Positions 1 through 64,000 are shown, counted from the first letter of the stretch. The stretch: DNA of 64,000 bases from a virus (IMGVR_UViG_3300044652_000032:1-64000); one strand, 5' to 3'. Notes: generated by a model not told the origin, from the letters alone. Numbers and translations are program-made.

Positions 1-783
1 GACGACCGCACGCTCGCGCGTTGGGCGCGTATGACGGACGAGCGTTGGGCGGAGTGTCGTGCGCGGGTGTTGGCTCCATTCACACCGGGCGCAGGCTCTA
101 GGTTGTACCAGAAGCGGATGCGTCACGAATACGAGCGCTTGAAGGCGTTACGAAAAAGTCGGCAGGAAGTTGCAAAAAATGCCGCCGATAAACGCTGGCA
201 CAGCAATAAGTTAGGTGCTTCAAGCATACCTGAAGCATCCGTCGAGCATAACTCCAGCAATGCGTCGGCATTGCTGGATGATGCCTTTCATGCTTCTATT
301 TCACCTTCAGAAGTAGAACTACACTCCTCGACTACGTCTCGGAGTGTAGTGGCGGGTGCGTCGGATGCCGCACCGCCCGGCCCTCCGCATCTTTGGCAGC
401 TAACTGCCGAGGTCGAGAGGAAGAAGGCACAACCCTCGACGGAGAAGAAGTCTTACCTCGACGAGCCGCGCGGGCACCCTAATTGGGACGAGGTGTTGGG
501 ATATTTGAAGAAGTTGGCCGCCACGGTGGCCTACAACCACATTGACCCCGCCGTGGAGTTGGCGAAGATTCAGGCATGGCACGACGACCGTCGTAACAGC
601 CAGCGCAACATCACGCGGAAGTTTCTACGAAGTTGGGCTGACCGAATCGAGCGTCCGCTAATAGCAGGCAACAACGGCAACGGGAACGGTAAGTCGGCGT
701 CGCAGTACAACTACGAGTGCAAGGTGATGACGCCGGACGGAAAGGAGAGTAGTTATGCAGAACACGAGAGAACGCAAACCTGA
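1..783 (+). CDS. Phage replication initiator, YdaU/DUF1376-like (5' truncated by window edge)
   Basis: Frame is open from base 1 (DDRTLARWARMTDERW...LYQKRM...NAADKRW), contains internal iterons and overlaps a DnaC-like gene, as in lambda O/P-type modules. Confidence 0.65.
   Translation, partial: DDRTLARWARMTDERWAECRARVLAPFTPGAGSRLYQKRMRHEYERLKALRKSRQEVAKNAADKRWHSNKLGASSIPEASVEHNSSNASALLDDAFHASISPSEVELHSSTTSRSVVAGASDAAPPGPPHLWQLTAEVERKKAQPSTEKKSYLDEPRGHPNWDEVLGYLKKLAATVAYNHIDPAVELAKIQAWHDDRRNSQRNITRKFLRSWADRIERPLIAGNNGNGNGKSASQYNYECKVMTPDGKESSYAEHERTQT
216..295. repeat. Putative replication origin iterons
   Basis: AGCA at 223, 234, 245, 256 (exact 11-bp period) plus perfect inverted repeat TCCAGCAATGC 253-263 / GCATTGCTGGA 268-278 inside the initiator gene. 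Confidence 0.6.
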
Positions 784-1435
784 GTGCCCGGAGTGTGAGG
801 ACAGGCTCTACGTCCCCATAGAGCGCGACGGACGTCGCGGCCACGTGCACTGTGCGTGCTGGGCGGGACGGGCGGTACGTTCGCGGCTGGCCGTAGTGCC
901 CGCACGCTTCGCCGGGGTGACGCTGGAGACGGTGCGGCCGCGCCCCTCGCAGCGCACCTACCTCGAGGAGATGCGTCGCGTGCCGACCGCCAACTACGCG
1001 CTGACGGGGCCGCCGGCCACAGGAAAGTCGCACCTGATGTGGGCGCTGTACGCCACGGTGGCGCAGGACGTCGGTCGGCGCGTTGTGGCCTGCTCGCTGC
1101 TGTCGCTGGTTGACCAGTACCGCTCGGCCTACGGCGCGCGCACGGAGGGCGAGGTAGTGACGGCAGCCGTGCACCCGTCGGACTTGGAGCAGAACGCGCA
1201 GCCCTACAGCCTGTTCTTGGACGACGTGGACAAACCGCGGATGACCGACTACGTCATCGAGCGTGTGCACGCCCTCTTCGACGCCGCCTACAACTACGGC
1301 CATCAGGTGGTGGTGACGAGCAACCTGCACCCCGCGGCGCTGACCGACCTGTACACCCGCCACCACGGTCACTACGGGGCGGCGACCATGCGGCGTGTGC
1401 TGCACGAGGGATGCACGGTCTTCAAGTTCGAGTGA
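755..1435 (+). CDS. DnaC/IstB-like ATPase (helicase loader)
   Basis: N-terminal CPEC...HCAC zinc motif, Walker A GPPATGKS, Walker B LFLDDVD, VTSN motif. Confidence 0.85.
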   Translation: MQNTRERKPECPECEDRLYVPIERDGRRGHVHCACWAGRAVRSRLAVVPARFAGVTLETVRPRPSQRTYLEEMRRVPTANYALTGPPATGKSHLMWALYATVAQDVGRRVVACSLLSLVDQYRSAYGARTEGEVVTAAVHPSDLEQNAQPYSLFLDDVDKPRMTDYVIERVHALFDAAYNYGHQVVVTSNLHPAALTDLYTRHHGHYGAATMRRVLHEGCTVFKFE

Positions 1436-1442
1436 GGGAAGC

Positions 1443-1637
1443 ATGAGCCGGAAGAAGAAGGAGACCAAGGTGCCCAAGGGCGACCGCGACGCCATAATCA
1501 AGCGTCTGCGGGAGTGCAGCGGGTGGGAGCGCGACCCCGAATCCGCACACGCCGACGCCGACCAAGCCCTGCTCGACTACATCGGCGACGAGGAGGTCAG
1601 CGCGGAGTACGGCAAGGTCGAGAAGTGGTACTCGTGA
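1443..1637 (+). CDS. Hypothetical protein
   Basis: GAGGG SD, MSRKKKETK...AHADADQALL..KWYS. Confidence 0.6.
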   Translation: MSRKKKETKVPKGDRDAIIKRLRECSGWERDPESAHADADQALLDYIGDEEVSAEYGKVEKWYS

Positions 1638-1648
1638 GGAGGAAGACG

Positions 1649-2080
1649 ATGCAACCCAAGACGCCCGTTATACACGGGAGCACGGTGAAGGAAGTGATTT
1701 ACGCTAAAGACCAGCAGGATATCTACCAGCCATTGCCCGCCATCCGCACCCCGGACGGGGCTATCCTGACGCGATGGGAGCCGACGCTCGAGGAGCGCCG
1801 CGCCATAGCCGAGGGCGGGAGCATCTACCTCGCCGTCTGGACGTTCAACAACCCACTCCAGCCCGTGCTGCTCTCCACCGCCGTGCCCGAACAGTTCGCC
1901 TTCGCCGTGCCGCCCAAGCAGCAGGCAGTGGAACGTCCGAAGCCGAAGCGACCGCACATCAACGGCATCGCGAGCCAGACGGAGAACAGTCTGACGATAG
2001 GCTGCGTGGTCTGCCATCAGCCGATGTCCGGGCCGGACTTTCCGTACGAGGAGTGCCCCGGCGAGCAGGAGAGCGTATGA
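1649..2080 (+). CDS. Hypothetical protein
   Basis: GAGGAGG SD, ATG at 1649, ATGA overlap with next gene. Confidence 0.6.
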   Translation: MQPKTPVIHGSTVKEVIYAKDQQDIYQPLPAIRTPDGAILTRWEPTLEERRAIAEGGSIYLAVWTFNNPLQPVLLSTAVPEQFAFAVPPKQQAVERPKPKRPHINGIASQTENSLTIGCVVCHQPMSGPDFPYEECPGEQESV

Positions 2081-2607
2081 GTGACGGATGGATAGGCGTA
2101 GACTTGGACGGCTGTCTGGCCGAGTACCACGGCTGGAACAACGGGCTGATAGGCGCGCCCGTGCCCGCCATGCTGGAGCGAGTGCGCCACTGGCTGGCCG
2201 AGGGCAGGGACGTCCGCATTTTCACCGCCCGCGTGGGCTGTCAGCGCGACTATAGCACCGACAGCGAGCGTGACGCCAACGAACTAGCTGACTCACTCTT
2301 CGCCGCCGAGCAGCGCGCGCAGATAGAAGCATGGTGCCTGCGCTACGTAGGCCGGAAGTTGCCCGTCACGTGCCAGAAGGACTTCCGGATGGTCGAATTG
2401 TGGGACGACCGCTGCGTGCGCGTGCGCCCCAACGTGGGGCTGCCGTGCTGCGACCTCGGCGACGGCAACTTCTACGCCCTGCTCGGAGACAAGGCGCTGG
2501 CCGTCGTCAACCACTACTTTTACAACGGCACGCACAACGAGGAGTCGGCGCGGCTGATGGCCGAGTTGGCGCACGTGCTGTGGACGGGGAAGGAGCGAGC
2601 CAAGTGA
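2077..2607 (+). CDS. HAD-superfamily phosphatase (PNKP-phosphatase-like)
   Basis: WIGVDLDGCLA (DxDG), IFTAR, LWDDR motifs. Confidence 0.8.
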   Translation: MSDGWIGVDLDGCLAEYHGWNNGLIGAPVPAMLERVRHWLAEGRDVRIFTARVGCQRDYSTDSERDANELADSLFAAEQRAQIEAWCLRYVGRKLPVTCQKDFRMVELWDDRCVRVRPNVGLPCCDLGDGNFYALLGDKALAVVNHYFYNGTHNEESARLMAELAHVLWTGKERAK

Positions 2608-2969
2608 GCAGCGACACGGTTTGGGAGACGTTCGACGGCCTTTTCAAGGCGCTGCACCGTCAGGGCCGCGCCGTGGATGCGTTGACCGAGCGCGTGGCCG
2701 CGCTGGAGGAAAAGAATCGCACGCTGGAGGGGCAGCTGGATGCGCTGCGCACCTACGTGGCCGGGCCGTCCGACGCCGTGGTGCGCGCCGACCCGCCGGA
2801 GCGCGGCTACGAGGTCGTGAAGCAGGGCGAGCGCGTGAGCTTCCTTTATTGCGAACAGCCTTACAATGCCGAGGAGCTGGACGCCATAACAGCCAGCGTG
2901 CGCCAGCAGATGGACGACGAGACCGTGGAGTTGCAGTGGCGGGAGCCGGAGGAGGAGGTGATGGTATGA
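2604..2969 (+). CDS. Hypothetical coiled-coil protein
   Basis: GTGA overlap, heptad pattern. Confidence 0.55.
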   Translation: MSSDTVWETFDGLFKALHRQGRAVDALTERVAALEEKNRTLEGQLDALRTYVAGPSDAVVRADPPERGYEVVKQGERVSFLYCEQPYNAEELDAITASVRQQMDDETVELQWREPEEEVMV

Positions 2970-3346
2970 AGGGAATCGTAAAGGAGAGGAAGCGCGTCCT
3001 CCGCGCTTTTATGCGCACGAATTATAGTGACGAACGACTGGCGTGGCTGCTAGCGCACGCCCGATCCGGACGCCTCGCCTTTGTGTCATGCTGTTGCTTT
3101 ATCGGCATTGCTACAGCCGATCACGCGTTGAAGGGCGAGACCGGTCACCTCTACTACTTGGAGAGGCACTATCGCGACGCCAAATGGCTGCCCGGAGCTA
3201 CTGTTGCCGAGAGCGCCTATGCCCTTTTAGCCGAGGATGACGCACAGCGCATCCGCAGACTTATACCGATGATTAAAGCCGAGATGCGTCGGCGCGATCG
3301 GCTTGCCGCCACCGCTCGTGTGCAAGAGGAGGTGTGCGTTGGCTAA
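2966..3346 (+). CDS. Hypothetical protein
   Basis: ATGA overlap, GGAGG SD. Confidence 0.55.
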   Translation: MKGIVKERKRVLRAFMRTNYSDERLAWLLAHARSGRLAFVSCCCFIGIATADHALKGETGHLYYLERHYRDAKWLPGATVAESAYALLAEDDAQRIRRLIPMIKAEMRRRDRLAATARVQEEVCVG

Positions 3347-3617
3347 GCAGACGTGGTTTATCACGGTACAGTGGATCGAGCTGCCGTCGGCGATCATCAC
3401 GTCCAACGGGCAGGGGCAGCAGATTCAAGTCAAGCGCCGCTGTAGCATCATAGACGAGCACCCTGCCTTGCACTTCGCGCGCCAGTACCCGTTGAACCAG
3501 TCGTACCTGATACTGTTCGCCTGCCGTATTGACGACGCCACGGTAGGCGAGTTGCACGCGCTTGGCGTCACGTGGGACAAGCCCGACGAGATGGGGCTAC
3601 GAGCGGAAGGAGACTGA
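3339..3617 (+). CDS. Hypothetical protein
   Basis: GGAGG SD before TTG start. Confidence 0.45.
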   Translation: MAKQTWFITVQWIELPSAIITSNGQGQQIQVKRRCSIIDEHPALHFARQYPLNQSYLILFACRIDDATVGELHALGVTWDKPDEMGLRAEGD

Positions 3618-3620
3618 GAG

Positions 3621-4043
3621 ATGAGCGAATCAGCATTGAACCTCGAGTTCGGCACGGCGAAGTCGTCCGACCTCGTAAAGACCGTGGAAATCCAGAAGAA
3701 CGCGCCGGGCTACGCGCACAGCCATCGGGCGGGGAAGTTCCACTTTACGCCCTTGAAGGCCGGAGATACCCTCGTGGATAACTTCAAGCTATCCGCCGAG
3801 CGGATACAAAGTGCGGCTGAGCACCCCGTCTTCAGCCTCAACGGGCTGCGCGAGGGCGCGGACTTGGACGCCGTTTGCCCCGCCGGGGTCATGTTCAACG
3901 CCGAGGAGGGCGGGCACGAGCGCGCGGCCTCCGTGGCGCTGGTGGTGGTGCTGCGCGAGGGCTACGCCGTCGAGGAGCTGCCACGCCAGAGCGCCATGGG
4001 CCGCACCTTCCGGATCGTCCCCGCGCCGCAGCCGGAGAAGTAG
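3621..4043 (+). CDS. Hypothetical protein
   Basis: AAGGA SD, operon spacing. Confidence 0.55.
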   Translation: MSESALNLEFGTAKSSDLVKTVEIQKNAPGYAHSHRAGKFHFTPLKAGDTLVDNFKLSAERIQSAAEHPVFSLNGLREGADLDAVCPAGVMFNAEEGGHERAASVALVVVLREGYAVEELPRQSAMGRTFRIVPAPQPEK

Positions 4044-4045
4044 CC

Positions 4046-4273
4046 ATGAGTACCGGCATAGAATTACTGCGCGGAACGGTCAAGTGGTGGAGGGACGACA
4101 AAGGCTACGGCTTCATCACGCAGGAGGACGGCACCGAGATATTCGTGCACTACACGGGCATAGTCGGCCAGCCGGGCTACCGCACGCTCAGCACGGGCGA
4201 CCGTGTAGAGTACTTCGTGGGCGAGAACGAGAAAGGCCCGTGCGCCGAGGGCGTCATGGTGGTGAGGAGGTAG
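4046..4273 (+). CDS. cspA: Cold-shock domain protein
   Basis: GTVKWW..DKGYGFI (RNP1), IFVHY (RNP2), KGPCAEGV. Confidence 0.92.
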   Translation: MSTGIELLRGTVKWWRDDKGYGFITQEDGTEIFVHYTGIVGQPGYRTLSTGDRVEYFVGENEKGPCAEGVMVVRR

Positions 4274-4456
4274 ATGCATGAGGCGCGGGGTACTGTGGGT
4301 GGGTGCGGTTTTTCTGGGAAGCATCGGTGCGTGTGCCGTGCTATCACACGAAGAGAGTATGCCGCCACTGACGCCTGAGCGTGCAGTCGGCACGGTCTTC
4401 CTCGGGTTGGCGCTCGTCCTGATGACGTTGTGCTTGGCGCAGAAGGGGCCGAAGTG

Positions 4457-4633
4457 ATGCGCGTAGTCCCGCTGTGGATAGTCGCCATCGGGTTGGGCGT
4501 AATGGCCGTGCTGGTGGTCGCATCCCCGCGACATTATCCCGCCTTAGACGCCGCCGACGTGTGCAGCGCCGTGTTCGCTACAGGCGCTTTCGTTCTAATA
4601 GCAATAGCAGTAAGCCAGAAGGAGAACAAGTGA
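4457..4633 (+). CDS. Small membrane protein
   Basis: Two hydrophobic stretches, TGATG coupling on both sides. Confidence 0.5.
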   Translation: MRVVPLWIVAIGLGVMAVLVVASPRHYPALDAADVCSAVFATGAFVLIAIAVSQKENK

Positions 4634-4941
4634 TGACGAAAAAGATTTACGCACCCTTGAAGGACACGGTTTACCTCAAGGAGATCAAGCGCACGGAGCA
4701 GCAGACGGACGCCGGACTGGTGCTGGATGAGCGCAGCAGGACGCTGGACGACCCCCAGTACGAGGTCGTGGCCGTGGGGCCGGGCCGCCGGACGGAGGAC
4801 GGACGCGGCAACGTCCCCGTGGACTTGGAGAGGGGCCAGCGCGTGGTGCTGCTGCGGATGGCCATCCCCAACCGGATGGATGTGGACGGCGAGGCGATCA
4901 CAATCGTCAAGGAGACGGATATAGCGTGCGTCGTCGGCTGA
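4633..4941 (+). CDS. GroES/Cpn10-like co-chaperonin
   Basis: PLKDTVYL, mobile loop QTDAGLVL, EVVAVGPGR, IVKETDIACVV. Confidence 0.85.
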   Translation: MTKKIYAPLKDTVYLKEIKRTEQQTDAGLVLDERSRTLDDPQYEVVAVGPGRRTEDGRGNVPVDLERGQRVVLLRMAIPNRMDVDGEAITIVKETDIACVVG

Positions 4942-4955
4942 GGCGAAAAAAGGAC

Positions 4956-4984
4956 TTTACAAAAAAGAAAATTTTTGTTATCGT
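4956..4984 (+). promoter_or_regulatory. Sigma70-type promoter of the Y-RNA/HNH/Ro60 operon
   Basis: TTTACA (4956-61), 17 nt, TATCGT (4979-84) with extended TG; AT-rich island. Confidence 0.7.
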
Positions 4985-5001
4985 GTTTTTCGCCTTCAAA
5001 C

Positions 5002-5012
5002 AGTTCTTTGAC
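5002..5012 (+). promoter_or_regulatory. boxA-like antitermination site
   Basis: AGTTCTTTGAC immediately before the RNA cluster resembles rrn boxA. Confidence 0.4.
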
Positions 5013-5138
5013 TTTCGAGGCCATGGACGGAGCGTACATGCGATAGCTCATTTGGCAGAGCATCAGCCTATCAAGCTGAGGGTAATCGGTTCAAATCCGA
5101 TTCGCGACCAAAATGGCTCGGTCAACTCGCCTCGGAAA
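5013..5138 (+). ncRNA. Y-RNA-like RNA 1 with non-permuted tRNA D/anticodon/T arms
   Basis: Terminal stem CGAGGC 5016-21/GCCTCG 5129-34; D arm GCTC-ATTTGGCA-GAGC; anticodon arm TCAGC-CTATCAA-GCTGA; T arm ATCGG-TTCAAAT-CCGAT; acceptor stem only 4-5 bp. Confidence 0.7.
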
Positions 5139-5144
5139 CCTTGT

Positions 5145-5248
5145 GACGGTGTTGCCAAGCAACGGGCATACATGCGCTGACCTTCTAAGTCAAGAAGCAA
5201 CCCGGACTCAGTTCCGGGAGCTACGCCCGTCGGACTCGCGACCCCGTC
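5145..5248 (+). ncRNA. Y-RNA-like RNA 2 with an Arg(UCU)-like anticodon stem-loop
   Basis: Stem GACGGtGTTGC/GCGACcCCGTC; ACGGGC/GCCCGT; TGAC-CTTCTAA-GTCA; CCCGGA/TCCGGG hairpin; shares scaffold motifs with RNAs 1 and 3. Confidence 0.6.
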
Positions 5249-5262
5249 CCTACGTTCAAGAT

Positions 5263-5402
5263 AGGGACGCCAGCAGACAGCATACACGCTCGAAACCTTC
5301 GGGTTTCATTCTTGGTTCGACTCCAAGGTCCCGCTCCATACTTATGCGGGACTAGCCAAACGGTAAAGGCAAGCAACAGTAGCCGACTGCGCTCGCGTCC
5401 CT
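5263..5402 (+). ncRNA. YrlA-type Y RNA (circularly permuted tRNA mimic)
   Basis: Terminal stem AGGGACGC/GCGTCCCT; order variable arm, T arm CTTGG-TTCGACT-CCAAG, closed acceptor stem GTCCCGC-TCCATACTTAT-GCGGGAC, D arm TAGCC-AAACGGTAAA-GGC; close to a Ro60-like gene. Confidence 0.85.
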
Positions 5403-5426
5403 TTTACGTTTCCACTGCTCCCCGCA

Positions 5427-5981
5427 ATGGCACAGAAAACTAAACAGCGATTCTACCTAGCGCGGTACCGCCGCGCGCCGGACGTTGTCCCGGCGCTGAG
5501 CGACGTCGGCGACAGGCTGACAATAGCCGGATTGGTCTTCCAAGGCATGGGCGAGACCCTCGTGCTCCTGTTGCCGGGCTGCGACCCCGCCGTGGCTCCG
5601 ACCTACGCGCAGCCCGACGCGGAAGAGTGGTCGGAGATCATAAGGCAGACGGACAACGCCGAGTGCTGGGTGCTCGACCCCGACCACGGCAAGGTGCTAC
5701 ACCGCAAGGCACGGTACGCCCTCAGCGGTGAGGTGCAGCAGCGGGTTTGGGCGCGCGACGGCTTCTACTGTCGGTACTGCCACGCCGCCATGGGTCAGGT
5801 GCTGATGACGGTTGACCACTTCGTTCCCTTGGAGAAAGGCGGTGCGAACGATGACAGCAACTACATCACGGCTTGCCGCCGTTGCAATAAGCTGAAGGGT
5901 AGCCGCGACCCCGAGGAGTTCTGCCGCACCGAGGGCTACAACTACGATAATCTTGTAGCTTACCTCGCTCTCTTCAAGTAA
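5427..5981 (+). CDS. HNH endonuclease with ~100-aa N-terminal extension
   Basis: RDGFYCRYC...TVDHFVP..KGG....NYITACRRCNKLKG. Confidence 0.9.
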   Translation: MAQKTKQRFYLARYRRAPDVVPALSDVGDRLTIAGLVFQGMGETLVLLLPGCDPAVAPTYAQPDAEEWSEIIRQTDNAECWVLDPDHGKVLHRKARYALSGEVQQRVWARDGFYCRYCHAAMGQVLMTVDHFVPLEKGGANDDSNYITACRRCNKLKGSRDPEEFCRTEGYNYDNLVAYLALFK

Positions 5982-5993
5982 GGAGGCCGACTG

Positions 5994-7502
5994 ATGGCGG
6001 AAGTTACCGCATACACACGTAACAAGTTGGTGGCGTCGCTGCTGCAGATAAAGCACGGCGACCTCTCCTTGTACGAGCCGGAGGGGCTGGCTGCGGCCAA
6101 GGCGGACGCCGACCTCTTGGGTCACTTCATAGCGTGGAACGCCCTGCGGGGTAAGGTGCGCGACGCGCGCGTCGCCTTGCCCGTCATAGCTCTCCGGGGC
6201 ACGCAGCGCGAAGACCGCGATCTGGCCGAGAACGCCGTGGCGCATCTGCTGAAGCTGGATCCGCGCGAGCTGCTCCGCGCCTACACGTACTCCACGCAGT
6301 TATCGAAGCGCGGGCTGACCATCACGGGAGGCCACCGCCGCCTGCTCGAAGTGGGGCTGCGCCGCTACCTCGAGGTGAGGGAGGACAACGCGCGGTGGTG
6401 GGACAGAACGGTCTTGCAGCACCGCCGACCGATGAAGTTCCTTTACCGCGCGGCGCACAAGCGTCCGAGCGCGCGGGCGCAGCGCATCCTCTTCGACGAG
6501 GACTACCCGCGCACCTCCGTGTTCGCCACGGTCAAGGCGCTCCGCACCATGACGCCGCGCGAGGCTGCCGGGGCAATACTGCAGTACCAGATACCGTGGG
6601 AGGTGGCGGTCGGCTCGGTCGCCAAGGCGAAGGATCGTGAGGTGCTCCTCGCCCTGATCGAGGGGATGACCGGCAACCAGCTCATCACCAACTCGGCCAT
6701 GCTGCAGCGGCTGGGCGTGATGCAGGACGAGGTCTTGAAGGCTGCGTACGAGTCGGCGCTCGCGCGTGCTACGTCCTCTAGCAAGGTCGAAACCCTCAAG
6801 GCCGGACACGCGGCTGAAAAGTTGAAGGGGACGGCTGCAGGGGAAAAGCTGGCGGCCCTGCAGGAGCGCAAGAGCGCGCAGATGGGCACGATAGACGGCG
6901 ACTGGCTGGTGTTGGGCGACTGCTCGGCCTCCATGAGCACGAGCATCGAGGTGGCGCGGCAGGTTGCGGCGTTTATCGCCCAGCGCGTGGCCGGGGCGGT
7001 GTACCTCGTCTTCTTCAACACGCAGCCCACCTTCGTGGACGTGACGGGGCTGACGTACCAGCAGATTCTGGAGAAGACCCGACGCATAACGCCGCAGGGC
7101 GGCACCGCCATCGGCGTCGGGCTGGACTACATACTCAGCCGACGGCTGGTGGTGCAGGGCATAGCCGTCTGCTCGGACGGCGGCGAGAACCAGCACCCGG
7201 CCTTCGCGCCGACGTACCGGCGCTACTGCGAGCAGATGCAGGTGGAGCCGACCGTTTACCACTTCCACGTCCCCGGCGATCAGGACGTTTTGAGCCTGAA
7301 CTGTCGCAACATGGGCGTCCCTCTGGAGCAGTTCCCGATGGGCCGCAACGTGGACTACTACGCGCTGCCCAACCTCGTAGAGACGATGCGCGTCAACCGC
7401 TACGCGCTCTTTGACGAAATTATGAGCGTCGAACTCTTGACAATAGAGAAGGCGCTGGAAAGGAGGCCGAGCCATGAGCGAGTTCAGGCAGTACCGGCGT
7501 AA
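5994..7502 (+). CDS. Ro60/Rsr-like TROVE + vWA protein
   Basis: Helical basic N-terminal two thirds, vWA MIDAS (LVLGDCSASM, GGT, VCSDGGEN), ~500 aa, adjacent Y-RNA-like genes. Confidence 0.8.
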   Translation: MAEVTAYTRNKLVASLLQIKHGDLSLYEPEGLAAAKADADLLGHFIAWNALRGKVRDARVALPVIALRGTQREDRDLAENAVAHLLKLDPRELLRAYTYSTQLSKRGLTITGGHRRLLEVGLRRYLEVREDNARWWDRTVLQHRRPMKFLYRAAHKRPSARAQRILFDEDYPRTSVFATVKALRTMTPREAAGAILQYQIPWEVAVGSVAKAKDREVLLALIEGMTGNQLITNSAMLQRLGVMQDEVLKAAYESALARATSSSKVETLKAGHAAEKLKGTAAGEKLAALQERKSAQMGTIDGDWLVLGDCSASMSTSIEVARQVAAFIAQRVAGAVYLVFFNTQPTFVDVTGLTYQQILEKTRRITPQGGTAIGVGLDYILSRRLVVQGIAVCSDGGENQHPAFAPTYRRYCEQMQVEPTVYHFHVPGDQDVLSLNCRNMGVPLEQFPMGRNVDYYALPNLVETMRVNRYALFDEIMSVELLTIEKALERRPSHERVQAVPA

Positions 7503-7689
7503 GCAGATAGCCGAGTTGCGCCCCTACGTTGCGGGCGAGGACATAAGCAGCGTCAGCGTGTCGTCAACTGACCGCGCGAACGGGTCGCCCAAAGAGGGCG
7601 ACATGATAGCGCGCAACCCCAAGAACCACGCCGACCAGTGGCTGGTGGCGGAGCAGTACTTTCGCGACAACTTCGAACCCGCCGATTGA
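7474..7689 (+). CDS. Small conserved-type phage protein
   Basis: QYRRKQIAELRPY...GDMIARNP...WLVAEQYFRDNFE; AGGAGG SD. Confidence 0.65.
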   Translation: MSEFRQYRRKQIAELRPYVAGEDISSVSVSSTDRANGSPKEGDMIARNPKNHADQWLVAEQYFRDNFEPAD

Positions 7690-7716
7690 GCGCGTTCGAG
7701 AAAGGAGACAAGCAGC

Positions 7717-8034
7717 ATGATCACCATCAACATCCGCAGCGGGCCTGTGAGCGCCCTCTCGACCGAGGAGCTGGTCACGAGCGTCGCCTTTTTCGGACTG
7801 ATGGCCGACCGCATCCACGAGAACGGGCACGAGGTTCCCTCGGACATCCAGAGCCAGTTGCGGGCGTGCGAGGCCGAGCTGACGCAGCGGCTCCGCGCCG
7901 ACAAGGAGAAGCAGCTGGCCGTCGCCAAGGCACGGCTGGAGAGCCTGCTCACGCAGACCGAGAAGCGCAAGAAGACCGAGGCGGAGATCGCCGCGCTCGA
8001 GCAGGAGCTGGGCTACAAGAAGAACACCAAGTAG
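7717..8034 (+). CDS. Hypothetical coiled-coil protein
   Basis: AAGGAG SD; last gene before terminator. Confidence 0.65.
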   Translation: MITINIRSGPVSALSTEELVTSVAFFGLMADRIHENGHEVPSDIQSQLRACEAELTQRLRADKEKQLAVAKARLESLLTQTEKRKKTEAEIAALEQELGYKKNTK

Positions 8035-8060
8035 CCCCGCGCCGTGAGCCGCGACTTTTC

Positions 8061-8104
8061 AAGGGGGTGGGTCGTCCGTCGGTGACGAGCACCCCTTTTT
8101 GTTT
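8061..8104 (+). terminator. Intrinsic terminator
   Basis: AAGGGGGTG.../CACCCCTTTTT stem followed by T tract. Confidence 0.65.
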
Positions 8105-8128
8105 GTGACGTGACAAGGAGATAACCTT

Positions 8129-8569
8129 ATGTACGATAGAAAGCAGTACCGTTCCGATTTCGAGCAGAGTTACGGCGACGCCCGCTGGACGTTCTGGCGC
8201 GTGCTGCCGTTCGTCCTCGGCGTCGTCATTCTGCTAGGCGCGTTGGGCTGGGTGTTCGGCATGTTCTCGACCGCAGGCGACCTCGCGCAGAAGCAGCTGG
8301 AAAACTCCGTCACCAACTACGAGGAGTTTCAATCAATCTTCAACACCTGCCAGAAGATCAACACCGACATGGGCGCGATAAAGCAGGTGCCCGACTCCGA
8401 CCCGATGTTCTCTCAGTTCAGCAAGAACGCGCAGCTACAGGCCAAGCGCCAGCAGCTAACACGTTGGGTCGAGGAGTACAACGCCAAGTCACGGATGGTC
8501 AACCGCGCCATGTGGAAGTCTTCGTCGTTGCCGTACCAGCTGAGCGTTAACGACTTCAGCAACTATTGA
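8129..8569 (+). CDS. Membrane-anchored protein
   Basis: One N-terminal TM helix; EEYNAKS motif. Confidence 0.7.
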   Translation: MYDRKQYRSDFEQSYGDARWTFWRVLPFVLGVVILLGALGWVFGMFSTAGDLAQKQLENSVTNYEEFQSIFNTCQKINTDMGAIKQVPDSDPMFSQFSKNAQLQAKRQQLTRWVEEYNAKSRMVNRAMWKSSSLPYQLSVNDFSNY

Positions 8570-8580
8570 GGGAGGTAGCT

Positions 8581-9162
8581 ATGCGGAAAAGAAAAATCCT
8601 GCTCGCGCTCTTGGCACTGGCCTGCTTCGCGCTCGGATTTGACGACCGTGGCTGCAACGGTGACTACGACCAAAAGACCGCGGGCAAGGAGCAGCAGCAC
8701 ACCGAGGTTAATCAGGACAGGCTGCTCAAGGCGCAGCCGCCGCCCGACATCACGTGGTCGTTGGAGCGCGACAACCTCATCAAGCGATTCAAACTCCAGA
8801 ACGACCGCAGCGTGGTCTTCTACATGTACGTCTTCGTGCCCGGCGTGGCCGACCCCATCGGCTACTATCAGGTCAACAAGGTTTCCAGCGTGGACTCACA
8901 ACTGACGAACACGCAGCAGTTGGTGTGGAACAGCCACGATTACTCCGTGCTGCCGTCGCCCGCCGAGGACGGCTCCTACGGCACGAACGGCGTGGGCGTC
9001 TTCGGCTTCACGCCCGAGGACATTTACATCGAGCACAACATGCTGTACATCGTCTCGACCGTGCCGCTGACGTTCAATAAGGCGGTTCAGCGCCTAGCGG
9101 TCGTCAACACAGAAGAGGCGCGGCAGATGTTGGAGAAGTCCAAGCAGGCAATGAGTCGGTAG
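8581..9162 (+). CDS. Secreted/lipoprotein-like phage protein
   Basis: Signal peptide MRKRKILLALLALAC; WSLERDNL, KVSS..SQLT, EDGSYG motifs. Confidence 0.7.
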   Translation: MRKRKILLALLALACFALGFDDRGCNGDYDQKTAGKEQQHTEVNQDRLLKAQPPPDITWSLERDNLIKRFKLQNDRSVVFYMYVFVPGVADPIGYYQVNKVSSVDSQLTNTQQLVWNSHDYSVLPSPAEDGSYGTNGVGVFGFTPEDIYIEHNMLYIVSTVPLTFNKAVQRLAVVNTEEARQMLEKSKQAMSR

Positions 9163-9175
9163 GCAAAAATAAGGT

Positions 9176-9204
9176 TTTACAAAATTCCGGCGGTGCGGTA
9201 TACT
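9176..9204 (+). promoter_or_regulatory. Sigma70-type promoter upstream of lysis genes
   Basis: TTTACA, 17 nt, TATACT. Confidence 0.7.
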
Positions 9205-9273
9205 TACGTCCGCCGGAATCGTCCTACCCGACCCACCTATAAGTCTTCAAGCGGGAACCAGAGAGGAGTGCGT

Positions 9274-9945
9274 GTGCTGGACTGGATCGACCAGATAGGG
9301 CAGTTCCGCGTTGAGCGGTGCGAAATCCCGCGTCCGGGCGGTGCGGCGTACTACCCGGTGGCGCACTCGCAGCTGGGCGTGCTGCACACCACGGAGGGCG
9401 ACACCATAGAAGGCGCGTTCGCCGTGCTGTCGCAGAACCGCGACGCCCCACACTTCATAGTCGGCGAGGGGCGCATCCTGCAGTGCCGTCCGCTTTCGGC
9501 GCAGGCCGCCGCGCTGCACGGCAACCCTCCGGTTTACGCCAACAAGTTCGCCGCCTGCCAGATAGAAATGGTCGGGCGCAGCTCGACGAGCCTGTGGACG
9601 CCCGTACCCGGCACGCGTGGCCCTGCAGTCGCCATACTGGCTTGGGCGGCACGGGCGGACACGCTCAACATCCCGCTGCGCGTTCCCGTTGACGCTTGGC
9701 AGGACGACGGCAGCGACTGCCCGCTGCCGTGGGCCGCCAACAACCGCCGACGGCAGGCCGGAGTCTTCCCCGACCAGAAGGGCTGGTACATGCACATGGA
9801 GATACCGGGCCAAGCGCCCACGTGGCACTGGGACTGCGGCGCGCTGAGCCGCCGACAGATGCTCGCGGACGCGCAGGCCGTGCTGGAGGGGCAGGCGGCG
9901 TGGCCGGACGTGACGGGAGGTGCCACGGGTGCTGAAAATTTATAA
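9274..9945 (+). CDS. Endolysin, N-acetylmuramoyl-L-alanine amidase (Amidase_2-like)
   Basis: VLHTTEG, PHFIV, QIEMVG, H...HWDCG zinc ligands. Confidence 0.8.
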   Translation: MLDWIDQIGQFRVERCEIPRPGGAAYYPVAHSQLGVLHTTEGDTIEGAFAVLSQNRDAPHFIVGEGRILQCRPLSAQAAALHGNPPVYANKFAACQIEMVGRSSTSLWTPVPGTRGPAVAILAWAARADTLNIPLRVPVDAWQDDGSDCPLPWAANNRRRQAGVFPDQKGWYMHMEIPGQAPTWHWDCGALSRRQMLADAQAVLEGQAAWPDVTGGATGAENL

Positions 9946-10279
9946 CTTGACGCGGAGCCAAGTCAAGGCGTGGGTGGCCGGTGCGCTGGGCATCGTCGCC
10001 ACGCTCGGTGCCGTTATCACGGCCCTGCTCCCCTACGCCAGCGAGAGCCTCAAGGTCAAGCTGCTGGCAGCGGCGGGCGTCGTGGCCGCGATAACGCTGG
10101 TGCTTACCACTATCAACCAGAGCATAGACGCCGGGCACGTCTCGCTGCCGAAGGACGTTGCCGTCGCGCTGACGGCCATCCTCGCCAGCTTCAAGATGCC
10201 CGTTCCCACGTCGCTGTACAAGCAGGTGGATAAGCCTCCGGGCGTCACGGTAGTGCCGGACGAGGATGTAGCGGCATGA
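9920..10279 (+). CDS. Putative holin
   Basis: 2-3 TM helices directly after endolysin. Confidence 0.6.
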   Translation: MPRVLKIYNLTRSQVKAWVAGALGIVATLGAVITALLPYASESLKVKLLAAAGVVAAITLVLTTINQSIDAGHVSLPKDVAVALTAILASFKMPVPTSLYKQVDKPPGVTVVPDEDVAA

Positions 10280-11013
10280 TACAAATCGCCGTTGTCAACG
10301 CCTGTACCTGTTTGACCGACGCTCAAATAGAGCAAGCGGTCGCGGCACTGCAGATCCAAGTCTCGCGCGACTTCGCCCCGGCGTGGGGCGTGGACGCACA
10401 GTTGACCTTCTTTCCCAAAGGACAGACGCCGCCGCTCGGCCAATCGCAGCTCATAGTGATGGACACGAGCGATGACGCGCAAGCCCTTGGGCACCACGAC
10501 CTTACGGCGGACGGTTTCCCAATCGGTAAGTCATTCGCTAAGTCCGATCTTGACGGCGGATACTCGTGGACGGTCACGTTAAGCCACGAACTTTTGGAAA
10601 TGATCGCCGACCCCTCAATTAACCTCATCGCCGAGATAGACAACGCGGACGGCACGTCGTTGTTCATAGCTTACGAGATTGCCGATCCCGTCGAGTCGGA
10701 CGCCGCCGGGTACGACATTGACGGCATACGGGTGAGCAACTTCGTACTGCCCTCGTACTTCGAGTCCTTCCACAAGCCCGGCACAAAGTACGACTTCTGC
10801 GGCCTTCTACGCGGCCCCGCACCCGCCATGCTCCCGGACGGTTACCTGAGCATACTGGATCCGCAAAAAGGATGGCAGCAGCGTAACGCCGAGCACGTCG
10901 CCGGACGCAGCGTGGCGGTGCAGCGTCCGCGCGTGGGCAGCCGACGGGAGCGCCGCCGCACACCTCGCTCGCAGTGGATACGTTCATCGCCCAAGCAGGA
11001 CGGTCAACCGTAG
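10276..11013 (+). CDS. Zincin-like metallopeptidase-family protein
   Basis: LGHH, SHELLEMIADP (HExxE variant), YEIADPVE, VSNFVLP. Confidence 0.6.
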   Translation: MIQIAVVNACTCLTDAQIEQAVAALQIQVSRDFAPAWGVDAQLTFFPKGQTPPLGQSQLIVMDTSDDAQALGHHDLTADGFPIGKSFAKSDLDGGYSWTVTLSHELLEMIADPSINLIAEIDNADGTSLFIAYEIADPVESDAAGYDIDGIRVSNFVLPSYFESFHKPGTKYDFCGLLRGPAPAMLPDGYLSILDPQKGWQQRNAEHVAGRSVAVQRPRVGSRRERRRTPRSQWIRSSPKQDGQP

Positions 11014-11024
11014 AAGGAGATTTT

Positions 11025-11522
11025 ATGCGACTTTTGAGACTACACACTCTTCTCGTTCTGGTGCTCGCGCTGGCGCTGGTCGGCGTGGGCGCGGGCTTCA
11101 AGGGGTGCAACCCCCCGCCCGGCAACACGAACGGCAACAGCAACTCCGCGAACAACACGACGCAAATCAACATCGTCATCGCCAGCATGGCCGCCGCCGA
11201 GGGGCTGGTGCCCACGTGGAACCTGCCCGCGCAGCAGCAGCAGTGCGCCGAGGCCGGACTCCGCGCCGCGCACGACGGTTTTGTGTCCTTCCGCAACGGC
11301 GCGGTGGGCTGGGACGCCGTCGTGGCTGCGTTCGAGAACTTCCGCGCCGGGGACTGCGTAAAGGACGCACGGCTGGCGGCCATACTTAACGCTGCGGAGC
11401 AGATCGTGCAAGACCTGCGAGCGCCTCGCGGTGCGCGGGCCGTGGCGGTCACGCCGCAGGTGTTCGAGCGGCGCGTGCGGCCCGAGCACGTCGCGGAGTT
11501 GCAACGGCTGACGCAGCACTAA
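11025..11522 (+). CDS. Secreted/lipoprotein, possibly spanin-related
   Basis: Signal peptide followed by Cys (FKGCNPPP), in lysis region. Confidence 0.5.
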   Translation: MRLLRLHTLLVLVLALALVGVGAGFKGCNPPPGNTNGNSNSANNTTQINIVIASMAAAEGLVPTWNLPAQQQQCAEAGLRAAHDGFVSFRNGAVGWDAVVAAFENFRAGDCVKDARLAAILNAAEQIVQDLRAPRGARAVAVTPQVFERRVRPEHVAELQRLTQH

Positions 11523-11556
11523 CCCCCCTCTCCCGCAGTTTTAAGGAGGCAGACGG

Positions 11557-11907
11557 ATGAGCTACTTTCAGCAGGGACGGTTGACCGTGTCGGGATTCCC
11601 GTCCGCAGGGCAGAGCATTACGGTGGGCGTCCGGTTCGACTTCGTCCCGTCGAGCCAGCAGACCACCACCAGCACGCAGATACCCGTTGACACCGGGCAA
11701 GGGCTGACCGCGTTCCGCCAGCTGATGGCCGACGTCATCAACGGGGCGGACGGCGTGGGCGCTACCGCCGCGGTGAGTGGCAGCGACCTCGTCGTCACCC
11801 CGCAGTCCGGGCAGGGAGCGGGCAGCGTCGTGGTAACGAGCGCGGCCTCGAACATCACGGCTGCGGGCATCACGCCCGACCCCGACGGTGCCATCGAGAG
11901 CGAGTAA
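11557..11907 (+). CDS. Hypothetical protein
   Basis: AAGGAGG SD. Confidence 0.65.
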   Translation: MSYFQQGRLTVSGFPSAGQSITVGVRFDFVPSSQQTTTSTQIPVDTGQGLTAFRQLMADVINGADGVGATAAVSGSDLVVTPQSGQGAGSVVVTSAASNITAAGITPDPDGAIESE

Positions 11908-11916
11908 GGAGGCGGT

Positions 11917-12591
11917 ATGGTTGCCGAGGCGCTGACCTTCGAGCGAGACGTTGACCCCGCAATAGCCCCGGCGCGCACGCGTCCCTTGGCCGCCGCACGC
12001 GACGAGTGCCTGCCCTACGACCCGGTGCTGGACGCGGGCGCGGTGGGCTTTAAGGTGGCCGAGTGCGTTGACCTGCGCGACTTCCACACCTTCGTCCGCT
12101 GGCTGTACGTCTTCTTCGTCCGACGGCTGCCTCGTCTTTACCGCCGTACCGCGCGGCACGTGCGCCGTGCGCCCGAAGAGCTGCCGTCGGAGTGGAGGGT
12201 GCCGCCCGCGCCCAAGGGCGATTGCGCGTTCTTTACCGAGGACAGGTGGCGCGAGGCCGTGTGCCGCTGCACCACCGCGCGCCACCAGATCGCCGTGATG
12301 CCCGTGAACCGCGAGGGCTGGCCGGACGGCCCCGCCGTGTTCACGGAGCGCGTTTGCCGCCCGCGCGACCCCGCGCCCGAGCAGCAGCGGATGTACAGAC
12401 TGATGGCCGAGCGGTACGACGTCCGCACGGTCGCTGCGCCCGTGCCCCCCGAACCTCTCAACCGCATACAGGCCGACGTACTCTCCCTCGGCAAACGCGT
12501 CGCCAGCACGGAACGAAGGCTGCGCGCGCTGGAGGAGGAACGCCGCTGTGCTCGATCTGCTGCAGGAGGCCTCACGGACGGCGGAGGGTAG
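11917..12591 (+). CDS. Hypothetical protein
   Basis: AAGGAGG SD. Confidence 0.55.
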   Translation: MVAEALTFERDVDPAIAPARTRPLAAARDECLPYDPVLDAGAVGFKVAECVDLRDFHTFVRWLYVFFVRRLPRLYRRTARHVRRAPEELPSEWRVPPAPKGDCAFFTEDRWREAVCRCTTARHQIAVMPVNREGWPDGPAVFTERVCRPRDPAPEQQRMYRLMAERYDVRTVAAPVPPEPLNRIQADVLSLGKRVASTERRLRALEEERRCARSAAGGLTDGGG

Positions 12592-13000
12592 CGCCGCATG
12601 GGACTGGCGAACCATACTGGTGGCGGGCGCGCTGCTGGCGCTCTCGCGCGCGGACACCGTATACCGCCTGCTCCGGGGCGGGCGGGCCGCCGAGCGCAAG
12701 GACGCCGACGATGCCGCCGAGCGACGCATACGCCCCTACCGCGAGGAGGCCGACGCCCTGCGCGGCACGCTGCAGACGCTGCAGGCGCAGCTCTCGCTGC
12801 TGCAGGCGGAGAAGCTCAGGGTGGAGGGCGAGCGCGACCAGTGCGAGACGGAGAACCGGCGGCTGCGCCAGACGGAGCGCGAGAGCGCCGGGCTGCAGTC
12901 GATAGTCAACCAGCTGCGCGGCGAGCTGGACGCCATGGAAGCGCGCCTAACGGACTTGGAGCGCCGTCCCCGGCACGGCGGCGGAGGGCACACGGGGTGA
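12548..13000 (+). CDS. Membrane-anchored coiled-coil protein
   Basis: N-terminal TM helix, long heptad region. Confidence 0.6.
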   Translation: MLDLLQEASRTAEGSAAWDWRTILVAGALLALSRADTVYRLLRGGRAAERKDADDAAERRIRPYREEADALRGTLQTLQAQLSLLQAEKLRVEGERDQCETENRRLRQTERESAGLQSIVNQLRGELDAMEARLTDLERRPRHGGGGHTG

Positions 13001-13431
13001 GGGTGCTGGTGGTGGACGACCAGGAGGACGCCCGCCGGTTGATGCGCACGGCGTTGACCGCCGAGGACGTCGTGGTCGCCGAGGCCGAGGACGGACGCGC
13101 CGCGCTGGCGGCGTACTGGGCCGCCTTGGCGGCGGACGCGCCTTTCGACGTCGTCGTCGTAGACTTGGCAATGCCCCGGATGGACGGCACGGCCCTTGTG
13201 CGGCGCATACGCGACAACGAGCGCCGGGAGCGTGAGCGGGCGCGCACGGCCCTCGTAGCCGGAGCGCCGCTCGTGCCGACGGTGCCGCGTGCCAGAATTG
13301 TGGGCGTAACGGCCTACCCCGCGTTGCAGCTCCGCCGACGCGAGCTGGAGGAGATGGCCGATTGCGTGCTGGAAAAGCCCTTCTCGCCCGACGAGCTGCG
13401 CCGGGCCGTGCGCGGCGAGGCCGATGGATGA
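12997..13431 (+). CDS. Stand-alone response-regulator receiver domain (CheY-like)
   Basis: VLVVDD, DVVVVDLAMPRMDG, GVTAY, EKPF. Confidence 0.9.
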   Translation: MRVLVVDDQEDARRLMRTALTAEDVVVAEAEDGRAALAAYWAALAADAPFDVVVVDLAMPRMDGTALVRRIRDNERRERERARTALVAGAPLVPTVPRARIVGVTAYPALQLRRRELEEMADCVLEKPFSPDELRRAVRGEADG

Positions 13432-14255
13432 GCACGTCTTTGCTTATGGAAGAATCCTCTGTTGACCAGACCGCCGTGGCCGAGAGCACCGTCGCGGCCA
13501 TGACCGGCGCGCTGGAACGGCTGGCGCGGACGGAGCAGGCCGTCATACTGGGCCTCTCCACGCTGACGGACGAGCAGCTGGCCGGGGTGCGGCGTAACGC
13601 ACGCGCACTGGGGCAGACGGCGTGGCGCGTGGAGGCTGCGGTGGACGCCGAGGTGGTGCGGCGGGCCGTGCGGCAGCGAGGCGGGCGCGGGCGACCCGAC
13701 GTGGCGGGCACGGGCGCGCAGCGCCGGATAGCGGAGCGGGCGCGGGAGGCCGGAGTTACGCCAGCCACCGTCCGCACCAACGCGCGGGTGCACGCCCTCT
13801 GGGAGCGCAACGCCACTCGCGTGATTGCGAGACCTTACGTTCTTGGTGATGACCCCGACCGCAAAACTACAAAAAGTGATTTTCACACTTTAGGTGACGT
13901 CTTGCAGGACAAGGCGTACTGGCAGGCGGCGCTGCGCGCCCCGGATCCCGACCGCGCCTTGTTGGAGATGGCGGGGCATAAACTAAGCGACCCCCGATTC
14001 CGCCCCGCCGACGCCGCGCGGATGCTGGACGAGGAGGAGCGCGCACCCATCACCGTTGACGCCGACAGGCTGGCGCGCGTGGCCGACGAGCGTATTAAGG
14101 CAGCCGTGCAACACATCGAGCGCACTATCAACCTGTTGCGCACGCAGGTTATACCGGACTGCCCCGACGCCCGGCTGGCCGACCGCCTGTACTTCGACTT
14201 CCTCGAGGAGTTGAACGAGTCGTTAAATGATTTGATGGCGGGAGGGGCGGAATGA
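13428..14255 (+). CDS. Hypothetical protein, possible HTH
   Basis: ATGA overlap; IAERAREAGVTPATV. Confidence 0.55.
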   Translation: MSTSLLMEESSVDQTAVAESTVAAMTGALERLARTEQAVILGLSTLTDEQLAGVRRNARALGQTAWRVEAAVDAEVVRRAVRQRGGRGRPDVAGTGAQRRIAERAREAGVTPATVRTNARVHALWERNATRVIARPYVLGDDPDRKTTKSDFHTLGDVLQDKAYWQAALRAPDPDRALLEMAGHKLSDPRFRPADAARMLDEEERAPITVDADRLARVADERIKAAVQHIERTINLLRTQVIPDCPDARLADRLYFDFLEELNESLNDLMAGGAE

Positions 14256-14316
14256 TAGGACGACGCAAGTTGCTACGGATGCTGGCGCTCATGCCGCAGC
14301 GGGAAGGGTAACGGCG

Positions 14317-14523
14317 ATGCTGGTACGGTACGATTGTCCGGAATGTGGCGCTGCGATGATGATGCTGGAGACGGAGAAGCCCGCGCCACGCCGCCAGATT
14401 GACTGCCGCAACTGCGAGGCCGGGCGGACGGTGGACGGCGTGGTCGTGGACGAGAGCAGCACGTCCACCTACCCCACGCTCCCGTGTGTAATATACGGCC
14501 CGAACAGCGATCGCATCCACTGA
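14317..14523 (+). CDS. Small zinc-ribbon protein
   Basis: CPEC...CRNC. Confidence 0.5.
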   Translation: MLVRYDCPECGAAMMMLETEKPAPRRQIDCRNCEAGRTVDGVVVDESSTSTYPTLPCVIYGPNSDRIH

Positions 14524-14547
14524 ACACGGACAAGCGGGTTAACCCTA

Positions 14548-15411
14548 ATGCCTAGACTGACTTACAAGCGACTGCCGGACGAGACGGCGCGCGCATACGA
14601 GGCGTTCGTCATCTACTGCGAGCTGGGGCCGCAGCGGACGACCGAAGAGGTATCCAAGCGTTTACAAAAAAGTTCTCCTTATATTCGGCAGTGGTCAAAA
14701 AAGTACCAGTGGGTGGAGCGCGCACCCCTCTACGACGACGCCATGACCGAGGCCAAGCAGCGCGCGCGTCTCAAGGTGGTGGAGCAGGAGACGGCACGAT
14801 GGGAGCGGCGGAGACTGAAGAGCCGCAAGCGCGAGTACCGACTGGCGCTCGACTTGGAGAGCCTCGCGCGTAACATGCTAAAGCGCTACACGATAGAGGA
14901 AAAGGAGGAGGAGCGTATCTATCTGGACTGCCCCGTCCACGGCGACGAGTGCCCCGGCCCCGAGGCTGCGGACAACCGCTGCGACCAGTACAAGACCGTC
15001 AGCATCACGGTCACGCACCTGCCCGTAAAGTACACCGTCCGCGACGTTACCGCCGTAATAGACTGCCTAACAAAGCTGCGTAGGACGGCTCTGGACATGC
15101 CCACGAGCAATATAAACGTGACGGGCAGCGTGGCCCTGACCGTGGAGCAGCAGAAGGAGCAAGACCTCAAGAACGCCCGCGCCGCCTTCGAGCAACTGAT
15201 GGCCGACATGGACTCAGCGATAGACCGTATGCTGCAGCGTAGCCCGGAGTTGCAACGCGAGCAACTGCAAAAGGAATTGCCGGGAGTGTGGGCGGCGTGG
15301 TGCGCAGAAGATTTCAATGTGGAGCCTAAGCAGCTGGTGGCGGGTGTGGACGTGCCCGAAGGCGTGGGCGAGGTTATAGAGGTGGTAGCTGAGAGCGTAG
15401 CGGCTGATTGA
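14548..15411 (+). CDS. Probable terminase small subunit
   Basis: ET..AYEAF..Y..LGPQR...V...L.KS...I.QWS.KY.WVERA..YD HTH pattern typical of TerS. Confidence 0.65.
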   Translation: MPRLTYKRLPDETARAYEAFVIYCELGPQRTTEEVSKRLQKSSPYIRQWSKKYQWVERAPLYDDAMTEAKQRARLKVVEQETARWERRRLKSRKREYRLALDLESLARNMLKRYTIEEKEEERIYLDCPVHGDECPGPEAADNRCDQYKTVSITVTHLPVKYTVRDVTAVIDCLTKLRRTALDMPTSNINVTGSVALTVEQQKEQDLKNARAAFEQLMADMDSAIDRMLQRSPELQREQLQKELPGVWAAWCAEDFNVEPKQLVAGVDVPEGVGEVIEVVAESVAAD

Positions 15412-15477
15412 CCGTTATAGTATTTTCTTTGCGCTAAGTATTTACTTTTCCGGGACGACCCGTTATAGTATTTACTT
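15412..15477 (+). promoter_or_regulatory. Promoter with direct-repeat operators
   Basis: CCGTTATAGTATTT at 15412 and 15460; TTTACT, 17 nt, TATAGT. Confidence 0.6.
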
Positions 15478-15915
15478 ATGACGACGCGATTGAAACCCGT
15501 GGTGGCTTACTTGAACGAAGAGGAGATGGCCGTGTTGGAACAAATCCGAACGACATTGCCCGCAGGAGCGCAGACCTTGAGCAACGCGGCGCGCGTTCGG
15601 ATGCAATGGCCAGCGCTGCCGCCCCGTGGTCGTCGGGCTAAGGAGAAGACTGATGGACACACCGACGCGAGTCCGAGCACTGGAGCACAGATTGTATCGA
15701 CGCGCAAACTCTCGCCCGAACCGAAGGCTACGCCGCGCCGACCACCAGCTGATAAATCGGGTGCTGCGGGTGTATCGATCGTGGATATACAGGATGTTGT
15801 TTCCCCGCCACCTGCCGTAGAGTGTTATCCGTGCGGCGGAACGGGCATCACGGTTCGTAGCCACTCCGGCGAGAAGGCGAAGTGCTGGAAGTGTGGAGGC
15901 AAGGGAACGCTATGA
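15478..15915 (+). CDS. Possible ribbon-helix-helix regulator with C-terminal zinc finger
   Basis: KPVVAYLNEEEMAVLE; CYPCGGTG...CWKCGGKG. Confidence 0.5.
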   Translation: MTTRLKPVVAYLNEEEMAVLEQIRTTLPAGAQTLSNAARVRMQWPALPPRGRRAKEKTDGHTDASPSTGAQIVSTRKLSPEPKATPRRPPADKSGAAGVSIVDIQDVVSPPPAVECYPCGGTGITVRSHSGEKAKCWKCGGKGTL

Positions 15916-16391
15916 GCCAAGAGGATCCCAAGATTTGCACGACGAGCGGGCGTCCCGTTGACGAGCACACGCGGGACATCGATGCGGCCACCGGCATGCA
16001 GCGTGACTACGTCGTGCTCTGCCCCGACGAGCGCGCCAAAGGCTATGTGCGCCCGCTGCGCAAGACGTACCGTCACGTGGGCCGTCCGCTGAAGGGTACG
16101 CTGCGCGACCTTACCCCGCAGGAGATAGAGCACTACGCCGAGCAGGGCTACGTCAAGTTCGAGGAGTACCCGGCGGACGCCGCGGGTTCGCCCATCACGG
16201 GGTGCTTCTGGAGGCAGGCCGACTTGGACGGGCGCGGGTGCAACGGCGTTACCACCATGGCCGACTCGATAGCGGAGACGTACGCAGTCAACCCGAAGTT
16301 CTACGGCGGTACGTTCTGCTGCAAGTGCCGCGCACACTTTCCGCTGGAGGAGTTCGTTTGGGAAGGAACGACCGAGGTGGTAGGAAGCTAG
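15912..16391 (+). CDS. Hypothetical Cys-rich phage protein
   Basis: YVVL.PDERAKGYVRP.R..Y.H, AETYA.NPKFYGGTFC..C..HFP. Confidence 0.7.
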   Translation: MSQEDPKICTTSGRPVDEHTRDIDAATGMQRDYVVLCPDERAKGYVRPLRKTYRHVGRPLKGTLRDLTPQEIEHYAEQGYVKFEEYPADAAGSPITGCFWRQADLDGRGCNGVTTMADSIAETYAVNPKFYGGTFCCKCRAHFPLEEFVWEGTTEVVGS

Positions 16392-16392
16392 C

Positions 16393-16608
16393 ATGATGAA
16401 CGTCCGACTCGTCTATAAGTGCGGGATGTGCGACGAGCGCATCTACGAGGACAACGGCGGCGAGGGCTACACGCCAACCGAGGCTTACGCATTGTTGGTG
16501 GTTCACGCACAGGCGCGGAGGAACACGCTCGACCCTATACACAAGTGCCACGACCGTCAGCAGGGCATCGCGCCGCTCATAGGCTTCGAGGAGATGCCCG
16601 CGTCGTGA
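16393..16608 (+). CDS. Hypothetical zinc-binding protein
   Basis: YKCGMC...HKC..GIA.LIG. Confidence 0.55.
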   Translation: MMNVRLVYKCGMCDERIYEDNGGEGYTPTEAYALLVVHAQARRNTLDPIHKCHDRQQGIAPLIGFEEMPAS

Positions 16609-16705
16609 AGCAGCACAGCCCCACGCACGACCCGCTCTTCTGGTTCGTCCTCGCGATGGGCGTACTGCTGCTGGCGTGGATGGCCATAGCGATTATAGGA
16701 GCATT

Positions 16706-16960
16706 ATGAGGCGCGATTCGGTTCCCGACATACCGTTGGCCATTGACGTGCACGACCCGCGCGTCATCGCCCTTTTTAACGATCGTGTGCGGCAGACCAT
16801 TTTGACCATCGAGCAGTTGAACGAGGCCATGCTACGCTTCGGTGTTGCGGCGCGCGATGCTCGGAGGATTGTTTACAAGTACCAGCGCACACGGGTCAAG
16901 CGTCGCGCCCGTGCCCGCATGCGCTCGCGCGGCTACGTGGCACACGGGAGGCACAGGTGA
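16706..16960 (+). CDS. Hypothetical protein
   Basis: AGGAG SD, ATGA overlap. Confidence 0.45.
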   Translation: MRRDSVPDIPLAIDVHDPRVIALFNDRVRQTILTIEQLNEAMLRFGVAARDARRIVYKYQRTRVKRRARARMRSRGYVAHGRHR

Positions 16961-17205
16961 AGTGGCGATGCCGACTCCTGAAGCACGACCTGCCGCCGAC
17001 ACCGCCCATCAGCGGGTGGGCACCCTTCGTACCGTGGCGCACGTGCCTGCGGTGCGGGGAGAGCCGACCCTTTTGCTTCGACGATACTCACGGCGCGATA
17101 GCGCGACCCGTCTTAAGACTGTGGCACTGGCTGCGCCGCCGCGCTTGGCACGTGCGCTGTGATTTCAACCGATGGCGGACGCGTAACGAGCCGCCGCCCT
17201 TTTAA
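16957..17205 (+). CDS. Hypothetical protein
   Basis: GTGA overlap, C..H..C..C. Confidence 0.45.
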   Translation: MKWRCRLLKHDLPPTPPISGWAPFVPWRTCLRCGESRPFCFDDTHGAIARPVLRLWHWLRRRAWHVRCDFNRWRTRNEPPPF

Positions 17206-17209
17206 CACG

Positions 17210-17464
17210 ATGATTACGCTCAAGGTCAAGATTCCCGTGTGGCACGTCGTCAACGAGGAGGGCAAGCCCTACCTCACATCGGACGGCATAATAATCCGTG
17301 CGCTGAGTCGCGCGGAGGCCACGGCCTTTGTGGACGTACTGAAGACGCTATCACCCGGACTCTACGAACTCGAGCCGCTGAAGGCAGACGAGGTCGAAAT
17401 AAGCGTGGACGTGGAGTTAACGCCGGAGAACGTCGCCGAACTGCGGAGGGCGCTAGGACTATGA
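17210..17464 (+). CDS. Hypothetical protein
   Basis: Operon position. Confidence 0.5.
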   Translation: MITLKVKIPVWHVVNEEGKPYLTSDGIIIRALSRAEATAFVDVLKTLSPGLYELEPLKADEVEISVDVELTPENVAELRRALGL

Positions 17465-17733
17465 CGGCTGTGCGGGACATGACGCTGGCGGAGTGCACGC
17501 TCTGGTGCGCGCGCAACATGGTCAGCATCCGCTTCGGCTACCAGACGGACGACTTCGTGCGCAACCGTATGCACCTAGCCTTGAGCGGCCAGATCGGTAC
17601 GACTAGCGTTAAGCGTGAGGTGGCCGACCGGCTCGACATCACTACGGAGGAGTTGACCGCCGTGCTCAACGAGTGCATACGCGAGTACCGCGCGACGGTC
17701 GGCGGTACGGAGGAGTTGGATGGCGCAGCGTAA
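17461..17733 (+). CDS. Hypothetical protein
   Basis: ATGA overlap. Confidence 0.5.
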   Translation: MTAVRDMTLAECTLWCARNMVSIRFGYQTDDFVRNRMHLALSGQIGTTSVKREVADRLDITTEELTAVLNECIREYRATVGGTEELDGAA

Positions 17734-18367
17734 ACCACGGCGTGACCCTTACGAGGTGCTCGGCGTCGGGCGGGACGCCACCGAGCAGGAGCTGAAGCGT
17801 GCGCGTCGGCGCAAGAGTCGCGAGCACCACCCCGACCTCGGTGGCAGCGAGGCGGAGCAGGCCGAGGTCAACGCCGCCTACGACCTGCTGACCAACCCCG
17901 CGCGCCGGATGCTCTACGACCAGACGGGTGTGGACAGCACGGACACCGTGGACGACGAGGCCTCCGCGCTGCTGGAGCAGGTCTTCACCGCCGGACTGAA
18001 CGCGAAGGCGCGCGACCTCCTTGAGTACACGCGCCAGCAACTCGACGCCCATGAGAGCAAGATCAAGGGCGAGCGCATGAAGGCCACGGATGCCCGGCGC
18101 GACCTCCTCGCCCGCAAGGATCGCTACGTCGTCAAGGGCGAGGCCGTCAACCTCATCCACCGGATTATAGACCGTCACGTGGCGGAGACGGATCGGGTGC
18201 TGAACATGATGGAGCGGCAGCTCCAGGTTGTCGCGGCGGCACGCGCCCTGCTCGACGAGTACGAATCCTTGGAGCCGAAGGCGCTACCGCCGTCGCTGGA
18301 GACTCTCTACGGCATGCGAGGTCGCTGGGAGCTATACCCTACGGGCACATCGTACGGATTTAAATAA
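17720..18367 (+). CDS. J-domain (DnaJ-like) protein
   Basis: DPYEVLGV...ELKRARRR..HHPD..GG...EVNAAYDLL..P.RR.LYD. Confidence 0.9.
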   Translation: MAQRKPRRDPYEVLGVGRDATEQELKRARRRKSREHHPDLGGSEAEQAEVNAAYDLLTNPARRMLYDQTGVDSTDTVDDEASALLEQVFTAGLNAKARDLLEYTRQQLDAHESKIKGERMKATDARRDLLARKDRYVVKGEAVNLIHRIIDRHVAETDRVLNMMERQLQVVAAARALLDEYESLEPKALPPSLETLYGMRGRWELYPTGTSYGFK

Positions 18368-18372
18368 GGCGT

Positions 18373-18885
18373 ATGTTGACGGCGGAGTATTTGAAGATTC
18401 TACTGGCGCTGGGCGGCGCGCAGGCGCTCGTCACGGCTGCCATCCTTTTACTGACCATTAACCTTCGGAGGAGAGTGAGAGACATGAGCCAGAACCTTGA
18501 CAAAGAGACGCAGCAGGTGGGCGCGCTGGGTGCGGAAGTCCACCAGATCAAGCAGGCCGTGGACACGCGCGTGGCCAACCTGCAGGCAGCGCTGGACGCC
18601 GCCAACGCCGAGATTCAGACGTTGAAGAGCCAGAACCCGTCGGTGGACACCTCGGCGCTGGACGCGGCGCTGAGCGCCGCGCAGCAGGAGGTGGACGCCC
18701 TGCAGACGGACGTGAGCGGCAGCGGGCCTGCGCCGACGTCGCCGACCACGGCAGGAACGTCCTCTGCAAGCGCTAGCACGTCCTCAGAGGCGTCGCAGGG
18801 GTCGGGCGCGGCCAGCGGCACGCCCGGAGCGATCGAGAGCGAGCAGCCCGGCGCAGGCGGCACGAGCGGCGGCGGTCAGCAGTAG
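18373..18885 (+). CDS. Coiled-coil protein with low-complexity tail (possible second start 18484)
   Basis: TM helix, heptads, S/G/A-rich C-terminus. Confidence 0.6.
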   Translation: MLTAEYLKILLALGGAQALVTAAILLLTINLRRRVRDMSQNLDKETQQVGALGAEVHQIKQAVDTRVANLQAALDAANAEIQTLKSQNPSVDTSALDAALSAAQQEVDALQTDVSGSGPAPTSPTTAGTSSASASTSSEASQGSGAASGTPGAIESEQPGAGGTSGGGQQ

Positions 18886-18898
18886 CCCCGTCCGGTCG

Positions 18899-19137
18899 GG
18901 CTGACCGTCAGCCGAGAGACGACGTGGTGTACGGCAGACACGATCAATCGTTGACATCACGACGACCAGAGGGGCGGAGGCGTGGCAGCGCCGTTGATGT
19001 CCCTCTGCGAAGCTAGCACGCCGACGTACCCTTGCGGCTGAAAAGCGCCGAGTATAGACCGTAACGCTCTCGGCGGGTCGGAGGAGCGGGTGGAGACGGC
19101 GGGACTCCCGCCGTCGTCTCTCAACTTTTAACTTTTA
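18899..19137 (+). ncRNA. Candidate structured RNA / attenuator
   Basis: 11-bp long-range stem 18914-24/19112-22, several internal hairpins, competing terminator-like hairpin 19095-19115. Confidence 0.45.
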
Positions 19138-19151
19138 ACCGGAGGAGCGTC

Positions 19152-19403
19152 ATGGCTAAGGAAACGATCCAGCTAACGTGGGACACGGACACATGGTCGA
19201 AGGGCGGAGGCGTTGTCGTTGTCGCCGATAACGGCGCGCTGGCTGTAATTCCATTTAGTCGAATGTACCTCGATCCTTTTATCACCATCACCGAGTCTAC
19301 GGAAGAGCAGGTGCGCGTCCTTGTGCCGAAGACGACGCATCACGTGCGCTTTCTGAACGAGACGGAATCGAGTGTCGAGGTGGTTATCAGCCCGAAGGCG
19401 TAA
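19152..19403 (+). CDS. Hypothetical protein
   Basis: GGAGGAG SD. Confidence 0.55.
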   Translation: MAKETIQLTWDTDTWSKGGGVVVVADNGALAVIPFSRMYLDPFITITESTEEQVRVLVPKTTHHVRFLNETESSVEVVISPKA

Positions 19404-19443
19404 TCGTCTCTCGACTTTTAACGCAATCACTCTCCCGCCATGA

Positions 19444-20874
19444 ATGGCCACACCGTTAACAGAAGCGGATGCGCTCAAACTCGAGCGCCAGCGCGTTGCC
19501 GGCGTAACGCAGCGCTACGGCGCACCCGCGCGCCCCGTCGCCGTCCACGCCCTCACGAAGCCTCGCCGCTCGTACACACCTTATGGCCGTGCCCGCGAAG
19601 TTTGGGAGTCCACGGAGCCGCGAATCGTCTATGCCGGGCCAGCCGACACCGGAAAGACAATGTGTCTGCTGCACCTATTAGACCAGCTGTGCTGGACGCA
19701 CAAGGGGCTGCGCGCGGCCATAGTCCGTAAGGTGCGCGCCGACATGCCCGGCACCGTCTTGCAGACGTGGGAGCGCAAGGTGCTGGGGATGCCGGACGGC
19801 GAGGCCGATGCTCCGGGAGGCGTGCACAAGCACGGCGGCGAATCGGCGGCCTTCTACCAGTACCCCACCAACAGCCGCGTGTGGATCGCCGGACTAGACC
19901 GCCCCGGCAAGGTGCTGTCGGGCGAGCTGGACGTCGTCGTGGTCAATCAGGCCGAGGAGTTGGACGTCGAGGACTGGGGCACGCTCACGACCAGAACGAG
20001 TGGCCGCGCCGGAGTGCTTAGGCCGGGACGTCTGCTCGCGGACGCCAATCCGGGGCCGAGCACGCACTGGATAAAGGAGCAGGAGCGCGAGGGCACGCTC
20101 CGCTTTGTTGAGAGCCGCCACCGCGACAACCCCGACCTCTACGACCAAGCAACAGGCCAGATGACCGAGGAGGGCCGCCGCAGGCTCGACGCGCTGGACA
20201 AGCTGCCCGGCGTGCTGCGCGACCGTCTGTACTTGGGATTGTGGAAGAGCGCGGAGGGCACGGTCTTCCAACCTTTCCACGTCGAGGACGCGCCCTACGC
20301 GCCCATCAACTACTTTATCGGCGGAGTTGATTGGGGATACTCCAACCCCGGATGCCTCGTCGTCTACGGCGTTGACGGCGACGATAGACTATATCGCTTC
20401 TGTCAGTGGTACGAGACGCACGTCGCGGTGGAGAGCCGCAACCCGGACGACGACACGTGGGTGCGGCGCGCGCAGGCGCTGCAGGAGCGGTACAACTGCG
20501 TATCGTGGCAGTGCGACCCCGCCCGTCCGGAGTTCATCGCGGCGTTCCAGAGCGCGGGACTGCCGGCAATAGGCGCGGACAACAATATACTGCAGGGCAT
20601 CCAGTACATCGAGGCGCGGCAGCGCAAGGCGGGCGACGGCCTGCCGCGCATCGTGCTGCTACGCGGCAGCCGTGGCCCCGTGGACGAGACGTTGAAGAAG
20701 GCGCACAAGCCCACCTGCCTTGAGGAAGAGGCGGAAGTTTACGTTTACCCCAAGGATCCGGCGTCCGGCAAGACCGTGAAGGAAAATCCGGTGGATGCCA
20801 ACAATCACGAGGCGGACGCCACGCGCTACATCGTCAATTCAATTGACGGGGCGTCGGGATTCTTCTTCGGCTAA
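19444..20874 (+). CDS. terL: Terminase large subunit
   Basis: Walker A AGPADTGKT, Walker B VNQAEE, ANPG, nuclease GGVDWGYSNP, NNHEADATRY. Confidence 0.92.
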   Translation: MATPLTEADALKLERQRVAGVTQRYGAPARPVAVHALTKPRRSYTPYGRAREVWESTEPRIVYAGPADTGKTMCLLHLLDQLCWTHKGLRAAIVRKVRADMPGTVLQTWERKVLGMPDGEADAPGGVHKHGGESAAFYQYPTNSRVWIAGLDRPGKVLSGELDVVVVNQAEELDVEDWGTLTTRTSGRAGVLRPGRLLADANPGPSTHWIKEQEREGTLRFVESRHRDNPDLYDQATGQMTEEGRRRLDALDKLPGVLRDRLYLGLWKSAEGTVFQPFHVEDAPYAPINYFIGGVDWGYSNPGCLVVYGVDGDDRLYRFCQWYETHVAVESRNPDDDTWVRRAQALQERYNCVSWQCDPARPEFIAAFQSAGLPAIGADNNILQGIQYIEARQRKAGDGLPRIVLLRGSRGPVDETLKKAHKPTCLEEEAEVYVYPKDPASGKTVKENPVDANNHEADATRYIVNSIDGASGFFFG

Positions 20875-20893
20875 GAAGGGAGGGAACGCGCTT

Positions 20894-21052
20894 ATGCCAT
20901 CATTATCGCTTATAATCGCCGTCGTCGCGGGCCTGCTCTACCTCGTGCTGGCGCGCACGCGCCGCGAGTACGCACCTTCGCTGGCCGAGCTGAGTCGCAT
21001 CGTGTTCTTCGCGGCCATGTTTGTTTACCTACTGACGCTGGGGCACAAATGA
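20894..21052 (+). CDS. Small membrane protein
   Basis: Two TM helices. Confidence 0.5.
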   Translation: MPSLSLIIAVVAGLLYLVLARTRREYAPSLAELSRIVFFAAMFVYLLTLGHK

Positions 21053-21195
21053 GGGACGGACTGTACAGAGTCACGACCGCTTACCTCTGCGCCGGATTCG
21101 TCGTTGAAGACGGACGGGTTACGATGTGCGCTCCGATACTACGGAGTCGCCTGTCTTACTGGATGACCCTGGCGGAATGGATTTGTGAGTAGCGT

Positions 21196-21414
21196 ATGAG
21201 AAAGTTCTACGTCGTGTTTTGCGCCAACTTCGAACGGTGTGGATGTCACATCCCGTCGAGCATCGTTATCCACGAAACGGAAGGGCACCCGCCGCTTGAC
21301 ACCGAAGAGGGATTGGCACTTTGTCGCAAGGAGATACTCACCACCATGCAACAGGCCAACCCTAACACCGATGCGGCGGAGATAATCATTCTCAACTGGA
21401 AGGAGCTGCAGTGA
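21196..21414 (+). CDS. Hypothetical protein
   Basis: ends IILNWKEL, GTGA overlap. Confidence 0.5.
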   Translation: MRKFYVVFCANFERCGCHIPSSIVIHETEGHPPLDTEEGLALCRKEILTTMQQANPNTDAAEIIILNWKELQ

Positions 21415-22220
21415 CGCAGCGCATCATCACGCTCGGCACTAGCTACGACCTGCTGAAGAGCAGGATAGAGGGGCGTGTGCGTGAGTTGAAGAGTAAAGAT
21501 GAGGCGGGGCACTGGGTGACCATCGAGGGTGAGCACGTCTTCATCAAGGACGGGGTAATTGAAAAAGGGCCGTCCGCCTTGGTCGGCAAGGATCCCGCTC
21601 ATCTTCCGCCGCGTGAGGAGAAGCATGAGAGTATTGACGGCGTTAAGACGCAGGCGCACCCTCTTACCGGGGAGGAGCACAAGGCGCTGGACAGCTATAT
21701 GTGGGGTAACTGGGCGACGCTTAACGATTCTCTGCGTAGGGGACAGGAACTGAGCGGATCGCTCAAGGAGCAGCACGAAACGCTCAACCGCATGGCTAAC
21801 GACAGACTGGAAAAGGAGACCGTCCTCCACCGCGTGAGCGTCCACCCGCTCTCGGCCATAGAGGGGACATCAGGAAAGGGTATAAGCGGCAGCTATACCG
21901 GCCACGCGACGCTCAAGGGCTATAGCTCCACGTCGTTGGATAAAAGCGTCACCGACGATTTTACCAAGGAATCAGTAGGTGGATCGGGCAGGGACGCCGA
22001 GATACACTGGCAACTGACCGCGCCCGCCGGTACGCGCGGGATTTATGCGGACGGCAGGCTTCAGACTTCGGGGCGTAGCAACGATTTGAACCAGAAGGAG
22101 TTTATACTTCCGCACGGCACAGGCATTTCCATTCGTCAGATAGAACGGACGGGGCCGAAGACTTATACTATTCATGCGCACGTTATGAGTCAGGGCGGAA
22201 AGGCCATTCGCAATGACTAA
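21411..22220 (+). CDS. ADP-ribosyltransferase (VIP2/C3-like) with N-terminal signature peptide
   Basis: ALDSY...LNDSLR, VLHR, GYSSTS, PAGTRGIY, NQKEFILP.GT (R-S-E triad). Confidence 0.85.
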   Translation: MTQRIITLGTSYDLLKSRIEGRVRELKSKDEAGHWVTIEGEHVFIKDGVIEKGPSALVGKDPAHLPPREEKHESIDGVKTQAHPLTGEEHKALDSYMWGNWATLNDSLRRGQELSGSLKEQHETLNRMANDRLEKETVLHRVSVHPLSAIEGTSGKGISGSYTGHATLKGYSSTSLDKSVTDDFTKESVGGSGRDAEIHWQLTAPAGTRGIYADGRLQTSGRSNDLNQKEFILPHGTGISIRQIERTGPKTYTIHAHVMSQGGKAIRND

Positions 22221-23724
22221 CACGCACCATAGCCGCTTTATTTGGACGGAGAATCAGTTGCCAATCGGTGAACTTTTGTCTAAACACGCGAAAGAGAGGA
22301 AGTCCCTAAAGAAGTTCGGAGGCTACGACTACGCCTCGTCGCAGTTGAATATCGCCGATTCGGACGCCAACGTCGCGCGCCAAGTGCTCCAACTCGGACG
22401 ACAGATACCCGAGGATAAACTGGCCGACAAGGGCCGCGAGACCACGCCGCACGTCACGCTGCGCTACGGTCTGACGGACGACGACCCTACGCAGATGCGG
22501 CAACTTCTCGCAGGCCAGACGCCCGTGCGCATGCGGCTGGGCGACGTGGACGCCTTCACCTCCGACGAGACCGGAGCGCCCTACGACGTCGTGTACCTCA
22601 CGGTGCACAGCGACGACCTCGACCGACTGAACCGGACGGTGGCGGACAACCTGCCGAGCGTCGAGACGCACCCGTGGTACGCTCCGCACTGCACCTTGGC
22701 ATACGTGAAGCCGGGCACGGGTAAGGACGTTGCGGCGGGGCTGGACAACCCGCTGGAGGGCACTGAGCTGACGGCCACGCACGTGCTGCACAGCGACCGC
22801 GGGGGCAACCTGACGCGCATACCGCTGACCGACGGCCAGAGCCTGCGTCGTCTTATTGCCGATCGTCTTGCGGAGATAAAGGCTGACGCCGACTGCCACT
22901 GGGTTACGCTCGACAACGACGCGCACGTCTGTATAGGGGGTGATGGGACGGTGCACGCGGGGCCGAAGGAGTTGGAAGGACAGAAGTTTGGCGACAATGA
23001 TCGAGAGGGCGCTTCACGTGTGAGCCTATCGCCCTCCGAAGGGTATATTAAGACGCTGCGCGAAGATGCGCTCCAGCGCATCCGCGACGAGAAGGCAAAA
23101 GGCAAGTCGGATTTTGGCATCCGCGATATATATTTTGCGCTAGGCCACCGGGCCGACGACGCTACTATCTATGCGTTGGCCGAGCACATAGAGAAAGCGT
23201 CCTCTCGCGAGGCGATGTACGACGTTCTCGAGTCCGGTATGCGATGGAACAGAGACTTTAAGGACGCTGGGTTGGAGTGGGCTGCCGCACGTGCCTTGGG
23301 CGGTAACACGGACTTACCTAAGGGGATGAAGCCGCCTTCGCTGACGGACGATCAGAAGGCAGCCTTCCGTGCTCGCATGGAGTTCGTGCAGGAGCACACG
23401 CGGCAGGAGTACAACGGGGCGTCAACCGTGGATGTTTATCGCGGGGTGAAGGGCGCGCAGGGCAAGATCATAAATCAATCCGACGAGAACGAAATTGATC
23501 TCAAGGTGCGATCCCTCTCTAGCTGGACTCCCTACCGATCTTTGGCGCAGGGCTTCGCAGGCACGGGGTCAACGGGCGTGGTTCTCCGCGCCACGGTTCC
23601 GGTGCGGGACATTTTTTGGAATAACGATATTGTTCGCGGGATGCGGATGTTCAATTTTAGCGACGACGCTAAAGAGCTGGTGACGCTGACGTCCTCAGCC
23701 ACGCGTCGATCGAGGGTGATGTAA
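22213..23724 (+). CDS. 2H phosphoesterase (Acb1-like) fused to a C-terminal ART-like domain
   Basis: PHVTLRYG and PHCTLAY HxT motifs; C-terminal VYRG, LSSWT...A..FA, GVVL, KELV. Confidence 0.75.
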   Translation: MTNTHHSRFIWTENQLPIGELLSKHAKERKSLKKFGGYDYASSQLNIADSDANVARQVLQLGRQIPEDKLADKGRETTPHVTLRYGLTDDDPTQMRQLLAGQTPVRMRLGDVDAFTSDETGAPYDVVYLTVHSDDLDRLNRTVADNLPSVETHPWYAPHCTLAYVKPGTGKDVAAGLDNPLEGTELTATHVLHSDRGGNLTRIPLTDGQSLRRLIADRLAEIKADADCHWVTLDNDAHVCIGGDGTVHAGPKELEGQKFGDNDREGASRVSLSPSEGYIKTLREDALQRIRDEKAKGKSDFGIRDIYFALGHRADDATIYALAEHIEKASSREAMYDVLESGMRWNRDFKDAGLEWAAARALGGNTDLPKGMKPPSLTDDQKAAFRARMEFVQEHTRQEYNGASTVDVYRGVKGAQGKIINQSDENEIDLKVRSLSSWTPYRSLAQGFAGTGSTGVVLRATVPVRDIFWNNDIVRGMRMFNFSDDAKELVTLTSSATRRSRVM

Positions 23725-24656
23725 TGGTCAGAACTATAGTAATAGACGAGCAGCAGGATGACGAGTGGCAGAGACTATTTCAAGCCGAGAAAAAGCGCGC
23801 CACAAAGCATTGTGGCCATCCCGAACGTCACGTTGACGGCGACGCCACAAAGCCGTTGAAGCCCCGCTTCATCACCAAGGAGGACTTGCGTCGGGCCGTG
23901 GTGGAGAAGTACGGGCGCGATCTGACCGCGGACGAGGCCGAGGAAGAGTTGCGCCGCATAGCGCGCGAGCAGGAGGACACGATGACCAAGCGAGTTGACT
24001 TCCCTACGCTGAGGGAGAGGATCGTGAACCGGAGGGACGAGCTGAAGGGCAGCCCCGACCAGCCGAGGGATGACCACGGGAGGTGGACGAGCGGTGGCGA
24101 GGGCGACGCGCCACACGAACAGACTGCCAAGGAACTCGTCGGCAAGTTGGAGGGCGCGCGTCGTCAGTACAGCACCCCCGTCGGCGAAGGCTTCCGTGAG
24201 TCTTTCCATAATCAGGAGATTAACAGCAAGACCGCCGAGGCATTGGACAAGCACCTCACAGACGCGGGGTACAAGAAGACCGAGCACACTGGCGCGGAGG
24301 GGGAGAAATATACGACCTATGACAAGGGCGAGAAGGGCGCGACTATCGAGCACTACGGTCATTTTGGGGAAGGCTGGGAGGATACGCATATAGCTTCCTT
24401 GGAACATCTGCCTAAAGAGGAGAAGCCGCTGCCCAAGTTGTCCTCCTATCAGCTAGAGCGCTCGGCGGCAGGCATATCAATGTACGGCGGCATCCGTGAT
24501 TTGAACCCCTTGAGAATCCACACGGATAATGAGCTGTCTGATTTGCACAAACAACTTTCTAGCTGGAAGCCGCAGCGCGGTGATAAGCAGATGGACAAGA
24601 GAACAGCGCTAGGCTATATCGAGGATGAGCAGTATCGTAGGAAGCGGGGATCATAA
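23724..24656 (+). CDS. Cargo-type protein with PDQPRDDHGRW motif and unknown C-terminal domain
   Basis: TAATG coupling; KGSPDQPRDDHGRWTSGG at 24045-24098. Confidence 0.7.
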   Translation: MVRTIVIDEQQDDEWQRLFQAEKKRATKHCGHPERHVDGDATKPLKPRFITKEDLRRAVVEKYGRDLTADEAEEELRRIAREQEDTMTKRVDFPTLRERIVNRRDELKGSPDQPRDDHGRWTSGGEGDAPHEQTAKELVGKLEGARRQYSTPVGEGFRESFHNQEINSKTAEALDKHLTDAGYKKTEHTGAEGEKYTTYDKGEKGATIEHYGHFGEGWEDTHIASLEHLPKEEKPLPKLSSYQLERSAAGISMYGGIRDLNPLRIHTDNELSDLHKQLSSWKPQRGDKQMDKRTALGYIEDEQYRRKRGS

Positions 24657-24907
24657 TGAAACTGCCTAGTTGCAAAATCTATGACCTCGTCGTCCTGTCG
24701 GGCGTCTTCGCCTTGGTCTTTTGCACCGTGGCCGGACTGGTCATGGACTTCGTATTGACGTGGCGCGGGATGCAGATGTCGGAGACGATGTCGCGCGCCT
24801 CCGCCGCCGCGCTGGGCGCGCTCATCGTCATCGTTACCAACGCCAACCAGCGCCGCAACCACGACGTGCACGGGGAGACTGAGAAGAATGGCGACGCACA
24901 GGCCTAA
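24656..24907 (+). CDS. Small membrane protein
   Basis: Two TM helices, TAATG coupling. Confidence 0.55.
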   Translation: MKLPSCKIYDLVVLSGVFALVFCTVAGLVMDFVLTWRGMQMSETMSRASAAALGALIVIVTNANQRRNHDVHGETEKNGDAQA

Positions 24908-25103
24908 TGTCCCGCTCGAGCGTATGCCCTCGGCCACGGAGTACCGGCAGGTGCTGGACGCCGCCACAGAGGACTGCTACTGCACGGCTGCGATGCGCGC
25001 GGGTATAATCCAGACGGGCGACGAGATGTGCAAGCCGTGCGCCGCGCGCACGCTGGTCAACGGGATAGTGACGCTGGCTGCTAAGCTGCCGAGGATACAT
25101 TGA
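24888..25103 (+). CDS. Hypothetical Cys-rich protein
   Basis: CYC...CKPC. Confidence 0.45.
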   Translation: MATHRPNVPLERMPSATEYRQVLDAATEDCYCTAAMRAGIIQTGDEMCKPCAARTLVNGIVTLAAKLPRIH

Positions 25104-25159
25104 TGCGCTTCTTTGTTCAGCGGTTGCCGCGCTATTACCGTCATAGAGGTACATTACCA

Positions 25160-25435
25160 ATGAGTGAAGAAAGACTGCAAATAACCGATGCCATGTTGGA
25201 GGACATTGCCGTGCTACGTCCGGCTATCCACCGTGACCTTTGCCGCATGGCCGCACGCCGATTGGGCTATGACTTTTTAACCGGCGAGAGGCTGGAGCGC
25301 GTGATGGCGTCGAGCATGGCTATTATGGACTTTGGACTACCCTTTCCCTACGCCTTCGCCGAGGCTGTATCCGACGAGATGATATTGTACGGGGATCCGC
25401 GTGGTGGGACAGAACCCGTAGGCATAATGCGATGA
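25160..25435 (+). CDS. Hypothetical protein
   Basis: GAGGT SD, ATGA overlap. Confidence 0.45.
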   Translation: MSEERLQITDAMLEDIAVLRPAIHRDLCRMAARRLGYDFLTGERLERVMASSMAIMDFGLPFPYAFAEAVSDEMILYGDPRGGTEPVGIMR

Positions 25436-25863
25436 AAATCTCTCTAACAGAGACGCAGAACTTCGCGGAGTACACGGCGTCGTACTCGCCGCTGCCGCGC
25501 TGGCTCGGCTGGATTCCTTACCGCCGACGGGTGCGCGGCTTGTATTCCGCCGACGAGGAAACCGGCGAAATTCGCCGACAACGGTATAATCGGCGCGGCC
25601 AGCCCCTGTACGTCAGCGCGGACGGGGACAAAATAGCCCTTAACGATACACTGAAGGTGCTGCTTCTGGACGAGAGACTGGCGCAGCGCTTCGTGCAGGA
25701 GTTCAAGCCGATGCTCGTGACGGAGTACAAGCGCGATGTGAGGGTGGAGCACCGCAAGGCCGAACGCGTCGAGCAGCAAGCGATTCCTGCGGAGTTGCAG
25801 CAGCGGCTGGAGGGCGAGACCTACGTAATAACCAGCGGGATGTACGGCGGAACTAGCTTGTAA
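25432..25863 (+). CDS. Hypothetical protein
   Basis: Coupled to portal (TAATG). Confidence 0.5.
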   Translation: MKISLTETQNFAEYTASYSPLPRWLGWIPYRRRVRGLYSADEETGEIRRQRYNRRGQPLYVSADGDKIALNDTLKVLLLDERLAQRFVQEFKPMLVTEYKRDVRVEHRKAERVEQQAIPAELQQRLEGETYVITSGMYGGTSL

Positions 25864-27458
25864 TGGTTGATATCAACACCAGACTACTGAAGGCGGGTGC
25901 GGGCGGCGGCACGGTGGGCGGCGGTCTGCCCTTCCAGAACTACGGCGCTGGCTGGGGTGCAGCGTCCATATACTCAAGCTGGGCGTCATGGGATGCGGCG
26001 CTCGACCGCATGTACCCCGACGCCGGAACCTCGCGCATCAACTGGGCCGCTCGCGCCGGAGACCCCACCACGTCGCGGTTGATGATGGCGCTGTACCGCT
26101 TTCTGAGCAACGTGCTGCCCGAGGCACCGCTGCAAGTCAGGAAGAAGGAGGGCGGCCAGAGCGGCGTCACCGGGCAGAGCGAACCCGTAGCCGACCACCC
26201 CATGGTCGCGCTGTGGAACCAGCCCAACAAGTTCTACTCCGGCTCGACGTTGATGAAGGGTTTGGCCTTCTCGTGGGCGACGCGCTCGGAGGCCTACATC
26301 CTCAAGGCCGTCAACACGGTGGGCGAGGTGCTGGAGCTGTGGTACGAGCCGCCGTGGTCTATCCGGCCCGTTTGGCCTATAGACGGAAGCGAGTACATCT
26401 CCTACTACGAGGTCAACCGCAACGGCACGTGGTATCCCGTCGAGCGTGAGTACGTCGTCCACCTGCGGGACGGTTTCCACCCCTACAACCAGCGCATAGG
26501 CTTCGAGACCAGCGTGGCCATCCTGCCCGAACTGGCCGGGGACAAGGAGGCCGCCTACTACTACGCCAACCTGATGTCCGGCTCGGGCGTCCCGCCCTTC
26601 ATCGTCGGCATAGACCCGCAGACCAAGATGAACGACGTGCAGGCCCGCCAGCTGCAGCAGCGTCTGGTCCAAGGCACCACCGGCGACAAGAAGGGCGAAC
26701 CCGTGGTCATCGCGGGAGGTAAGGCTTACAGGCTCGGGTTCACGCCGCGCGAACTTAACCTTGAAGAGACGCGGTACATGCCCGAGGACTCCTTCTGCGC
26801 CGTCAAGGGCTGTCCGGCGGTCGTGCTGGAGCTGGGCGCTGGGCGCGCCAACTCAATCTACAACAACGTGCAGGCGGCGGAGGAGAGGGCGTGGCGCTCC
26901 TACGTCAAGCCGCTGCTCCGCCACATCCGCGAGGAGCTGACCAGCCAGTTGCTCGTTGACTTCGAGGACGTGGACGAGCAGGGACGCATCACGACGGGCG
27001 CATACCTCGAACATGACTTTTCGGAAGTACAGGCGCTGCAGGAAGACCGCGACGCTAAGGCCAAGCGCATCGGCCAGCTTTGCAACGACGGCGTCATCAT
27101 GCTCTCCGAGGCGCGCTCCGAGATGGGCTACGGCCCTTCGGACGGCAAGAACTGGGAGCGCGACAAGATATTCCGCGTCAGCCGCGGCGTCACGCTGGTC
27201 AAGCCCGGCGAGCAGCCGCTGCCGCAGGGCGAGCAGATTATAGACATGACCACGGGCAAGGTCACACGCGAAGCCCAAGCGCCCACGCAGCCGCCCTCGC
27301 CCTTCGGCCCGACGCCCGCTCAACCCGGCGTGTCCCCGACCGAAGAGCAGACGGCCAAGAGCATACGAGCGCGCATAGCCGAGGCCCGACGACTACGCGC
27401 TCTGCCGCCCGCGCCACCGGAGAGCAACGGCAACGGACACCACAGGCTAGAGTTATAA
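25863..27458 (+). CDS. Portal protein (HK97-like)
   Basis: DHP...LWNQPN.FYSG, VVHLRDG, YNNVQAA, QALQED, SEARSEMGY. Confidence 0.9.
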   Translation: MVDINTRLLKAGAGGGTVGGGLPFQNYGAGWGAASIYSSWASWDAALDRMYPDAGTSRINWAARAGDPTTSRLMMALYRFLSNVLPEAPLQVRKKEGGQSGVTGQSEPVADHPMVALWNQPNKFYSGSTLMKGLAFSWATRSEAYILKAVNTVGEVLELWYEPPWSIRPVWPIDGSEYISYYEVNRNGTWYPVEREYVVHLRDGFHPYNQRIGFETSVAILPELAGDKEAAYYYANLMSGSGVPPFIVGIDPQTKMNDVQARQLQQRLVQGTTGDKKGEPVVIAGGKAYRLGFTPRELNLEETRYMPEDSFCAVKGCPAVVLELGAGRANSIYNNVQAAEERAWRSYVKPLLRHIREELTSQLLVDFEDVDEQGRITTGAYLEHDFSEVQALQEDRDAKAKRIGQLCNDGVIMLSEARSEMGYGPSDGKNWERDKIFRVSRGVTLVKPGEQPLPQGEQIIDMTTGKVTREAQAPTQPPSPFGPTPAQPGVSPTEEQTAKSIRARIAEARRLRALPPAPPESNGNGHHRLEL

Positions 27459-27465
27459 GGAGAGG

Positions 27466-27849
27466 ATGATGACCGTACCGCAGACCGCCACCGTGACCAC
27501 TCCGACCATCGGCGAGGTCGAGACCGTAGCCCCGGCCATAGCCGACGCCGTGCTGCTCGCCCCGCACGCCGCGACCAAGACCGTGGCTGCCAGCGGAACA
27601 GCCGTCAAGCTGACGGCTTCCGCCCAGCGCTGCCACAGCGTATTAATCGTCCCGCTCTCCACCAACACGGGCAACGTCTATGTCGGTGACTCTACCGTGA
27701 ACAAGACCACGTCGCCGCAGATCGTCATCCCGAAGGGCGCGCCGCCCGTCACGATAGAGGTGCCTGTGGGCTACTGCATCGACCTCACGCAGTGGTATCT
27801 GGACGCGGACGTCAACGGCGAGGGCGTCGCCTTCCTATACATGGTCTGA
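27466..27849 (+). CDS. Probable virion structural protein
   Basis: Beta-rich, NTGNVYVGDS, DADVNGEGV. Confidence 0.55.
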   Translation: MMTVPQTATVTTPTIGEVETVAPAIADAVLLAPHAATKTVAASGTAVKLTASAQRCHSVLIVPLSTNTGNVYVGDSTVNKTTSPQIVIPKGAPPVTIEVPVGYCIDLTQWYLDADVNGEGVAFLYMV

Positions 27850-27869
27850 GTCAACGGAGGAGCAACCCC

Positions 27870-30419
27870 ATGGGCGTCCGCTATCCTATTCAACGCGCGC
27901 TTTACGGCAACGGCAACTCCGTGGTCTGCAACGCGGACGGCTCCGTGGATATGTTCGCCGCCAACGGCCAGCCCGTCACCACGCACGAAGACCGGCTGCG
28001 CGTCACGCAGGGGCCGATAGAGCAGCCCGGACTTTCCGGCGTCGCGCTCAGCGCCGCGGGCGAGGGCCGCTTCTGGTTCGACGCCGGCACAAACCACTGG
28101 ATGTACTCGGAGAACCACGGAGCGGCGACGCAGGCGTTCGGCGCTGCGAGCATCACCGCGAACACGACGGTCAACCGCGTCCCTTACCTCTCCGGCGCGA
28201 ACACCTATGCAGACAGCCCCGTGTCCGTGCAGAGCGGCATGGTCGGCATCAACCTCGGCTCGGTCGCGCCGCCGACGATGTTCACCGTGGGCGACACGCT
28301 CAACTCCACCCCACGCGGGCTGATGTCGTGGCAGGCTTCGACGGACGCTAACAGCGCGCACTTCCACCTCCGCAAGAGCCGCGGGACGTTCGCCGCGCCC
28401 ACGGTCGTCGTTACCGCCGACGTGATGGGGCGCATCGTCTTCAGCGGCTACGACGGCAGCGCGTACAACGAGTCAGCCTATATCCGCTCGACCGTCACGG
28501 GCACGGTCGCCGCTAACCGCGTGCCGTCGAAGATGGAGTTCTTCACTTCGACCGACGCCGCGCCTTCCGTGGCTACGGTCGCCCTCACTTTGAACGCCGA
28601 CCAGAGTGCCAACTTCGTCAACACCGTCAACGCGACTACCTTTGTCGGTGCTTTGACGGGCACAGCGAGCGGCAATCTCAACAAGACGGGCGACACGCTC
28701 ACGGGCACGGCAGGTGCAGGCTTCCTCGGCTTCCCCTCGCAGTCTTCTAACCCTTCAACTCCCGGTTCAGGCTTCGTTCTCTTCGCAGAGAGCGCAGGCA
28801 AACTCGCGTACAAGCGACCGGACGGGTTCGTGCGGAAGTTCGACTTCGGCTCTCCGACCGCCGATAGAACCATCACCTTCACCGATGCTGACATCACAGT
28901 GGCAGGGACGAACGTCGCGCAGACGTTTTCGGCCACGCAAACTTTCTCAAGCAATAGTGTCATTGTCGGACTCCAACCCGCATCGGACTCGACAACTGCA
29001 ATCCGAGTTTATAAGGCGGACGGCTCTACCGTTATCCTGACCGTTGATTCAACGAATCGAACTCTTACCGTTACGGGTACGTCCGGCAGTTCGCAGTTTC
29101 GTATCACGGATAGCACGAACAGCAAGACGCGATTCTTCCTGAACAACAACGATGACCTGTCCTTTCTAAACAACGCGGCAGTTAGACAGTTCACTCTTCT
29201 GAGCGCCAGCGGCTCGGCGCAGGTTCCGAGTGGTGGCGCGTTTAGCTTTTCAAGTACGACGGCATCGGATGGTACGGCAGACACTTTCCTAACTCGCGCC
29301 GCCGCAGCCAACCTCCGCTTCGGAGCAGCCGACGCAGCCGCACCCGTTGCTCAGACAGTCTCGGTTCAAAACGTCGTCGCCGGGACTTCCAACACGGCGG
29401 GCGTTGACTGGACGTTTCAAGGCTCGCAGGGGACGGGCACGGGCGCTGGCGGGAAGTTCGTCTTCAAAGGTGCTCCGGCTGGCTCGACCGGCACGGCTCA
29501 GAACGCGCTCTCGACCCTGTTCACGATTGACCCGGCGACGGGCGTCACACTTGGAAGCGGGCAGATGCTTCTGCCTGACGGGAGCGTATCAAATCCTGTA
29601 ATCGGATTTTCGTCTAAGACGGGCAACGGCATTTATCACGTTCCCGCCACTGACGCCGTAGGCGAACTATCAATAGCGATAGGGGGAGTACAAAAGTACA
29701 GATTCAGAAGCAGCCTCTTCATGCTCACAGGGCCGACGCTGGCTATCAGAAATGATAGCGGCTCGATGACGATGGGTTCTGCTGATGACGTTGCTTTATT
29801 CCGCGACGCGGCGAACGTCCTCGCCCTCAGAAACGGGTCGACCGCGCAGACGTTGCGCGTCAGCGGGTCTTACACAGACTCGTCCAACCGGCGCGGCGTG
29901 GCACTACTCGGCGGCTCGTCAACGCCCTCGATAGTCGCCTACGGCATAGGAACGCAGGCGAGCGCGGACGGCGTTCTCACGATTCAGAACAACGGCGCGA
30001 CGGGACTCGGCACGCTCGCGCTCGGCGCTTCAACGCCTTCGACAATCGGCTCACTTCCGACGCACGGGCAGACGCTCTCCATCCTGCAAGCCGAAGAGTC
30101 GTTGACCATCGCGGCGGCTGCCACGACAACGACCACGATGCAGATTCCGGCGAACGCCGTCGTCATGGCCGTGAGCGTGAGAGTGACGACGGTCATACCC
30201 ACTGCCGCGACCTTCACCGTCAAAGTCGGCACTACCACCGTCAGTACGACGAACATTTCAACCGCCGCTGGTACTACCGACCCCGGCACGTTCGCGGGCA
30301 GCTTCTACAACTCCACAGCGCAAGGCGTGACGATTACGCCGAACTCGACGCCGGGCGCGGCCACGGGCGTTGTGCGAGTGACGGTCATGTACTACTTGGT
30401 CACGCCGCCGACTTCGTAA
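27870..30419 (+). CDS. Long T/S/A/G-rich fibre-like virion protein
   Basis: Composition and fibre-like segments (RKSRGT..APT, LTRAAAANL, RDAANVLALRNG). Confidence 0.7.
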   Translation: MGVRYPIQRALYGNGNSVVCNADGSVDMFAANGQPVTTHEDRLRVTQGPIEQPGLSGVALSAAGEGRFWFDAGTNHWMYSENHGAATQAFGAASITANTTVNRVPYLSGANTYADSPVSVQSGMVGINLGSVAPPTMFTVGDTLNSTPRGLMSWQASTDANSAHFHLRKSRGTFAAPTVVVTADVMGRIVFSGYDGSAYNESAYIRSTVTGTVAANRVPSKMEFFTSTDAAPSVATVALTLNADQSANFVNTVNATTFVGALTGTASGNLNKTGDTLTGTAGAGFLGFPSQSSNPSTPGSGFVLFAESAGKLAYKRPDGFVRKFDFGSPTADRTITFTDADITVAGTNVAQTFSATQTFSSNSVIVGLQPASDSTTAIRVYKADGSTVILTVDSTNRTLTVTGTSGSSQFRITDSTNSKTRFFLNNNDDLSFLNNAAVRQFTLLSASGSAQVPSGGAFSFSSTTASDGTADTFLTRAAAANLRFGAADAAAPVAQTVSVQNVVAGTSNTAGVDWTFQGSQGTGTGAGGKFVFKGAPAGSTGTAQNALSTLFTIDPATGVTLGSGQMLLPDGSVSNPVIGFSSKTGNGIYHVPATDAVGELSIAIGGVQKYRFRSSLFMLTGPTLAIRNDSGSMTMGSADDVALFRDAANVLALRNGSTAQTLRVSGSYTDSSNRRGVALLGGSSTPSIVAYGIGTQASADGVLTIQNNGATGLGTLALGASTPSTIGSLPTHGQTLSILQAEESLTIAAAATTTTTMQIPANAVVMAVSVRVTTVIPTAATFTVKVGTTTVSTTNISTAAGTTDPGTFAGSFYNSTAQGVTITPNSTPGAATGVVRVTVMYYLVTPPTS

Positions 30420-30432
30420 CAAGGAGCAATCA

Positions 30433-30730
30433 ATGTCAGTCACACTTAACTTCGATTCACTGACCCCGCTCGGCCCGCGCGGCGGTCGCGGCCATCATCC
30501 CCGAACCAGCAGAGGGCGAGACGAAGGAGACGGTCGAAGAATACTTGACTCGTCTCGGCGCTGGTCAAGCGGCGGTTGATTCTTACGTCGAAGCCTTCAC
30601 CGCGCAGGGGACGGCTCAATTCGCCGAGTTGGGGCGCGAGTTGTTTCTGGCGATGGCGACCGACCCGGCGAAGAAGGCGCAGTTGGAGCCGCTGATCGAG
30701 CAGGCCAGAGCCATCCTCGGCATCGCTTAA
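30433..30730 (+). pseudogene. Small gene split by an apparent +1 frameshift near 30472
   Basis: SD and ATG at 30433 give MSVTLNFDSLTPL; protein-like sequence continues in the +1 frame (ARAAVAAIIPEP...ILGIA). Confidence 0.45.
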
Positions 30731-30778
30731 AGCGTCCGTCTCGAGCGTCTGCCGGAGCTACAACGGGTTTTTAGCTGC

Positions 30779-32110
30779 ATGACCGTACCCTTCCCTGTTA
30801 AGAGTTATGATCCGGACGAGCCGCGCGACGAGCGTGGACGGTGGAGTGCGGAGGGAGGGAATCCTGCGGACGCAGACCTTGGTAAGCACAACTTCCCTTT
30901 CCCCGAAGAATCTGGCCTTACATATATCAGCCACATCACCGACAAGATGCCCTTCGTAGGCGACACGAAGGTGGACGAGGTGCTGAAGGCCGCCGACGCC
31001 GCTAATCCGGACTGGCGTTTTGGCCTTACAAAAGATGGCAACGACCTGTGGACGGAAGAAAGAGTTCAGTCCGTTCCGGTAGACAAGATTCGTTCTTTGC
31101 AACACGCCGTCAACTTGGAGACCGTCCGCACTTATCAGCGGGAGACGCCTGCGGGACGTGAGCCGCTGGCACTAAAGTACGGCGGTCAGTACTATCTACG
31201 TAATGGTAACCATCGCGCGCTGGCCGAGATACTCAACGGGGCGAAGAAGGTAAAGTTACACGTCTATGATATTGATACTGAATCCAAGAAGTCGCTGAAG
31301 GCGGCGGACACGACGCTGAAGGAGCGGTTCGACGACTTCCTCGCCCGCGCCGAGCAGGAGGGCTTCCTCACCGCAGACCAGATTGACGACCTACGCCAGC
31401 GCTACGAGGACGGCGACGTAACGGACGAGGATCTGCCCCTCCCGCTGGACGAGGCCATTGATGACGACCTCACGGAGCAGGACGTTGAGGACGCCAAGCG
31501 CAGACTGGGCGCAGCTATACTCCTTGCCACCTTCGCGGGTCGAGCGCTGCTCCGCGACCGATTGCAGACCAAGTTCGAAGACAGAGCAGCCGCCCGTGCC
31601 GCGCAGCCCTCGCTCGCCCAGTGGCAGCGGGACTTCAAAGACGATATTGCACGCTACACGACAGACCAAGCCGTGCTGGGCGACCGTGGCACGGTGAGCG
31701 CGGAGCGGCTGCAATCAATCAGCGACATCGTCCAGCAGCAGCAGGCCTACCTCTCGCGCTTCGCCGATCAGCGGGCCGCCCGCGCCCTCACGGGCGACGA
31801 GATGACGGACGCGTACATCGCCGCGCGCAGCCAGCTCTACTCGGGGCAGGGCCGTGCGGAGTGGTTCAAGGGCGCGGAGGACGAGGAGGCCACACCCGAC
31901 ACCGTCGTGTACTACGAGGCCGTAGGCGATGCGTCCACGTGTGATGCCTGTCTCCACGCCGAGGCCGGGAGTCCTTACTTGCCGGGCGAGGGGCCGTATC
32001 CGGGCGAGGTGTGCGACGGCCACGGCTACTGCCGCTGCGAGCGCCGTGCCGTACACGACCCCGAGCTGGCCAAGATATTGCGGGGCGAACCGGACGCTCC
32101 TACCGACTAA
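30779..32110 (+). CDS. MuF-like head morphogenesis protein with N-terminal ParB/Srx-like domain
   Basis: C-terminal D.STCDAC...PGEVCDG..YCRC; N-terminal YYLRNGNHRALA; KSYDPDEPRDERGRW motif. Confidence 0.75.
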   Translation: MTVPFPVKSYDPDEPRDERGRWSAEGGNPADADLGKHNFPFPEESGLTYISHITDKMPFVGDTKVDEVLKAADAANPDWRFGLTKDGNDLWTEERVQSVPVDKIRSLQHAVNLETVRTYQRETPAGREPLALKYGGQYYLRNGNHRALAEILNGAKKVKLHVYDIDTESKKSLKAADTTLKERFDDFLARAEQEGFLTADQIDDLRQRYEDGDVTDEDLPLPLDEAIDDDLTEQDVEDAKRRLGAAILLATFAGRALLRDRLQTKFEDRAAARAAQPSLAQWQRDFKDDIARYTTDQAVLGDRGTVSAERLQSISDIVQQQQAYLSRFADQRAARALTGDEMTDAYIAARSQLYSGQGRAEWFKGAEDEEATPDTVVYYEAVGDASTCDACLHAEAGSPYLPGEGPYPGEVCDGHGYCRCERRAVHDPELAKILRGEPDAPTD

Positions 32111-32249
32111 GACTATATCCGCTGGGCTACTGAAAAGTAACTCGCCTTTTTCGTTCCTCTTCCATAAAAATCCGCTGAATTGACGGGCGAACGTATAATC
32201 GCGGCGTCGCGTTACGTTTGCAACCGTTTTGCGTCTGCTGCATTCCTAG

Positions 32250-35200
32250 ATGACCACGATGACTACCAGTTCGGGCTACCCTCCATACCCGAAGGTGACG
32301 GGCGTGGAGACCGGCGCGGGCGATGTGGCCCGGATACCCACGGAGCAGGACAAGATGAATCGCTGCCAAGTCTGCGGCCAAACCGAGGAAGACAATCCCG
32401 CTCACGAGGACGACTACTCCGGGCCGGGCAAGCACAAGTTCCGTCCTGCGGCGGAGGAGAAGTCCTTGGGTGACGACATGTACGTCACCACTCCCGCCTC
32501 CGGCATGGCCATCAAGTCGCTGGGCGGCGGACGCTTCGCCGGTTACATGATCCGCCACACCTCCGCCGCCGACCCCGACCTGACCAACGACTACTTTACC
32601 AAGAGCACCGAGCGCTACATCGAGGTCGGAGACACCATCCCCGTCCTCTACGACCACGGATTAGACCCCACGCTCAAGCGCACACGAATCGGAAGGGCCA
32701 CCGTCAAGGACATTGACGACGTCGGCGTCTGGATCGAGGGACAGTTGAAGCTGCGCGACGGCTACGAAAAGAGCGAGCGCGTGCAAAAGTACCTCGACGC
32801 TATTGACACTCAACTCATCCGTCCGGGCAAGGCCGGACTCAGTACGGGCGCGGCCAGTCACATGGTGGAGCGCAAGAAGTCGGAGCGGAAGGGCGTAAGT
32901 GAGATAACGGCGTGGGGCGTGGCCGAGGTCTCGATTACTCCAATGCCCACGGAGCCGCGTGCGGCAGCGATGAGCGTGAAGAGCCTGCGCGAGTACGCCG
33001 TCGAGCCGGAGGCCGACGCCCGCGACTTCCTCAAGGCCGTGTGGAGCGGCAAGCACAAGAACGACCTCCCGGACTCGGCCTTCGCCTTCATAGAGAGCGG
33101 TGGGTCAAAAGACTCGGAGGGCAAGACCACGCCCCGCTCGCTCCGCCACTTCCCGATACGCAATAGCGCAGGCGACCTTGACGCTTCACACGTCAGGAAC
33201 GCACTGGGGCGCATCCCGCAGAGCGACCTGAGCGACGACGACAAGCAGAAGGCGCTCGCCAAGGTGAAGGCTGCCGCGAAGGAGCTGGGCATCGGCGACG
33301 AGGAGCAAAAGAGCCTGATGCTCAAGGGCAGCCCCGACCAGCCGAGGGACGATCATGGGCGTTGGAGTTCTGGCGGCGGTGACGAAAGTAGCGTGAAGGT
33401 AATTAATCATAGCGACGGGCTTCCTCACATGCGGCCTGAGTATTACCAGAACACAGCGGCTTCGGCAAAGACCGTTGACAGAGAATCTTGGCGAGATAAG
33501 ATTAAGGAGGATCGCACTCTCGAGGTTCATAACCACCCTAATGGGGTAGAAATTCACGACAAAGGGTCAAACACTACTCGCATTTCAACATTTACACACG
33601 AGGGTGCACACGCACTCGGCAACGCATTAAGTCAGGCGGCAAAAAGCGCGTCGGATAATCAGCGCGTCGAATCCAAGCATACGACAAACGGATTTCAACA
33701 TTATATTGAAAACTACAGTAAAGAGGATGCGGCTTCTCTCGGAGCAGCCTTGTCCAATATACGTCCGCCGCGCGAGTCGAAGAGTGTCGGCAAGATGGTG
33801 GAGGAGGGTAACTTCTACCGCTACCGCCTGCGCGACCCCTCCGACTTCGAGCAGGACTCCTTCCGCACCATCACGCTCGGCAACGCCGGAGGCAAGGCCA
33901 AAGGCCCGAAGATACAGGCCGTCGTAGGCAAGCTGAAGGGCGAGGACGCCATGACGCTCCAGACCTACATGTTCCCCACCGACGAGTGGGACGAGGACGA
34001 CGTCCAGCGGTGGGTGGACGACCACAAGGACAAGAAGTCGCTCGCTTTCCTGGGGTGGTCCGACATCAAGGGTTCGCCTGATCAGCCGAGAGATGATCAT
34101 GGCAGGTGGACGAGCGGGGGAGGGGATGATACGGCTGGCGGTGACTCAGTGTCCGTAGGCAAATTTTCTTCACCGACTCCAGACCACTTTGGCACACGTG
34201 AGGATAATCCCGAAAAACCCCCCGCAGGATGGTCGCGTACCGCCTCGGATAAATTGCAGCGGTATGTAATGACACCGTCTGGCGAGTATAAAGTAACCAT
34301 TACCTACCATAACGGTAACTATGCCAAGGTAGACGCACAACAGTCGGGGCGCAGCATCAATGATAGGTATATTTTCAACGGACGGCGACTTGGCGGCAAC
34401 GAGATGGTAGAGTGGGACAAGTTGCCTTCGTATTTGAACAATCTTAGCCATCAATTGTCTAATTTACCTGATTTATCACGGAAGAGTATGCCCGGCTCCA
34501 CGCTCGCTCTGCCGCACAAGCCCCACCAGTACATGGGCGACTCGGACGGGCGGTGCAAGGTGTGCGGCAAGGCGGAGGACGACCCCCTGCACGAGGAGGC
34601 CGCAAAGCGGCTGAGCCGTCCGCTGAAGACTTTGTTCGAGGAAGAGCTGGCGCAGATATCGCCTTCGGTCTGGACGTTGCAGAGCGCGCGGGACAACGTG
34701 CTGTCCGACATTGCGGCGGCCAAGCTGGTGGAGGGCGTGGCGGGTACGCCTGTGGACGTGCAGGGCAAGGTCACCGAGTGCATGACGGAGTACGCCGCGC
34801 GATTTATCCCGCTGGCCGTGGCGCAGATAAACGACTGGGTCGAGGATCAGTCGGAGCCGGGTAGCGATTCCTACAACAACGGCAGGTTCTACCTGCGTAG
34901 CATCAACATTCATTCTTTAGCCGACCTTATAAACGACGATGCGACCAAGAGCGAGGGCGTGCCTGCCCTCCGCTTGGCCGACCACTCCGCACGGACGGTG
35001 TCCGCCGTAGAGGAGTTCGCGACCATTACGACGCGACTGACGGGAGCGGTTAAGGGCTTCCTGCAGCGCGTCTCTGACCGCATGGAGTTCCGCCGCAACC
35101 AGCCCACGACCAAGAGCGGGCGCGTGCTCAGCAAGGAGAACAGCGACCGCCTGCGGGAGTTGCACGCTTCTCTCGGCTCCGCGATAGACGACGCCAAGGA

Positions 35201-35369
35201 GATGCACGGGCATCTGGGCGACCTGATAGAGCGGGCCAACAGCAAGTACGCCTCCGATAACGACGGTGACGAGCAGAGCAAGAAGGCTCTGGCCGACGAG
35301 TGGGAGACGAGGCTGATGGTGCTCAACGCCGAGGTCGACACCGAGCTGGCGCTGGCCGGAACACACTGA
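32250..35369 (+). CDS. HK97-type prohead protease polyprotein with inserted domains
   Basis: VLYDHG (His), GLSTG (Ser), EVSITPMP; ~750 further aa containing repeated motifs. Confidence 0.85.
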   Translation: MTTMTTSSGYPPYPKVTGVETGAGDVARIPTEQDKMNRCQVCGQTEEDNPAHEDDYSGPGKHKFRPAAEEKSLGDDMYVTTPASGMAIKSLGGGRFAGYMIRHTSAADPDLTNDYFTKSTERYIEVGDTIPVLYDHGLDPTLKRTRIGRATVKDIDDVGVWIEGQLKLRDGYEKSERVQKYLDAIDTQLIRPGKAGLSTGAASHMVERKKSERKGVSEITAWGVAEVSITPMPTEPRAAAMSVKSLREYAVEPEADARDFLKAVWSGKHKNDLPDSAFAFIESGGSKDSEGKTTPRSLRHFPIRNSAGDLDASHVRNALGRIPQSDLSDDDKQKALAKVKAAAKELGIGDEEQKSLMLKGSPDQPRDDHGRWSSGGGDESSVKVINHSDGLPHMRPEYYQNTAASAKTVDRESWRDKIKEDRTLEVHNHPNGVEIHDKGSNTTRISTFTHEGAHALGNALSQAAKSASDNQRVESKHTTNGFQHYIENYSKEDAASLGAALSNIRPPRESKSVGKMVEEGNFYRYRLRDPSDFEQDSFRTITLGNAGGKAKGPKIQAVVGKLKGEDAMTLQTYMFPTDEWDEDDVQRWVDDHKDKKSLAFLGWSDIKGSPDQPRDDHGRWTSGGGDDTAGGDSVSVGKFSSPTPDHFGTREDNPEKPPAGWSRTASDKLQRYVMTPSGEYKVTITYHNGNYAKVDAQQSGRSINDRYIFNGRRLGGNEMVEWDKLPSYLNNLSHQLSNLPDLSRKSMPGSTLALPHKPHQYMGDSDGRCKVCGKAEDDPLHEEAAKRLSRPLKTLFEEELAQISPSVWTLQSARDNVLSDIAAAKLVEGVAGTPVDVQGKVTECMTEYAARFIPLAVAQINDWVEDQSEPGSDSYNNGRFYLRSINIHSLADLINDDATKSEGVPALRLADHSARTVSAVEEFATITTRLTGAVKGFLQRVSDRMEFRRNQPTTKSGRVLSKENSDRLRELHASLGSAIDDAKEMHGHLGDLIERANSKYASDNDGDEQSKKALADEWETRLMVLNAEVDTELALAGTH

Positions 35370-35388
35370 CCCACTACGGAGAACTACG

Positions 35389-36729
35389 ATGGCAGAAGAA
35401 CCCAAAGTTTATGAGCGCGAACGGGACGTCGAGGCGATGAATTACGACGCCATCAAGTCCTTTGTCAAGGACAAGCGCGAGGAGATGAGCAAGTTCTACA
35501 AGGAGGAGGTGCAGGGCAAGGCTCCGCACTCCAACGTCCTCAAATCGCTGCAGGTGCGCGAGGCCGAAATCAAGGCCGCCAACGAGCGCATGACGCTGCT
35601 CCGCGAGGCCGACGAGGCCGAAAAGCGCAACCGCGACGAGTACAAGTCCACGTTCGGCACCGCACGGCTGCCCGTCCCGCACGAGGGCGGGCGCGGCAAC
35701 GGTAACGGCGCTGACGACCACGGCGACATGGCCGTTGCCAAGTCGATCGGCCAGATGTTCGTGGACAGCCGCGAGTACGAGAAGGCGGCCAGCAAGGGGC
35801 TTAAGAGCTGGGACGCGCGCTACGACGGCACGCTCATCGCCGAGCTGGACGAGGCCTCGATAAAGTCGTGGGATCCCTACGCCGTCAAGACCACGATGAC
35901 GACCTCGGCGGGCTGGGCACCGTACCCCGCGCTCTCGCCGCGTCCTCCGGTCATGACGGCGCTGCAGCAGCCCGTGGTCAGCGACCTCATCCCGCAGGAC
36001 GACACCACGCAGCCCGCTATCCTCTACTACGAGGAGACGGCCTTCTCCGACGCCGCAGCGCCGACCGCCGAGGGCGGCGTCAAGCCCGAGCAGCAGCTCG
36101 CCCTCACGCTCCGCACGCAGCCCATCTGCAAGATCGCCGCCACGCTCCCCATCACCGACGAGCAGCTGATGGACGTTCCGGCGGTGCGCGGTTACATCGA
36201 CCAGCGGCTGACGTTGATGGTGCGTCGGGCGGAGGACTCGCAGCTGCTGACGGGCAACGGCACGTCGCCCAACTTGCAGGGCTTCCACACCAAGAGCGGC
36301 ATCGGCTCGATCGCCCGCGCCTCCAACGAGGACAACGCGGACACGATTCTGCGCGCCATCACGGACGTGAACTCCATCTACGGGTTCGCGAACGCCTCGG
36401 GCATCATCCTGCACCCGCTCAACTGGCTGGCCATACGGCTCATCCGCACCACGACCGGCGACTACATCTGGGGTCACCCGGCCACGGTCGGCCCCGCCAC
36501 GCTGTGGGGTCTGCCCGTGGTGCAGACGGCCATGGAGACGAGCGGCAAGGGCTTGGTCGGCGACTTCCAGATGTACTCGCACATCTCGCGCCGTCTGGGT
36601 CTGAAGATCGACGTCGGCTACATCAACGACGACTTCCAGCGCGACATCCAGCGCATCCGCTTGGAGGAGCGCCTCTCGCTCGAGATCTACAGGGCGCGGG
36701 CGTTCGAAGAGGTGACCAGCCTCCAGTAA
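35389..36729 (+). CDS. Major capsid protein, HK97 fold with delta domain
   Basis: AEGGVKPE, KIAATLPITDEQL.D, QLLTGNG..PNLQG, LHPLNW, LWGLPVV, LVGDF, EERL. Confidence 0.95.
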   Translation: MAEEPKVYERERDVEAMNYDAIKSFVKDKREEMSKFYKEEVQGKAPHSNVLKSLQVREAEIKAANERMTLLREADEAEKRNRDEYKSTFGTARLPVPHEGGRGNGNGADDHGDMAVAKSIGQMFVDSREYEKAASKGLKSWDARYDGTLIAELDEASIKSWDPYAVKTTMTTSAGWAPYPALSPRPPVMTALQQPVVSDLIPQDDTTQPAILYYEETAFSDAAAPTAEGGVKPEQQLALTLRTQPICKIAATLPITDEQLMDVPAVRGYIDQRLTLMVRRAEDSQLLTGNGTSPNLQGFHTKSGIGSIARASNEDNADTILRAITDVNSIYGFANASGIILHPLNWLAIRLIRTTTGDYIWGHPATVGPATLWGLPVVQTAMETSGKGLVGDFQMYSHISRRLGLKIDVGYINDDFQRDIQRIRLEERLSLEIYRARAFEEVTSLQ

Positions 36730-36740
36730 CTGGACGGCTG

Positions 36741-36900
36741 ATGTTCTTTTCAACGAGTGGGTTGACGTAGGGCGATTCCGGCAGAAACGTCGGGCGTCAA
36801 CGCTCTGTGGGTGCCGGTCTTTTGACCGCGCCACGGCTCCGCGCGAAGGGGAGAGCGCGCGGACTGCTGGCCCTCAACGGGGTCGGCACCCACAGTACAA
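36741..36900 (+). ncRNA. Candidate structured RNA downstream of capsid gene
   Basis: 12-bp stem 36805-16/36884-95 enclosing three hairpins; second stem GTTGACG/CGTCAAC. Confidence 0.45.
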
Positions 36901-36925
36901 CTTCTTTAGGTAGGAGATTACGACG

Positions 36926-37492
36926 ATGCCAGTAACCAACGGCGGATTCGCCACGGCTGTTCAGTCGCAGGATCCCGTGCGTCGGCACAAGACGCTCGCC
37001 AGCCCCGCGCTCGGCGCGGCGGCGTCGGTGCTCCCGGCGCAGACGCTGCCCGCCTCCGGCACCACGACGGTGACGGCGGGCATCACCAACCCGGACGTGC
37101 CGCGCAACCTGACCGTGACGGGCAACCAGGCCACGGCCACGGGCAACGTCGTCGCCACCGGTACCAGCGAGGACAACACGACCATCACCGAGACCATTGT
37201 GGCCAACGGCACGGCCACCGTGGCGGGCAACAAGGCGTTCAAGACCGTGGCGCAGGTCGTGTTTCCCGCGCGCGGCGCTTCCGGCGACACCATCAGCGTC
37301 GGCACGGGCGCAAAGCTCGGTCTGGGCGACAAGCTGGCGCGCGACACCGTGCGTAGCGCCTATCTGAACAACGTGCGCGAGGGCACGGCCCCGACCGTCA
37401 CCACGAGCGCCACGGCTGTGGAGAGCAACACCGTCCAGCTCAACTCGGCGCTCAACGGCAATCAGGTGGACATCTACTACGACCGCGGCTAG
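36926..37492 (+). CDS. Probable head decoration protein
   Basis: Follows MCP; PDVPRNLTVT, TITET, G.KAFKTV, KLGL. Confidence 0.6.
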   Translation: MPVTNGGFATAVQSQDPVRRHKTLASPALGAAASVLPAQTLPASGTTTVTAGITNPDVPRNLTVTGNQATATGNVVATGTSEDNTTITETIVANGTATVAGNKAFKTVAQVVFPARGASGDTISVGTGAKLGLGDKLARDTVRSAYLNNVREGTAPTVTTSATAVESNTVQLNSALNGNQVDIYYDRG

Positions 37493-37531
37493 GCGCACGC
37501 GGCAACTTTTTACGGGGCAGGAGAACGAGCA

Positions 37532-37990
37532 ATGCTAAGAGCCAGTAAGGACATCTACGTTGACGCCGAGGGCAACGTCGTCAGCGAGCCGAGCACCAAG
37601 GGCGGAACCTTCAAGGTGGCCGCCGAGGGCGCTACCGTCAACGAGGCCGACCTCGAGCGCTACGGCATCAAGACCGACACCTTCGACCAGCACGGGCTGA
37701 CCGTACTGACCGCGGAGGACGTCGCGCGCGAGCAGGCCGAGGAGGACGCGCGCCGCGCCGCCGCCGTGCGGCGTTCGGGTTTCAGTCAGACGTCGGTTGC
37801 CGGTGCCGCGCCCGTCACGGCGCAACGCCCGCGTGCGGCGGACGGCGCGATCGAGAGCGAGGCACCAGCGCCTGCACCCGCAGGGGTGCCGCCGGGCGTG
37901 GGCGTGACCGCCGCCGTTACGCCGCAGGGTAAGGCCGCCAAGAGCGACTACGTGCCTCCGGCGGACAACGTGACCGACGCCGCGAAGTAA
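37532..37990 (+). CDS. Hypothetical virion-region protein
   Basis: AGGAG SD. Confidence 0.6.
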   Translation: MLRASKDIYVDAEGNVVSEPSTKGGTFKVAAEGATVNEADLERYGIKTDTFDQHGLTVLTAEDVAREQAEEDARRAAAVRRSGFSQTSVAGAAPVTAQRPRAADGAIESEAPAPAPAGVPPGVGVTAAVTPQGKAAKSDYVPPADNVTDAAK

Positions 37991-38008
37991 CCGGCGCGGA
38001 GGTAGCGC

Positions 38009-38533
38009 GTGAGCGACTTCACGGACGCACTCGCCGTGGTCAAGCGGGCGTGCCAGCCCGACGACGTGCCCACGTTGACCTACTCGGCAACGGGAGGGCC
38101 GACCGCCGGGCTTGACCTCGACGACATCATCGTCGCGTGCCAGCGCGGCGCTGTTTGGACGGCGAGCACGGCGCTCCACTACGGCCAGATCGTCTTCCCG
38201 ACCACGGTCAACGGGCAGGAGTACGAGGTCGTCCGCGCGGGCACGAGCGGCACCGTGGAGCCGACATGGTCGGTGGCCATAGGTAGCTACTATGGCCCGT
38301 ACGACTACGGGCAGGCTCTGGTGATGGACGGCTCGGCAGTGCTGAAGGCGCGGGGCTTCTACGCCGGTATGTACGACGTGCGCGAGGCCTGCCGTCAGGC
38401 CTGCCTCTTGAAGTCGCGCCGGGCGGCCAAGTGCCCGGATTTTTCGGCTGATGGCGCGAGCATAAAGAAGTCGCAGGTGCGCGACTTCTGGCACGCCGAG
38501 GCCGAGCAGTTCGACCCGGTCTTTGTGGCCTGA
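38009..38533 (+). CDS. Putative head-tail adaptor
   Basis: Position; YDVREAC...K...A...DFSADG. Confidence 0.55.
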   Translation: MSDFTDALAVVKRACQPDDVPTLTYSATGGPTAGLDLDDIIVACQRGAVWTASTALHYGQIVFPTTVNGQEYEVVRAGTSGTVEPTWSVAIGSYYGPYDYGQALVMDGSAVLKARGFYAGMYDVREACRQACLLKSRRAAKCPDFSADGASIKKSQVRDFWHAEAEQFDPVFVA

Positions 38534-38537
38534 AACG

Positions 38538-38942
38538 ATGAGCGCTTGCCTCGACCTGCAGACGTTGCGCGCCGAGTACCTGCAGACGCTGACGCGCACC
38601 TGCACGGTGCCGGGGCTGCCGCGCACCGTAGCCGTCAACGACGAGACCACGGGCGTCGGCGGCACGACCCAGACGACGCTCGCCACCCCGACCACGGGCG
38701 TGCCCTGCGCTTTTTCGGTAGTGGGCGGCAGCACCCCGGCAGTGGAGGGAGCGCAGCTGGAGATAGGCACGGTGGTTATGCGCTTCGGGTGGAACGTGGC
38801 TCTGCGGTCGGGGATGACAATAGTGGTTGACGCGGGGCCGAACGGCGAACCCAGCCGCACGTTCCAACTCGTCGCGCAGATGTCCACCTCGCTGCTGATA
38901 GGCCAGCGATGGACGGCCATAGAGTACGGGCAGGAGGTTTAA
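38538..38942 (+). CDS. Putative head closure protein
   Basis: Position, size, beta-rich. Confidence 0.5.
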   Translation: MSACLDLQTLRAEYLQTLTRTCTVPGLPRTVAVNDETTGVGGTTQTTLATPTTGVPCAFSVVGGSTPAVEGAQLEIGTVVMRFGWNVALRSGMTIVVDAGPNGEPSRTFQLVAQMSTSLLIGQRWTAIEYGQEV

Positions 38943-38946
38943 CCGA

Positions 38947-39354
38947 GTGGCAAAGTACAACGTCAAGATTACGCGCGAGCACGGCTCCAACACCAAGGAG
39001 GTGCGCTTCGAACCCCTCGAGGGCGCTCCGCGTCTGCGCTCCATCTACTGCCGTCTGGACGAGATGGAGGACATCAGCGAGGGCGAGCAGGAAGTCTCCG
39101 CCGAGGAGCACGCCGCCTTGTTCGAGGAGGCGCAGTCCCTCCGCGAGACCGAGCAGGCCGCCGCGCAGGCCGAGAGCATGAGCACTCTAGGCGTAGCCGA
39201 GGAGGGTTCGGACGGTGTGGCCACGCCCGGAACGGCTGCACATCCAAAGAAGAGCACGCTGCTCACGCCCTCGGAGACCTCGCGCAAGCCCACGCCGCCG
39301 CCGACGAGCGACGCGGCAAAGCAGGCTACGGAGACTAGCAGCGGTGCCAGTTGA
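38947..39354 (+). CDS. Hypothetical protein
   Basis: GGAGG SD. Confidence 0.5.
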   Translation: MAKYNVKITREHGSNTKEVRFEPLEGAPRLRSIYCRLDEMEDISEGEQEVSAEEHAALFEEAQSLRETEQAAAQAESMSTLGVAEEGSDGVATPGTAAHPKKSTLLTPSETSRKPTPPPTSDAAKQATETSSGAS

Positions 39355-39835
39355 GCACACCAGCAACATGGACGCCGTGCAAGCGGCCATCCGCGCCCGC
39401 CGCGCCGCCGACATCAATCAAGCGGCCACGGCGCAGCTCAACTACGCCGACTTCCGCGTCCCCGTGGATACCGGGGCATTGAAAGGCTCTTTGAAGCAGA
39501 CGGTCGTTGCTACGGAAGACAGTTTACGCGCCGAGGTGCAGGCCGGAGGCACGACCACCGTGGGCGGCGAGCCAGTCACTTACGCCCCGGCAGTCAACTT
39601 CGGCAGTCACCACATCAGCTCTTTGGGCAACGAGTACGATATAGCGCCCGACCCCTTCTGGACGGAAGCGGAGGACGTCGGGCGCGAGAGCTGGCGCAGG
39701 TTGTGCCGCATCCGCACCTTCGAGGGCCGCCAGCAGGCACACATGCAGACAGGCAAGCGCACGTCGGCGCAGGACTTCGAGACCTTCGAGGAGTCCGAGG
39801 AACTCGACCTGTTCGGCACGGGCGGAGGAGAGTAG
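39344..39835 (+). CDS. HK97 gp10-like neck/tail completion protein
   Basis: VPVDTGALKGSL, YAPAVNFG, PDPFW. Confidence 0.7.
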   Translation: MPVEHTSNMDAVQAAIRARRAADINQAATAQLNYADFRVPVDTGALKGSLKQTVVATEDSLRAEVQAGGTTTVGGEPVTYAPAVNFGSHHISSLGNEYDIAPDPFWTEAEDVGRESWRRLCRIRTFEGRQQAHMQTGKRTSAQDFETFEESEELDLFGTGGGE

Positions 39836-39842
39836 GTAGTGA

Positions 39843-40289
39843 ATGGCCGACGAGATCAGCGAGGCTTTCAACTACACGTTCGGCGCGCTCAAGACCGCGC
39901 TCGCCTCGTACGTAGGCGGAACGCCGCCGCGCATCTACCAGATGACGGCCCCGAACAACCCGTGGGAGCTGGGCGACCGTTACCTGCTGGGCGTCCTGAT
40001 GTCGCCGGGACAGGACTTCGTCGGCGCGGGCGGCGTCCGGCTGCAGGTGAATCCGCTGATAGCGTGGTACTTCGTCAAGAAGGGCGACATTGACGTCGCG
40101 CTGCGTAACGCGGACAAGGCTATGGACAACGTGCTGACCAACGTCCGTGCCACCATCAGCAACGGCTACGTCTTCAGCGTGGTGCGCGAGCAGGGCTGGT
40201 ACCGCACGCCGCGCGATCCTCGGCAGACAAAATTTTCAGAGTTGGGCGGTGCGTATCGCTACTACATCAGAAAGCAGGACGGAACCTAG
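39843..40289 (+). CDS. Putative tail terminator
   Basis: Position and size, ends ELGGAYR. Confidence 0.55.
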   Translation: MADEISEAFNYTFGALKTALASYVGGTPPRIYQMTAPNNPWELGDRYLLGVLMSPGQDFVGAGGVRLQVNPLIAWYFVKKGDIDVALRNADKAMDNVLTNVRATISNGYVFSVVREQGWYRTPRDPRQTKFSELGGAYRYYIRKQDGT

Positions 40290-40392
40290 TACTGTTAGTT
40301 TGTCGGTGGTCGGTACAACTTAACAGCGGCAGGCCGCGCAGTAGAACGTCGCGCCGAACGTCCGTCTCCCGCATCGGCGGAGGAGCACGCAG

Positions 40393-41391
40393 ATGACTAT
40401 CCGTTCATCCATTGATCGTGGCGTACAGATCGGGGTGGAGACAACCCCCGGCACACAGGTCGCAGGCAACCGCAAGTTGACCTCGCTGGACGTCCAGTGG
40501 TCGCCCAACGTCATCCATCAGGAGTTCCGCGCCGCCGGACGCAAGTATCCGGGCGCGAGCGTAGTCCACGGCATCGATGCGAAGGGGACGTGGAACTGCA
40601 TCGCGGACTTCAACGCGCTGGTGTACCCCTTCAGCGGCTACGTCGGCGGCGTAATAACCACACCGAGCGGCGGCACGCTCTCGCGCAACTGGGCCTTCAC
40701 GCCCGTGATGGTGGGCCGCGACACGAACCAGAAGACGTTCACCGCCGAGCGCGGGGACGCCGTCGCCGCGCAGGTCGTCACCTTCCTTCAGTTCAACAGC
40801 ATCACCTGCCGCTGGCAGCGCACGCCGACATCCGCCGACCTCTCCTTCAACGGCGACGTCTTCGCCCGCTCGGCCACGGACGGCCAGACCCTTACGGCCT
40901 CGCCCACGACCATCGCGCAGTCCGTCGCCAGCGCACCGCAGATCCGCATCTACATTGACACAACTTACGGTGGCATCGGGACAACGCCCGTCACCGCCGC
41001 GTACGAGGGAGGCTTCTCGCTGGGCGCGAAGTTCTCTCCGTTCTACGCCTTCGACAACACCTCGACGTTTCAGGACACGGCGGAGCTGGCCCCGCCCGTT
41101 ACGTTCAACTTCCACACGGCGCACAACGCGCAGTCGCGCGCCTTCTTCGCCAACATCAACTCCAACGCCACGTACTTCACGCGCTTCGAGGTCATCGGCC
41201 CGATACTGGAAGGCTCGATCCACGCCAAGTTCGTGCTGGACATCGCGGGGCGCTACATTGCCGCCGCCGAGGAGGACGCCTCGGGCGTGTACGGCTACAA
41301 CTACACGCTGCAGGCCTTGGAGGACTCGACCTTCAACACCACGGGCGGCATCTGGCTGGCGAATATCGTTAACTTGTTGACCAGCTTATAG
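40393..41391 (+). CDS. Major tail tube protein
   Basis: VQIGVETTPGT start, position before chaperone and TMP. Confidence 0.8.
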   Translation: MTIRSSIDRGVQIGVETTPGTQVAGNRKLTSLDVQWSPNVIHQEFRAAGRKYPGASVVHGIDAKGTWNCIADFNALVYPFSGYVGGVITTPSGGTLSRNWAFTPVMVGRDTNQKTFTAERGDAVAAQVVTFLQFNSITCRWQRTPTSADLSFNGDVFARSATDGQTLTASPTTIAQSVASAPQIRIYIDTTYGGIGTTPVTAAYEGGFSLGAKFSPFYAFDNTSTFQDTAELAPPVTFNFHTAHNAQSRAFFANINSNATYFTRFEVIGPILEGSIHAKFVLDIAGRYIAAAEEDASGVYGYNYTLQALEDSTFNTTGGIWLANIVNLLTSL

Positions 41392-41403
41392 TTAGGAGCG
41401 TTT

Positions 41404-42000
41404 ATGGAACTGGATCTCCTCGACGAGTACCCCGTCACCTGTGAGATGGAAGTCATCCACCCCGTGACCGAAGAGGTGGTCGGCGTACTGACCCTCACCT
41501 TCGACGCCAACAAGTTCACGGGCGACTACGACCGGCGCAAGGCCCGCAGCTACGAGGATCGCATCCTCGAGCTGGACACGCGTGCGCGCCGCAAGATGTT
41601 GTCCGCCACCACGGACGGTCAGGAGGAGGCGGGCGCGTCCGCCGAAGACGACGACCCTACGGGCTGGCGCGCCATCGCCCGCAATTACACGGAGGAGCGG
41701 GAGACCGACGCCATCATCCACGACATCGGGCGCGAGGTGATGGCCTCGGCGCTGGCGAAGGATCGCGGCGGCCCGATTATGGCGTGGTCGGGCACACGCA
41801 ACGGCCAGCCCGTGGAGCCTAACTACGAGGAGTTGGTGAGCAAGCCCGTGCCCTTCCTTGTGGACTTGGAGTTCACGATGCGCCAGCGCGTGCTCCCAAA
41901 AGGAGTCCGGACGGTGAGGGTGAGGACGACGTCCGACAATACCGACGCTACCTCACCCTCGGAGCCGGACACCCCGACAGCCGACTCCCCGATTATGTGA
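41404..42000 (+). CDS. Tail assembly chaperone; -1 frameshift product extends to 42200
   Basis: Position; slippery C CCA AAA at 41895-41901 with -1 frame open to 42200. Confidence 0.75.
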   Translation: MELDLLDEYPVTCEMEVIHPVTEEVVGVLTLTFDANKFTGDYDRRKARSYEDRILELDTRARRKMLSATTDGQEEAGASAEDDDPTGWRAIARNYTEERETDAIIHDIGREVMASALAKDRGGPIMAWSGTRNGQPVEPNYEELVSKPVPFLVDLEFTMRQRVLPKGVRTVRVRTTSDNTDATSPSEPDTPTADSPIM

Positions 42001-42203
42001 ACGACCACCGCGTCGCTCGCTTCTTGCGTAAGGACGTTGACCGCCTCAGCCACGTGCCCGAGCACCGCATAGCCGAGGCGATGGTCATCCTGACGGCGCG
42101 GCAGCAGGCGGCGGTCGAGAAGTTGAACAAGTTGCTGCGCGACAGCAAGGGCGCTCTGCAGGTCGTGCTGGACATAGACCTGCTGCTAGGAGAGTTTTAA
42201 GAT

Positions 42204-42542
42204 ATGGGAAAGCGCGTTGGGGTAGAGGTTGTGCGACGGATGAGGCCTTCTTTTGTCCACAAAGAATTTTACCAAAGTCTCGCCGATAAAAACATTGACG
42301 AAATACCTATACTCTGCCCTTGGTGTGGGGCGAAGCAATTTGTCATTTCGGATGAGCGACGCATCTGGTATTGCTTTGGGTGCGGCAAAGGCGGTAATTC
42401 GCTGACATATGTCAAAGCCCAGTTGCAATGGTCAGTTCGCCAATGTTTAGCGTGGCTGCGTGCGACTCTTCCCAAGGAGTACAATCACGCCTACTACGAA
42501 CTGAAGAAAAGTACACCTCTGGTTTCTGACGCTGTGAATTGA
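42204..42542 (+). CDS. CHC2 (primase-type) zinc-finger protein
   Basis: CPWC...WYCFGCGKGGN; AT-richer than neighbours. Confidence 0.65.
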   Translation: MGKRVGVEVVRRMRPSFVHKEFYQSLADKNIDEIPILCPWCGAKQFVISDERRIWYCFGCGKGGNSLTYVKAQLQWSVRQCLAWLRATLPKEYNHAYYELKKSTPLVSDAVN

Positions 42543-42551
42543 TGTGTTTTA

Positions 42552-45500
42552 ATGGACGTTGACGTACTCACTACCGTTTACGAGGGTCGGGACACCGCCG
42601 ACCGCGAGACCGCCGAGCGCGTAAAGAGCCGCGCCCGCGAGACCACCACCACCTTAGAGCAGGAGGAGCGCAAGCGCAACGCCGCCGCCGAGAGCCTGCA
42701 ACGCCAGCGCTCCGCCGCCGTCCTCCAGCAACTTCAGAAGGAGGAGCAGGAGCGCGTCCGCGTTATGCAGCAGGGCGCGCAGGCGCAGCAGAACCTCCTG
42801 GGTCGCTTTCTGCCCGCCGGTCTGCAGTCCAGCATTTTCAACCTACAAGGGCTGGCCAACGACATCCGGGCCATCTCCGCCGCAGAGCAGGCGGCGGGCG
42901 AAGCCGGAGGCGACCTTACAAAGGTGAGCGCAGGAGCAGCCGGAGCGCTGGGCGGGCTCGCCGAGGTGGCGGGGCCGCTGGCCGTGGCGCTGGCCGTGGT
43001 CGCGGCGGAGGAGGCCGTGCTCGTCGGAGCCTTTATCGCTGGCGGCGCGGCCATCTACGAGCTGACGAGCACGGCTGGCGAGGCCGGGGAGAAGTTGTAC
43101 GAGCTGCACGTCAAGACCGGACTCTCGGTAGAGACCCTCTCGGCCCTCGACTCCGGCGCACGGTTGACGGGCGGCTCGGTCGAGCGGCTGGGAATGGGTC
43201 TGGTCATCTTCAACCGCAACCTCGAGGCCGCACGGCAGGGCACGGGCCGACAGAAGGACGCCTTCAAAGACCTCAACGTCGATCTCCGCGACCACGAGGC
43301 CGTCCTCGGCGCGCTGTTTGAAAAACTCCGTGCCGCCCAGCTACAAGGCAACGGCACCGCCGTGGCCATGCAGTACTTCGGGCGGTCGGGAGCGGAGATG
43401 CTCAAGATTGTGGAGGCCTCGGGCGGCAGTCTGGAGAAGTTCAAGCAGCAACTGGCCGGGGCGGACGAACTCATCACCGGGGAGCAGGCCACAGCCGCGC
43501 ACGAGTACGAGGAAAGTTGGCGGCGCATCGGCCTGCAGCTCACGGCCATCGAGCGTCAGCTAGGCTTCCGACTATTGCCCGCCGTTGAGGAGGTCGCCAA
43601 AGGCACGAACGACGCGCTGAAGGAGTCGGAGGGCGCGTGGGAGGCGTTCGGCTTCGTTGTGGACGGCGTGGGCCGCTTTATCAAAGGTAACGTCGGCACC
43701 ATCATCGAGCAGATGAACGAACTGCGCGCCGCCATCGTTCTGGTTAACGAGGCGGCCACAGGACTGCCGCACCCCGTCTCCACCGCGCAGAGTTACCTCG
43801 TTGCTCCGGGCGAGGAGGCCGTGCCCGCTCCGAAAATGCCCTCTATGAAGGACATGGCCGCCGGTCTGCCGGAGGTGACGGACGAGGAGACCGCCAAGGG
43901 CGTGGCCGCACAGGCCCAGCACGACTTCGCCGAGGCACAGCGCAAGCTCGAAGCGGCCAAGGCCGAGCTGGCGCGCGTACAGGCCGTAACGCCCTCGATG
44001 ACGTCGGAAGCCTTCCAGAACATGCAGCAGGCCGCCGCCGACGCCACCCGCGCGCAGCTCACCTACCTGCAGGCGCAGATTCAGGCCAAGGAGTTCGAGC
44101 GCAAGGCCGTTGTGGAGACAGACGACCCCAAGAAGGTGCGCGAGCAGCGCGAAAAGGTCAACGACGAGATCACCAAGCTGGAAGACCAGAAGCGCTCCGT
44201 CCGGCAGAAGGCCGACGACGAGGCGCTCCAGCAGCAACAGCAGTTCCAGCAGAAGCAACTGCAACTCCAGCGTGACGCCATCAACTCCACGGCGCAGATG
44301 GCCGCGCGCGAGGCGCAGAGCGTTTACCAGTACCGCCTGCACGCCGCGCAGCAGTCCTACGAGGAGGGGCTGTCCTCGCTCGCCACCTACGTCAAGGCCG
44401 AGCACGACCTTCTCGCGCAGCACCACGAGCAGACGCTCGAAGCGCTGGGACGTGAGCTGACAGCCGCAGGAACGGTCACCGACCCGCAGCAGCGCGCAAA
44501 GCAGCAGGCCGAGGTCAACGCTAAGATAACGGAGGAGAACCGCAAATTCCAGCAGCAGTCGGACGACATAGACTTCAAACGGCGCGAGCAGGAGCGGACG
44601 GCGCTGAAGGCGCACAACGAGGCGCTCATTGCACTGCACGAGCAGGCCGACCAGCGCGAGCTGGAGGAGATGAAGTTGACTGGGGCGACCGCAACGGAGA
44701 TCGAGGAGGAGCGGGCGCGACGCGAACTCCTGATCATGCACAACCGCATGCTCCTCGCTTACCAAGAGCGCGACCGCTTCCAGCGGGACGACCCGCGCTA
44801 CCGTGCCGCGCAGGACGAAGTGGATAAGTTGATGGAGGAGGCCTCCCGCCAGTCGGACGAGCACTTCCAGAAGATGGCGGACGCCCGCATGGAGGACACG
44901 CGTAACGCCCAGCAGTACGCGGAGACGTTGCGCGCCGTCAACAAGCAGATAGAAGAGTCCAACCAGTCGGTGCGCCAGAGCCAGATAGAAGCCCTGCGGG
45001 CCTTCCCCGCCTCGGACGACGCGGCCCGCGCCATGCAAACGGCGCTGGACCTTGCCAAGGAGCAGACGCGCTCCGCCGCCGAGCTGGCCGCCCTCTACAA
45101 CCAGCGCACGCTTGCCGGCGTTACGCGCGACACGGACACCGACCCTATTAAACGCCGCGAGGCCGCCAATCAGTACGACGCGCTCAGTCGCGAGATCGAG
45201 GCTAAGGAGCGTGAGCACCAGCAGCGCATGACCGATATCCGGCACAAAGCGGCGGAAGAGGAGCGACAGGACAGACTGAAGAAGGAGGAAGACATCAGCA
45301 AGATCCTCATCGCCGGGTTGGACGCCTTCGACGGTCACTGGGGCAACATCTGGAAGGCGATGGCGCAGACCGCGATAGGCGAAGTGCGGCAGATAGCCGA
45401 CGAGCTGGCGAAGTCGGGGTTGGAGGCCATCCTCGACCCCAACCACAAGACGCGCGGCTCGGCGGCGGGTGGTCTGGTCGGTAGCATCACCAACATGATC

Positions 45501-46013
45501 CTCAAGCAGTTCGGTCTGCTGGACACGGGTATGCAGGCTGCGGACGTCGCGGCCACCACGGCCAACACCACCGCCACCGTAGCCAACACCGCCGCGCTGC
45601 TGGACGTGGCCGCCGCGATAGGCGTAAGCGGAGGCGGTACGGGCGGCGGGGCCGTGGGGCTGGGCGTTAGCCTTCTCACGGGCCTGTTGGGCGGCATCGG
45701 CGGCGGCTTTATGAAGGGCGGCATCGGCGGCGGAACGATCGGCAAGGTGACGCCGCACGCCACAGGCGGGCGCGGCTATAGCGGGCTGATGGAGGTGGGC
45801 GAGCAGGGGCCGGAGTTAATTGACCTGCTCGGCTCCGGCGACATTTATACCGCAGCACAAACCAACGACATCGTGATGAAGGGCGGCCGCGGCGGCGACA
45901 CCATCAACATCGTGATGCCCCGAATGCAGTCGCGCAGCTACGTCCAGCGTCGCGCGATGCGCGAGGGCGCTGAGATGGTCTCGTCGCTGGTCGGCCAGAG
46001 GAGAAAACATTGA
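42552..46013 (+). CDS. Tape measure protein
   Basis: 1153 aa helical A/Q/E-rich; KTGLSVETLS.L, FGRSGAEM, ATGG...VGEQGPEL. Confidence 0.9.
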   Translation: MDVDVLTTVYEGRDTADRETAERVKSRARETTTTLEQEERKRNAAAESLQRQRSAAVLQQLQKEEQERVRVMQQGAQAQQNLLGRFLPAGLQSSIFNLQGLANDIRAISAAEQAAGEAGGDLTKVSAGAAGALGGLAEVAGPLAVALAVVAAEEAVLVGAFIAGGAAIYELTSTAGEAGEKLYELHVKTGLSVETLSALDSGARLTGGSVERLGMGLVIFNRNLEAARQGTGRQKDAFKDLNVDLRDHEAVLGALFEKLRAAQLQGNGTAVAMQYFGRSGAEMLKIVEASGGSLEKFKQQLAGADELITGEQATAAHEYEESWRRIGLQLTAIERQLGFRLLPAVEEVAKGTNDALKESEGAWEAFGFVVDGVGRFIKGNVGTIIEQMNELRAAIVLVNEAATGLPHPVSTAQSYLVAPGEEAVPAPKMPSMKDMAAGLPEVTDEETAKGVAAQAQHDFAEAQRKLEAAKAELARVQAVTPSMTSEAFQNMQQAAADATRAQLTYLQAQIQAKEFERKAVVETDDPKKVREQREKVNDEITKLEDQKRSVRQKADDEALQQQQQFQQKQLQLQRDAINSTAQMAAREAQSVYQYRLHAAQQSYEEGLSSLATYVKAEHDLLAQHHEQTLEALGRELTAAGTVTDPQQRAKQQAEVNAKITEENRKFQQQSDDIDFKRREQERTALKAHNEALIALHEQADQRELEEMKLTGATATEIEEERARRELLIMHNRMLLAYQERDRFQRDDPRYRAAQDEVDKLMEEASRQSDEHFQKMADARMEDTRNAQQYAETLRAVNKQIEESNQSVRQSQIEALRAFPASDDAARAMQTALDLAKEQTRSAAELAALYNQRTLAGVTRDTDTDPIKRREAANQYDALSREIEAKEREHQQRMTDIRHKAAEEERQDRLKKEEDISKILIAGLDAFDGHWGNIWKAMAQTAIGEVRQIADELAKSGLEAILDPNHKTRGSAAGGLVGSITNMILKQFGLLDTGMQAADVAATTANTTATVANTAALLDVAAAIGVSGGGTGGGAVGLGVSLLTGLLGGIGGGFMKGGIGGGTIGKVTPHATGGRGYSGLMEVGEQGPELIDLLGSGDIYTAAQTNDIVMKGGRGGDTINIVMPRMQSRSYVQRRAMREGAEMVSSLVGQRRKH

Positions 46014-46045
46014 AGCCTCCCGCGCGTTGAAACGCGGAGATTCCT

Positions 46046-46291
46046 ATGGCGCAAGAAGACAGCCGCAAGTGGAAGCGACGCCCCAGATTCGTGGGGACGC
46101 GGCACTACCAGCTTACAGGCACGGGCGCGAGTGCGTGTTACCTCCGCGATGTCGAAGGTAAAACTTTTCAGGCAATCGCGGACATGCTCAGCTTAACCCG
46201 CCAAGCTGCATGGCAGCATTACTGGCGTCACAAGAATCTGCTTCGTCTCCGGCAACCGGAGCAATTTAGCGAGCAGTCGGACGGCGCTTGA
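46046..46291 (+). CDS. Small HTH protein
   Basis: EGKTFQAIADMLSLTRQAAWQ. Confidence 0.55.
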   Translation: MAQEDSRKWKRRPRFVGTRHYQLTGTGASACYLRDVEGKTFQAIADMLSLTRQAAWQHYWRHKNLLRLRQPEQFSEQSDGA

Positions 46292-46357
46292 AAACGCGCC
46301 TCCGGTGGCTACGCATTCCTCCTCAGCTTTTAAGCTGAGGTCTCCTGCGAGGATTTG

Positions 46358-46981
46358 ATGAAGACACTTTTCTTAACCCTTTTGTTCTGCCTCTTAGCGT
46401 GTACGACGGTCGCGGCGCAGAACCAGACGCCCGAAACTCCGAACGCAGCCTTGTTCGGCACGGTGACGCCCGGTAACAACGGCGGCAGCTTCGTCGGGCA
46501 GGTGTGGGGCGGCGGCGCGGGCGTTACTCTAACCGACCGCCACTTCGCCTTTCAGTTGGACGGCGAGCTACAGCACGCCGCGAAGTCTAACACGGGCACG
46601 AACTTCAACGTCGGGTTGCACGGCACGGCACGTCGCTACATTAGTCAACACTTCTTCGGCGCGCTGGGCTTCGACTACTACGACCAGACGGGTTTGAAGT
46701 CCGCGCTGTTGCCGCGCGCCGGGGCGGGTGTGGGCGGCAAGCAGGCACGCTTCGGCGTGGCTTGGCTGTTCCAGAACAGGCTGTCCGTCAACCACGAGCA
46801 CGGAGTCGAGGCCGACTTCTACTACGCGCCCAAGCCCTCGGGCCTGTTTACGGAAATCTTTGTGGACTACATCAAGTTCCAAAGCTTCTGCTCGCGCGGC
46901 GACGCGGGTGTGTGCCGCAAGATGTCGGGCTGGTCGCCCACGTTCCGCGTAGGCTACCGCTGGGGATTGAAGACGAAGTAG
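46358..46981 (+). CDS. Putative outer-membrane beta-barrel protein
   Basis: Signal peptide, alternating amphipathic strands, terminal FRVGYRW. Confidence 0.55.
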   Translation: MKTLFLTLLFCLLACTTVAAQNQTPETPNAALFGTVTPGNNGGSFVGQVWGGGAGVTLTDRHFAFQLDGELQHAAKSNTGTNFNVGLHGTARRYISQHFFGALGFDYYDQTGLKSALLPRAGAGVGGKQARFGVAWLFQNRLSVNHEHGVEADFYYAPKPSGLFTEIFVDYIKFQSFCSRGDAGVCRKMSGWSPTFRVGYRWGLKTK

Positions 46982-46995
46982 CGAGGTAACAAGCC

Positions 46996-47745
46996 GTGGC
47001 CGCACTCTTCGACGAACTGCTGTTCCGCCCCGACCTGTTCCGCAAAAAGGACACGGAGAACTTTCCCGTGACCGCACAGCTGGAGTGGGCCAACAGCCAG
47101 CCCCGCAACGCGCAGACGGGTGTCCGTACCACCAGCGTGGGAAGACTTGACCCCGTCAACACCTTTACGATGAGCGTGGGGCTGCTCAACCCGACGGACA
47201 TGGACTACGTCAACACCTTCCTGCGCGGCGGGTATGGCTCGGCCTACGGCTGCCGGATGTACCTGCCGCATGACCACACTCTGACGCTCAACCCAATAGC
47301 CACCGCCGACGGGGTCAAGACCTCGTTCCCGATAGTCCGCCTCTACGCACGTCCGGGTGATAACTCTCACGTCTATACGCGGCGGATATTCAAGCCCGTG
47401 GTACAGGTGGCCGTGGAGAAGAACGGCTTTCAGCTCACGCAGCCCGGAGACGGCGTGACAGCTCGGGTGGTAGGGGCAGGAACGCCCAACTACTTCGACT
47501 CCGCCTTCCGCGTCTTCTTCAACGACGGCGCGCACGAGCAACTGTCAGGCTGGACGGTGGACGCCAAGACCGGGATAGTTTACTTCTCCGCCGCACCGGC
47601 CAACGGAACCGTCATACTCGTGACCTGCGTCTTCGATACGCCGATGGCCTTCGACGGCAATCAGTTTCAGATGATGTACGACTACCCCTCCGAGGTGCAG
47701 TATCAGGTACGCGAACTGCTCGGCGCAGAACTGGGGCTGACCTAA
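46996..47745 (+). CDS. Distal tail protein (DUF2460/GTA-like)
   Basis: DGVKTSF.I.R.Y, RRIFKPV, VDAKTGIVYF..AP..G, FDTP..FD. Confidence 0.75.
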   Translation: MAALFDELLFRPDLFRKKDTENFPVTAQLEWANSQPRNAQTGVRTTSVGRLDPVNTFTMSVGLLNPTDMDYVNTFLRGGYGSAYGCRMYLPHDHTLTLNPIATADGVKTSFPIVRLYARPGDNSHVYTRRIFKPVVQVAVEKNGFQLTQPGDGVTARVVGAGTPNYFDSAFRVFFNDGAHEQLSGWTVDAKTGIVYFSAAPANGTVILVTCVFDTPMAFDGNQFQMMYDYPSEVQYQVRELLGAELGLT

Positions 47746-47984
47746 TGCAGAAGGAAAGCTTCTTCAAGCGTTATCAGGGCTACATCAGCGCCGTGCTGGT
47801 GAGCGGGAGCGTTCTGTACGCAGCCTTTAACGTCGGGCGGAGCATCGGTGAGGGCGTGCAGAAGGTGTCTGGCCAACACGAACAGATTATCAACGCGCAG
47901 ACCGAACAGCAAAAGGAGATTGACAAGATACTGGAGCAGCAGAACCGGCTGATAGACATCTACCTGAAAGGTTGTGGTAAGTAA
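47745..47984 (+). CDS. Small membrane protein
   Basis: TAATG coupling, one TM helix. Confidence 0.5.
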   Translation: MQKESFFKRYQGYISAVLVSGSVLYAAFNVGRSIGEGVQKVSGQHEQIINAQTEQQKEIDKILEQQNRLIDIYLKGCGK

Positions 47985-47988
47985 CGGT

Positions 47989-48846
47989 ATGGGCGCACCC
48001 GGCGCATCGATGTTGGCGCACTTGCAAGGAAGCCCTCGCTTCCTTTTTGACGTGTGGAAGATCACGGCGCAGGACGGTGCCGTGGCGGCCTACGCCAACT
48101 GCACGCGCGACATTGTGTACGGCGGGGTGACGTACAAGGCGGCGGCCTCCGAACCCACGCGCGCCACGCGCAAGAAGGGTCTGAGTCCGGACTCGGCGGA
48201 ACTCGCGGGCGTGTACGACTCCGTTATCAATCGCGCCGACATCCACGGGCGACGTTGGGCCGATGCCGCCATCCAAATTGATCGCGTCAACTTTTTCAAT
48301 CCCGATGCGTGGGGCAGCGCATTAACACAACGCGGATTCGCCGGCAAGTGGAGTCCGGGCCTCTACAACTTCACAGTCGAGTTCCTCGGCCTCAGCTCGT
48401 GGCTGCACCAGCCTATAGGCAAGTTGACCAGCCCGATAGACCGCACGCGCCGCGCCGACCAGACGGGCGTCTCGATGACCGGATTCATCCACGCGACGAC
48501 CGTTACCGCCGTCGTCACGCAGCGCAGAATCTTCAAGGTGGGCTACGTGCAGCCCTCCGCGGACTACTTCAAGTACGGGATAGTGACGTGGACGTCGGGC
48601 GGTAACAACGGTCTGGCGCAGGGCGAGGGCAAGACCTCCACGACCACGGACTCCGGCACGCGCACGCAGATCGAGTTGCAGCGCCCCACGCTGCGGGACA
48701 TCACCGTGGGCGACTCGGTGACGCTCGTAATAGGCTACGACGGCACTCTCAACGCGGCAAAGGCTTTGGGCGCTAACGCCGTGCTCAACTTCGACGGAGA
48801 TCCATTCATGCCATTACCGGATGACCCGCTGCGTTATCAGCCATGA
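47989..48846 (+). CDS. Tail hub protein (DUF2163/BR0599-like)
   Basis: WKIT.QDG, DI.G.RW.DA, G.VTWTSG.N.G, NF.G.PFMP. Confidence 0.75.
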   Translation: MGAPGASMLAHLQGSPRFLFDVWKITAQDGAVAAYANCTRDIVYGGVTYKAAASEPTRATRKKGLSPDSAELAGVYDSVINRADIHGRRWADAAIQIDRVNFFNPDAWGSALTQRGFAGKWSPGLYNFTVEFLGLSSWLHQPIGKLTSPIDRTRRADQTGVSMTGFIHATTVTAVVTQRRIFKVGYVQPSADYFKYGIVTWTSGGNNGLAQGEGKTSTTTDSGTRTQIELQRPTLRDITVGDSVTLVIGYDGTLNAAKALGANAVLNFDGDPFMPLPDDPLRYQP

Positions 48847-49328
48847 GCCAAGTATTAACAGAACCGACGTTCGTCAAGCCCGAGGGGTGGGGCGCGCTAC
48901 CCTGCGGCGAGCGCATAGTCGTAGCCGCGCGCTCGTTTATAGGTGTTCCGTGGGAGCATCAGGGACGGTCGTGGCAAGGGATAGACTGCTGCGGCTACAT
49001 AGCCGAGGTTGCGCTTTTGAGCGAGGCCGTTCCGGACGTCAACTTCGAGCGCGACTACCGCCGGAGCGAGAACGGCGAGCGGATGCTGGCGCTGCTCCGG
49101 CGGTACCTCGACCCCGTGGAGCCGGGGGACGAGCAGGTGGGCGATATCCTTGCGCTGTGCGACGAGCAGTTGCGCGAGCCACTGAAGCCCGTGCACCTCA
49201 GCATCCTGACGCAGACCGACCCATACTGGATGATGATCCACGCCTCGGCGCACGGCGTGCGAGAGCACCGCATGGATGTAAGGTTCCGCCAGCGCGTAGT
49301 GAGCGCGTGGCGCGCGAGGCGACGCTGA
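48843..49328 (+). CDS. NlpC/P60 tail peptidase
   Basis: ARSFIGVPWEHQGR..GIDCCG, HL.I, MIHAS. Confidence 0.88.
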   Translation: MSQVLTEPTFVKPEGWGALPCGERIVVAARSFIGVPWEHQGRSWQGIDCCGYIAEVALLSEAVPDVNFERDYRRSENGERMLALLRRYLDPVEPGDEQVGDILALCDEQLREPLKPVHLSILTQTDPYWMMIHASAHGVREHRMDVRFRQRVVSAWRARRR

Positions 49329-49396
49329 GAGCGGTTTTTGCGCCGAAAAGGTAGACGCCTCCGCCCCCGAACGGAAAAACCCCGCAGAGGACGATT

Positions 49397-52300
49397 TTGG
49401 ACGTTAAACAGCCAGACCCTTACGCGCTCGCGCTCCGCCCGTACCTCGGCGCGGAGGAACGCCGCCGTATGCTCCGGGAGCAGCTGGAGCGCGGCGAGGT
49501 GGGCGACCCCATCACCACCACGCTGCTGGGCGTCACGTTCTGGCACGCGCTGGCGGGCGTGGCCATCTCGGCTGGTCTTTCCATCGGCGCTGGCTACCTG
49601 ATGGCGGCGCTCAACCGGCGGCACATGGTGTCGGGCTACCGGGGTAACGAGGAGGTGGCCGTCCAGCGCTCGGCGCAAGGCACGCCCATACCCGACATCT
49701 TCGGCGGCGACCCCGGCGACGGCAAGGGCGGAGGCATAAAGTTCGCGCCAATAGTGGCGTGGCTGAGTAAGGACTCGCAGGGCTACGTCGCGCGCAAGCA
49801 CTCGTTCAAGTCGGGCGGGTCGGGCGGCAAGGGCCACCTGTTCAGCCCCGCGCAGCAGAGCGTAACGCAGTACAGTTACGACCTCGACGCTCTGCTGTTG
49901 TGGTGTCGCGGCCCCGCGCAGTTGCGCGAGCTGTGGGCCGGGCCGGATATCCTCTACCGCGCGGACTTCGTCGGCACGGACGCCTACTACGAGGCCGAGG
50001 TCGGTACGAACATACTGGCCGGAGGCGCAGCCGTTATTTCGGACGTGGCGGCCAGTGGGGGGCAAGCGGTCGCCATTCCGCCGGGAGGCTCGCTGACGTT
50101 CACCCTTGTGGCGGGTGACGGCTCGGCCTCCCAGCTGGACTTCTTCTACAAGTCGTCGGCACCGATCCTCGTCCAGTTCACGTGGATAGGCGGGCTGGGC
50201 ACCGCCGTTTTCAACGACACGCTCAACAGTACAGCGGGCACATACACGCGGGGCTACAACTCCGCGCCCTTCGTGCTGGGCAACGGCACGGGCAACTCCG
50301 TCAAGATTAAGAACCTCGACTCCACCAACACGCTGACCTTCGATAGACTCGGCGTACTGCTCGCCGACGGCCCCGTGGGTGTACCCAACCCGTCGGTACC
50401 GACCGACCCGAGTTACGACCCCTACGCCCCGCCGCCGCCGCGTAACGCCAACGGCCAGCCCGTCGTCCGCTTGCAGGGTATGCTTAGTATTGACCCGACG
50501 ACCAACGCGCTGGTCGGTCAACTCGGAGGCGGTAACTACGCCAACGTCGCCATGTACGAGGGCAACGGCACGGAACTGCCCGACCCCGTGGTGCAGGCGC
50601 AGGAGGACGCCAACCGCGGGAGCGGGAGCACGATCGCCTACCGCGGCTTTTGTACAACGCGGCTCTCCAACTTCTTCCTCGACCGCTACCAGATGGCCTT
50701 CCCGCCGATGTGGGGGCTGCTGCAGAGCAAGACGCTCCGCACCCTGAAGGACATCTGCGAGTGGCTCTGCGGGCAGTGCGGGTTGCAGCCGTCGGACTAC
50801 GACTTTACCGACCTCGCAGGGATTTACGTGCGCGGCTGCATCGCCAACCCGCCCTACGCGCCCGCCGACCTCATGGAGACGCTGGCCGAGGTGTACGACT
50901 GCTACTTCTACGAGAGTGACAAGATTTACGGCAAGCGAATAAGTTCCGCACCCGTGGTCGCGCTGACGGACGCCGACCTGGCATGGACGGACGACGACCG
51001 CGAGGACGACCAGCAGTTCGTGCAGGTGTTGGACGCCGGGCTGCCCGCCGCCTCGGACGTGGCGCGGCGCGTGACGGTGCGTTACGTCTCGCCCGCGCGC
51101 AACTTCGACCAGCAGCAGCAGAACGAGTACCGCATGATCTCCACCTCCAACAAGGAGGACGTGTGGGACATACAGGTCTGCCTTGCGGACGACGAGGCTC
51201 GTGCGCTTGCGGCCCGGCGGCTGTACAACGACGAAGTGCGCAACGTGCCGTACAACTTCACGCTGACGGACGCGCGCCTGTACGACGACCCCGGTACAAT
51301 CTACCAGATCACCAACGCGGACGGCAGCACCCACTTTTGCACGTTGGAGACCATCAAGCCGACGCTAGGCGTGTGTGACTGCACGGCCCTCGAGTACGAC
51401 TCTGCGGTCTTTACGCAAGTCGGCCCCGCTCCGGGCATCGTGCTCACCACTCCGCCCGTGCGTGCCTACGGCAGCTCCATACTCGGCATCTACGACGGCA
51501 TCGCGCTGCGCGTGAACGACGAGGGCATGGTGGGTTTCTACGCGTGGGTCACGCAGCAGACCGGAAGTGGCGAGTGGACGAACGCCGCACTTTACAAGGA
51601 GGTGCAGGGCGTCCCCGACCGCATAGCCAGTTTCAACGCGCAGGCTACAGCAGGCGCGACCGTCACGGCCCTCGGCTCGTACCCGATCGCCAGTATCGGC
51701 ACGGAGGACGGCACACAATCCTTCACAGTGAGTGGCAGCACCATCACTCCAACCACGAACTACTACGCCAACGGTGAGACCGTCATGTTCAGCGGCAGCG
51801 GTACGCTCCCCTCACCCTTGAATAGTACGACGCTCTACTACGTCATCTCTAGCGGCGGCAACACGTTGCAGGTCTCGCTGACGGCGGGCGGCTCTGCCGT
51901 TACGCTGACCACCAGCGGCTCGGGTCAACGACTCATCCAGCGTGTTATTGATGTTGACCTCTACGGCACTACGGCCACGCTCGCATCCGTAACGTCGGCG
52001 CAGATAGCCACGGGCGCAAACGCCGCCTTGTTCAACAACGAGGTGGTCTTCGTGCGGACGTGGCAACGCGTTGTGGGCTACGCCAACCGCTGGCGCGGCA
52101 GTAATTTCACGCGCGGCCAGCGTAACACGCAGACTATGATGGCGGCGCACACCGCCGGGGAACGCTTTGTGCAACTCGACAGCGCAGTCCAGTTCGTGGA
52201 GCAGGCCGTCAATCAACTAGGAGTGAACCTGCAACTGCGCGCAGTCTCCGAGGGTCAGGTTTACGCTGACGCCGCCTTGGTGCAGCACACACTGGTGGGC

Positions 52301-53131
52301 GGCTCGCTGCAATATCCGCCGCCCACGATCGACGCCACCCTCGACCCGTCTTTAATATGGAGAATCTTGGTCAGCGGAGTACCCACGACGGATCCGATGG
52401 GAGATCGCTACAAGGTGTGGATAAACGGTAGCCCCCGGCCCGCATGGATACTACGCGGAGGACTGTCGCGTCCGGTGTCGCTCAGCGTCGGCCCGAAGTC
52501 TGGCATCCACACGACGATCACGGGGAACTCCATCGGCGGTGTTAACAGCACGGTGTACGCATACCCGCAAATTACATCTGAGAGATCGGTCGCGTCGTTC
52601 ACCTACCTCGCCGACCCCTTGTTGTCAACGCTCACTCCTCTCTTTATGCCGATGGCGTTTATCTTGGGCGAGTCCGGGGCGTCGGCTCACCGACTCAGTG
52701 TAATTATCCAACCTCAGACCGCCGCGGCATCAGCATATTTTAAGGTAACTGTTGACGCGACCACGCTTCTCTTGGATAACACGCCGGGTGGCGAAGCCTC
52801 CGGGACGAGGTATTCCGTCGAATTTCGGGACGGCAAGGCTAATTTCTACCGCAATCGTCAAAGGGGCGGCTCGCCCTTTTTGGTTTACACCCTGCCTTCG
52901 GACTGGGTCTATCCTGTATCGATCACAATGACCGTCGGTAACTTCGCGGGTAGCACACAGTTTTCAAACATTCAAATCGAAGACGAGAAAGGCTCCGTGC
53001 TTTATTATCCGGCTGACCAGATAGCCGATTTCGGATCGACACAATCGTCGCTGACCATACAGGCGTGTCAGCAAAGAGTAGTTCAAGGTGTAGTAGTGGA
53101 CGGCGTCGTTACGCAGGTTACTCTCCCATAG
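49397..53131 (+). CDS. Central tail tip / host-specificity protein (GTA-like)
   Basis: G.PIP..FG, YEG...LPDP, AYRG, V.V.Y....NFDQ, RG...T....H..GERFV.LD; position after NlpC. Confidence 0.8.
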   Translation: MDVKQPDPYALALRPYLGAEERRRMLREQLERGEVGDPITTTLLGVTFWHALAGVAISAGLSIGAGYLMAALNRRHMVSGYRGNEEVAVQRSAQGTPIPDIFGGDPGDGKGGGIKFAPIVAWLSKDSQGYVARKHSFKSGGSGGKGHLFSPAQQSVTQYSYDLDALLLWCRGPAQLRELWAGPDILYRADFVGTDAYYEAEVGTNILAGGAAVISDVAASGGQAVAIPPGGSLTFTLVAGDGSASQLDFFYKSSAPILVQFTWIGGLGTAVFNDTLNSTAGTYTRGYNSAPFVLGNGTGNSVKIKNLDSTNTLTFDRLGVLLADGPVGVPNPSVPTDPSYDPYAPPPPRNANGQPVVRLQGMLSIDPTTNALVGQLGGGNYANVAMYEGNGTELPDPVVQAQEDANRGSGSTIAYRGFCTTRLSNFFLDRYQMAFPPMWGLLQSKTLRTLKDICEWLCGQCGLQPSDYDFTDLAGIYVRGCIANPPYAPADLMETLAEVYDCYFYESDKIYGKRISSAPVVALTDADLAWTDDDREDDQQFVQVLDAGLPAASDVARRVTVRYVSPARNFDQQQQNEYRMISTSNKEDVWDIQVCLADDEARALAARRLYNDEVRNVPYNFTLTDARLYDDPGTIYQITNADGSTHFCTLETIKPTLGVCDCTALEYDSAVFTQVGPAPGIVLTTPPVRAYGSSILGIYDGIALRVNDEGMVGFYAWVTQQTGSGEWTNAALYKEVQGVPDRIASFNAQATAGATVTALGSYPIASIGTEDGTQSFTVSGSTITPTTNYYANGETVMFSGSGTLPSPLNSTTLYYVISSGGNTLQVSLTAGGSAVTLTTSGSGQRLIQRVIDVDLYGTTATLASVTSAQIATGANAALFNNEVVFVRTWQRVVGYANRWRGSNFTRGQRNTQTMMAAHTAGERFVQLDSAVQFVEQAVNQLGVNLQLRAVSEGQVYADAALVQHTLVGGSLQYPPPTIDATLDPSLIWRILVSGVPTTDPMGDRYKVWINGSPRPAWILRGGLSRPVSLSVGPKSGIHTTITGNSIGGVNSTVYAYPQITSERSVASFTYLADPLLSTLTPLFMPMAFILGESGASAHRLSVIIQPQTAAASAYFKVTVDATTLLLDNTPGGEASGTRYSVEFRDGKANFYRNRQRGGSPFLVYTLPSDWVYPVSITMTVGNFAGSTQFSNIQIEDEKGSVLYYPADQIADFGSTQSSLTIQACQQRVVQGVVVDGVVTQVTLP

Positions 53132-53160
53132 GCGTTTTTTTTTTAACGAAGGAGTTTGTA

Positions 53161-53322
53161 ATGAAATTAATCTTTATCCTAATCTTGGCCATCACGGCTA
53201 CCGTGGCTCAGTGCGATCGCGGGGTGGAACGTCCTCAGGACGGCCCGAGCGCTCCACCTACGTCGGAGACCCATTGCCCTCCGACCGGCATAGCCACGAA
53301 GTGCCAACGCAAGCCATTGTAA
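53161..53322 (+). CDS. Small secreted/lipoprotein
   Basis: AAGGAG SD, signal peptide ending AQC. Confidence 0.45.
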   Translation: MKLIFILILAITATVAQCDRGVERPQDGPSAPPTSETHCPPTGIATKCQRKPL

Positions 53323-53337
53323 ATTGAAGGTACTATC

Positions 53338-55530
53338 ATGAGTACACCTAGCTCGCTTATTCGCGTCGAGGATCCCACAGGCAACTTGTTGGGCACGGCC
53401 AGCACGCTGCGGGCGTCGGGTGCCGCGCCGGTCAACGGCGTACTGACGATCGGGGGCTTAGTCCCTGCGCCTACGGCCTATGCCTCGCTGCCCACGGGCG
53501 TGCTGGTAGGCACGCTGGCGCGCGTCACCGACAAGCTGCGCGGCTTCTACTACTACGACGGCACGCGCTGGGTGAGCCTGACGGGTGTGGCCGCCGCGAA
53601 GGACTTCGGCGCGCTAGGTGACGGCATCTACCTGACGGACGTCACGACCACGGCCAGTTCTGCCACGCTGACTTCGGCCTCGGCGGCCTTCACCTCCGCC
53701 GACGTCGGCAAGGTCGTCAGCGTACAGGGCGCGGGTGCAGCGGGCGCGCAGTTCACCACGACTATCTCCGCGGTCGTCAGCGGTACGCAGGTAACGATGG
53801 CCGCGTCGGCTTCGACGTCGGTCAGCAGCGCCAACGCGGTGTACGGGACGGACGACACTTCGGCCATACAAGCGGCGATGAACGCCTCGCCGCTCGGCTT
53901 AGGGGTCTTCTTCGCGGACGGCGTGTACATCATCAACGGCGCGCTGCAGGACACGTCCAACTCCAACGCGCAGTTGTTGCTTCCGAAGGTCAACAACTTC
54001 GAGAACGCTGTGACCATCCGTCTGTTCGGCACGACCTCACCGATCACGACGTGGACGACCCGGAGCGGAGCCATTCTACAGTCCACACTGGCGAGCGGCA
54101 ACGGGCAGTTGATCGGCGTGAAGAACCCGCACGGCACGCCCAACTCCGACAACCACTACAACGGATCGGTGGTCAACTTCTTTGCCGAGCGGATGACCTT
54201 CCGCTTGCCGCAGAACCCGACCAACTCGTGTCTGGACTTCTCGTGGATATACGACGTCTTTCTGCGCGACTGTCGTATTGATGTGATGGGCGGCGTGGCG
54301 ACCGACACCACGACCATCGCGGGGCTGACGCTCCCGCTTGTGACCGTGGCACAGCCGACCACCTCGACCAGCTACGGCGTCAAGATGGGAATGCCGGGGC
54401 TGGGCGTCTCGTACAAGATGGACAACTGCGCCGTCTTCGGCTACTACACGGACGTTCGCACGTCGGAGTTGATGCAGGGCGACAGGCTCATGCTCTTCGG
54501 GAGCAAGCGCGTGCTGGAGTTGATGGGTTCGTCCATACCCGGTTACACGCCCTACCCGAACACGTTCCGCTATCTGCTGACAACAAACTCTCCGGGCGGC
54601 ATTGTCGCCACGGTCGGGCCGTCCGCGCTGATCATCGAGCAGTGGGACGTCGAGCACGATACGCCCACGCCCGGCAGCGGCCCGTCGTGGGCCACGCCGC
54701 GCACCTACGACGTTGATGACGCCAATAACTACGTGACGGGGTGGTACCAGTACCACATGCACGACGCCGCGCCGTGGTCGGTGAACGGGGCGGCCAACCT
54801 CGTCCCTTACGACGCCGCGCAACCCTACAACGGACGCGCCTTCTACCCTGAGATATTCCCCGGCTTCACGGCACAGAATAATGCCGTCGAGATGGTCAAG
54901 CGCGGCCTGCCCGTGAGCGGCGGGTCGGGTCACGCCGCGTTCCGTCTGCACGTTACGAGCGCGACGGGCACGAGCGACCCCATCGGCGGTATCGTCTTCG
55001 CCAACGACGCCAGCGGCAGTTCTGACATGCGCACCGCAGAAATCTACTCGGCGTTGGACGGCGCGGCGAATAGTGGCAACTTCGGCATCTACACGGCCAA
55101 CGCCGGGGCGCTCTTGCAGGCTCTGGCCATCAACCACCTGCAACAACTCCAACTCAACGCCTACGGCGCGGGTACGCTCACCACGGATGCCAGCGGCCAC
55201 GTCACGGCTACGTCGGACGAGCGATTGAAGACCGAGGTCGGCGTGTTCGAGCGCGGTCTGGCGGCACTGCGGCACCTACGCCCGCGCTTGTACCGCTGGA
55301 ACGAGCGCTCGGGTATGGAGACCGAGGGCGTGTACGCCGGGCTGTTCGCCGGAGAGGTAGGTGCTGTGATACCCGAGGCTGTGGGTGCGGGGCCGGGCGG
55401 CTACCGCACCCTGAGCGACCGCGCCTTGATATCCGTTCTCATCAACGCCGTACAGGAACTCGACCGGGACGTGCGCGGATTGGAACGACGGTGGTGGCGT
55501 CGGCTACTCGGTTGGCTCCGTCGCCGTTGA
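53338..55530 (+). CDS. Tail spike/fibre with beta-helix region and C-terminal intramolecular chaperone (Peptidase_S74-like)
   Basis: KDFGALGDG, TDDTSAIQAA, F.DGVY, TSDERLK, GL.A.EV..V.PEAV. Confidence 0.8.
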   Translation: MSTPSSLIRVEDPTGNLLGTASTLRASGAAPVNGVLTIGGLVPAPTAYASLPTGVLVGTLARVTDKLRGFYYYDGTRWVSLTGVAAAKDFGALGDGIYLTDVTTTASSATLTSASAAFTSADVGKVVSVQGAGAAGAQFTTTISAVVSGTQVTMAASASTSVSSANAVYGTDDTSAIQAAMNASPLGLGVFFADGVYIINGALQDTSNSNAQLLLPKVNNFENAVTIRLFGTTSPITTWTTRSGAILQSTLASGNGQLIGVKNPHGTPNSDNHYNGSVVNFFAERMTFRLPQNPTNSCLDFSWIYDVFLRDCRIDVMGGVATDTTTIAGLTLPLVTVAQPTTSTSYGVKMGMPGLGVSYKMDNCAVFGYYTDVRTSELMQGDRLMLFGSKRVLELMGSSIPGYTPYPNTFRYLLTTNSPGGIVATVGPSALIIEQWDVEHDTPTPGSGPSWATPRTYDVDDANNYVTGWYQYHMHDAAPWSVNGAANLVPYDAAQPYNGRAFYPEIFPGFTAQNNAVEMVKRGLPVSGGSGHAAFRLHVTSATGTSDPIGGIVFANDASGSSDMRTAEIYSALDGAANSGNFGIYTANAGALLQALAINHLQQLQLNAYGAGTLTTDASGHVTATSDERLKTEVGVFERGLAALRHLRPRLYRWNERSGMETEGVYAGLFAGEVGAVIPEAVGAGPGGYRTLSDRALISVLINAVQELDRDVRGLERRWWRRLLGWLRRR

Positions 55531-55884
55531 CGCTTCTTCCTCTTCAGGGTCGGCGTCGCCCAACGTCGGACGCCCCTCGATCAAGTCTTCGATCTGGAGG
55601 AAGACGGTCGTCTCCATCGTCGCACCCGCCACGTCCAGAGTGAACTTGGCGTCGTCAACGGTCAGCGCCAGTTCCTTCTTCTTACGCAGCGAGTGGTTGA
55701 GCAGTTTGAGCAGTCGGCCCTTCTTGCTCTTCTGCTCGCGAGTGTCGCCCTGTACGGTCGAGGCGTAAACGGCCCTCAGCACGTCGCCCACGGTGACGTA
55801 CACCTCCGTGCCGTCCTCCTTCTTCTCCTTGAGCCGAGGCGTCTCCTCAGCCGTGTAGATGGTTCGGTTCAAGTCAAGTTTCAT
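55504..55884 (-). CDS. Hypothetical protein
   Basis: AGGAG SD; convergent with tail spike. Confidence 0.6.
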   Translation of the reverse strand: MKLDLNRTIYTAEETPRLKEKKEDGTEVYVTVGDVLRAVYASTVQGDTREQKSKKGRLLKLLNHSLRKKKELALTVDDAKFTLDVAGATMETTVFLQIEDLIEGRPTLGDADPEEEEASTATEPTE

Positions 55885-55984
55885 CGTTGCGTTCTCCTGT
55901 TTTGTGCGGGAGTGATATACCGCTAAACGGCAGCGGCATCGCGTAGCCTATCTATCTCCTTAACGGTGTACGCTCGTTCCGGCA

Positions 55985-57352
55985 TTACCCCCTCCACATA
56001 TCCTCAAACTTAGTGAACTCTGCGAGCCACGTCAGTCGCACGGTGCCGCACGCCCCGTTGCGGTGCTTGGCCACTATGAAGTCCGCCGTCCCAGCGTTCT
56101 CCTCTGTCCGCTTGTACTGCTCCTCCCGGAAGATGAAGCAGACGACGTCCGCGTCTTGTTCCAATCCACCTGACTCCCTCAGATCGCTCAACTGCGGACG
56201 GTGATCGCTGCGGCCTTCGGACGCGCGGTTCATCTGCGAGAGCGCCAGCACCGGAACGCAGAACTCCTTGGCCACGGCCTTCAGGTCGCGGCTGACGGCG
56301 CTGACCTCCTGCTCGCGCGACGTGCCCCGTTGCGGCTTGACGTTGCCGAACAGCTGGACGTAGTCAACCACTATCAGGTCTAGACCGCCCAGCTCCCGCG
56401 CTATACGCCGCGCCTTGGCGCGCAGCTGCAGCGTGTTGATGCCCGGTTGGTCGTCTATACAGAGCGGCGCGTCCTCCACGCGACGGTACGCCTCCGTCAG
56501 CCGCTCCCACTCGTCCGGCCCCAAGTAGCCGCTGCGCATCTTGTAGGTGTCCACGTGCGCCTCGGCGCAGGCGGCGCGCATCGCCAGCGCCCGACGGCTC
56601 ATCTCCAGCGAGAAGAAGGCCACGCGCCGCCGCTCCACCACAGCCGCGTGCACCGCCGCGCCCAAGGCGAGTGCCGACTTTCCCATCCCCGGCCTCGCGG
56701 CGAGTATTATCAGGTCTTCGGGCTGCAACCCCAGCAGCAGAGTGTCCACGTCGCGCAGACCCGTGGCCACGCCCGTCACGGCTGCGGCACCGCGCTCGGC
56801 CCGCTCGGCGGTCTCGGCCAGCACGCCCTTGACCAAGCGGCCCAGCCGGTCGGACGTGCCCGCGCCCGCGCCGTCCGCCAGCGCAAAGACCATCCGGCTG
56901 TGGTCGTCCAGCACGGCGGCGGAGTCGTCCTCGTCCTCGAGGCAGGCGCTCGTCGTCTTCTGGCACGCCTTTATCAGCTCGCGCTTTTTGGCCTTGTCCA
57001 GTATCAACTTGGCGTAGGCCGCAAGGTTCGTGCGGTGCGGCAGGCCGTAGGTCAGTTCGCTGACGTAGGTGATGCCGCCGGTCTGCTCCAGCGCGCCCTC
57101 GCGCCGTAGCTCTTCGCCGAGGAGGATGGGGTTGATCTCGGAGCCGCGCTCGCAGAGTGCGGTCATCGCGCGAAAGACCGACTGGTGCGCGCGGGTGTAG
57201 AAGTCCTCGGGCGTGAGCAACTCCACGGCGTCGTTGACCAAGGCGTTGTCCAGTATGATGCTACCGAGCACGGCTCGTTCCGCCTCCGCCGCGTGCGGCA
57301 GCGCACGCTCGAGCATGGAGTCGCGTGTGTTGTCTTCGGGGTAGCGAGTCAT
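55985..57352 (-). CDS. dnaB: Replicative DNA helicase
   Basis: EAERAVLG, LIILAARPGMGKS, FFSLEM, VVDYVQL, LSQMNR, SDLRESG.LEQDAD, KHRNG. Confidence 0.97.
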   Translation of the reverse strand: MTRYPEDNTRDSMLERALPHAAEAERAVLGSIILDNALVNDAVELLTPEDFYTRAHQSVFRAMTALCERGSEINPILLGEELRREGALEQTGGITYVSELTYGLPHRTNLAAYAKLILDKAKKRELIKACQKTTSACLEDEDDSAAVLDDHSRMVFALADGAGAGTSDRLGRLVKGVLAETAERAERGAAAVTGVATGLRDVDTLLLGLQPEDLIILAARPGMGKSALALGAAVHAAVVERRRVAFFSLEMSRRALAMRAACAEAHVDTYKMRSGYLGPDEWERLTEAYRRVEDAPLCIDDQPGINTLQLRAKARRIARELGGLDLIVVDYVQLFGNVKPQRGTSREQEVSAVSRDLKAVAKEFCVPVLALSQMNRASEGRSDHRPQLSDLRESGGLEQDADVVCFIFREEQYKRTEENAGTADFIVAKHRNGACGTVRLTWLAEFTKFEDMWRG

Positions 57353-57353
57353 G

Positions 57354-57728
57354 CTAGCTCAGCACCTTGCCCGTCTCGATGATGTGGTTGATGTAGTCAG
57401 CAGCCGCTTGCGCCATGCCCGCGTGCGAGTGTTCCTTCTCGGCGGTTTTGTACGCCGAACTGTAAGGCTCAGGCCAGTCGCCGTTGGCGTCAAAGAGCAC
57501 CATTGCCTCGTCATTAGATAGTCCCAACAGTTCCTGCGCGTCGTACATACAGGAGTTGAACCTCGGATCCCTGCCCGTCCCGAAGAAGTAAGTCCATCCC
57601 GCTATGCAGGCACGGGTGCCGCACGGCACGGACTCCTCATACTCGCCTGTGGTCAACTGGTCGTAGCGGCGCGGCTCCTCCAGAATGTGGTCGCGCACTC
57701 GCGCCAGCAACTCCTTGTTAATCGCCAT
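57354..57728 (-). CDS. Hypothetical protein (paralogue of 59916-60398)
   Basis: ILEEPRR, PCGT.ACIAG, AQELLGL. Confidence 0.65.
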   Translation of the reverse strand: MAINKELLARVRDHILEEPRRYDQLTTGEYEESVPCGTRACIAGWTYFFGTGRDPRFNSCMYDAQELLGLSNDEAMVLFDANGDWPEPYSSAYKTAEKEHSHAGMAQAAADYINHIIETGKVLS

Positions 57729-58218
57729 CGGTTTTCTCCTTTTCGTTGATATTTCGCAGCAGGTCGGCCAACTGCTTGGCGGCATCCTGCAGTTGAAACA
57801 GGCAGCGACGCAGACGCTCGTTCTCCGCCTCCAGCTCGGCGTAGGTCTTCCACGCGCCGCCCTCCACGCAGCGCCGTTCCAGAAAGCGCTCGCAGTTCTT
57901 GAGCATCTCCGCCTTGCTGCCTACGGTCGCGTCGTGCGGGACGGGCAGCCCCGCCGCCACGTACAGCTCGACGTCGTCCATCCAACACCGGTCGTCGGCT
58001 CGCTGCTCGTAGTGCTTGCGGATGGCCGCCACAATGTGGTTGACCTGCCGAGCGGCGAGGTCGCACACAGGCAGCCCCATCTCCCCCACACGCTGATGCG
58101 GACAGTCTAAGTTCAGGTTCGCCTGCCCTACCTCCCAAGCCCTCTTGGCAAAGTGCTTGAGATTTACGTCATTCGGATTCGCGCCCGTCAGTCGCGTCCA
58201 CCATTCTTCGAACGTCAT
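57718..58218 (-). CDS. Hypothetical protein
   Basis: AIRKH..QRADDRCWMDD.ELY. Confidence 0.6.
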   Translation of the reverse strand: MTFEEWWTRLTGANPNDVNLKHFAKRAWEVGQANLNLDCPHQRVGEMGLPVCDLAARQVNHIVAAIRKHYEQRADDRCWMDDVELYVAAGLPVPHDATVGSKAEMLKNCERFLERRCVEGGAWKTYAELEAENERLRRCLFQLQDAAKQLADLLRNINEKEKTDGD

Positions 58219-58691
58219 CAGGCACCTCCGTCCATAAAGCCGAGCACGACGTCGCACGTGGGCTGTGCCGTCACGTCGCCCCGGCGTGCTATAAGTTCGT
58301 CCACGCAGCGGTCGTTAAAACCGAGCGCCGCAGCCAGTGCGTCCTGTAGCGGCTTGATTCCGCCGTCAACGTCGCGCTGCGCGCTCATATGCCAAGTGAC
58401 GTGCAGGTAGAGGCGCTGGCCCTCAGTGTAGTACCACGCCTGCTTGCGCGCCTCCAGCGTGACGGCCATCGTAGCCGACTGTTTCCAGCGCCGCGCCTCC
58501 TCCGTCAGCACGCGCCCCTTGCCCGCCACGTTCGCGTACATCTGGTTGACGCCCACGGGGCACGGCAGCGTCAGCACGAGCCGAGGCGCGGACGGGGCGC
58601 AGCCCGCCAAGGTGCGTCCCTCCGCCTGCGCCGTGCCCACCCCTCGGCGGCGCAGGAACTCTTGGTACTGCTGCTCGGTCCAGCGCGTCAT
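58218..58691 (-). CDS. RusA-like Holliday junction resolvase
   Basis: LP.P..VN..Y, RDVDGGIKPLQDAL, NDRCV. Confidence 0.75.
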   Translation of the reverse strand: MTRWTEQQYQEFLRRRGVGTAQAEGRTLAGCAPSAPRLVLTLPCPVGVNQMYANVAGKGRVLTEEARRWKQSATMAVTLEARKQAWYYTEGQRLYLHVTWHMSAQRDVDGGIKPLQDALAAALGFNDRCVDELIARRGDVTAQPTCDVVLGFMDGGA

Positions 58692-58888
58692 CGGCAAGCG
58701 TACCCCAGCCAGCCGTTGAAGAATCCGCCCCACCACAGCAGCGCTACGCTTATTAGGGACGTTAACAACGCCAGCCAGAAGTTATCCTTGCCCGTCTTGG
58801 GCTTGCCGTGGTCGTGTGCATACAGTAACAGGCTGACGAGGTTCAGCAGCACAACTATCGTCTGCGGCATCCATTCGCTTATTCGCAT
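58688..58888 (-). CDS. Small membrane protein
   Basis: PQ.I...HGKP....NFW...LLWWGGFF. Confidence 0.6.
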   Translation of the reverse strand: MRISEWMPQTIVVLLNLVSLLLYAHDHGKPKTGKDNFWLALLTSLISVALLWWGGFFNGWLGYACR

Positions 58889-59098
58889 CAGTCCCCCTCC
58901 GGCGCGGGGTGCGCCTCACGGTGTGCAGGTGGTGACTGCCGCAGAACCTGCAGTGGTACGGCTCCATCAGCGTGAGGCCGTCGCTCTCCTCCTCTATCTG
59001 CCGTGCGCGGAACAGCGCGGCCTGCCGCGAGCGGAAGCGCGCCTTGCGCCCGCACGACCGCTCCTCCACCCTCGTCTGGGCCTCGCGGCGGTGCGGCC

Positions 59099-59299
59099 TC
59101 ATCGCAGTCCTCCGCAGGCCAAAAAGAGCGTGACGGAAACCACGGCCACGAGCACGAAGAGCGCGGCGACGGCGGCCTCGTGCCGCGAACGGCGCTCGCG
59201 CTCGAGGTAGAAGTGGTACTCCGAGGGCTGAGGGTAGTAGCGGGGCGCGGTGCTCTCGCGGTACTTGTACCCGTACTCGTCGTTGTATCCGGTTTTCAT
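59099..59299 (-). CDS. Small membrane protein
   Basis: GGAGG SD, C-terminal TM helix. Confidence 0.5.
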   Translation of the reverse strand: MKTGYNDEYGYKYRESTAPRYYPQPSEYHFYLERERRSRHEAAVAALFVLVAVVSVTLFLACGGLR

Positions 59300-59311
59300 C
59301 CCTGTTCCTCC

Positions 59312-59911
59312 TTAGAAGACCGTCTCCTCGGTCACGTTCTTGGGCAGCGCCTTCAGGTGGTCTATGAAGCCGGAGGCCGCGCGCTTGCTCAACTCCTCGG
59401 TGCGGATCTGATTGACGAGGATGCACTCCTCGTCGGCGTCCACGCCTGCCTCGCGTGCCAGCGCACGTATCATACCCAGCTGCTTGGGCGTTACGAGGTC
59501 GGCCATAGATTGCGCCTGCACGTTCTGCGGCGACGAGGGCTGCTGGGGCGGAGCGACGTGCCCCGCGTACTCGGCCTTGGCCGCGCTGCGCACCACCTCC
59601 TCCCGCGAGGCTATCCCGCGCGTGGTCTCGAAGCCCAGCAGCGCCAGCGCGCGGCCCACCGCCGACGTCTCGCACACCTCGACGTAGCTGCCCTGCTGAA
59701 CGTGCCCCGCGCTCCGTAGCTCGTAGGCGTGGCCCGTGCTGGCGGGCAGAGCGTCGTCCTTCTGGCGGTAGGCCTCGGCCCTCACGAGCACGAAGCCTGT
59801 CTCCGCGTCGTGCTCCACAATGGCCGTGAGCAGCCGCCCTTCGGGGAACTTCTGGTAGAACTTCTCTACACGCTCCGCCACCGTAACGTACTCGTCCGGA
59901 TTGAACCTCAT
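59312..59911 (-). CDS. Rad52/Sak-like single-strand annealing protein
   Basis: YVTVAERV..F, STGHA.E, ETSAVGRAL..LGF, IASREE; C-terminal T.KQ...I...AS..ID.L. Confidence 0.65.
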   Translation of the reverse strand: MRFNPDEYVTVAERVEKFYQKFPEGRLLTAIVEHDAETGFVLVRAEAYRQKDDALPASTGHAYELRSAGHVQQGSYVEVCETSAVGRALALLGFETTRGIASREEVVRSAAKAEYAGHVAPPQQPSSPQNVQAQSMADLVTPKQLGMIRALAREAGVDADEECILVNQIRTEELSKRAASGFIDHLKALPKNVTEETVF

Positions 59912-59915
59912 GCTT

Positions 59916-60398
59916 CTACTCCTTGCCCTTGGTGCGGATAAAGTGCTCGATGCGCCGGGCCGTGGCCTGCGCGCGCTGGCGGGGCGTCTTGGCGCGGTAG
60001 TAAGCCTCGGCGAACTGGTCGGGCCAGCCCACCTGCGGGCTGAAAATGTCCCACCCCTTGAAGTAAAAGAGGCGGTGCGCCTCGGTCTCCGTCAGGCCGA
60101 GCAGACGCTGCGCCTCGCCGTGTGCCGCGTTGTTGATGCGATGGACGACCGTGCGCGTGAACCGCTTGCGGAAGATGCCGCGCTCGCGCTCGTCGGCGAG
60201 GATGGTGTGCCCGGCCACGCACATCACTGCGCCGCACGGCGGACGCTCCTCCAGCGTGGGCTGGTGGCTCTCGTGACGGCTGACGTACTGCTCGGGACGA
60301 TCTTCCTTGGTGAACATCGCGGCGAAGTGCGCCATGTTCAACCGGCGCGGCTCCTCCAGTATCATGCGCTTTACGGCGCGCAACAGTTTCACGTTCAT
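59916..60398 (-). CDS. Hypothetical protein (paralogue of 57354-57728)
   Basis: ILEEPRR, PCGAVMCVAG, AQRLLGL. Confidence 0.65.
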   Translation of the reverse strand: MNVKLLRAVKRMILEEPRRLNMAHFAAMFTKEDRPEQYVSRHESHQPTLEERPPCGAVMCVAGHTILADERERGIFRKRFTRTVVHRINNAAHGEAQRLLGLTETEAHRLFYFKGWDIFSPQVGWPDQFAEAYYRAKTPRQRAQATARRIEHFIRTKGKE

Positions 60399-60898
60399 CA
60401 GACGGTTCCTCCTTCTAGTATGTAGTACCCATACACAGCCCTATCGCTTACGTGGTCAACAACGGCGCGACCGTCCGGGCCTGCCTTCATGTACGCCGTC
60501 CGGCGCTGCGGGTCGTACGTATCGTGGATCGTGCCGTCAATAACGGCGGTGTAGTGCTTGCTCACCTGCACGACCAGTCGTCCGTCGGGCAACTCGCCGT
60601 CCGCGAGGTGCACGCGCGTGCCCGTGCCTATCGCCATCGTGGGCACCCAGCGGAAGCCCAGCTCGCGCATGTAGTCCTTGAACCACTTGCGCCCGACGCA
60701 GATGCCGCTGCGGGCCGTACGACCGCGCTTGGGCGTGCGCGCGGTGGCGCGCTGCGCGGCGTTGCCCTCGGCCAGACGGACGTAAACCTCGCGGTACGGT
60801 CGGCCCGATGCTATTGCGACGGCCCGCGCCACGCAGTCGCCCGTGTGCCCACGGAAGCCCGCCTCGGCGCGTCCGCCGTCGTCGTATATCCAATTCAT
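60398..60898 (-). CDS. Hypothetical protein, possible papain-like fold
   Basis: DGGR..AG, GDCVARAVAIA, H..AVIDG..HDTYD. Confidence 0.65.
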   Translation of the reverse strand: MNWIYDDGGRAEAGFRGHTGDCVARAVAIASGRPYREVYVRLAEGNAAQRATARTPKRGRTARSGICVGRKWFKDYMRELGFRWVPTMAIGTGTRVHLADGELPDGRLVVQVSKHYTAVIDGTIHDTYDPQRRTAYMKAGPDGRAVVDHVSDRAVYGYYILEGGTV

Positions 60899-60967
60899 TA
60901 GGTAACATCCTCCTTCTTAGTTGATGAGAGGGGCTGGCTCGTCGGCCCCTCTGTCCCGTTGACTGTG

Positions 60968-62140
60968 TTAGACGGTGACGGCCTCGGTCTTGAGCGACGA
61001 CGGCACCAGCTCCCCGGCCAGCCTGTCCAGCGCCATGCGCTCGTCTGCGGGTTTGCGCTGCGCCACCCACGACACGGCGTTGCTCAGCCGGTAGCGGGTG
61101 TTGCCGGGCGGGAGCATCTCGACGTCGGGCGACCGGAACGCGGAGGCCACCTCCTCGGTCAGTTCCTTGCTCAGCTTGCGCCGCAGCAGTTCGACGGCCT
61201 TGTCCGGATCCAGCTTGGCGGCGTGCGCCGCGCGGATGTCCTCCATCATCTGGTTGACGGGCGCGGGGCCGAGTGCCGCCCGCACGACGTCGCCCAAGGC
61301 CGAGGCGTTGGCCGCGTTGTCCAGCCGGACGGTCTCGGTGCTCATCTCGACGTTGTCGGGCAGCCGTGCGCCGAGGTGCACTTGGCGCAGCACCTCGTCG
61401 CGGATGGCCGTGTTCGTGCACCACACGCGCATGAAGAAGACCGAGACGGTGTGCCCGCCGTCGCCGAAGTCCGACGTGCCCCACTGCAGTCCGGGGAGTA
61501 TGACCTCGTTCGGCACGGGTTCGAACACGCGCGGGAGCACGGCGCGGATGCGCACCTTGGTGTCCAGCGCCCAGCCCTCCACCGGCACGAGTCCGACGTC
61601 CTGCGCGGCGGACGCAAAAGCCTCGACCATCAGCCGCGAGTCTATGCGCCGATACTTGTCACTGACTATGCCTCGCGCCTCGTCCGTCACGGCGCGCACG
61701 AGGTAGCGGCGCGCCGTCTGGTGCGCCATCAGTCGGTTCAGGTTGGTGGCCAGCAGGTCGAGGCCGTCCGCGCCGTGCGACTCCATCAGGCGGATGAACT
61801 GTCCGGCGTGCGGGATGCCCGTCCAACTGGCCGCCCCGCGCAGAGCGTGCTCGTGCAGACGGAGGCTGCGCCCGTCCTCCACGTCCAGAACCACGCGGGC
61901 GCGGTTGACGGCCTCGGCGGTGGCCGGGCCTTCCACGACCTCGGGCACCAGCGGCTCGGCGCGGAAGCGCATGGCCGGGGCGCGGACTATGCGGTCGGTG
62001 ATGATGGTGTCCTCGATCTGGCGGATGACTTCGGCGGCGCGCTCCTGCCCACGGTGGATGATCTCCTCCATCTTGACGCGCCCTGCCTGTGCCGCCTCAC
62101 TGGCGGCGGTCTCATAGTCTCTGTCGTCGTGATGAATCAT
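60968..62140 (-). CDS. DUF932-like phage protein
   Basis: RGIVSDKYRRID, SDFG.G, RVWCTN. Confidence 0.65.
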   Translation of the reverse strand: MIHHDDRDYETAASEAAQAGRVKMEEIIHRGQERAAEVIRQIEDTIITDRIVRAPAMRFRAEPLVPEVVEGPATAEAVNRARVVLDVEDGRSLRLHEHALRGAASWTGIPHAGQFIRLMESHGADGLDLLATNLNRLMAHQTARRYLVRAVTDEARGIVSDKYRRIDSRLMVEAFASAAQDVGLVPVEGWALDTKVRIRAVLPRVFEPVPNEVILPGLQWGTSDFGDGGHTVSVFFMRVWCTNTAIRDEVLRQVHLGARLPDNVEMSTETVRLDNAANASALGDVVRAALGPAPVNQMMEDIRAAHAAKLDPDKAVELLRRKLSKELTEEVASAFRSPDVEMLPPGNTRYRLSNAVSWVAQRKPADERMALDRLAGELVPSSLKTEAVTV

Positions 62141-62416
62141 TAGGTGTCTCTCCTTTCAAGAGAAGGGTTCGTAGCCGGTTGAAGGTTTTAGAGAACGCCG
62201 TAAAACTCGGCCAATCTCTGGTTGAGACGTGTTTGCTCCCGTAGATTCAGCAGCGCGGCCCACTCTTCCGCGTGCTGGACATAAACATACGTCCCGTCAA
62301 GAAGTTCCCCGTAGTGTTGTCTATAACCCGGTAACCGCACTTGAACACCACTGTGTAGCGGACGAAATCTTTTTTCTGCTCAGTCATCTTCGTTCTCCTT
62401 TCTAACCAACACGGAT

Positions 62417-62480
62417 ACTATACAACATCTTCTCATAAAAAACAAGTCTTTTTTATAAAATAGTAGAAATTATTTTTAGC
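62417..62480 (-). promoter_or_regulatory. Strong early leftward promoter with UP element
   Basis: On the - strand TTGTTT (62445-40), 17 nt, TATAGT (62422-17), preceded by an AT-rich tract. Confidence 0.65.
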
Positions 62481-62808
62481 AGGGCTAACACGTTCAAAAC
62501 AAAGACGTTACTTTGTTAGCACGGTCAACCCTCCTTCCAGCGCAGTCCTTTTTATCCACCTTGACCACTGGGCCGCGCATCCCACCCGGACAAGCGCAGT
62601 CCCCGGCCTGCTCCAGCACGGCGGCGCTCACCTGCTCGGCCAGTGCCATCTCGGCCTCCGGTGTGCTCTGCCTCCGCTCACGCGGCTCCTGCTGCGCCTT
62701 GCTCTTGCCCATCAGCGTAGTCCTCCGTTCAATAGAATTAGCAGAGCGAAGAAGGCTACGATTGCGAGCAGTCCCGCCGCCCCTCCGGCTACGAACGCTC
62801 CTACGATC

Positions 62809-63078
62809 TTAACTGCGTTCTTCACGGTTAACCTCCCTCAGCCTTCGTATCAGCCTTACAAGGTCGTGACGGTTGACCTCGATGGCTCCGAGTCTCACGG
62901 CCAGCGCCCGCTTGCTCTGGCAGATGTCGTAGTGCGACGTGCCGTGCTGTTGGAAGTGACGGCGATCCACACCGACGGCGAAGGCCATAGCGTGCAACTC
63001 CTCCTCGGTGTCGGCCAGCATGTGCGACATCAGCATCCGCCCCAGCGGGTTGCGCGCTCCGTCCACGTACACGGCCAT
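62809..63078 (-). CDS. DUF4031-like protein
   Basis: VYVD...SHMLADT.EELHAMA..VG...FQ...HYDI....RA.A...GA. Confidence 0.8.
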   Translation of the reverse strand: MAVYVDGARNPLGRMLMSHMLADTEEELHAMAFAVGVDRRHFQQHGTSHYDICQSKRALAVRLGAIEVNRHDLVRLIRRLREVNREERS

Positions 63079-63299
63079 CACTCGTCCTCCGTACCACCCA
63101 CGATGTCCGCCACACCCCACTTGCCCGGAGCGCACTGGTGGACGTCGTGGTCGTCGAGGATGATTCCCCAGTCACGTGGCTGGCTCATGAAGTCGAACAC
63201 AGCACACTGGACAGCCAGCAGCACGTCCGGCGCGTGGGCGCGGACGTAGGTAACGCCGCAAGAGCGACAGCGGTAATAAATGTCTCCACCTTTAGGCAT
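63078..63299 (-). CDS. Hypothetical zinc-binding protein
   Basis: YRCRSC...HQC...GVADIVG. Confidence 0.5.
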   Translation of the reverse strand: MPKGGDIYYRCRSCGVTYVRAHAPDVLLAVQCAVFDFMSQPRDWGIILDDHDVHQCAPGKWGVADIVGGTEDE

Positions 63300-63540
63300 T
63301 GTCTTCTTCCCACTTGTAAACACGGATGGCCGTGTACGTGTTCTGACGCACGGTGCGACCGCACGCGCCGATAATCTGCCGCGTCACCTTCAGGCTCATG
63401 AGGGCGCGGCGCACCTCCTCGCGACTCGTGCCCGCCCACTCCGAGGGCAAACGGTCGCGCACATCTCGCTCCGTCAGGCGTGCGCCGTTAGCCGCGTTGA
63501 CCGCCAGCAGACACGCCTGTTCAAGTTCTAGGTTTCTCAT
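63292..63540 (-). CDS. Hypothetical protein, possible winged helix
   Basis: LTERDV...EVRRALMSL. Confidence 0.45.
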   Translation of the reverse strand: MRNLELEQACLLAVNAANGARLTERDVRDRLPSEWAGTSREEVRRALMSLKVTRQIIGACGRTVRQNTYTAIRVYKWEEDNA

Positions 63541-63886
63541 ACAGCAACGTCTTCGGGTACAGCGACAACAGCCGACGAGCTACGGGCATCAACCTTTGCA
63601 TTGCGTCATAGGGTACAGCGGGGTAAGCGGCCTGCCGCCGCGTCTCTTCCTCGTCGTGAAACATGCCGTACTCGCTGATGAAGAGATAGGTAGCAATTTG
63701 GGAGGCTGTTTTGCCTCCCACTATCATGCGGATGACCTCGCGCTCGTAGGTCTCGTACTCGTCCTCGGGCAGCCCCTCCGTGCCGATGGGATCCCAGTCC
63801 TCCCACAGTATGCGGTGCGCTGCCGCGAGCACGGGATCTTCCGCGTACATTTGCTTGATGTCTTCCGCCGTCCTTCGCTTCGCCAT
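63521..63886 (-). CDS. Hypothetical protein
   Basis: LWEDWDPIG..P.DEYE.Y. Confidence 0.6.
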   Translation of the reverse strand: MAKRRTAEDIKQMYAEDPVLAAAHRILWEDWDPIGTEGLPEDEYETYEREVIRMIVGGKTASQIATYLFISEYGMFHDEEETRRQAAYPAVPYDAMQRLMPVARRLLSLYPKTLLYEKPRT

Positions 63887-64000
63887 TACTACGCCCTCAT
63901 TACTACACCCTCGCCAGCAGGCCGTCCAAATACAGCCACATAGACCAAACGCGACTGTGGAAGTTCGACACGGTTAGGCTAGCCGCGTACAGCGTCTCAC

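Follow-up and report, generated by a model that had tools for sequence, protein, structure and literature searches.

Two recurrent peptide elements precede putative cargo modules in the head genes of an uncultured phage

The complete genome of an uncultured phage (95,182 bp) contains, within the 64,000-nucleotide stretch of DNA analysed here (the window), a head module with the gene order large terminase (TerL), cargo, portal, MuF-like protein, protease and major capsid protein (MCP), and it is to this module that the two peptide motifs discussed below, tag A and tag B, are confined. Its features are as follows, where an arrow within a sequence marks a potential cut.

19444..20874, + strand: large terminase, upstream end of the head module (PHROG terminase large subunit, E 7e-17)
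21411..22220, + strand: cargo gene 1, free-standing; 26-residue leader ending LK, tag B, ADP-ribosyltransferase (PF03496, E 1.4e-11)
21489..21590, + strand: tag B copy 1, K-SKDEAG-HWVTIEGEHVFI...GP..L.GK (regex)
22213..23724, + strand: cargo gene 2; 2H phosphoesterase, junction, tag B, DRAT-like ART domain
22879..22986, + strand: tag B copy 2, K-ADADC-HWVTLDNDAHVCI...GP..L.GQK (regex)
23724..24656, + strand: cargo gene 3; N-terminal domain, tag A, C-terminal domain
24045..24104, + strand: tag A copy 1, KGSPDQPRDDHGRWTSGG (regex), in cargo gene 3
25863..27458, + strand: portal protein (PF04860, E 1.3e-37)
30779..32110, + strand: MuF-like head protein, 443 aa; tag A, ParB/Srx-like module, K171↓SL (31289-31294), MuF core
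30800..30862, + strand: tag A copy 2, KSYDPDEPRDERGRWSAEGG (regex), 8 residues from the MuF-like start codon
32250..35369, + strand: putative prohead protease, cargo and scaffold in one 1039-aa chain (PF04586, weak)
33033..34484, + strand: insertion block of ~485 residues in that chain, missing from relatives (alignment)
33324..33383, + strand: tag A copy 3 (regex), in the protease polyprotein
34068..34127, + strand: tag A copy 4 (regex), in the protease polyprotein
35389..36729, + strand: HK97-type MCP with delta domain (PF05065, E 1.2e-32)

The cargo is spread over five genes in total, being either inserted in the MuF-like and protease-scaffold proteins or carried by small genes between terminase and portal, and it consists of two ADP-ribosyltransferase-like domains, one 2H phosphoesterase, one ParB/Srx-like module and a number of unassigned domains. 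Most of these modules are preceded by tag A or tag B and a flexible linker, the untagged ones being the 2H phosphoesterase, the N-terminal domain of cargo gene 3, the DUF6582-like domain and the 516-606 domain of the polyprotein. Within this one late-gene cluster lie effector domains of the conflict repertoire that are unrelated to each other, namely PF03496, PF13563 (E 1.5e-12 in cargo gene 2), a weak PF07357 (E 4e-5 in the same gene, under its cut-off) and the ParB-like module. Cargo gene 2 also has a K30↓SL site close to its N-terminus, and cargo gene 3 gave no family match in Pfam, NCBIfam or PHROG searches.

An earlier note on this DNA had placed motif A at 24045, 30800, 33324 and 34068 and motif B at 21489 and 22879, and a six-frame regex search recovers all six. 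The back-translated motif A pattern matches the window four times, where shuffles give an expectation of 0.00, and these four are also the only matches in the whole genome; motif B occurs twice against 0 expected by chance. The consensus of tag A is h-x-K-[YF]-[DSN]-PDQPRD-x-x-GRW-[TS]-x-GGG and that of tag B G-HWVTI-[ND]-G-x-HV-[FL]-I. Every copy of tag A has [LIV]-K immediately upstream, in keeping with the Lys that had been described there. A 14-residue stretch, KGSPDQPRDDHGRW, is identical in three of the tag A copies, which differ only by T/S at residue 15, agree at residues 16-19 and diverge at 20. The DNA of the copies is, by comparison, only 71-74% identical over 72 nt, with different Ser and Arg codon families, and it follows that tag A is conserved at the protein level. 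Indeed, the longest identical DNA run is ~26 nt (copies 1 and 3), which leaves the suggestion that the motif DNA serves as a recombination anchor weak. In AF2 models tag A (73 sequences) forms an RD..GRW turn with an R19-W25 bridge (pLDDT ~74), and tag B (26-sequence alignment) a three-strand beta-meander (core pLDDT ~78).

The C-terminal tail of the portal starts at K499↓SI (27357-27362) and continues into an Arg-rich helix (27360-27398), the AK↓SI and Arg-rich segment being kept in the relative L286. This helix had been likened to others lying ahead of three motif sites, and all were thought to dock precursors in the prohead. Profile searches lend neither proposition statistical support: with leave-one-out profiles against six-frame ORFs of the genome the omitted helix lies within noise (best rank 5, E 7), and the portal helix is absent from the best 15 matches listed for a three-helix profile. 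The MuF label, on the other hand, holds, in that a profile built up from PF04233-positive segments matches with E 1.4e-10, and hhalign with a probability of 96.3%, across the CxxC...CRC region; Pfam itself finds no match in the window protein and E 0.051 in the L286 orthologue. Only residues 168-438 match that orthologue, whose N-terminal module is different and untagged, and the boundary between variable N-module and MuF core is K↓[SA]LKAAD in both phages. In L010 the unit of tag A plus ParB-like module forms a gene of its own, of 152 aa (E 7.9e-12). The gene immediately downstream of the MuF-like gene is the protease, and no immunity gene occupies that position.

The protease label is less firm: the match to Peptidase_S78 (PF04586) is weak (E 7.6e-4; 20.1 bits vs a cut-off of 21) and the polyprotein has no match in NCBIfam, PHROG or PDB searches; its YDHG and GLSxGA motifs are conserved in four relatives, and its gene lies directly upstream of the MCP gene. 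The protease-scaffold proteins of relatives are 533-582 aa long and 43-52% identical to the window polyprotein. The insertion block contains, in order, a DUF6582-like domain, tag A, module X, the 516-606 domain, tag A and module Y. Every domain boundary is marked by a K[ST][LIM] site, these beginning at 32460, 32514, 32979, 33309, 34035, 34482 and 34626, and the chain has five KS[LI] where 0.63 would be expected (P 0.0002). Relatives and the distant L147 retain the K↓SL site that follows the protease domain. HK97-like K↓SL sites also stand 5 and 12 residues upstream of the tags, such that the predicted new N-termini may differ from those listed in the earlier note.

In terms of composition, the cargo has a GC3 of 0.50-0.69 against 0.82-0.92 for TerL, portal, protease core, scaffold and MCP. 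Individual values are 0.67 for the cargo of gene 1, 0.68 for the cargo half of gene 3, and 0.50 and 0.55 for modules X and Y, the flanks of the insertion block having 0.83-0.93; tag A copy 4 (0.55) is similar to its own cargo. It was accordingly right to describe the domains downstream of the motifs as unrelated and as lying in AT-richer DNA, and their swappable nature is confirmed by this GC3 contrast, by alignments to relatives and by differing modules at orthologous positions. Of the earlier observation as a whole, the motifs and the cargo DNA are confirmed and the similar helix is not. Tagged cargo has been gained and lost between close relatives: those with 57-64% identical capsid protein have no tags and lack the ~485 residues of the protease-scaffold protein, and in the relative L287 (TerL orthologue, E 1.7e-140) the terminase-portal interval holds only one gene, of 140 aa. 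Since capsid, portal and protease are nearly the same in close relatives that bear no tags, a tag-specific receptor in these proteins is unneeded for assembly.

The capsid protein aligns with full-length HK97 gp5 (3qpr; E 7.5e-37), delta domain included, and offers candidate Lys sites at K118↓S (35740), K159↓S (35863) and K167↓T (35887), all in h-K↓S/T contexts; among 65 capsid homologues K118 and K167 never vary, and conservation at K159 is at least 90%. In HK97 itself 282 of the 385 residues make up the mature chain, so that the cut falls after K103 in FNK↓SLGS. The look-alike of that site, K-S-[LI], is found 10 times against 1.6 expected, an enrichment of ~6-fold, at domain boundaries. At tag A, only 40% of 794 instances have Lys at position -3, and in 59 multi-copy proteins that position is never basic, from which it is evident that a Lys cut at the tag is not universal. 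Moreover, Tyr or Phe follows the pre-tag Lys in most phages, unlike the K↓S of HK97. The basic character of the residue before tag A is all-or-none per protein (74 all, 59 none and 24 mixed; n=157), and identity in the far flanks is at background level. The claim that the protease cuts at Lys residues is favoured by the HK97 homology of the capsid protein, its conserved Lys, the K-S-[LI] enrichment, the retained K↓SL site behind the protease domain, the K↓[SA]LKAAD boundary ahead of the MuF core and the all-or-none pre-tag residue, and disfavoured by the 40% figure. Judged from sequence, an HK97-type protease plausibly cuts after Lys.

Beyond this genome, 3,431 representative protein clusters match the tag A profile at E<=1e-3, of which 491 do so at E<=1e-10, and a single protein can have as many as nine copies. 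The matches listed place tag A in over 117 IMG/VR contigs and over 120 genome contigs; for tag B there are 40 IMG/VR loci, each of them genuine. A search across phages for linkage to the head module and for varied domains behind the motifs had been proposed, and it is positive for both motifs. The predominant neighbours within two genes, at 58 loci, are terminases (~13), portals (~15, of five Pfam families), MuF proteins (6) and prohead proteases (8). The tagged proteins contain carrier domains (portal, MuF, S78, S78_2, DUF2213) and effector domains (Zeta toxin, ART-PolyVal, ART exoenzyme, ParB, NUDIX, 2H, GNAT, RelA/SpoT), and tag-sharing relatives bear PF18760, PF06414, PF00293 and PF02195. 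The first tag is often at residues 10-40, the median spacing between tags is 241 aa, and beyond the last tag the protein continues for a median of 308 aa (5th percentile 116 aa); in other words, the tag is almost never C-terminal. Canonical tag A was not found in 50,697 GenBank phage genomes (INPHARED), no Pfam, NCBIfam or PHROG model lies over either tag, the tag A profile has no real match among PDB chains, and the motifs were not found in the literature searched. The tags are ancient, module-leading elements conserved at the protein level, and they are tied to head genes in thousands of phages. Their association with five portal and three protease families is hard to square with one co-evolved phage receptor.

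It is reasonably likely, in our estimation, that the locus is the head-morphogenesis module of a tailed phage that carries accessory enzyme modules, this reading being taken jointly with the following proposal for the tags and the Lys cuts. The modules would enter the prohead together with their carriers, and the HK97-type prohead protease would cut the polyproteins at module boundaries, at h-K followed by S, A or G, of which K↓S-L is the best match; such cuts would mirror the conserved Lys sites in the capsid delta domain. A freed module would retain its tag near the new N-terminus, where it could then dock in the shell, act as a protease exosite or be a signal for ejection. The modules are probably inside the capsid during travel.

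What the tags are for can be framed in several ways. Possibly, although we think it rather unlikely, tags A and B are portable address labels, an encapsulin-like loading code read by a conserved feature of the HK97-fold prohead or of the DNA-ejection path; any protein bearing a tag would then ride in the capsid and be injected, and the thousands of tagged modules would amount to a catalogue of injected effectors. We are likewise doubtful that the tags are mere structural junction pieces and microhomology handles through which phages shuffle effector cassettes, in the manner of the VENN-type pre-toxin junctions in polymorphic toxins, with neither cutting nor addressing and with whole fusions acting or travelling. 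The foreign composition of the cargo that the tags accompany (shared by copy 4), the entirely untagged close relatives, the presence of the same cargo on different carriers and the 26-nt identical run all fit such a role, which nonetheless sits poorly with a peptide that is nearly identical over diverged DNA and different codon families, and does not explain the extreme N-terminal tags, those of proteases and MuF proteins included, the near lack of C-terminal tags or the all-or-none class of the pre-tag residue.

Action after delivery, in which the tags bind a highly conserved component of the infected cell or serve as a timing degron, would account for tags that stay invariant among phages of Proteobacteria, Actinomycetota, Planctomycetota and other groups; the same core occurs in hosts of at least six phyla and with different portal and protease families, and short turn or hairpin peptides on flexible linkers, as in the AF2 models, typify docking motifs. 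It is nevertheless quite improbable, given that a host partner has not been identified, that the tags also lead head proteases and MuF proteins with no obvious job in the host cytoplasm, and that the strict linkage to head genes favours a role in the particle. Self-processing, whereby autoproteolysis at [DSN]-P bonds frees the modules without the phage protease, would suit an element that functions in many unrelated phage backgrounds and that has D, S or N at -1 and +1 in 86% of tag A instances, before or near Pro. D/S/N-Pro equally marks capping turns, however, the three main copies in the window have G-S-P, there is no conserved arrangement of nucleophile or general base, and N-terminal tags have nothing to release, all of which makes this reading very improbable indeed.

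Should the tags mark capsid-riding proteins, they would give a sequence-only listing of the effectors injected by thousands of uncultured phages, such as toxins, ADP-ribosyltransferases and nucleotide-degrading anti-defence enzymes, and possibly a simple means of loading proteins of choice into HK97-type capsids. The pattern of Lys sites is in addition a concrete prediction of HK97-like protease processing of a cargo polyprotein. Even at a minimum, two very widespread peptide elements, absent from the searched literature and family libraries, set the module boundaries of polyvalent proteins.

The cargo is a dispersed variant of the known phage polyvalent protein and MuF/portal-fused effector systems. 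In their main text, Iyer et al. (2017, PMC5512222) describe phage polyvalent proteins and effectors fused to MuF and portal, which share with the present case the repertoire (ART, 2H, ParB, Zeta toxin, NUDIX, RelA/SpoT), the late or head gene context, the fusion of cargo to MuF and portal, and the prediction of packaging and injection. Here the cargo is instead distributed over five genes and inserted in the protease-scaffold protein; that main text credits processing to zincin peptidase domains, of which there are none in the proteins scanned here, and it mentions neither tag. In the MuF polymorphic toxins (Jamet et al. 2017, PMC5576092; Bxa, PMC11699363), where MuF is the proposed capsid-targeting part, an exchangeable enzyme domain, often an ART toxin, is similarly joined to a MuF head protein. 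There, MuF is N-terminal, the toxin C-terminal and an immunity gene follows, whereas here the variable module is N-terminal to the core, ParB-like and led by a tag; Jamet et al. do not mention a junction motif.

With regard to targeting and processing, the T4 capsid-targeting sequences of IPI-III and Alt are short N-terminal peptides that mark head-carried, injected proteins and are processed by the gp21 prohead protease. The module-leading position of the tags fits this layout, with no sequence similarity to the T4 peptide, but the T4 peptide is removed by its protease, whereas the cut predicted here is upstream and would leave the tag on the module; the two systems further differ in protease family and in site rule (LxE in T4, Lys here). 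HK97 (gp4 protease, gp5 cut at K103↓S104) shares the gp5-homologous capsid, the Lys-Ser/Thr sites at the end of the delta domain and the K↓SL look-alikes, but has a small separate protease and no cargo, in place of one 1039-residue chain of protease, cargo and scaffold with a sub-threshold protease match. This chain has the backbone of Tsac_2860 of the Thermoanaerobacterium phage THSA-485A, of the P2 gpO type, which combines protease, DUF6582-like domain and coiled scaffold (57% identity over residues 259-361), without tags or inserted modules. Finally, the cargo-loading peptides of encapsulins likewise pair a short conserved peptide and a flexible Gly-rich linker with a cargo enzyme in an HK97-fold shell, although they are usually C-terminal, with a known binding pocket, and the tags described here are N-terminal.

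The window covers the first 64 kb of a virus record that is complete at 95,182 bp and carries direct terminal repeats. Family matches place its head module at 19.4-36.7 kb on the plus strand, in the gene order large terminase, three accessory genes, four small ORFs, portal, an 875-residue protein, a MuF-like protein, a 1039-residue protein and capsid. These genes, with the copies of two recurring peptide motifs, here tag A and tag B, are as follows.

21411-22220, plus strand: accessory gene 1, ADP-ribosyltransferase (PF03496, E 1.4e-11), with tag B at 21489
around 22879 (tag B copy), plus strand: accessory gene 2, 2H phosphoesterase joined to a DRAT-like domain
around 24045 (tag A copy), plus strand: accessory gene 3, protein of unknown families
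24656-25863, plus strand: four small ORFs (83, 71, 111 and 143 aa)
next in order, plus strand: HK97-type portal (PF04860, E 1.3e-37)
27792-30419, plus strand: 875-residue protein
around 30800 (tag A copy), plus strand: MuF-like protein of 443 residues
32250-35369, plus strand: 1039-residue protein (protease polyprotein), weak Peptidase_S78 match, with tag A at 33324 and 34068
next in order, plus strand: HK97-type capsid protein (PF05065, E 1.2e-32)

The catalytic loop of the first ADP-ribosyltransferase reads Q-x-E (LNQKEF), not E-x-E, and a homologue search limited to proteins of 147-471 residues recovered this protein alone. In the case of accessory gene 3, the similarity to tag-sharing proteins is confined to the tag and its linker. 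The small ORFs, the first of which has an apparent membrane segment, separate these cargo genes from the portal and are candidates for immunity or helper functions towards the ADP-ribosyltransferases. The 875-residue protein, which is rich in Ala, Thr, Gly and Ser and matches no family, occupies an odd location for a fibre-like protein; of the close but untagged relatives of this phage, L285 has a homologue of 1126 residues, and L286 has at the same position a 967-residue protein with PF26696 (PTL_trimer) that does not match that of the window.

All six motif copies were found where the earlier note had placed them. The back-translated pattern of tag A gives four matches in the window against 0.00 expected, and none elsewhere in the 95,182-bp genome. 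Three of these copies agree at 14 successive residues (KGSPDQPRDDHGRW) and almost completely across 19; their DNA, by comparison, reaches an identity of just 71-74% and draws on different codon families for Ser and Arg, such that conservation must act on the peptide and not on the DNA. Each copy is preceded by [LIV]-K, and the foreign composition of the downstream domains is borne out by a GC3 of 0.50-0.69, as against 0.82-0.92 in terminase, portal, protease core, scaffold and capsid. The helix that the earlier note took to be shared by the carriers did not survive scrutiny: a profile built from any two of the helices finds the third no better than noise, and the related helix of the portal is absent among the best 15 matches listed. 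As a common element it thus lacks statistical support. Overall, the observation on which that note was built is largely confirmed, and its interpretation is supported in part.

Beyond this phage, an exact-pattern scan places tag A in more than 117 IMG/VR contigs and more than 120 bacterial genome contigs, the hosts being Alphaproteobacteria, Actinomycetota, Planctomycetota, Acidobacteriota, Myxococcota and a Firmicute. A 35-column profile of the tag, run over 1.84 billion representatives, recovers 3,431 proteins at the E<=1e-3 threshold, of which 491 reach E<=1e-10; single proteins, the longest having 3,849 residues, carry as many as nine copies. The consensus of 794 instances is [VLI]-x-K(40%)-[YF](88%)-[DSN]-P-D-Q-P-R-D-[ED]-x-G-[RK]-[WF]-[TS]-x-G-G-G. 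Tag B occurs at 40 IMG/VR loci, all 40 genuine; its core is G-HWVTI-[ND]-G-x-HV-[FL]-I, after which comes a linker. From the tag alignments, AF2 predicts for tag A an RD..GRW turn (pLDDT about 74) and for tag B a meander of three strands (about 78). Pfam, NCBIfam and PHROG have no model for either tag, and the PDB has no chain that covers one; the tag A profile finds one chance match among PDB sequences, and searches of the literature with strings such as PDQPRD returned noise only, with no occurrence in the papers searched. Canonical tag A was likewise not found in 50,697 GenBank phage genomes (INPHARED) or 72,556 plasmids. Searches by tblastn with short tag segments gave nothing or look-alikes of 45-50% among GenBank phages, a match in Mx4 being spurious, and no match among plasmids. 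The sole cultured-phage look-alike in the GenBank phage search is the annotated capsid maturation protease gp18 of Mycobacterium phage DrLupo (6004-6642), which starts MAYNPLQARDRKGRW, by its sequence a degenerate tag A at the extreme N-terminus.

The proteins that carry the tags combine a limited set of carrier domains, namely portal (HK97, Mu and lambda types), MuF, Peptidase_S78, S78_2 and DUF2213, with a wide range of variable ones, including Zeta toxin, ART-PolyVal, ART exoenzyme, ParB, NUDIX, 2H, GNAT, RelA/SpoT, HNH, RNase A-like and topoisomerase IB domains, among others. The families that recur most among the neighbours of 58 tag A loci, counted up to two genes away on the same strand, all belong to head packaging (terminases about 13, portals about 15, MuF 6, capsid 3, prohead proteases 8). 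The motif search that the earlier note had proposed thus returned both the linkage to head genes and the varied downstream domains. In 251 proteins the median spacing from tag to tag is 241 residues and the median length beyond the last tag is 308 (5th percentile 116), and the first tag often lies at residues 10-40 or earlier, in proteases and MuF proteins as well. The tag, in other words, heads a module; its presence at extreme N-termini and its avoidance of C-termini are not what a pure inter-domain linker or cleavage site would be expected to give.

The swapping of cargo, also foreseen in the earlier note, is seen directly when the sequences of relatives are compared. L285, L286 and L287 have capsid proteins 57-64% identical to that of the window, protease-scaffold proteins of just 533-582 residues, and neither tag within 10 kb of the capsid gene. 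Against these, residues about 262-745 of the polyprotein, whose protease domain spans residues 90-244 and whose scaffold part spans 794-1039, are an insertion between protease and scaffold. It begins with a DUF6582-like domain, continues with tag A and module X, and after a further domain ends with another tag A copy and module Y. Similarly, the interval between terminase and portal holds a single 140-residue gene in L287 and about 5 kb of cargo genes in the window, and in the MuF-like protein the match to the L286 orthologue is limited to residues 168-438, the N-terminal modules being different. At the tag-sharing locus L010, the tag and ParB-like unit of the window form a free-standing gene of 152 residues. 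The further domain (residues 516-606; 33795-34067), which contains F-Y-R-Y-R-L-R-D-P and W-D-E-D-D-V-Q-R-W, has no family match and a native-like GC3 of 0.93 between two foreign modules, and may be an older resident.

With regard to putative processing, the capsid protein can be aligned to HK97 gp5 in its full-length form (E 7.5e-37), whose mature chain in the PDB comprises 282 of 385 residues, in accord with the known cut after K103 (FNK|SLGS). Among 65 homologues of the window's capsid protein, neither K118 (family F-K|S-L-G-Q) nor K167 (K|TTMTTSAGWAPYP) varies, and conservation of K159 is 90% or higher. Across seven head-module proteins K-S-[LI] is seen ten times, where shuffles predict 1.6 (P<2e-4); five of the ten lie in the polyprotein against an expectation of 0.63 (P 0.0002), where these sites, with K745-S-M and K793-T-L, cover every domain boundary. 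Sites 89, 244 and 793 are kept in relatives, and that following the protease domain also in a distant homologue at the tag B locus L147. The boundary between N-module and MuF core (K|[SA]-L-K-A-A-D) and the start of the portal tail (A-K|S-I) are alike in the window and L286. Since the K|SL sites of the polyprotein lie 5 and 12 residues upstream of the tags, any actual cuts may not fall exactly where the earlier note had put them. A preprint on a CBASS protease says nothing about S78 specificity, and a protease-scaffold profile finds no match among PDB sequences. The polyprotein itself starts M-TTMTTSSGYPPYP (32252-32290), retained in L285, which mimics capsid residues 168-180, TTMTTSAGWAPYP (35889-35927), the mature N-terminus if the cut falls after K167. 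An element C.VCG..EDDNPAH (Cys-x-x-Cys ... D-[DN]-P-x-H) appears twice, near the polyprotein N-terminus (32364-32408) and directly before the scaffold part (34554-34592); both copies are kept in relatives, and it may be a small zinc-binding knuckle.

Across the wider family, among 157 proteins with at least three copies of tag A, a basic residue at -3/-4 precedes all copies in 74, none in 59 and some in 24, whereas simulation of independent sites gives 17 and 7 for all and none. Identity at -5 to -1 is twice the between-protein level, and distant flanks are at background. This all-or-none pattern and its local identity point to a lineage-specific reader of the residues just before the tag, with the protease that the phage itself encodes as the obvious candidate; descent from a single ancestral copy followed by purifying selection is an alternative. 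As Lys is present in just about half of lineages, cutting at Lys would putatively belong to the lineage of this phage and not to the tag. As to what the tag does, its invariance across hosts and across portal and protease families, together with its absence from close relatives, argues against a co-evolved phage receptor, and leaves room for a generic interaction with the shell or DNA path, for an exosite of the protease, for a target in the host or for no more than a junction role. Three further roles were rejected: an N-end-rule degron exposed by a cut before Tyr/Phe, since the second residue is acidic and the window has Gly there; a calcium-binding loop, since the tag matches no known pattern; and an AT-hook-like DNA-binding motif, since its net charge is negative.

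Among cultured phages, Thermoanaerobacterium phage THSA-485A has the same backbone of protease, DUF6582-like domain and scaffold, but without cargo. Its annotated 789-residue portal (1736-4105) ends C..C ... HPNC.H, a MuF-type signature, and from this looks like a portal-MuF fusion. The tagged proteins belong to the class described as phage polyvalent proteins and MuF- or portal-fused effectors (PMC5512222, PMC5576092), and neither of these papers mentions the tags. The system is of a known kind; what is new are two widespread tags not described in the sources searched, to which the Lys-site processing scheme is added as a testable proposal.
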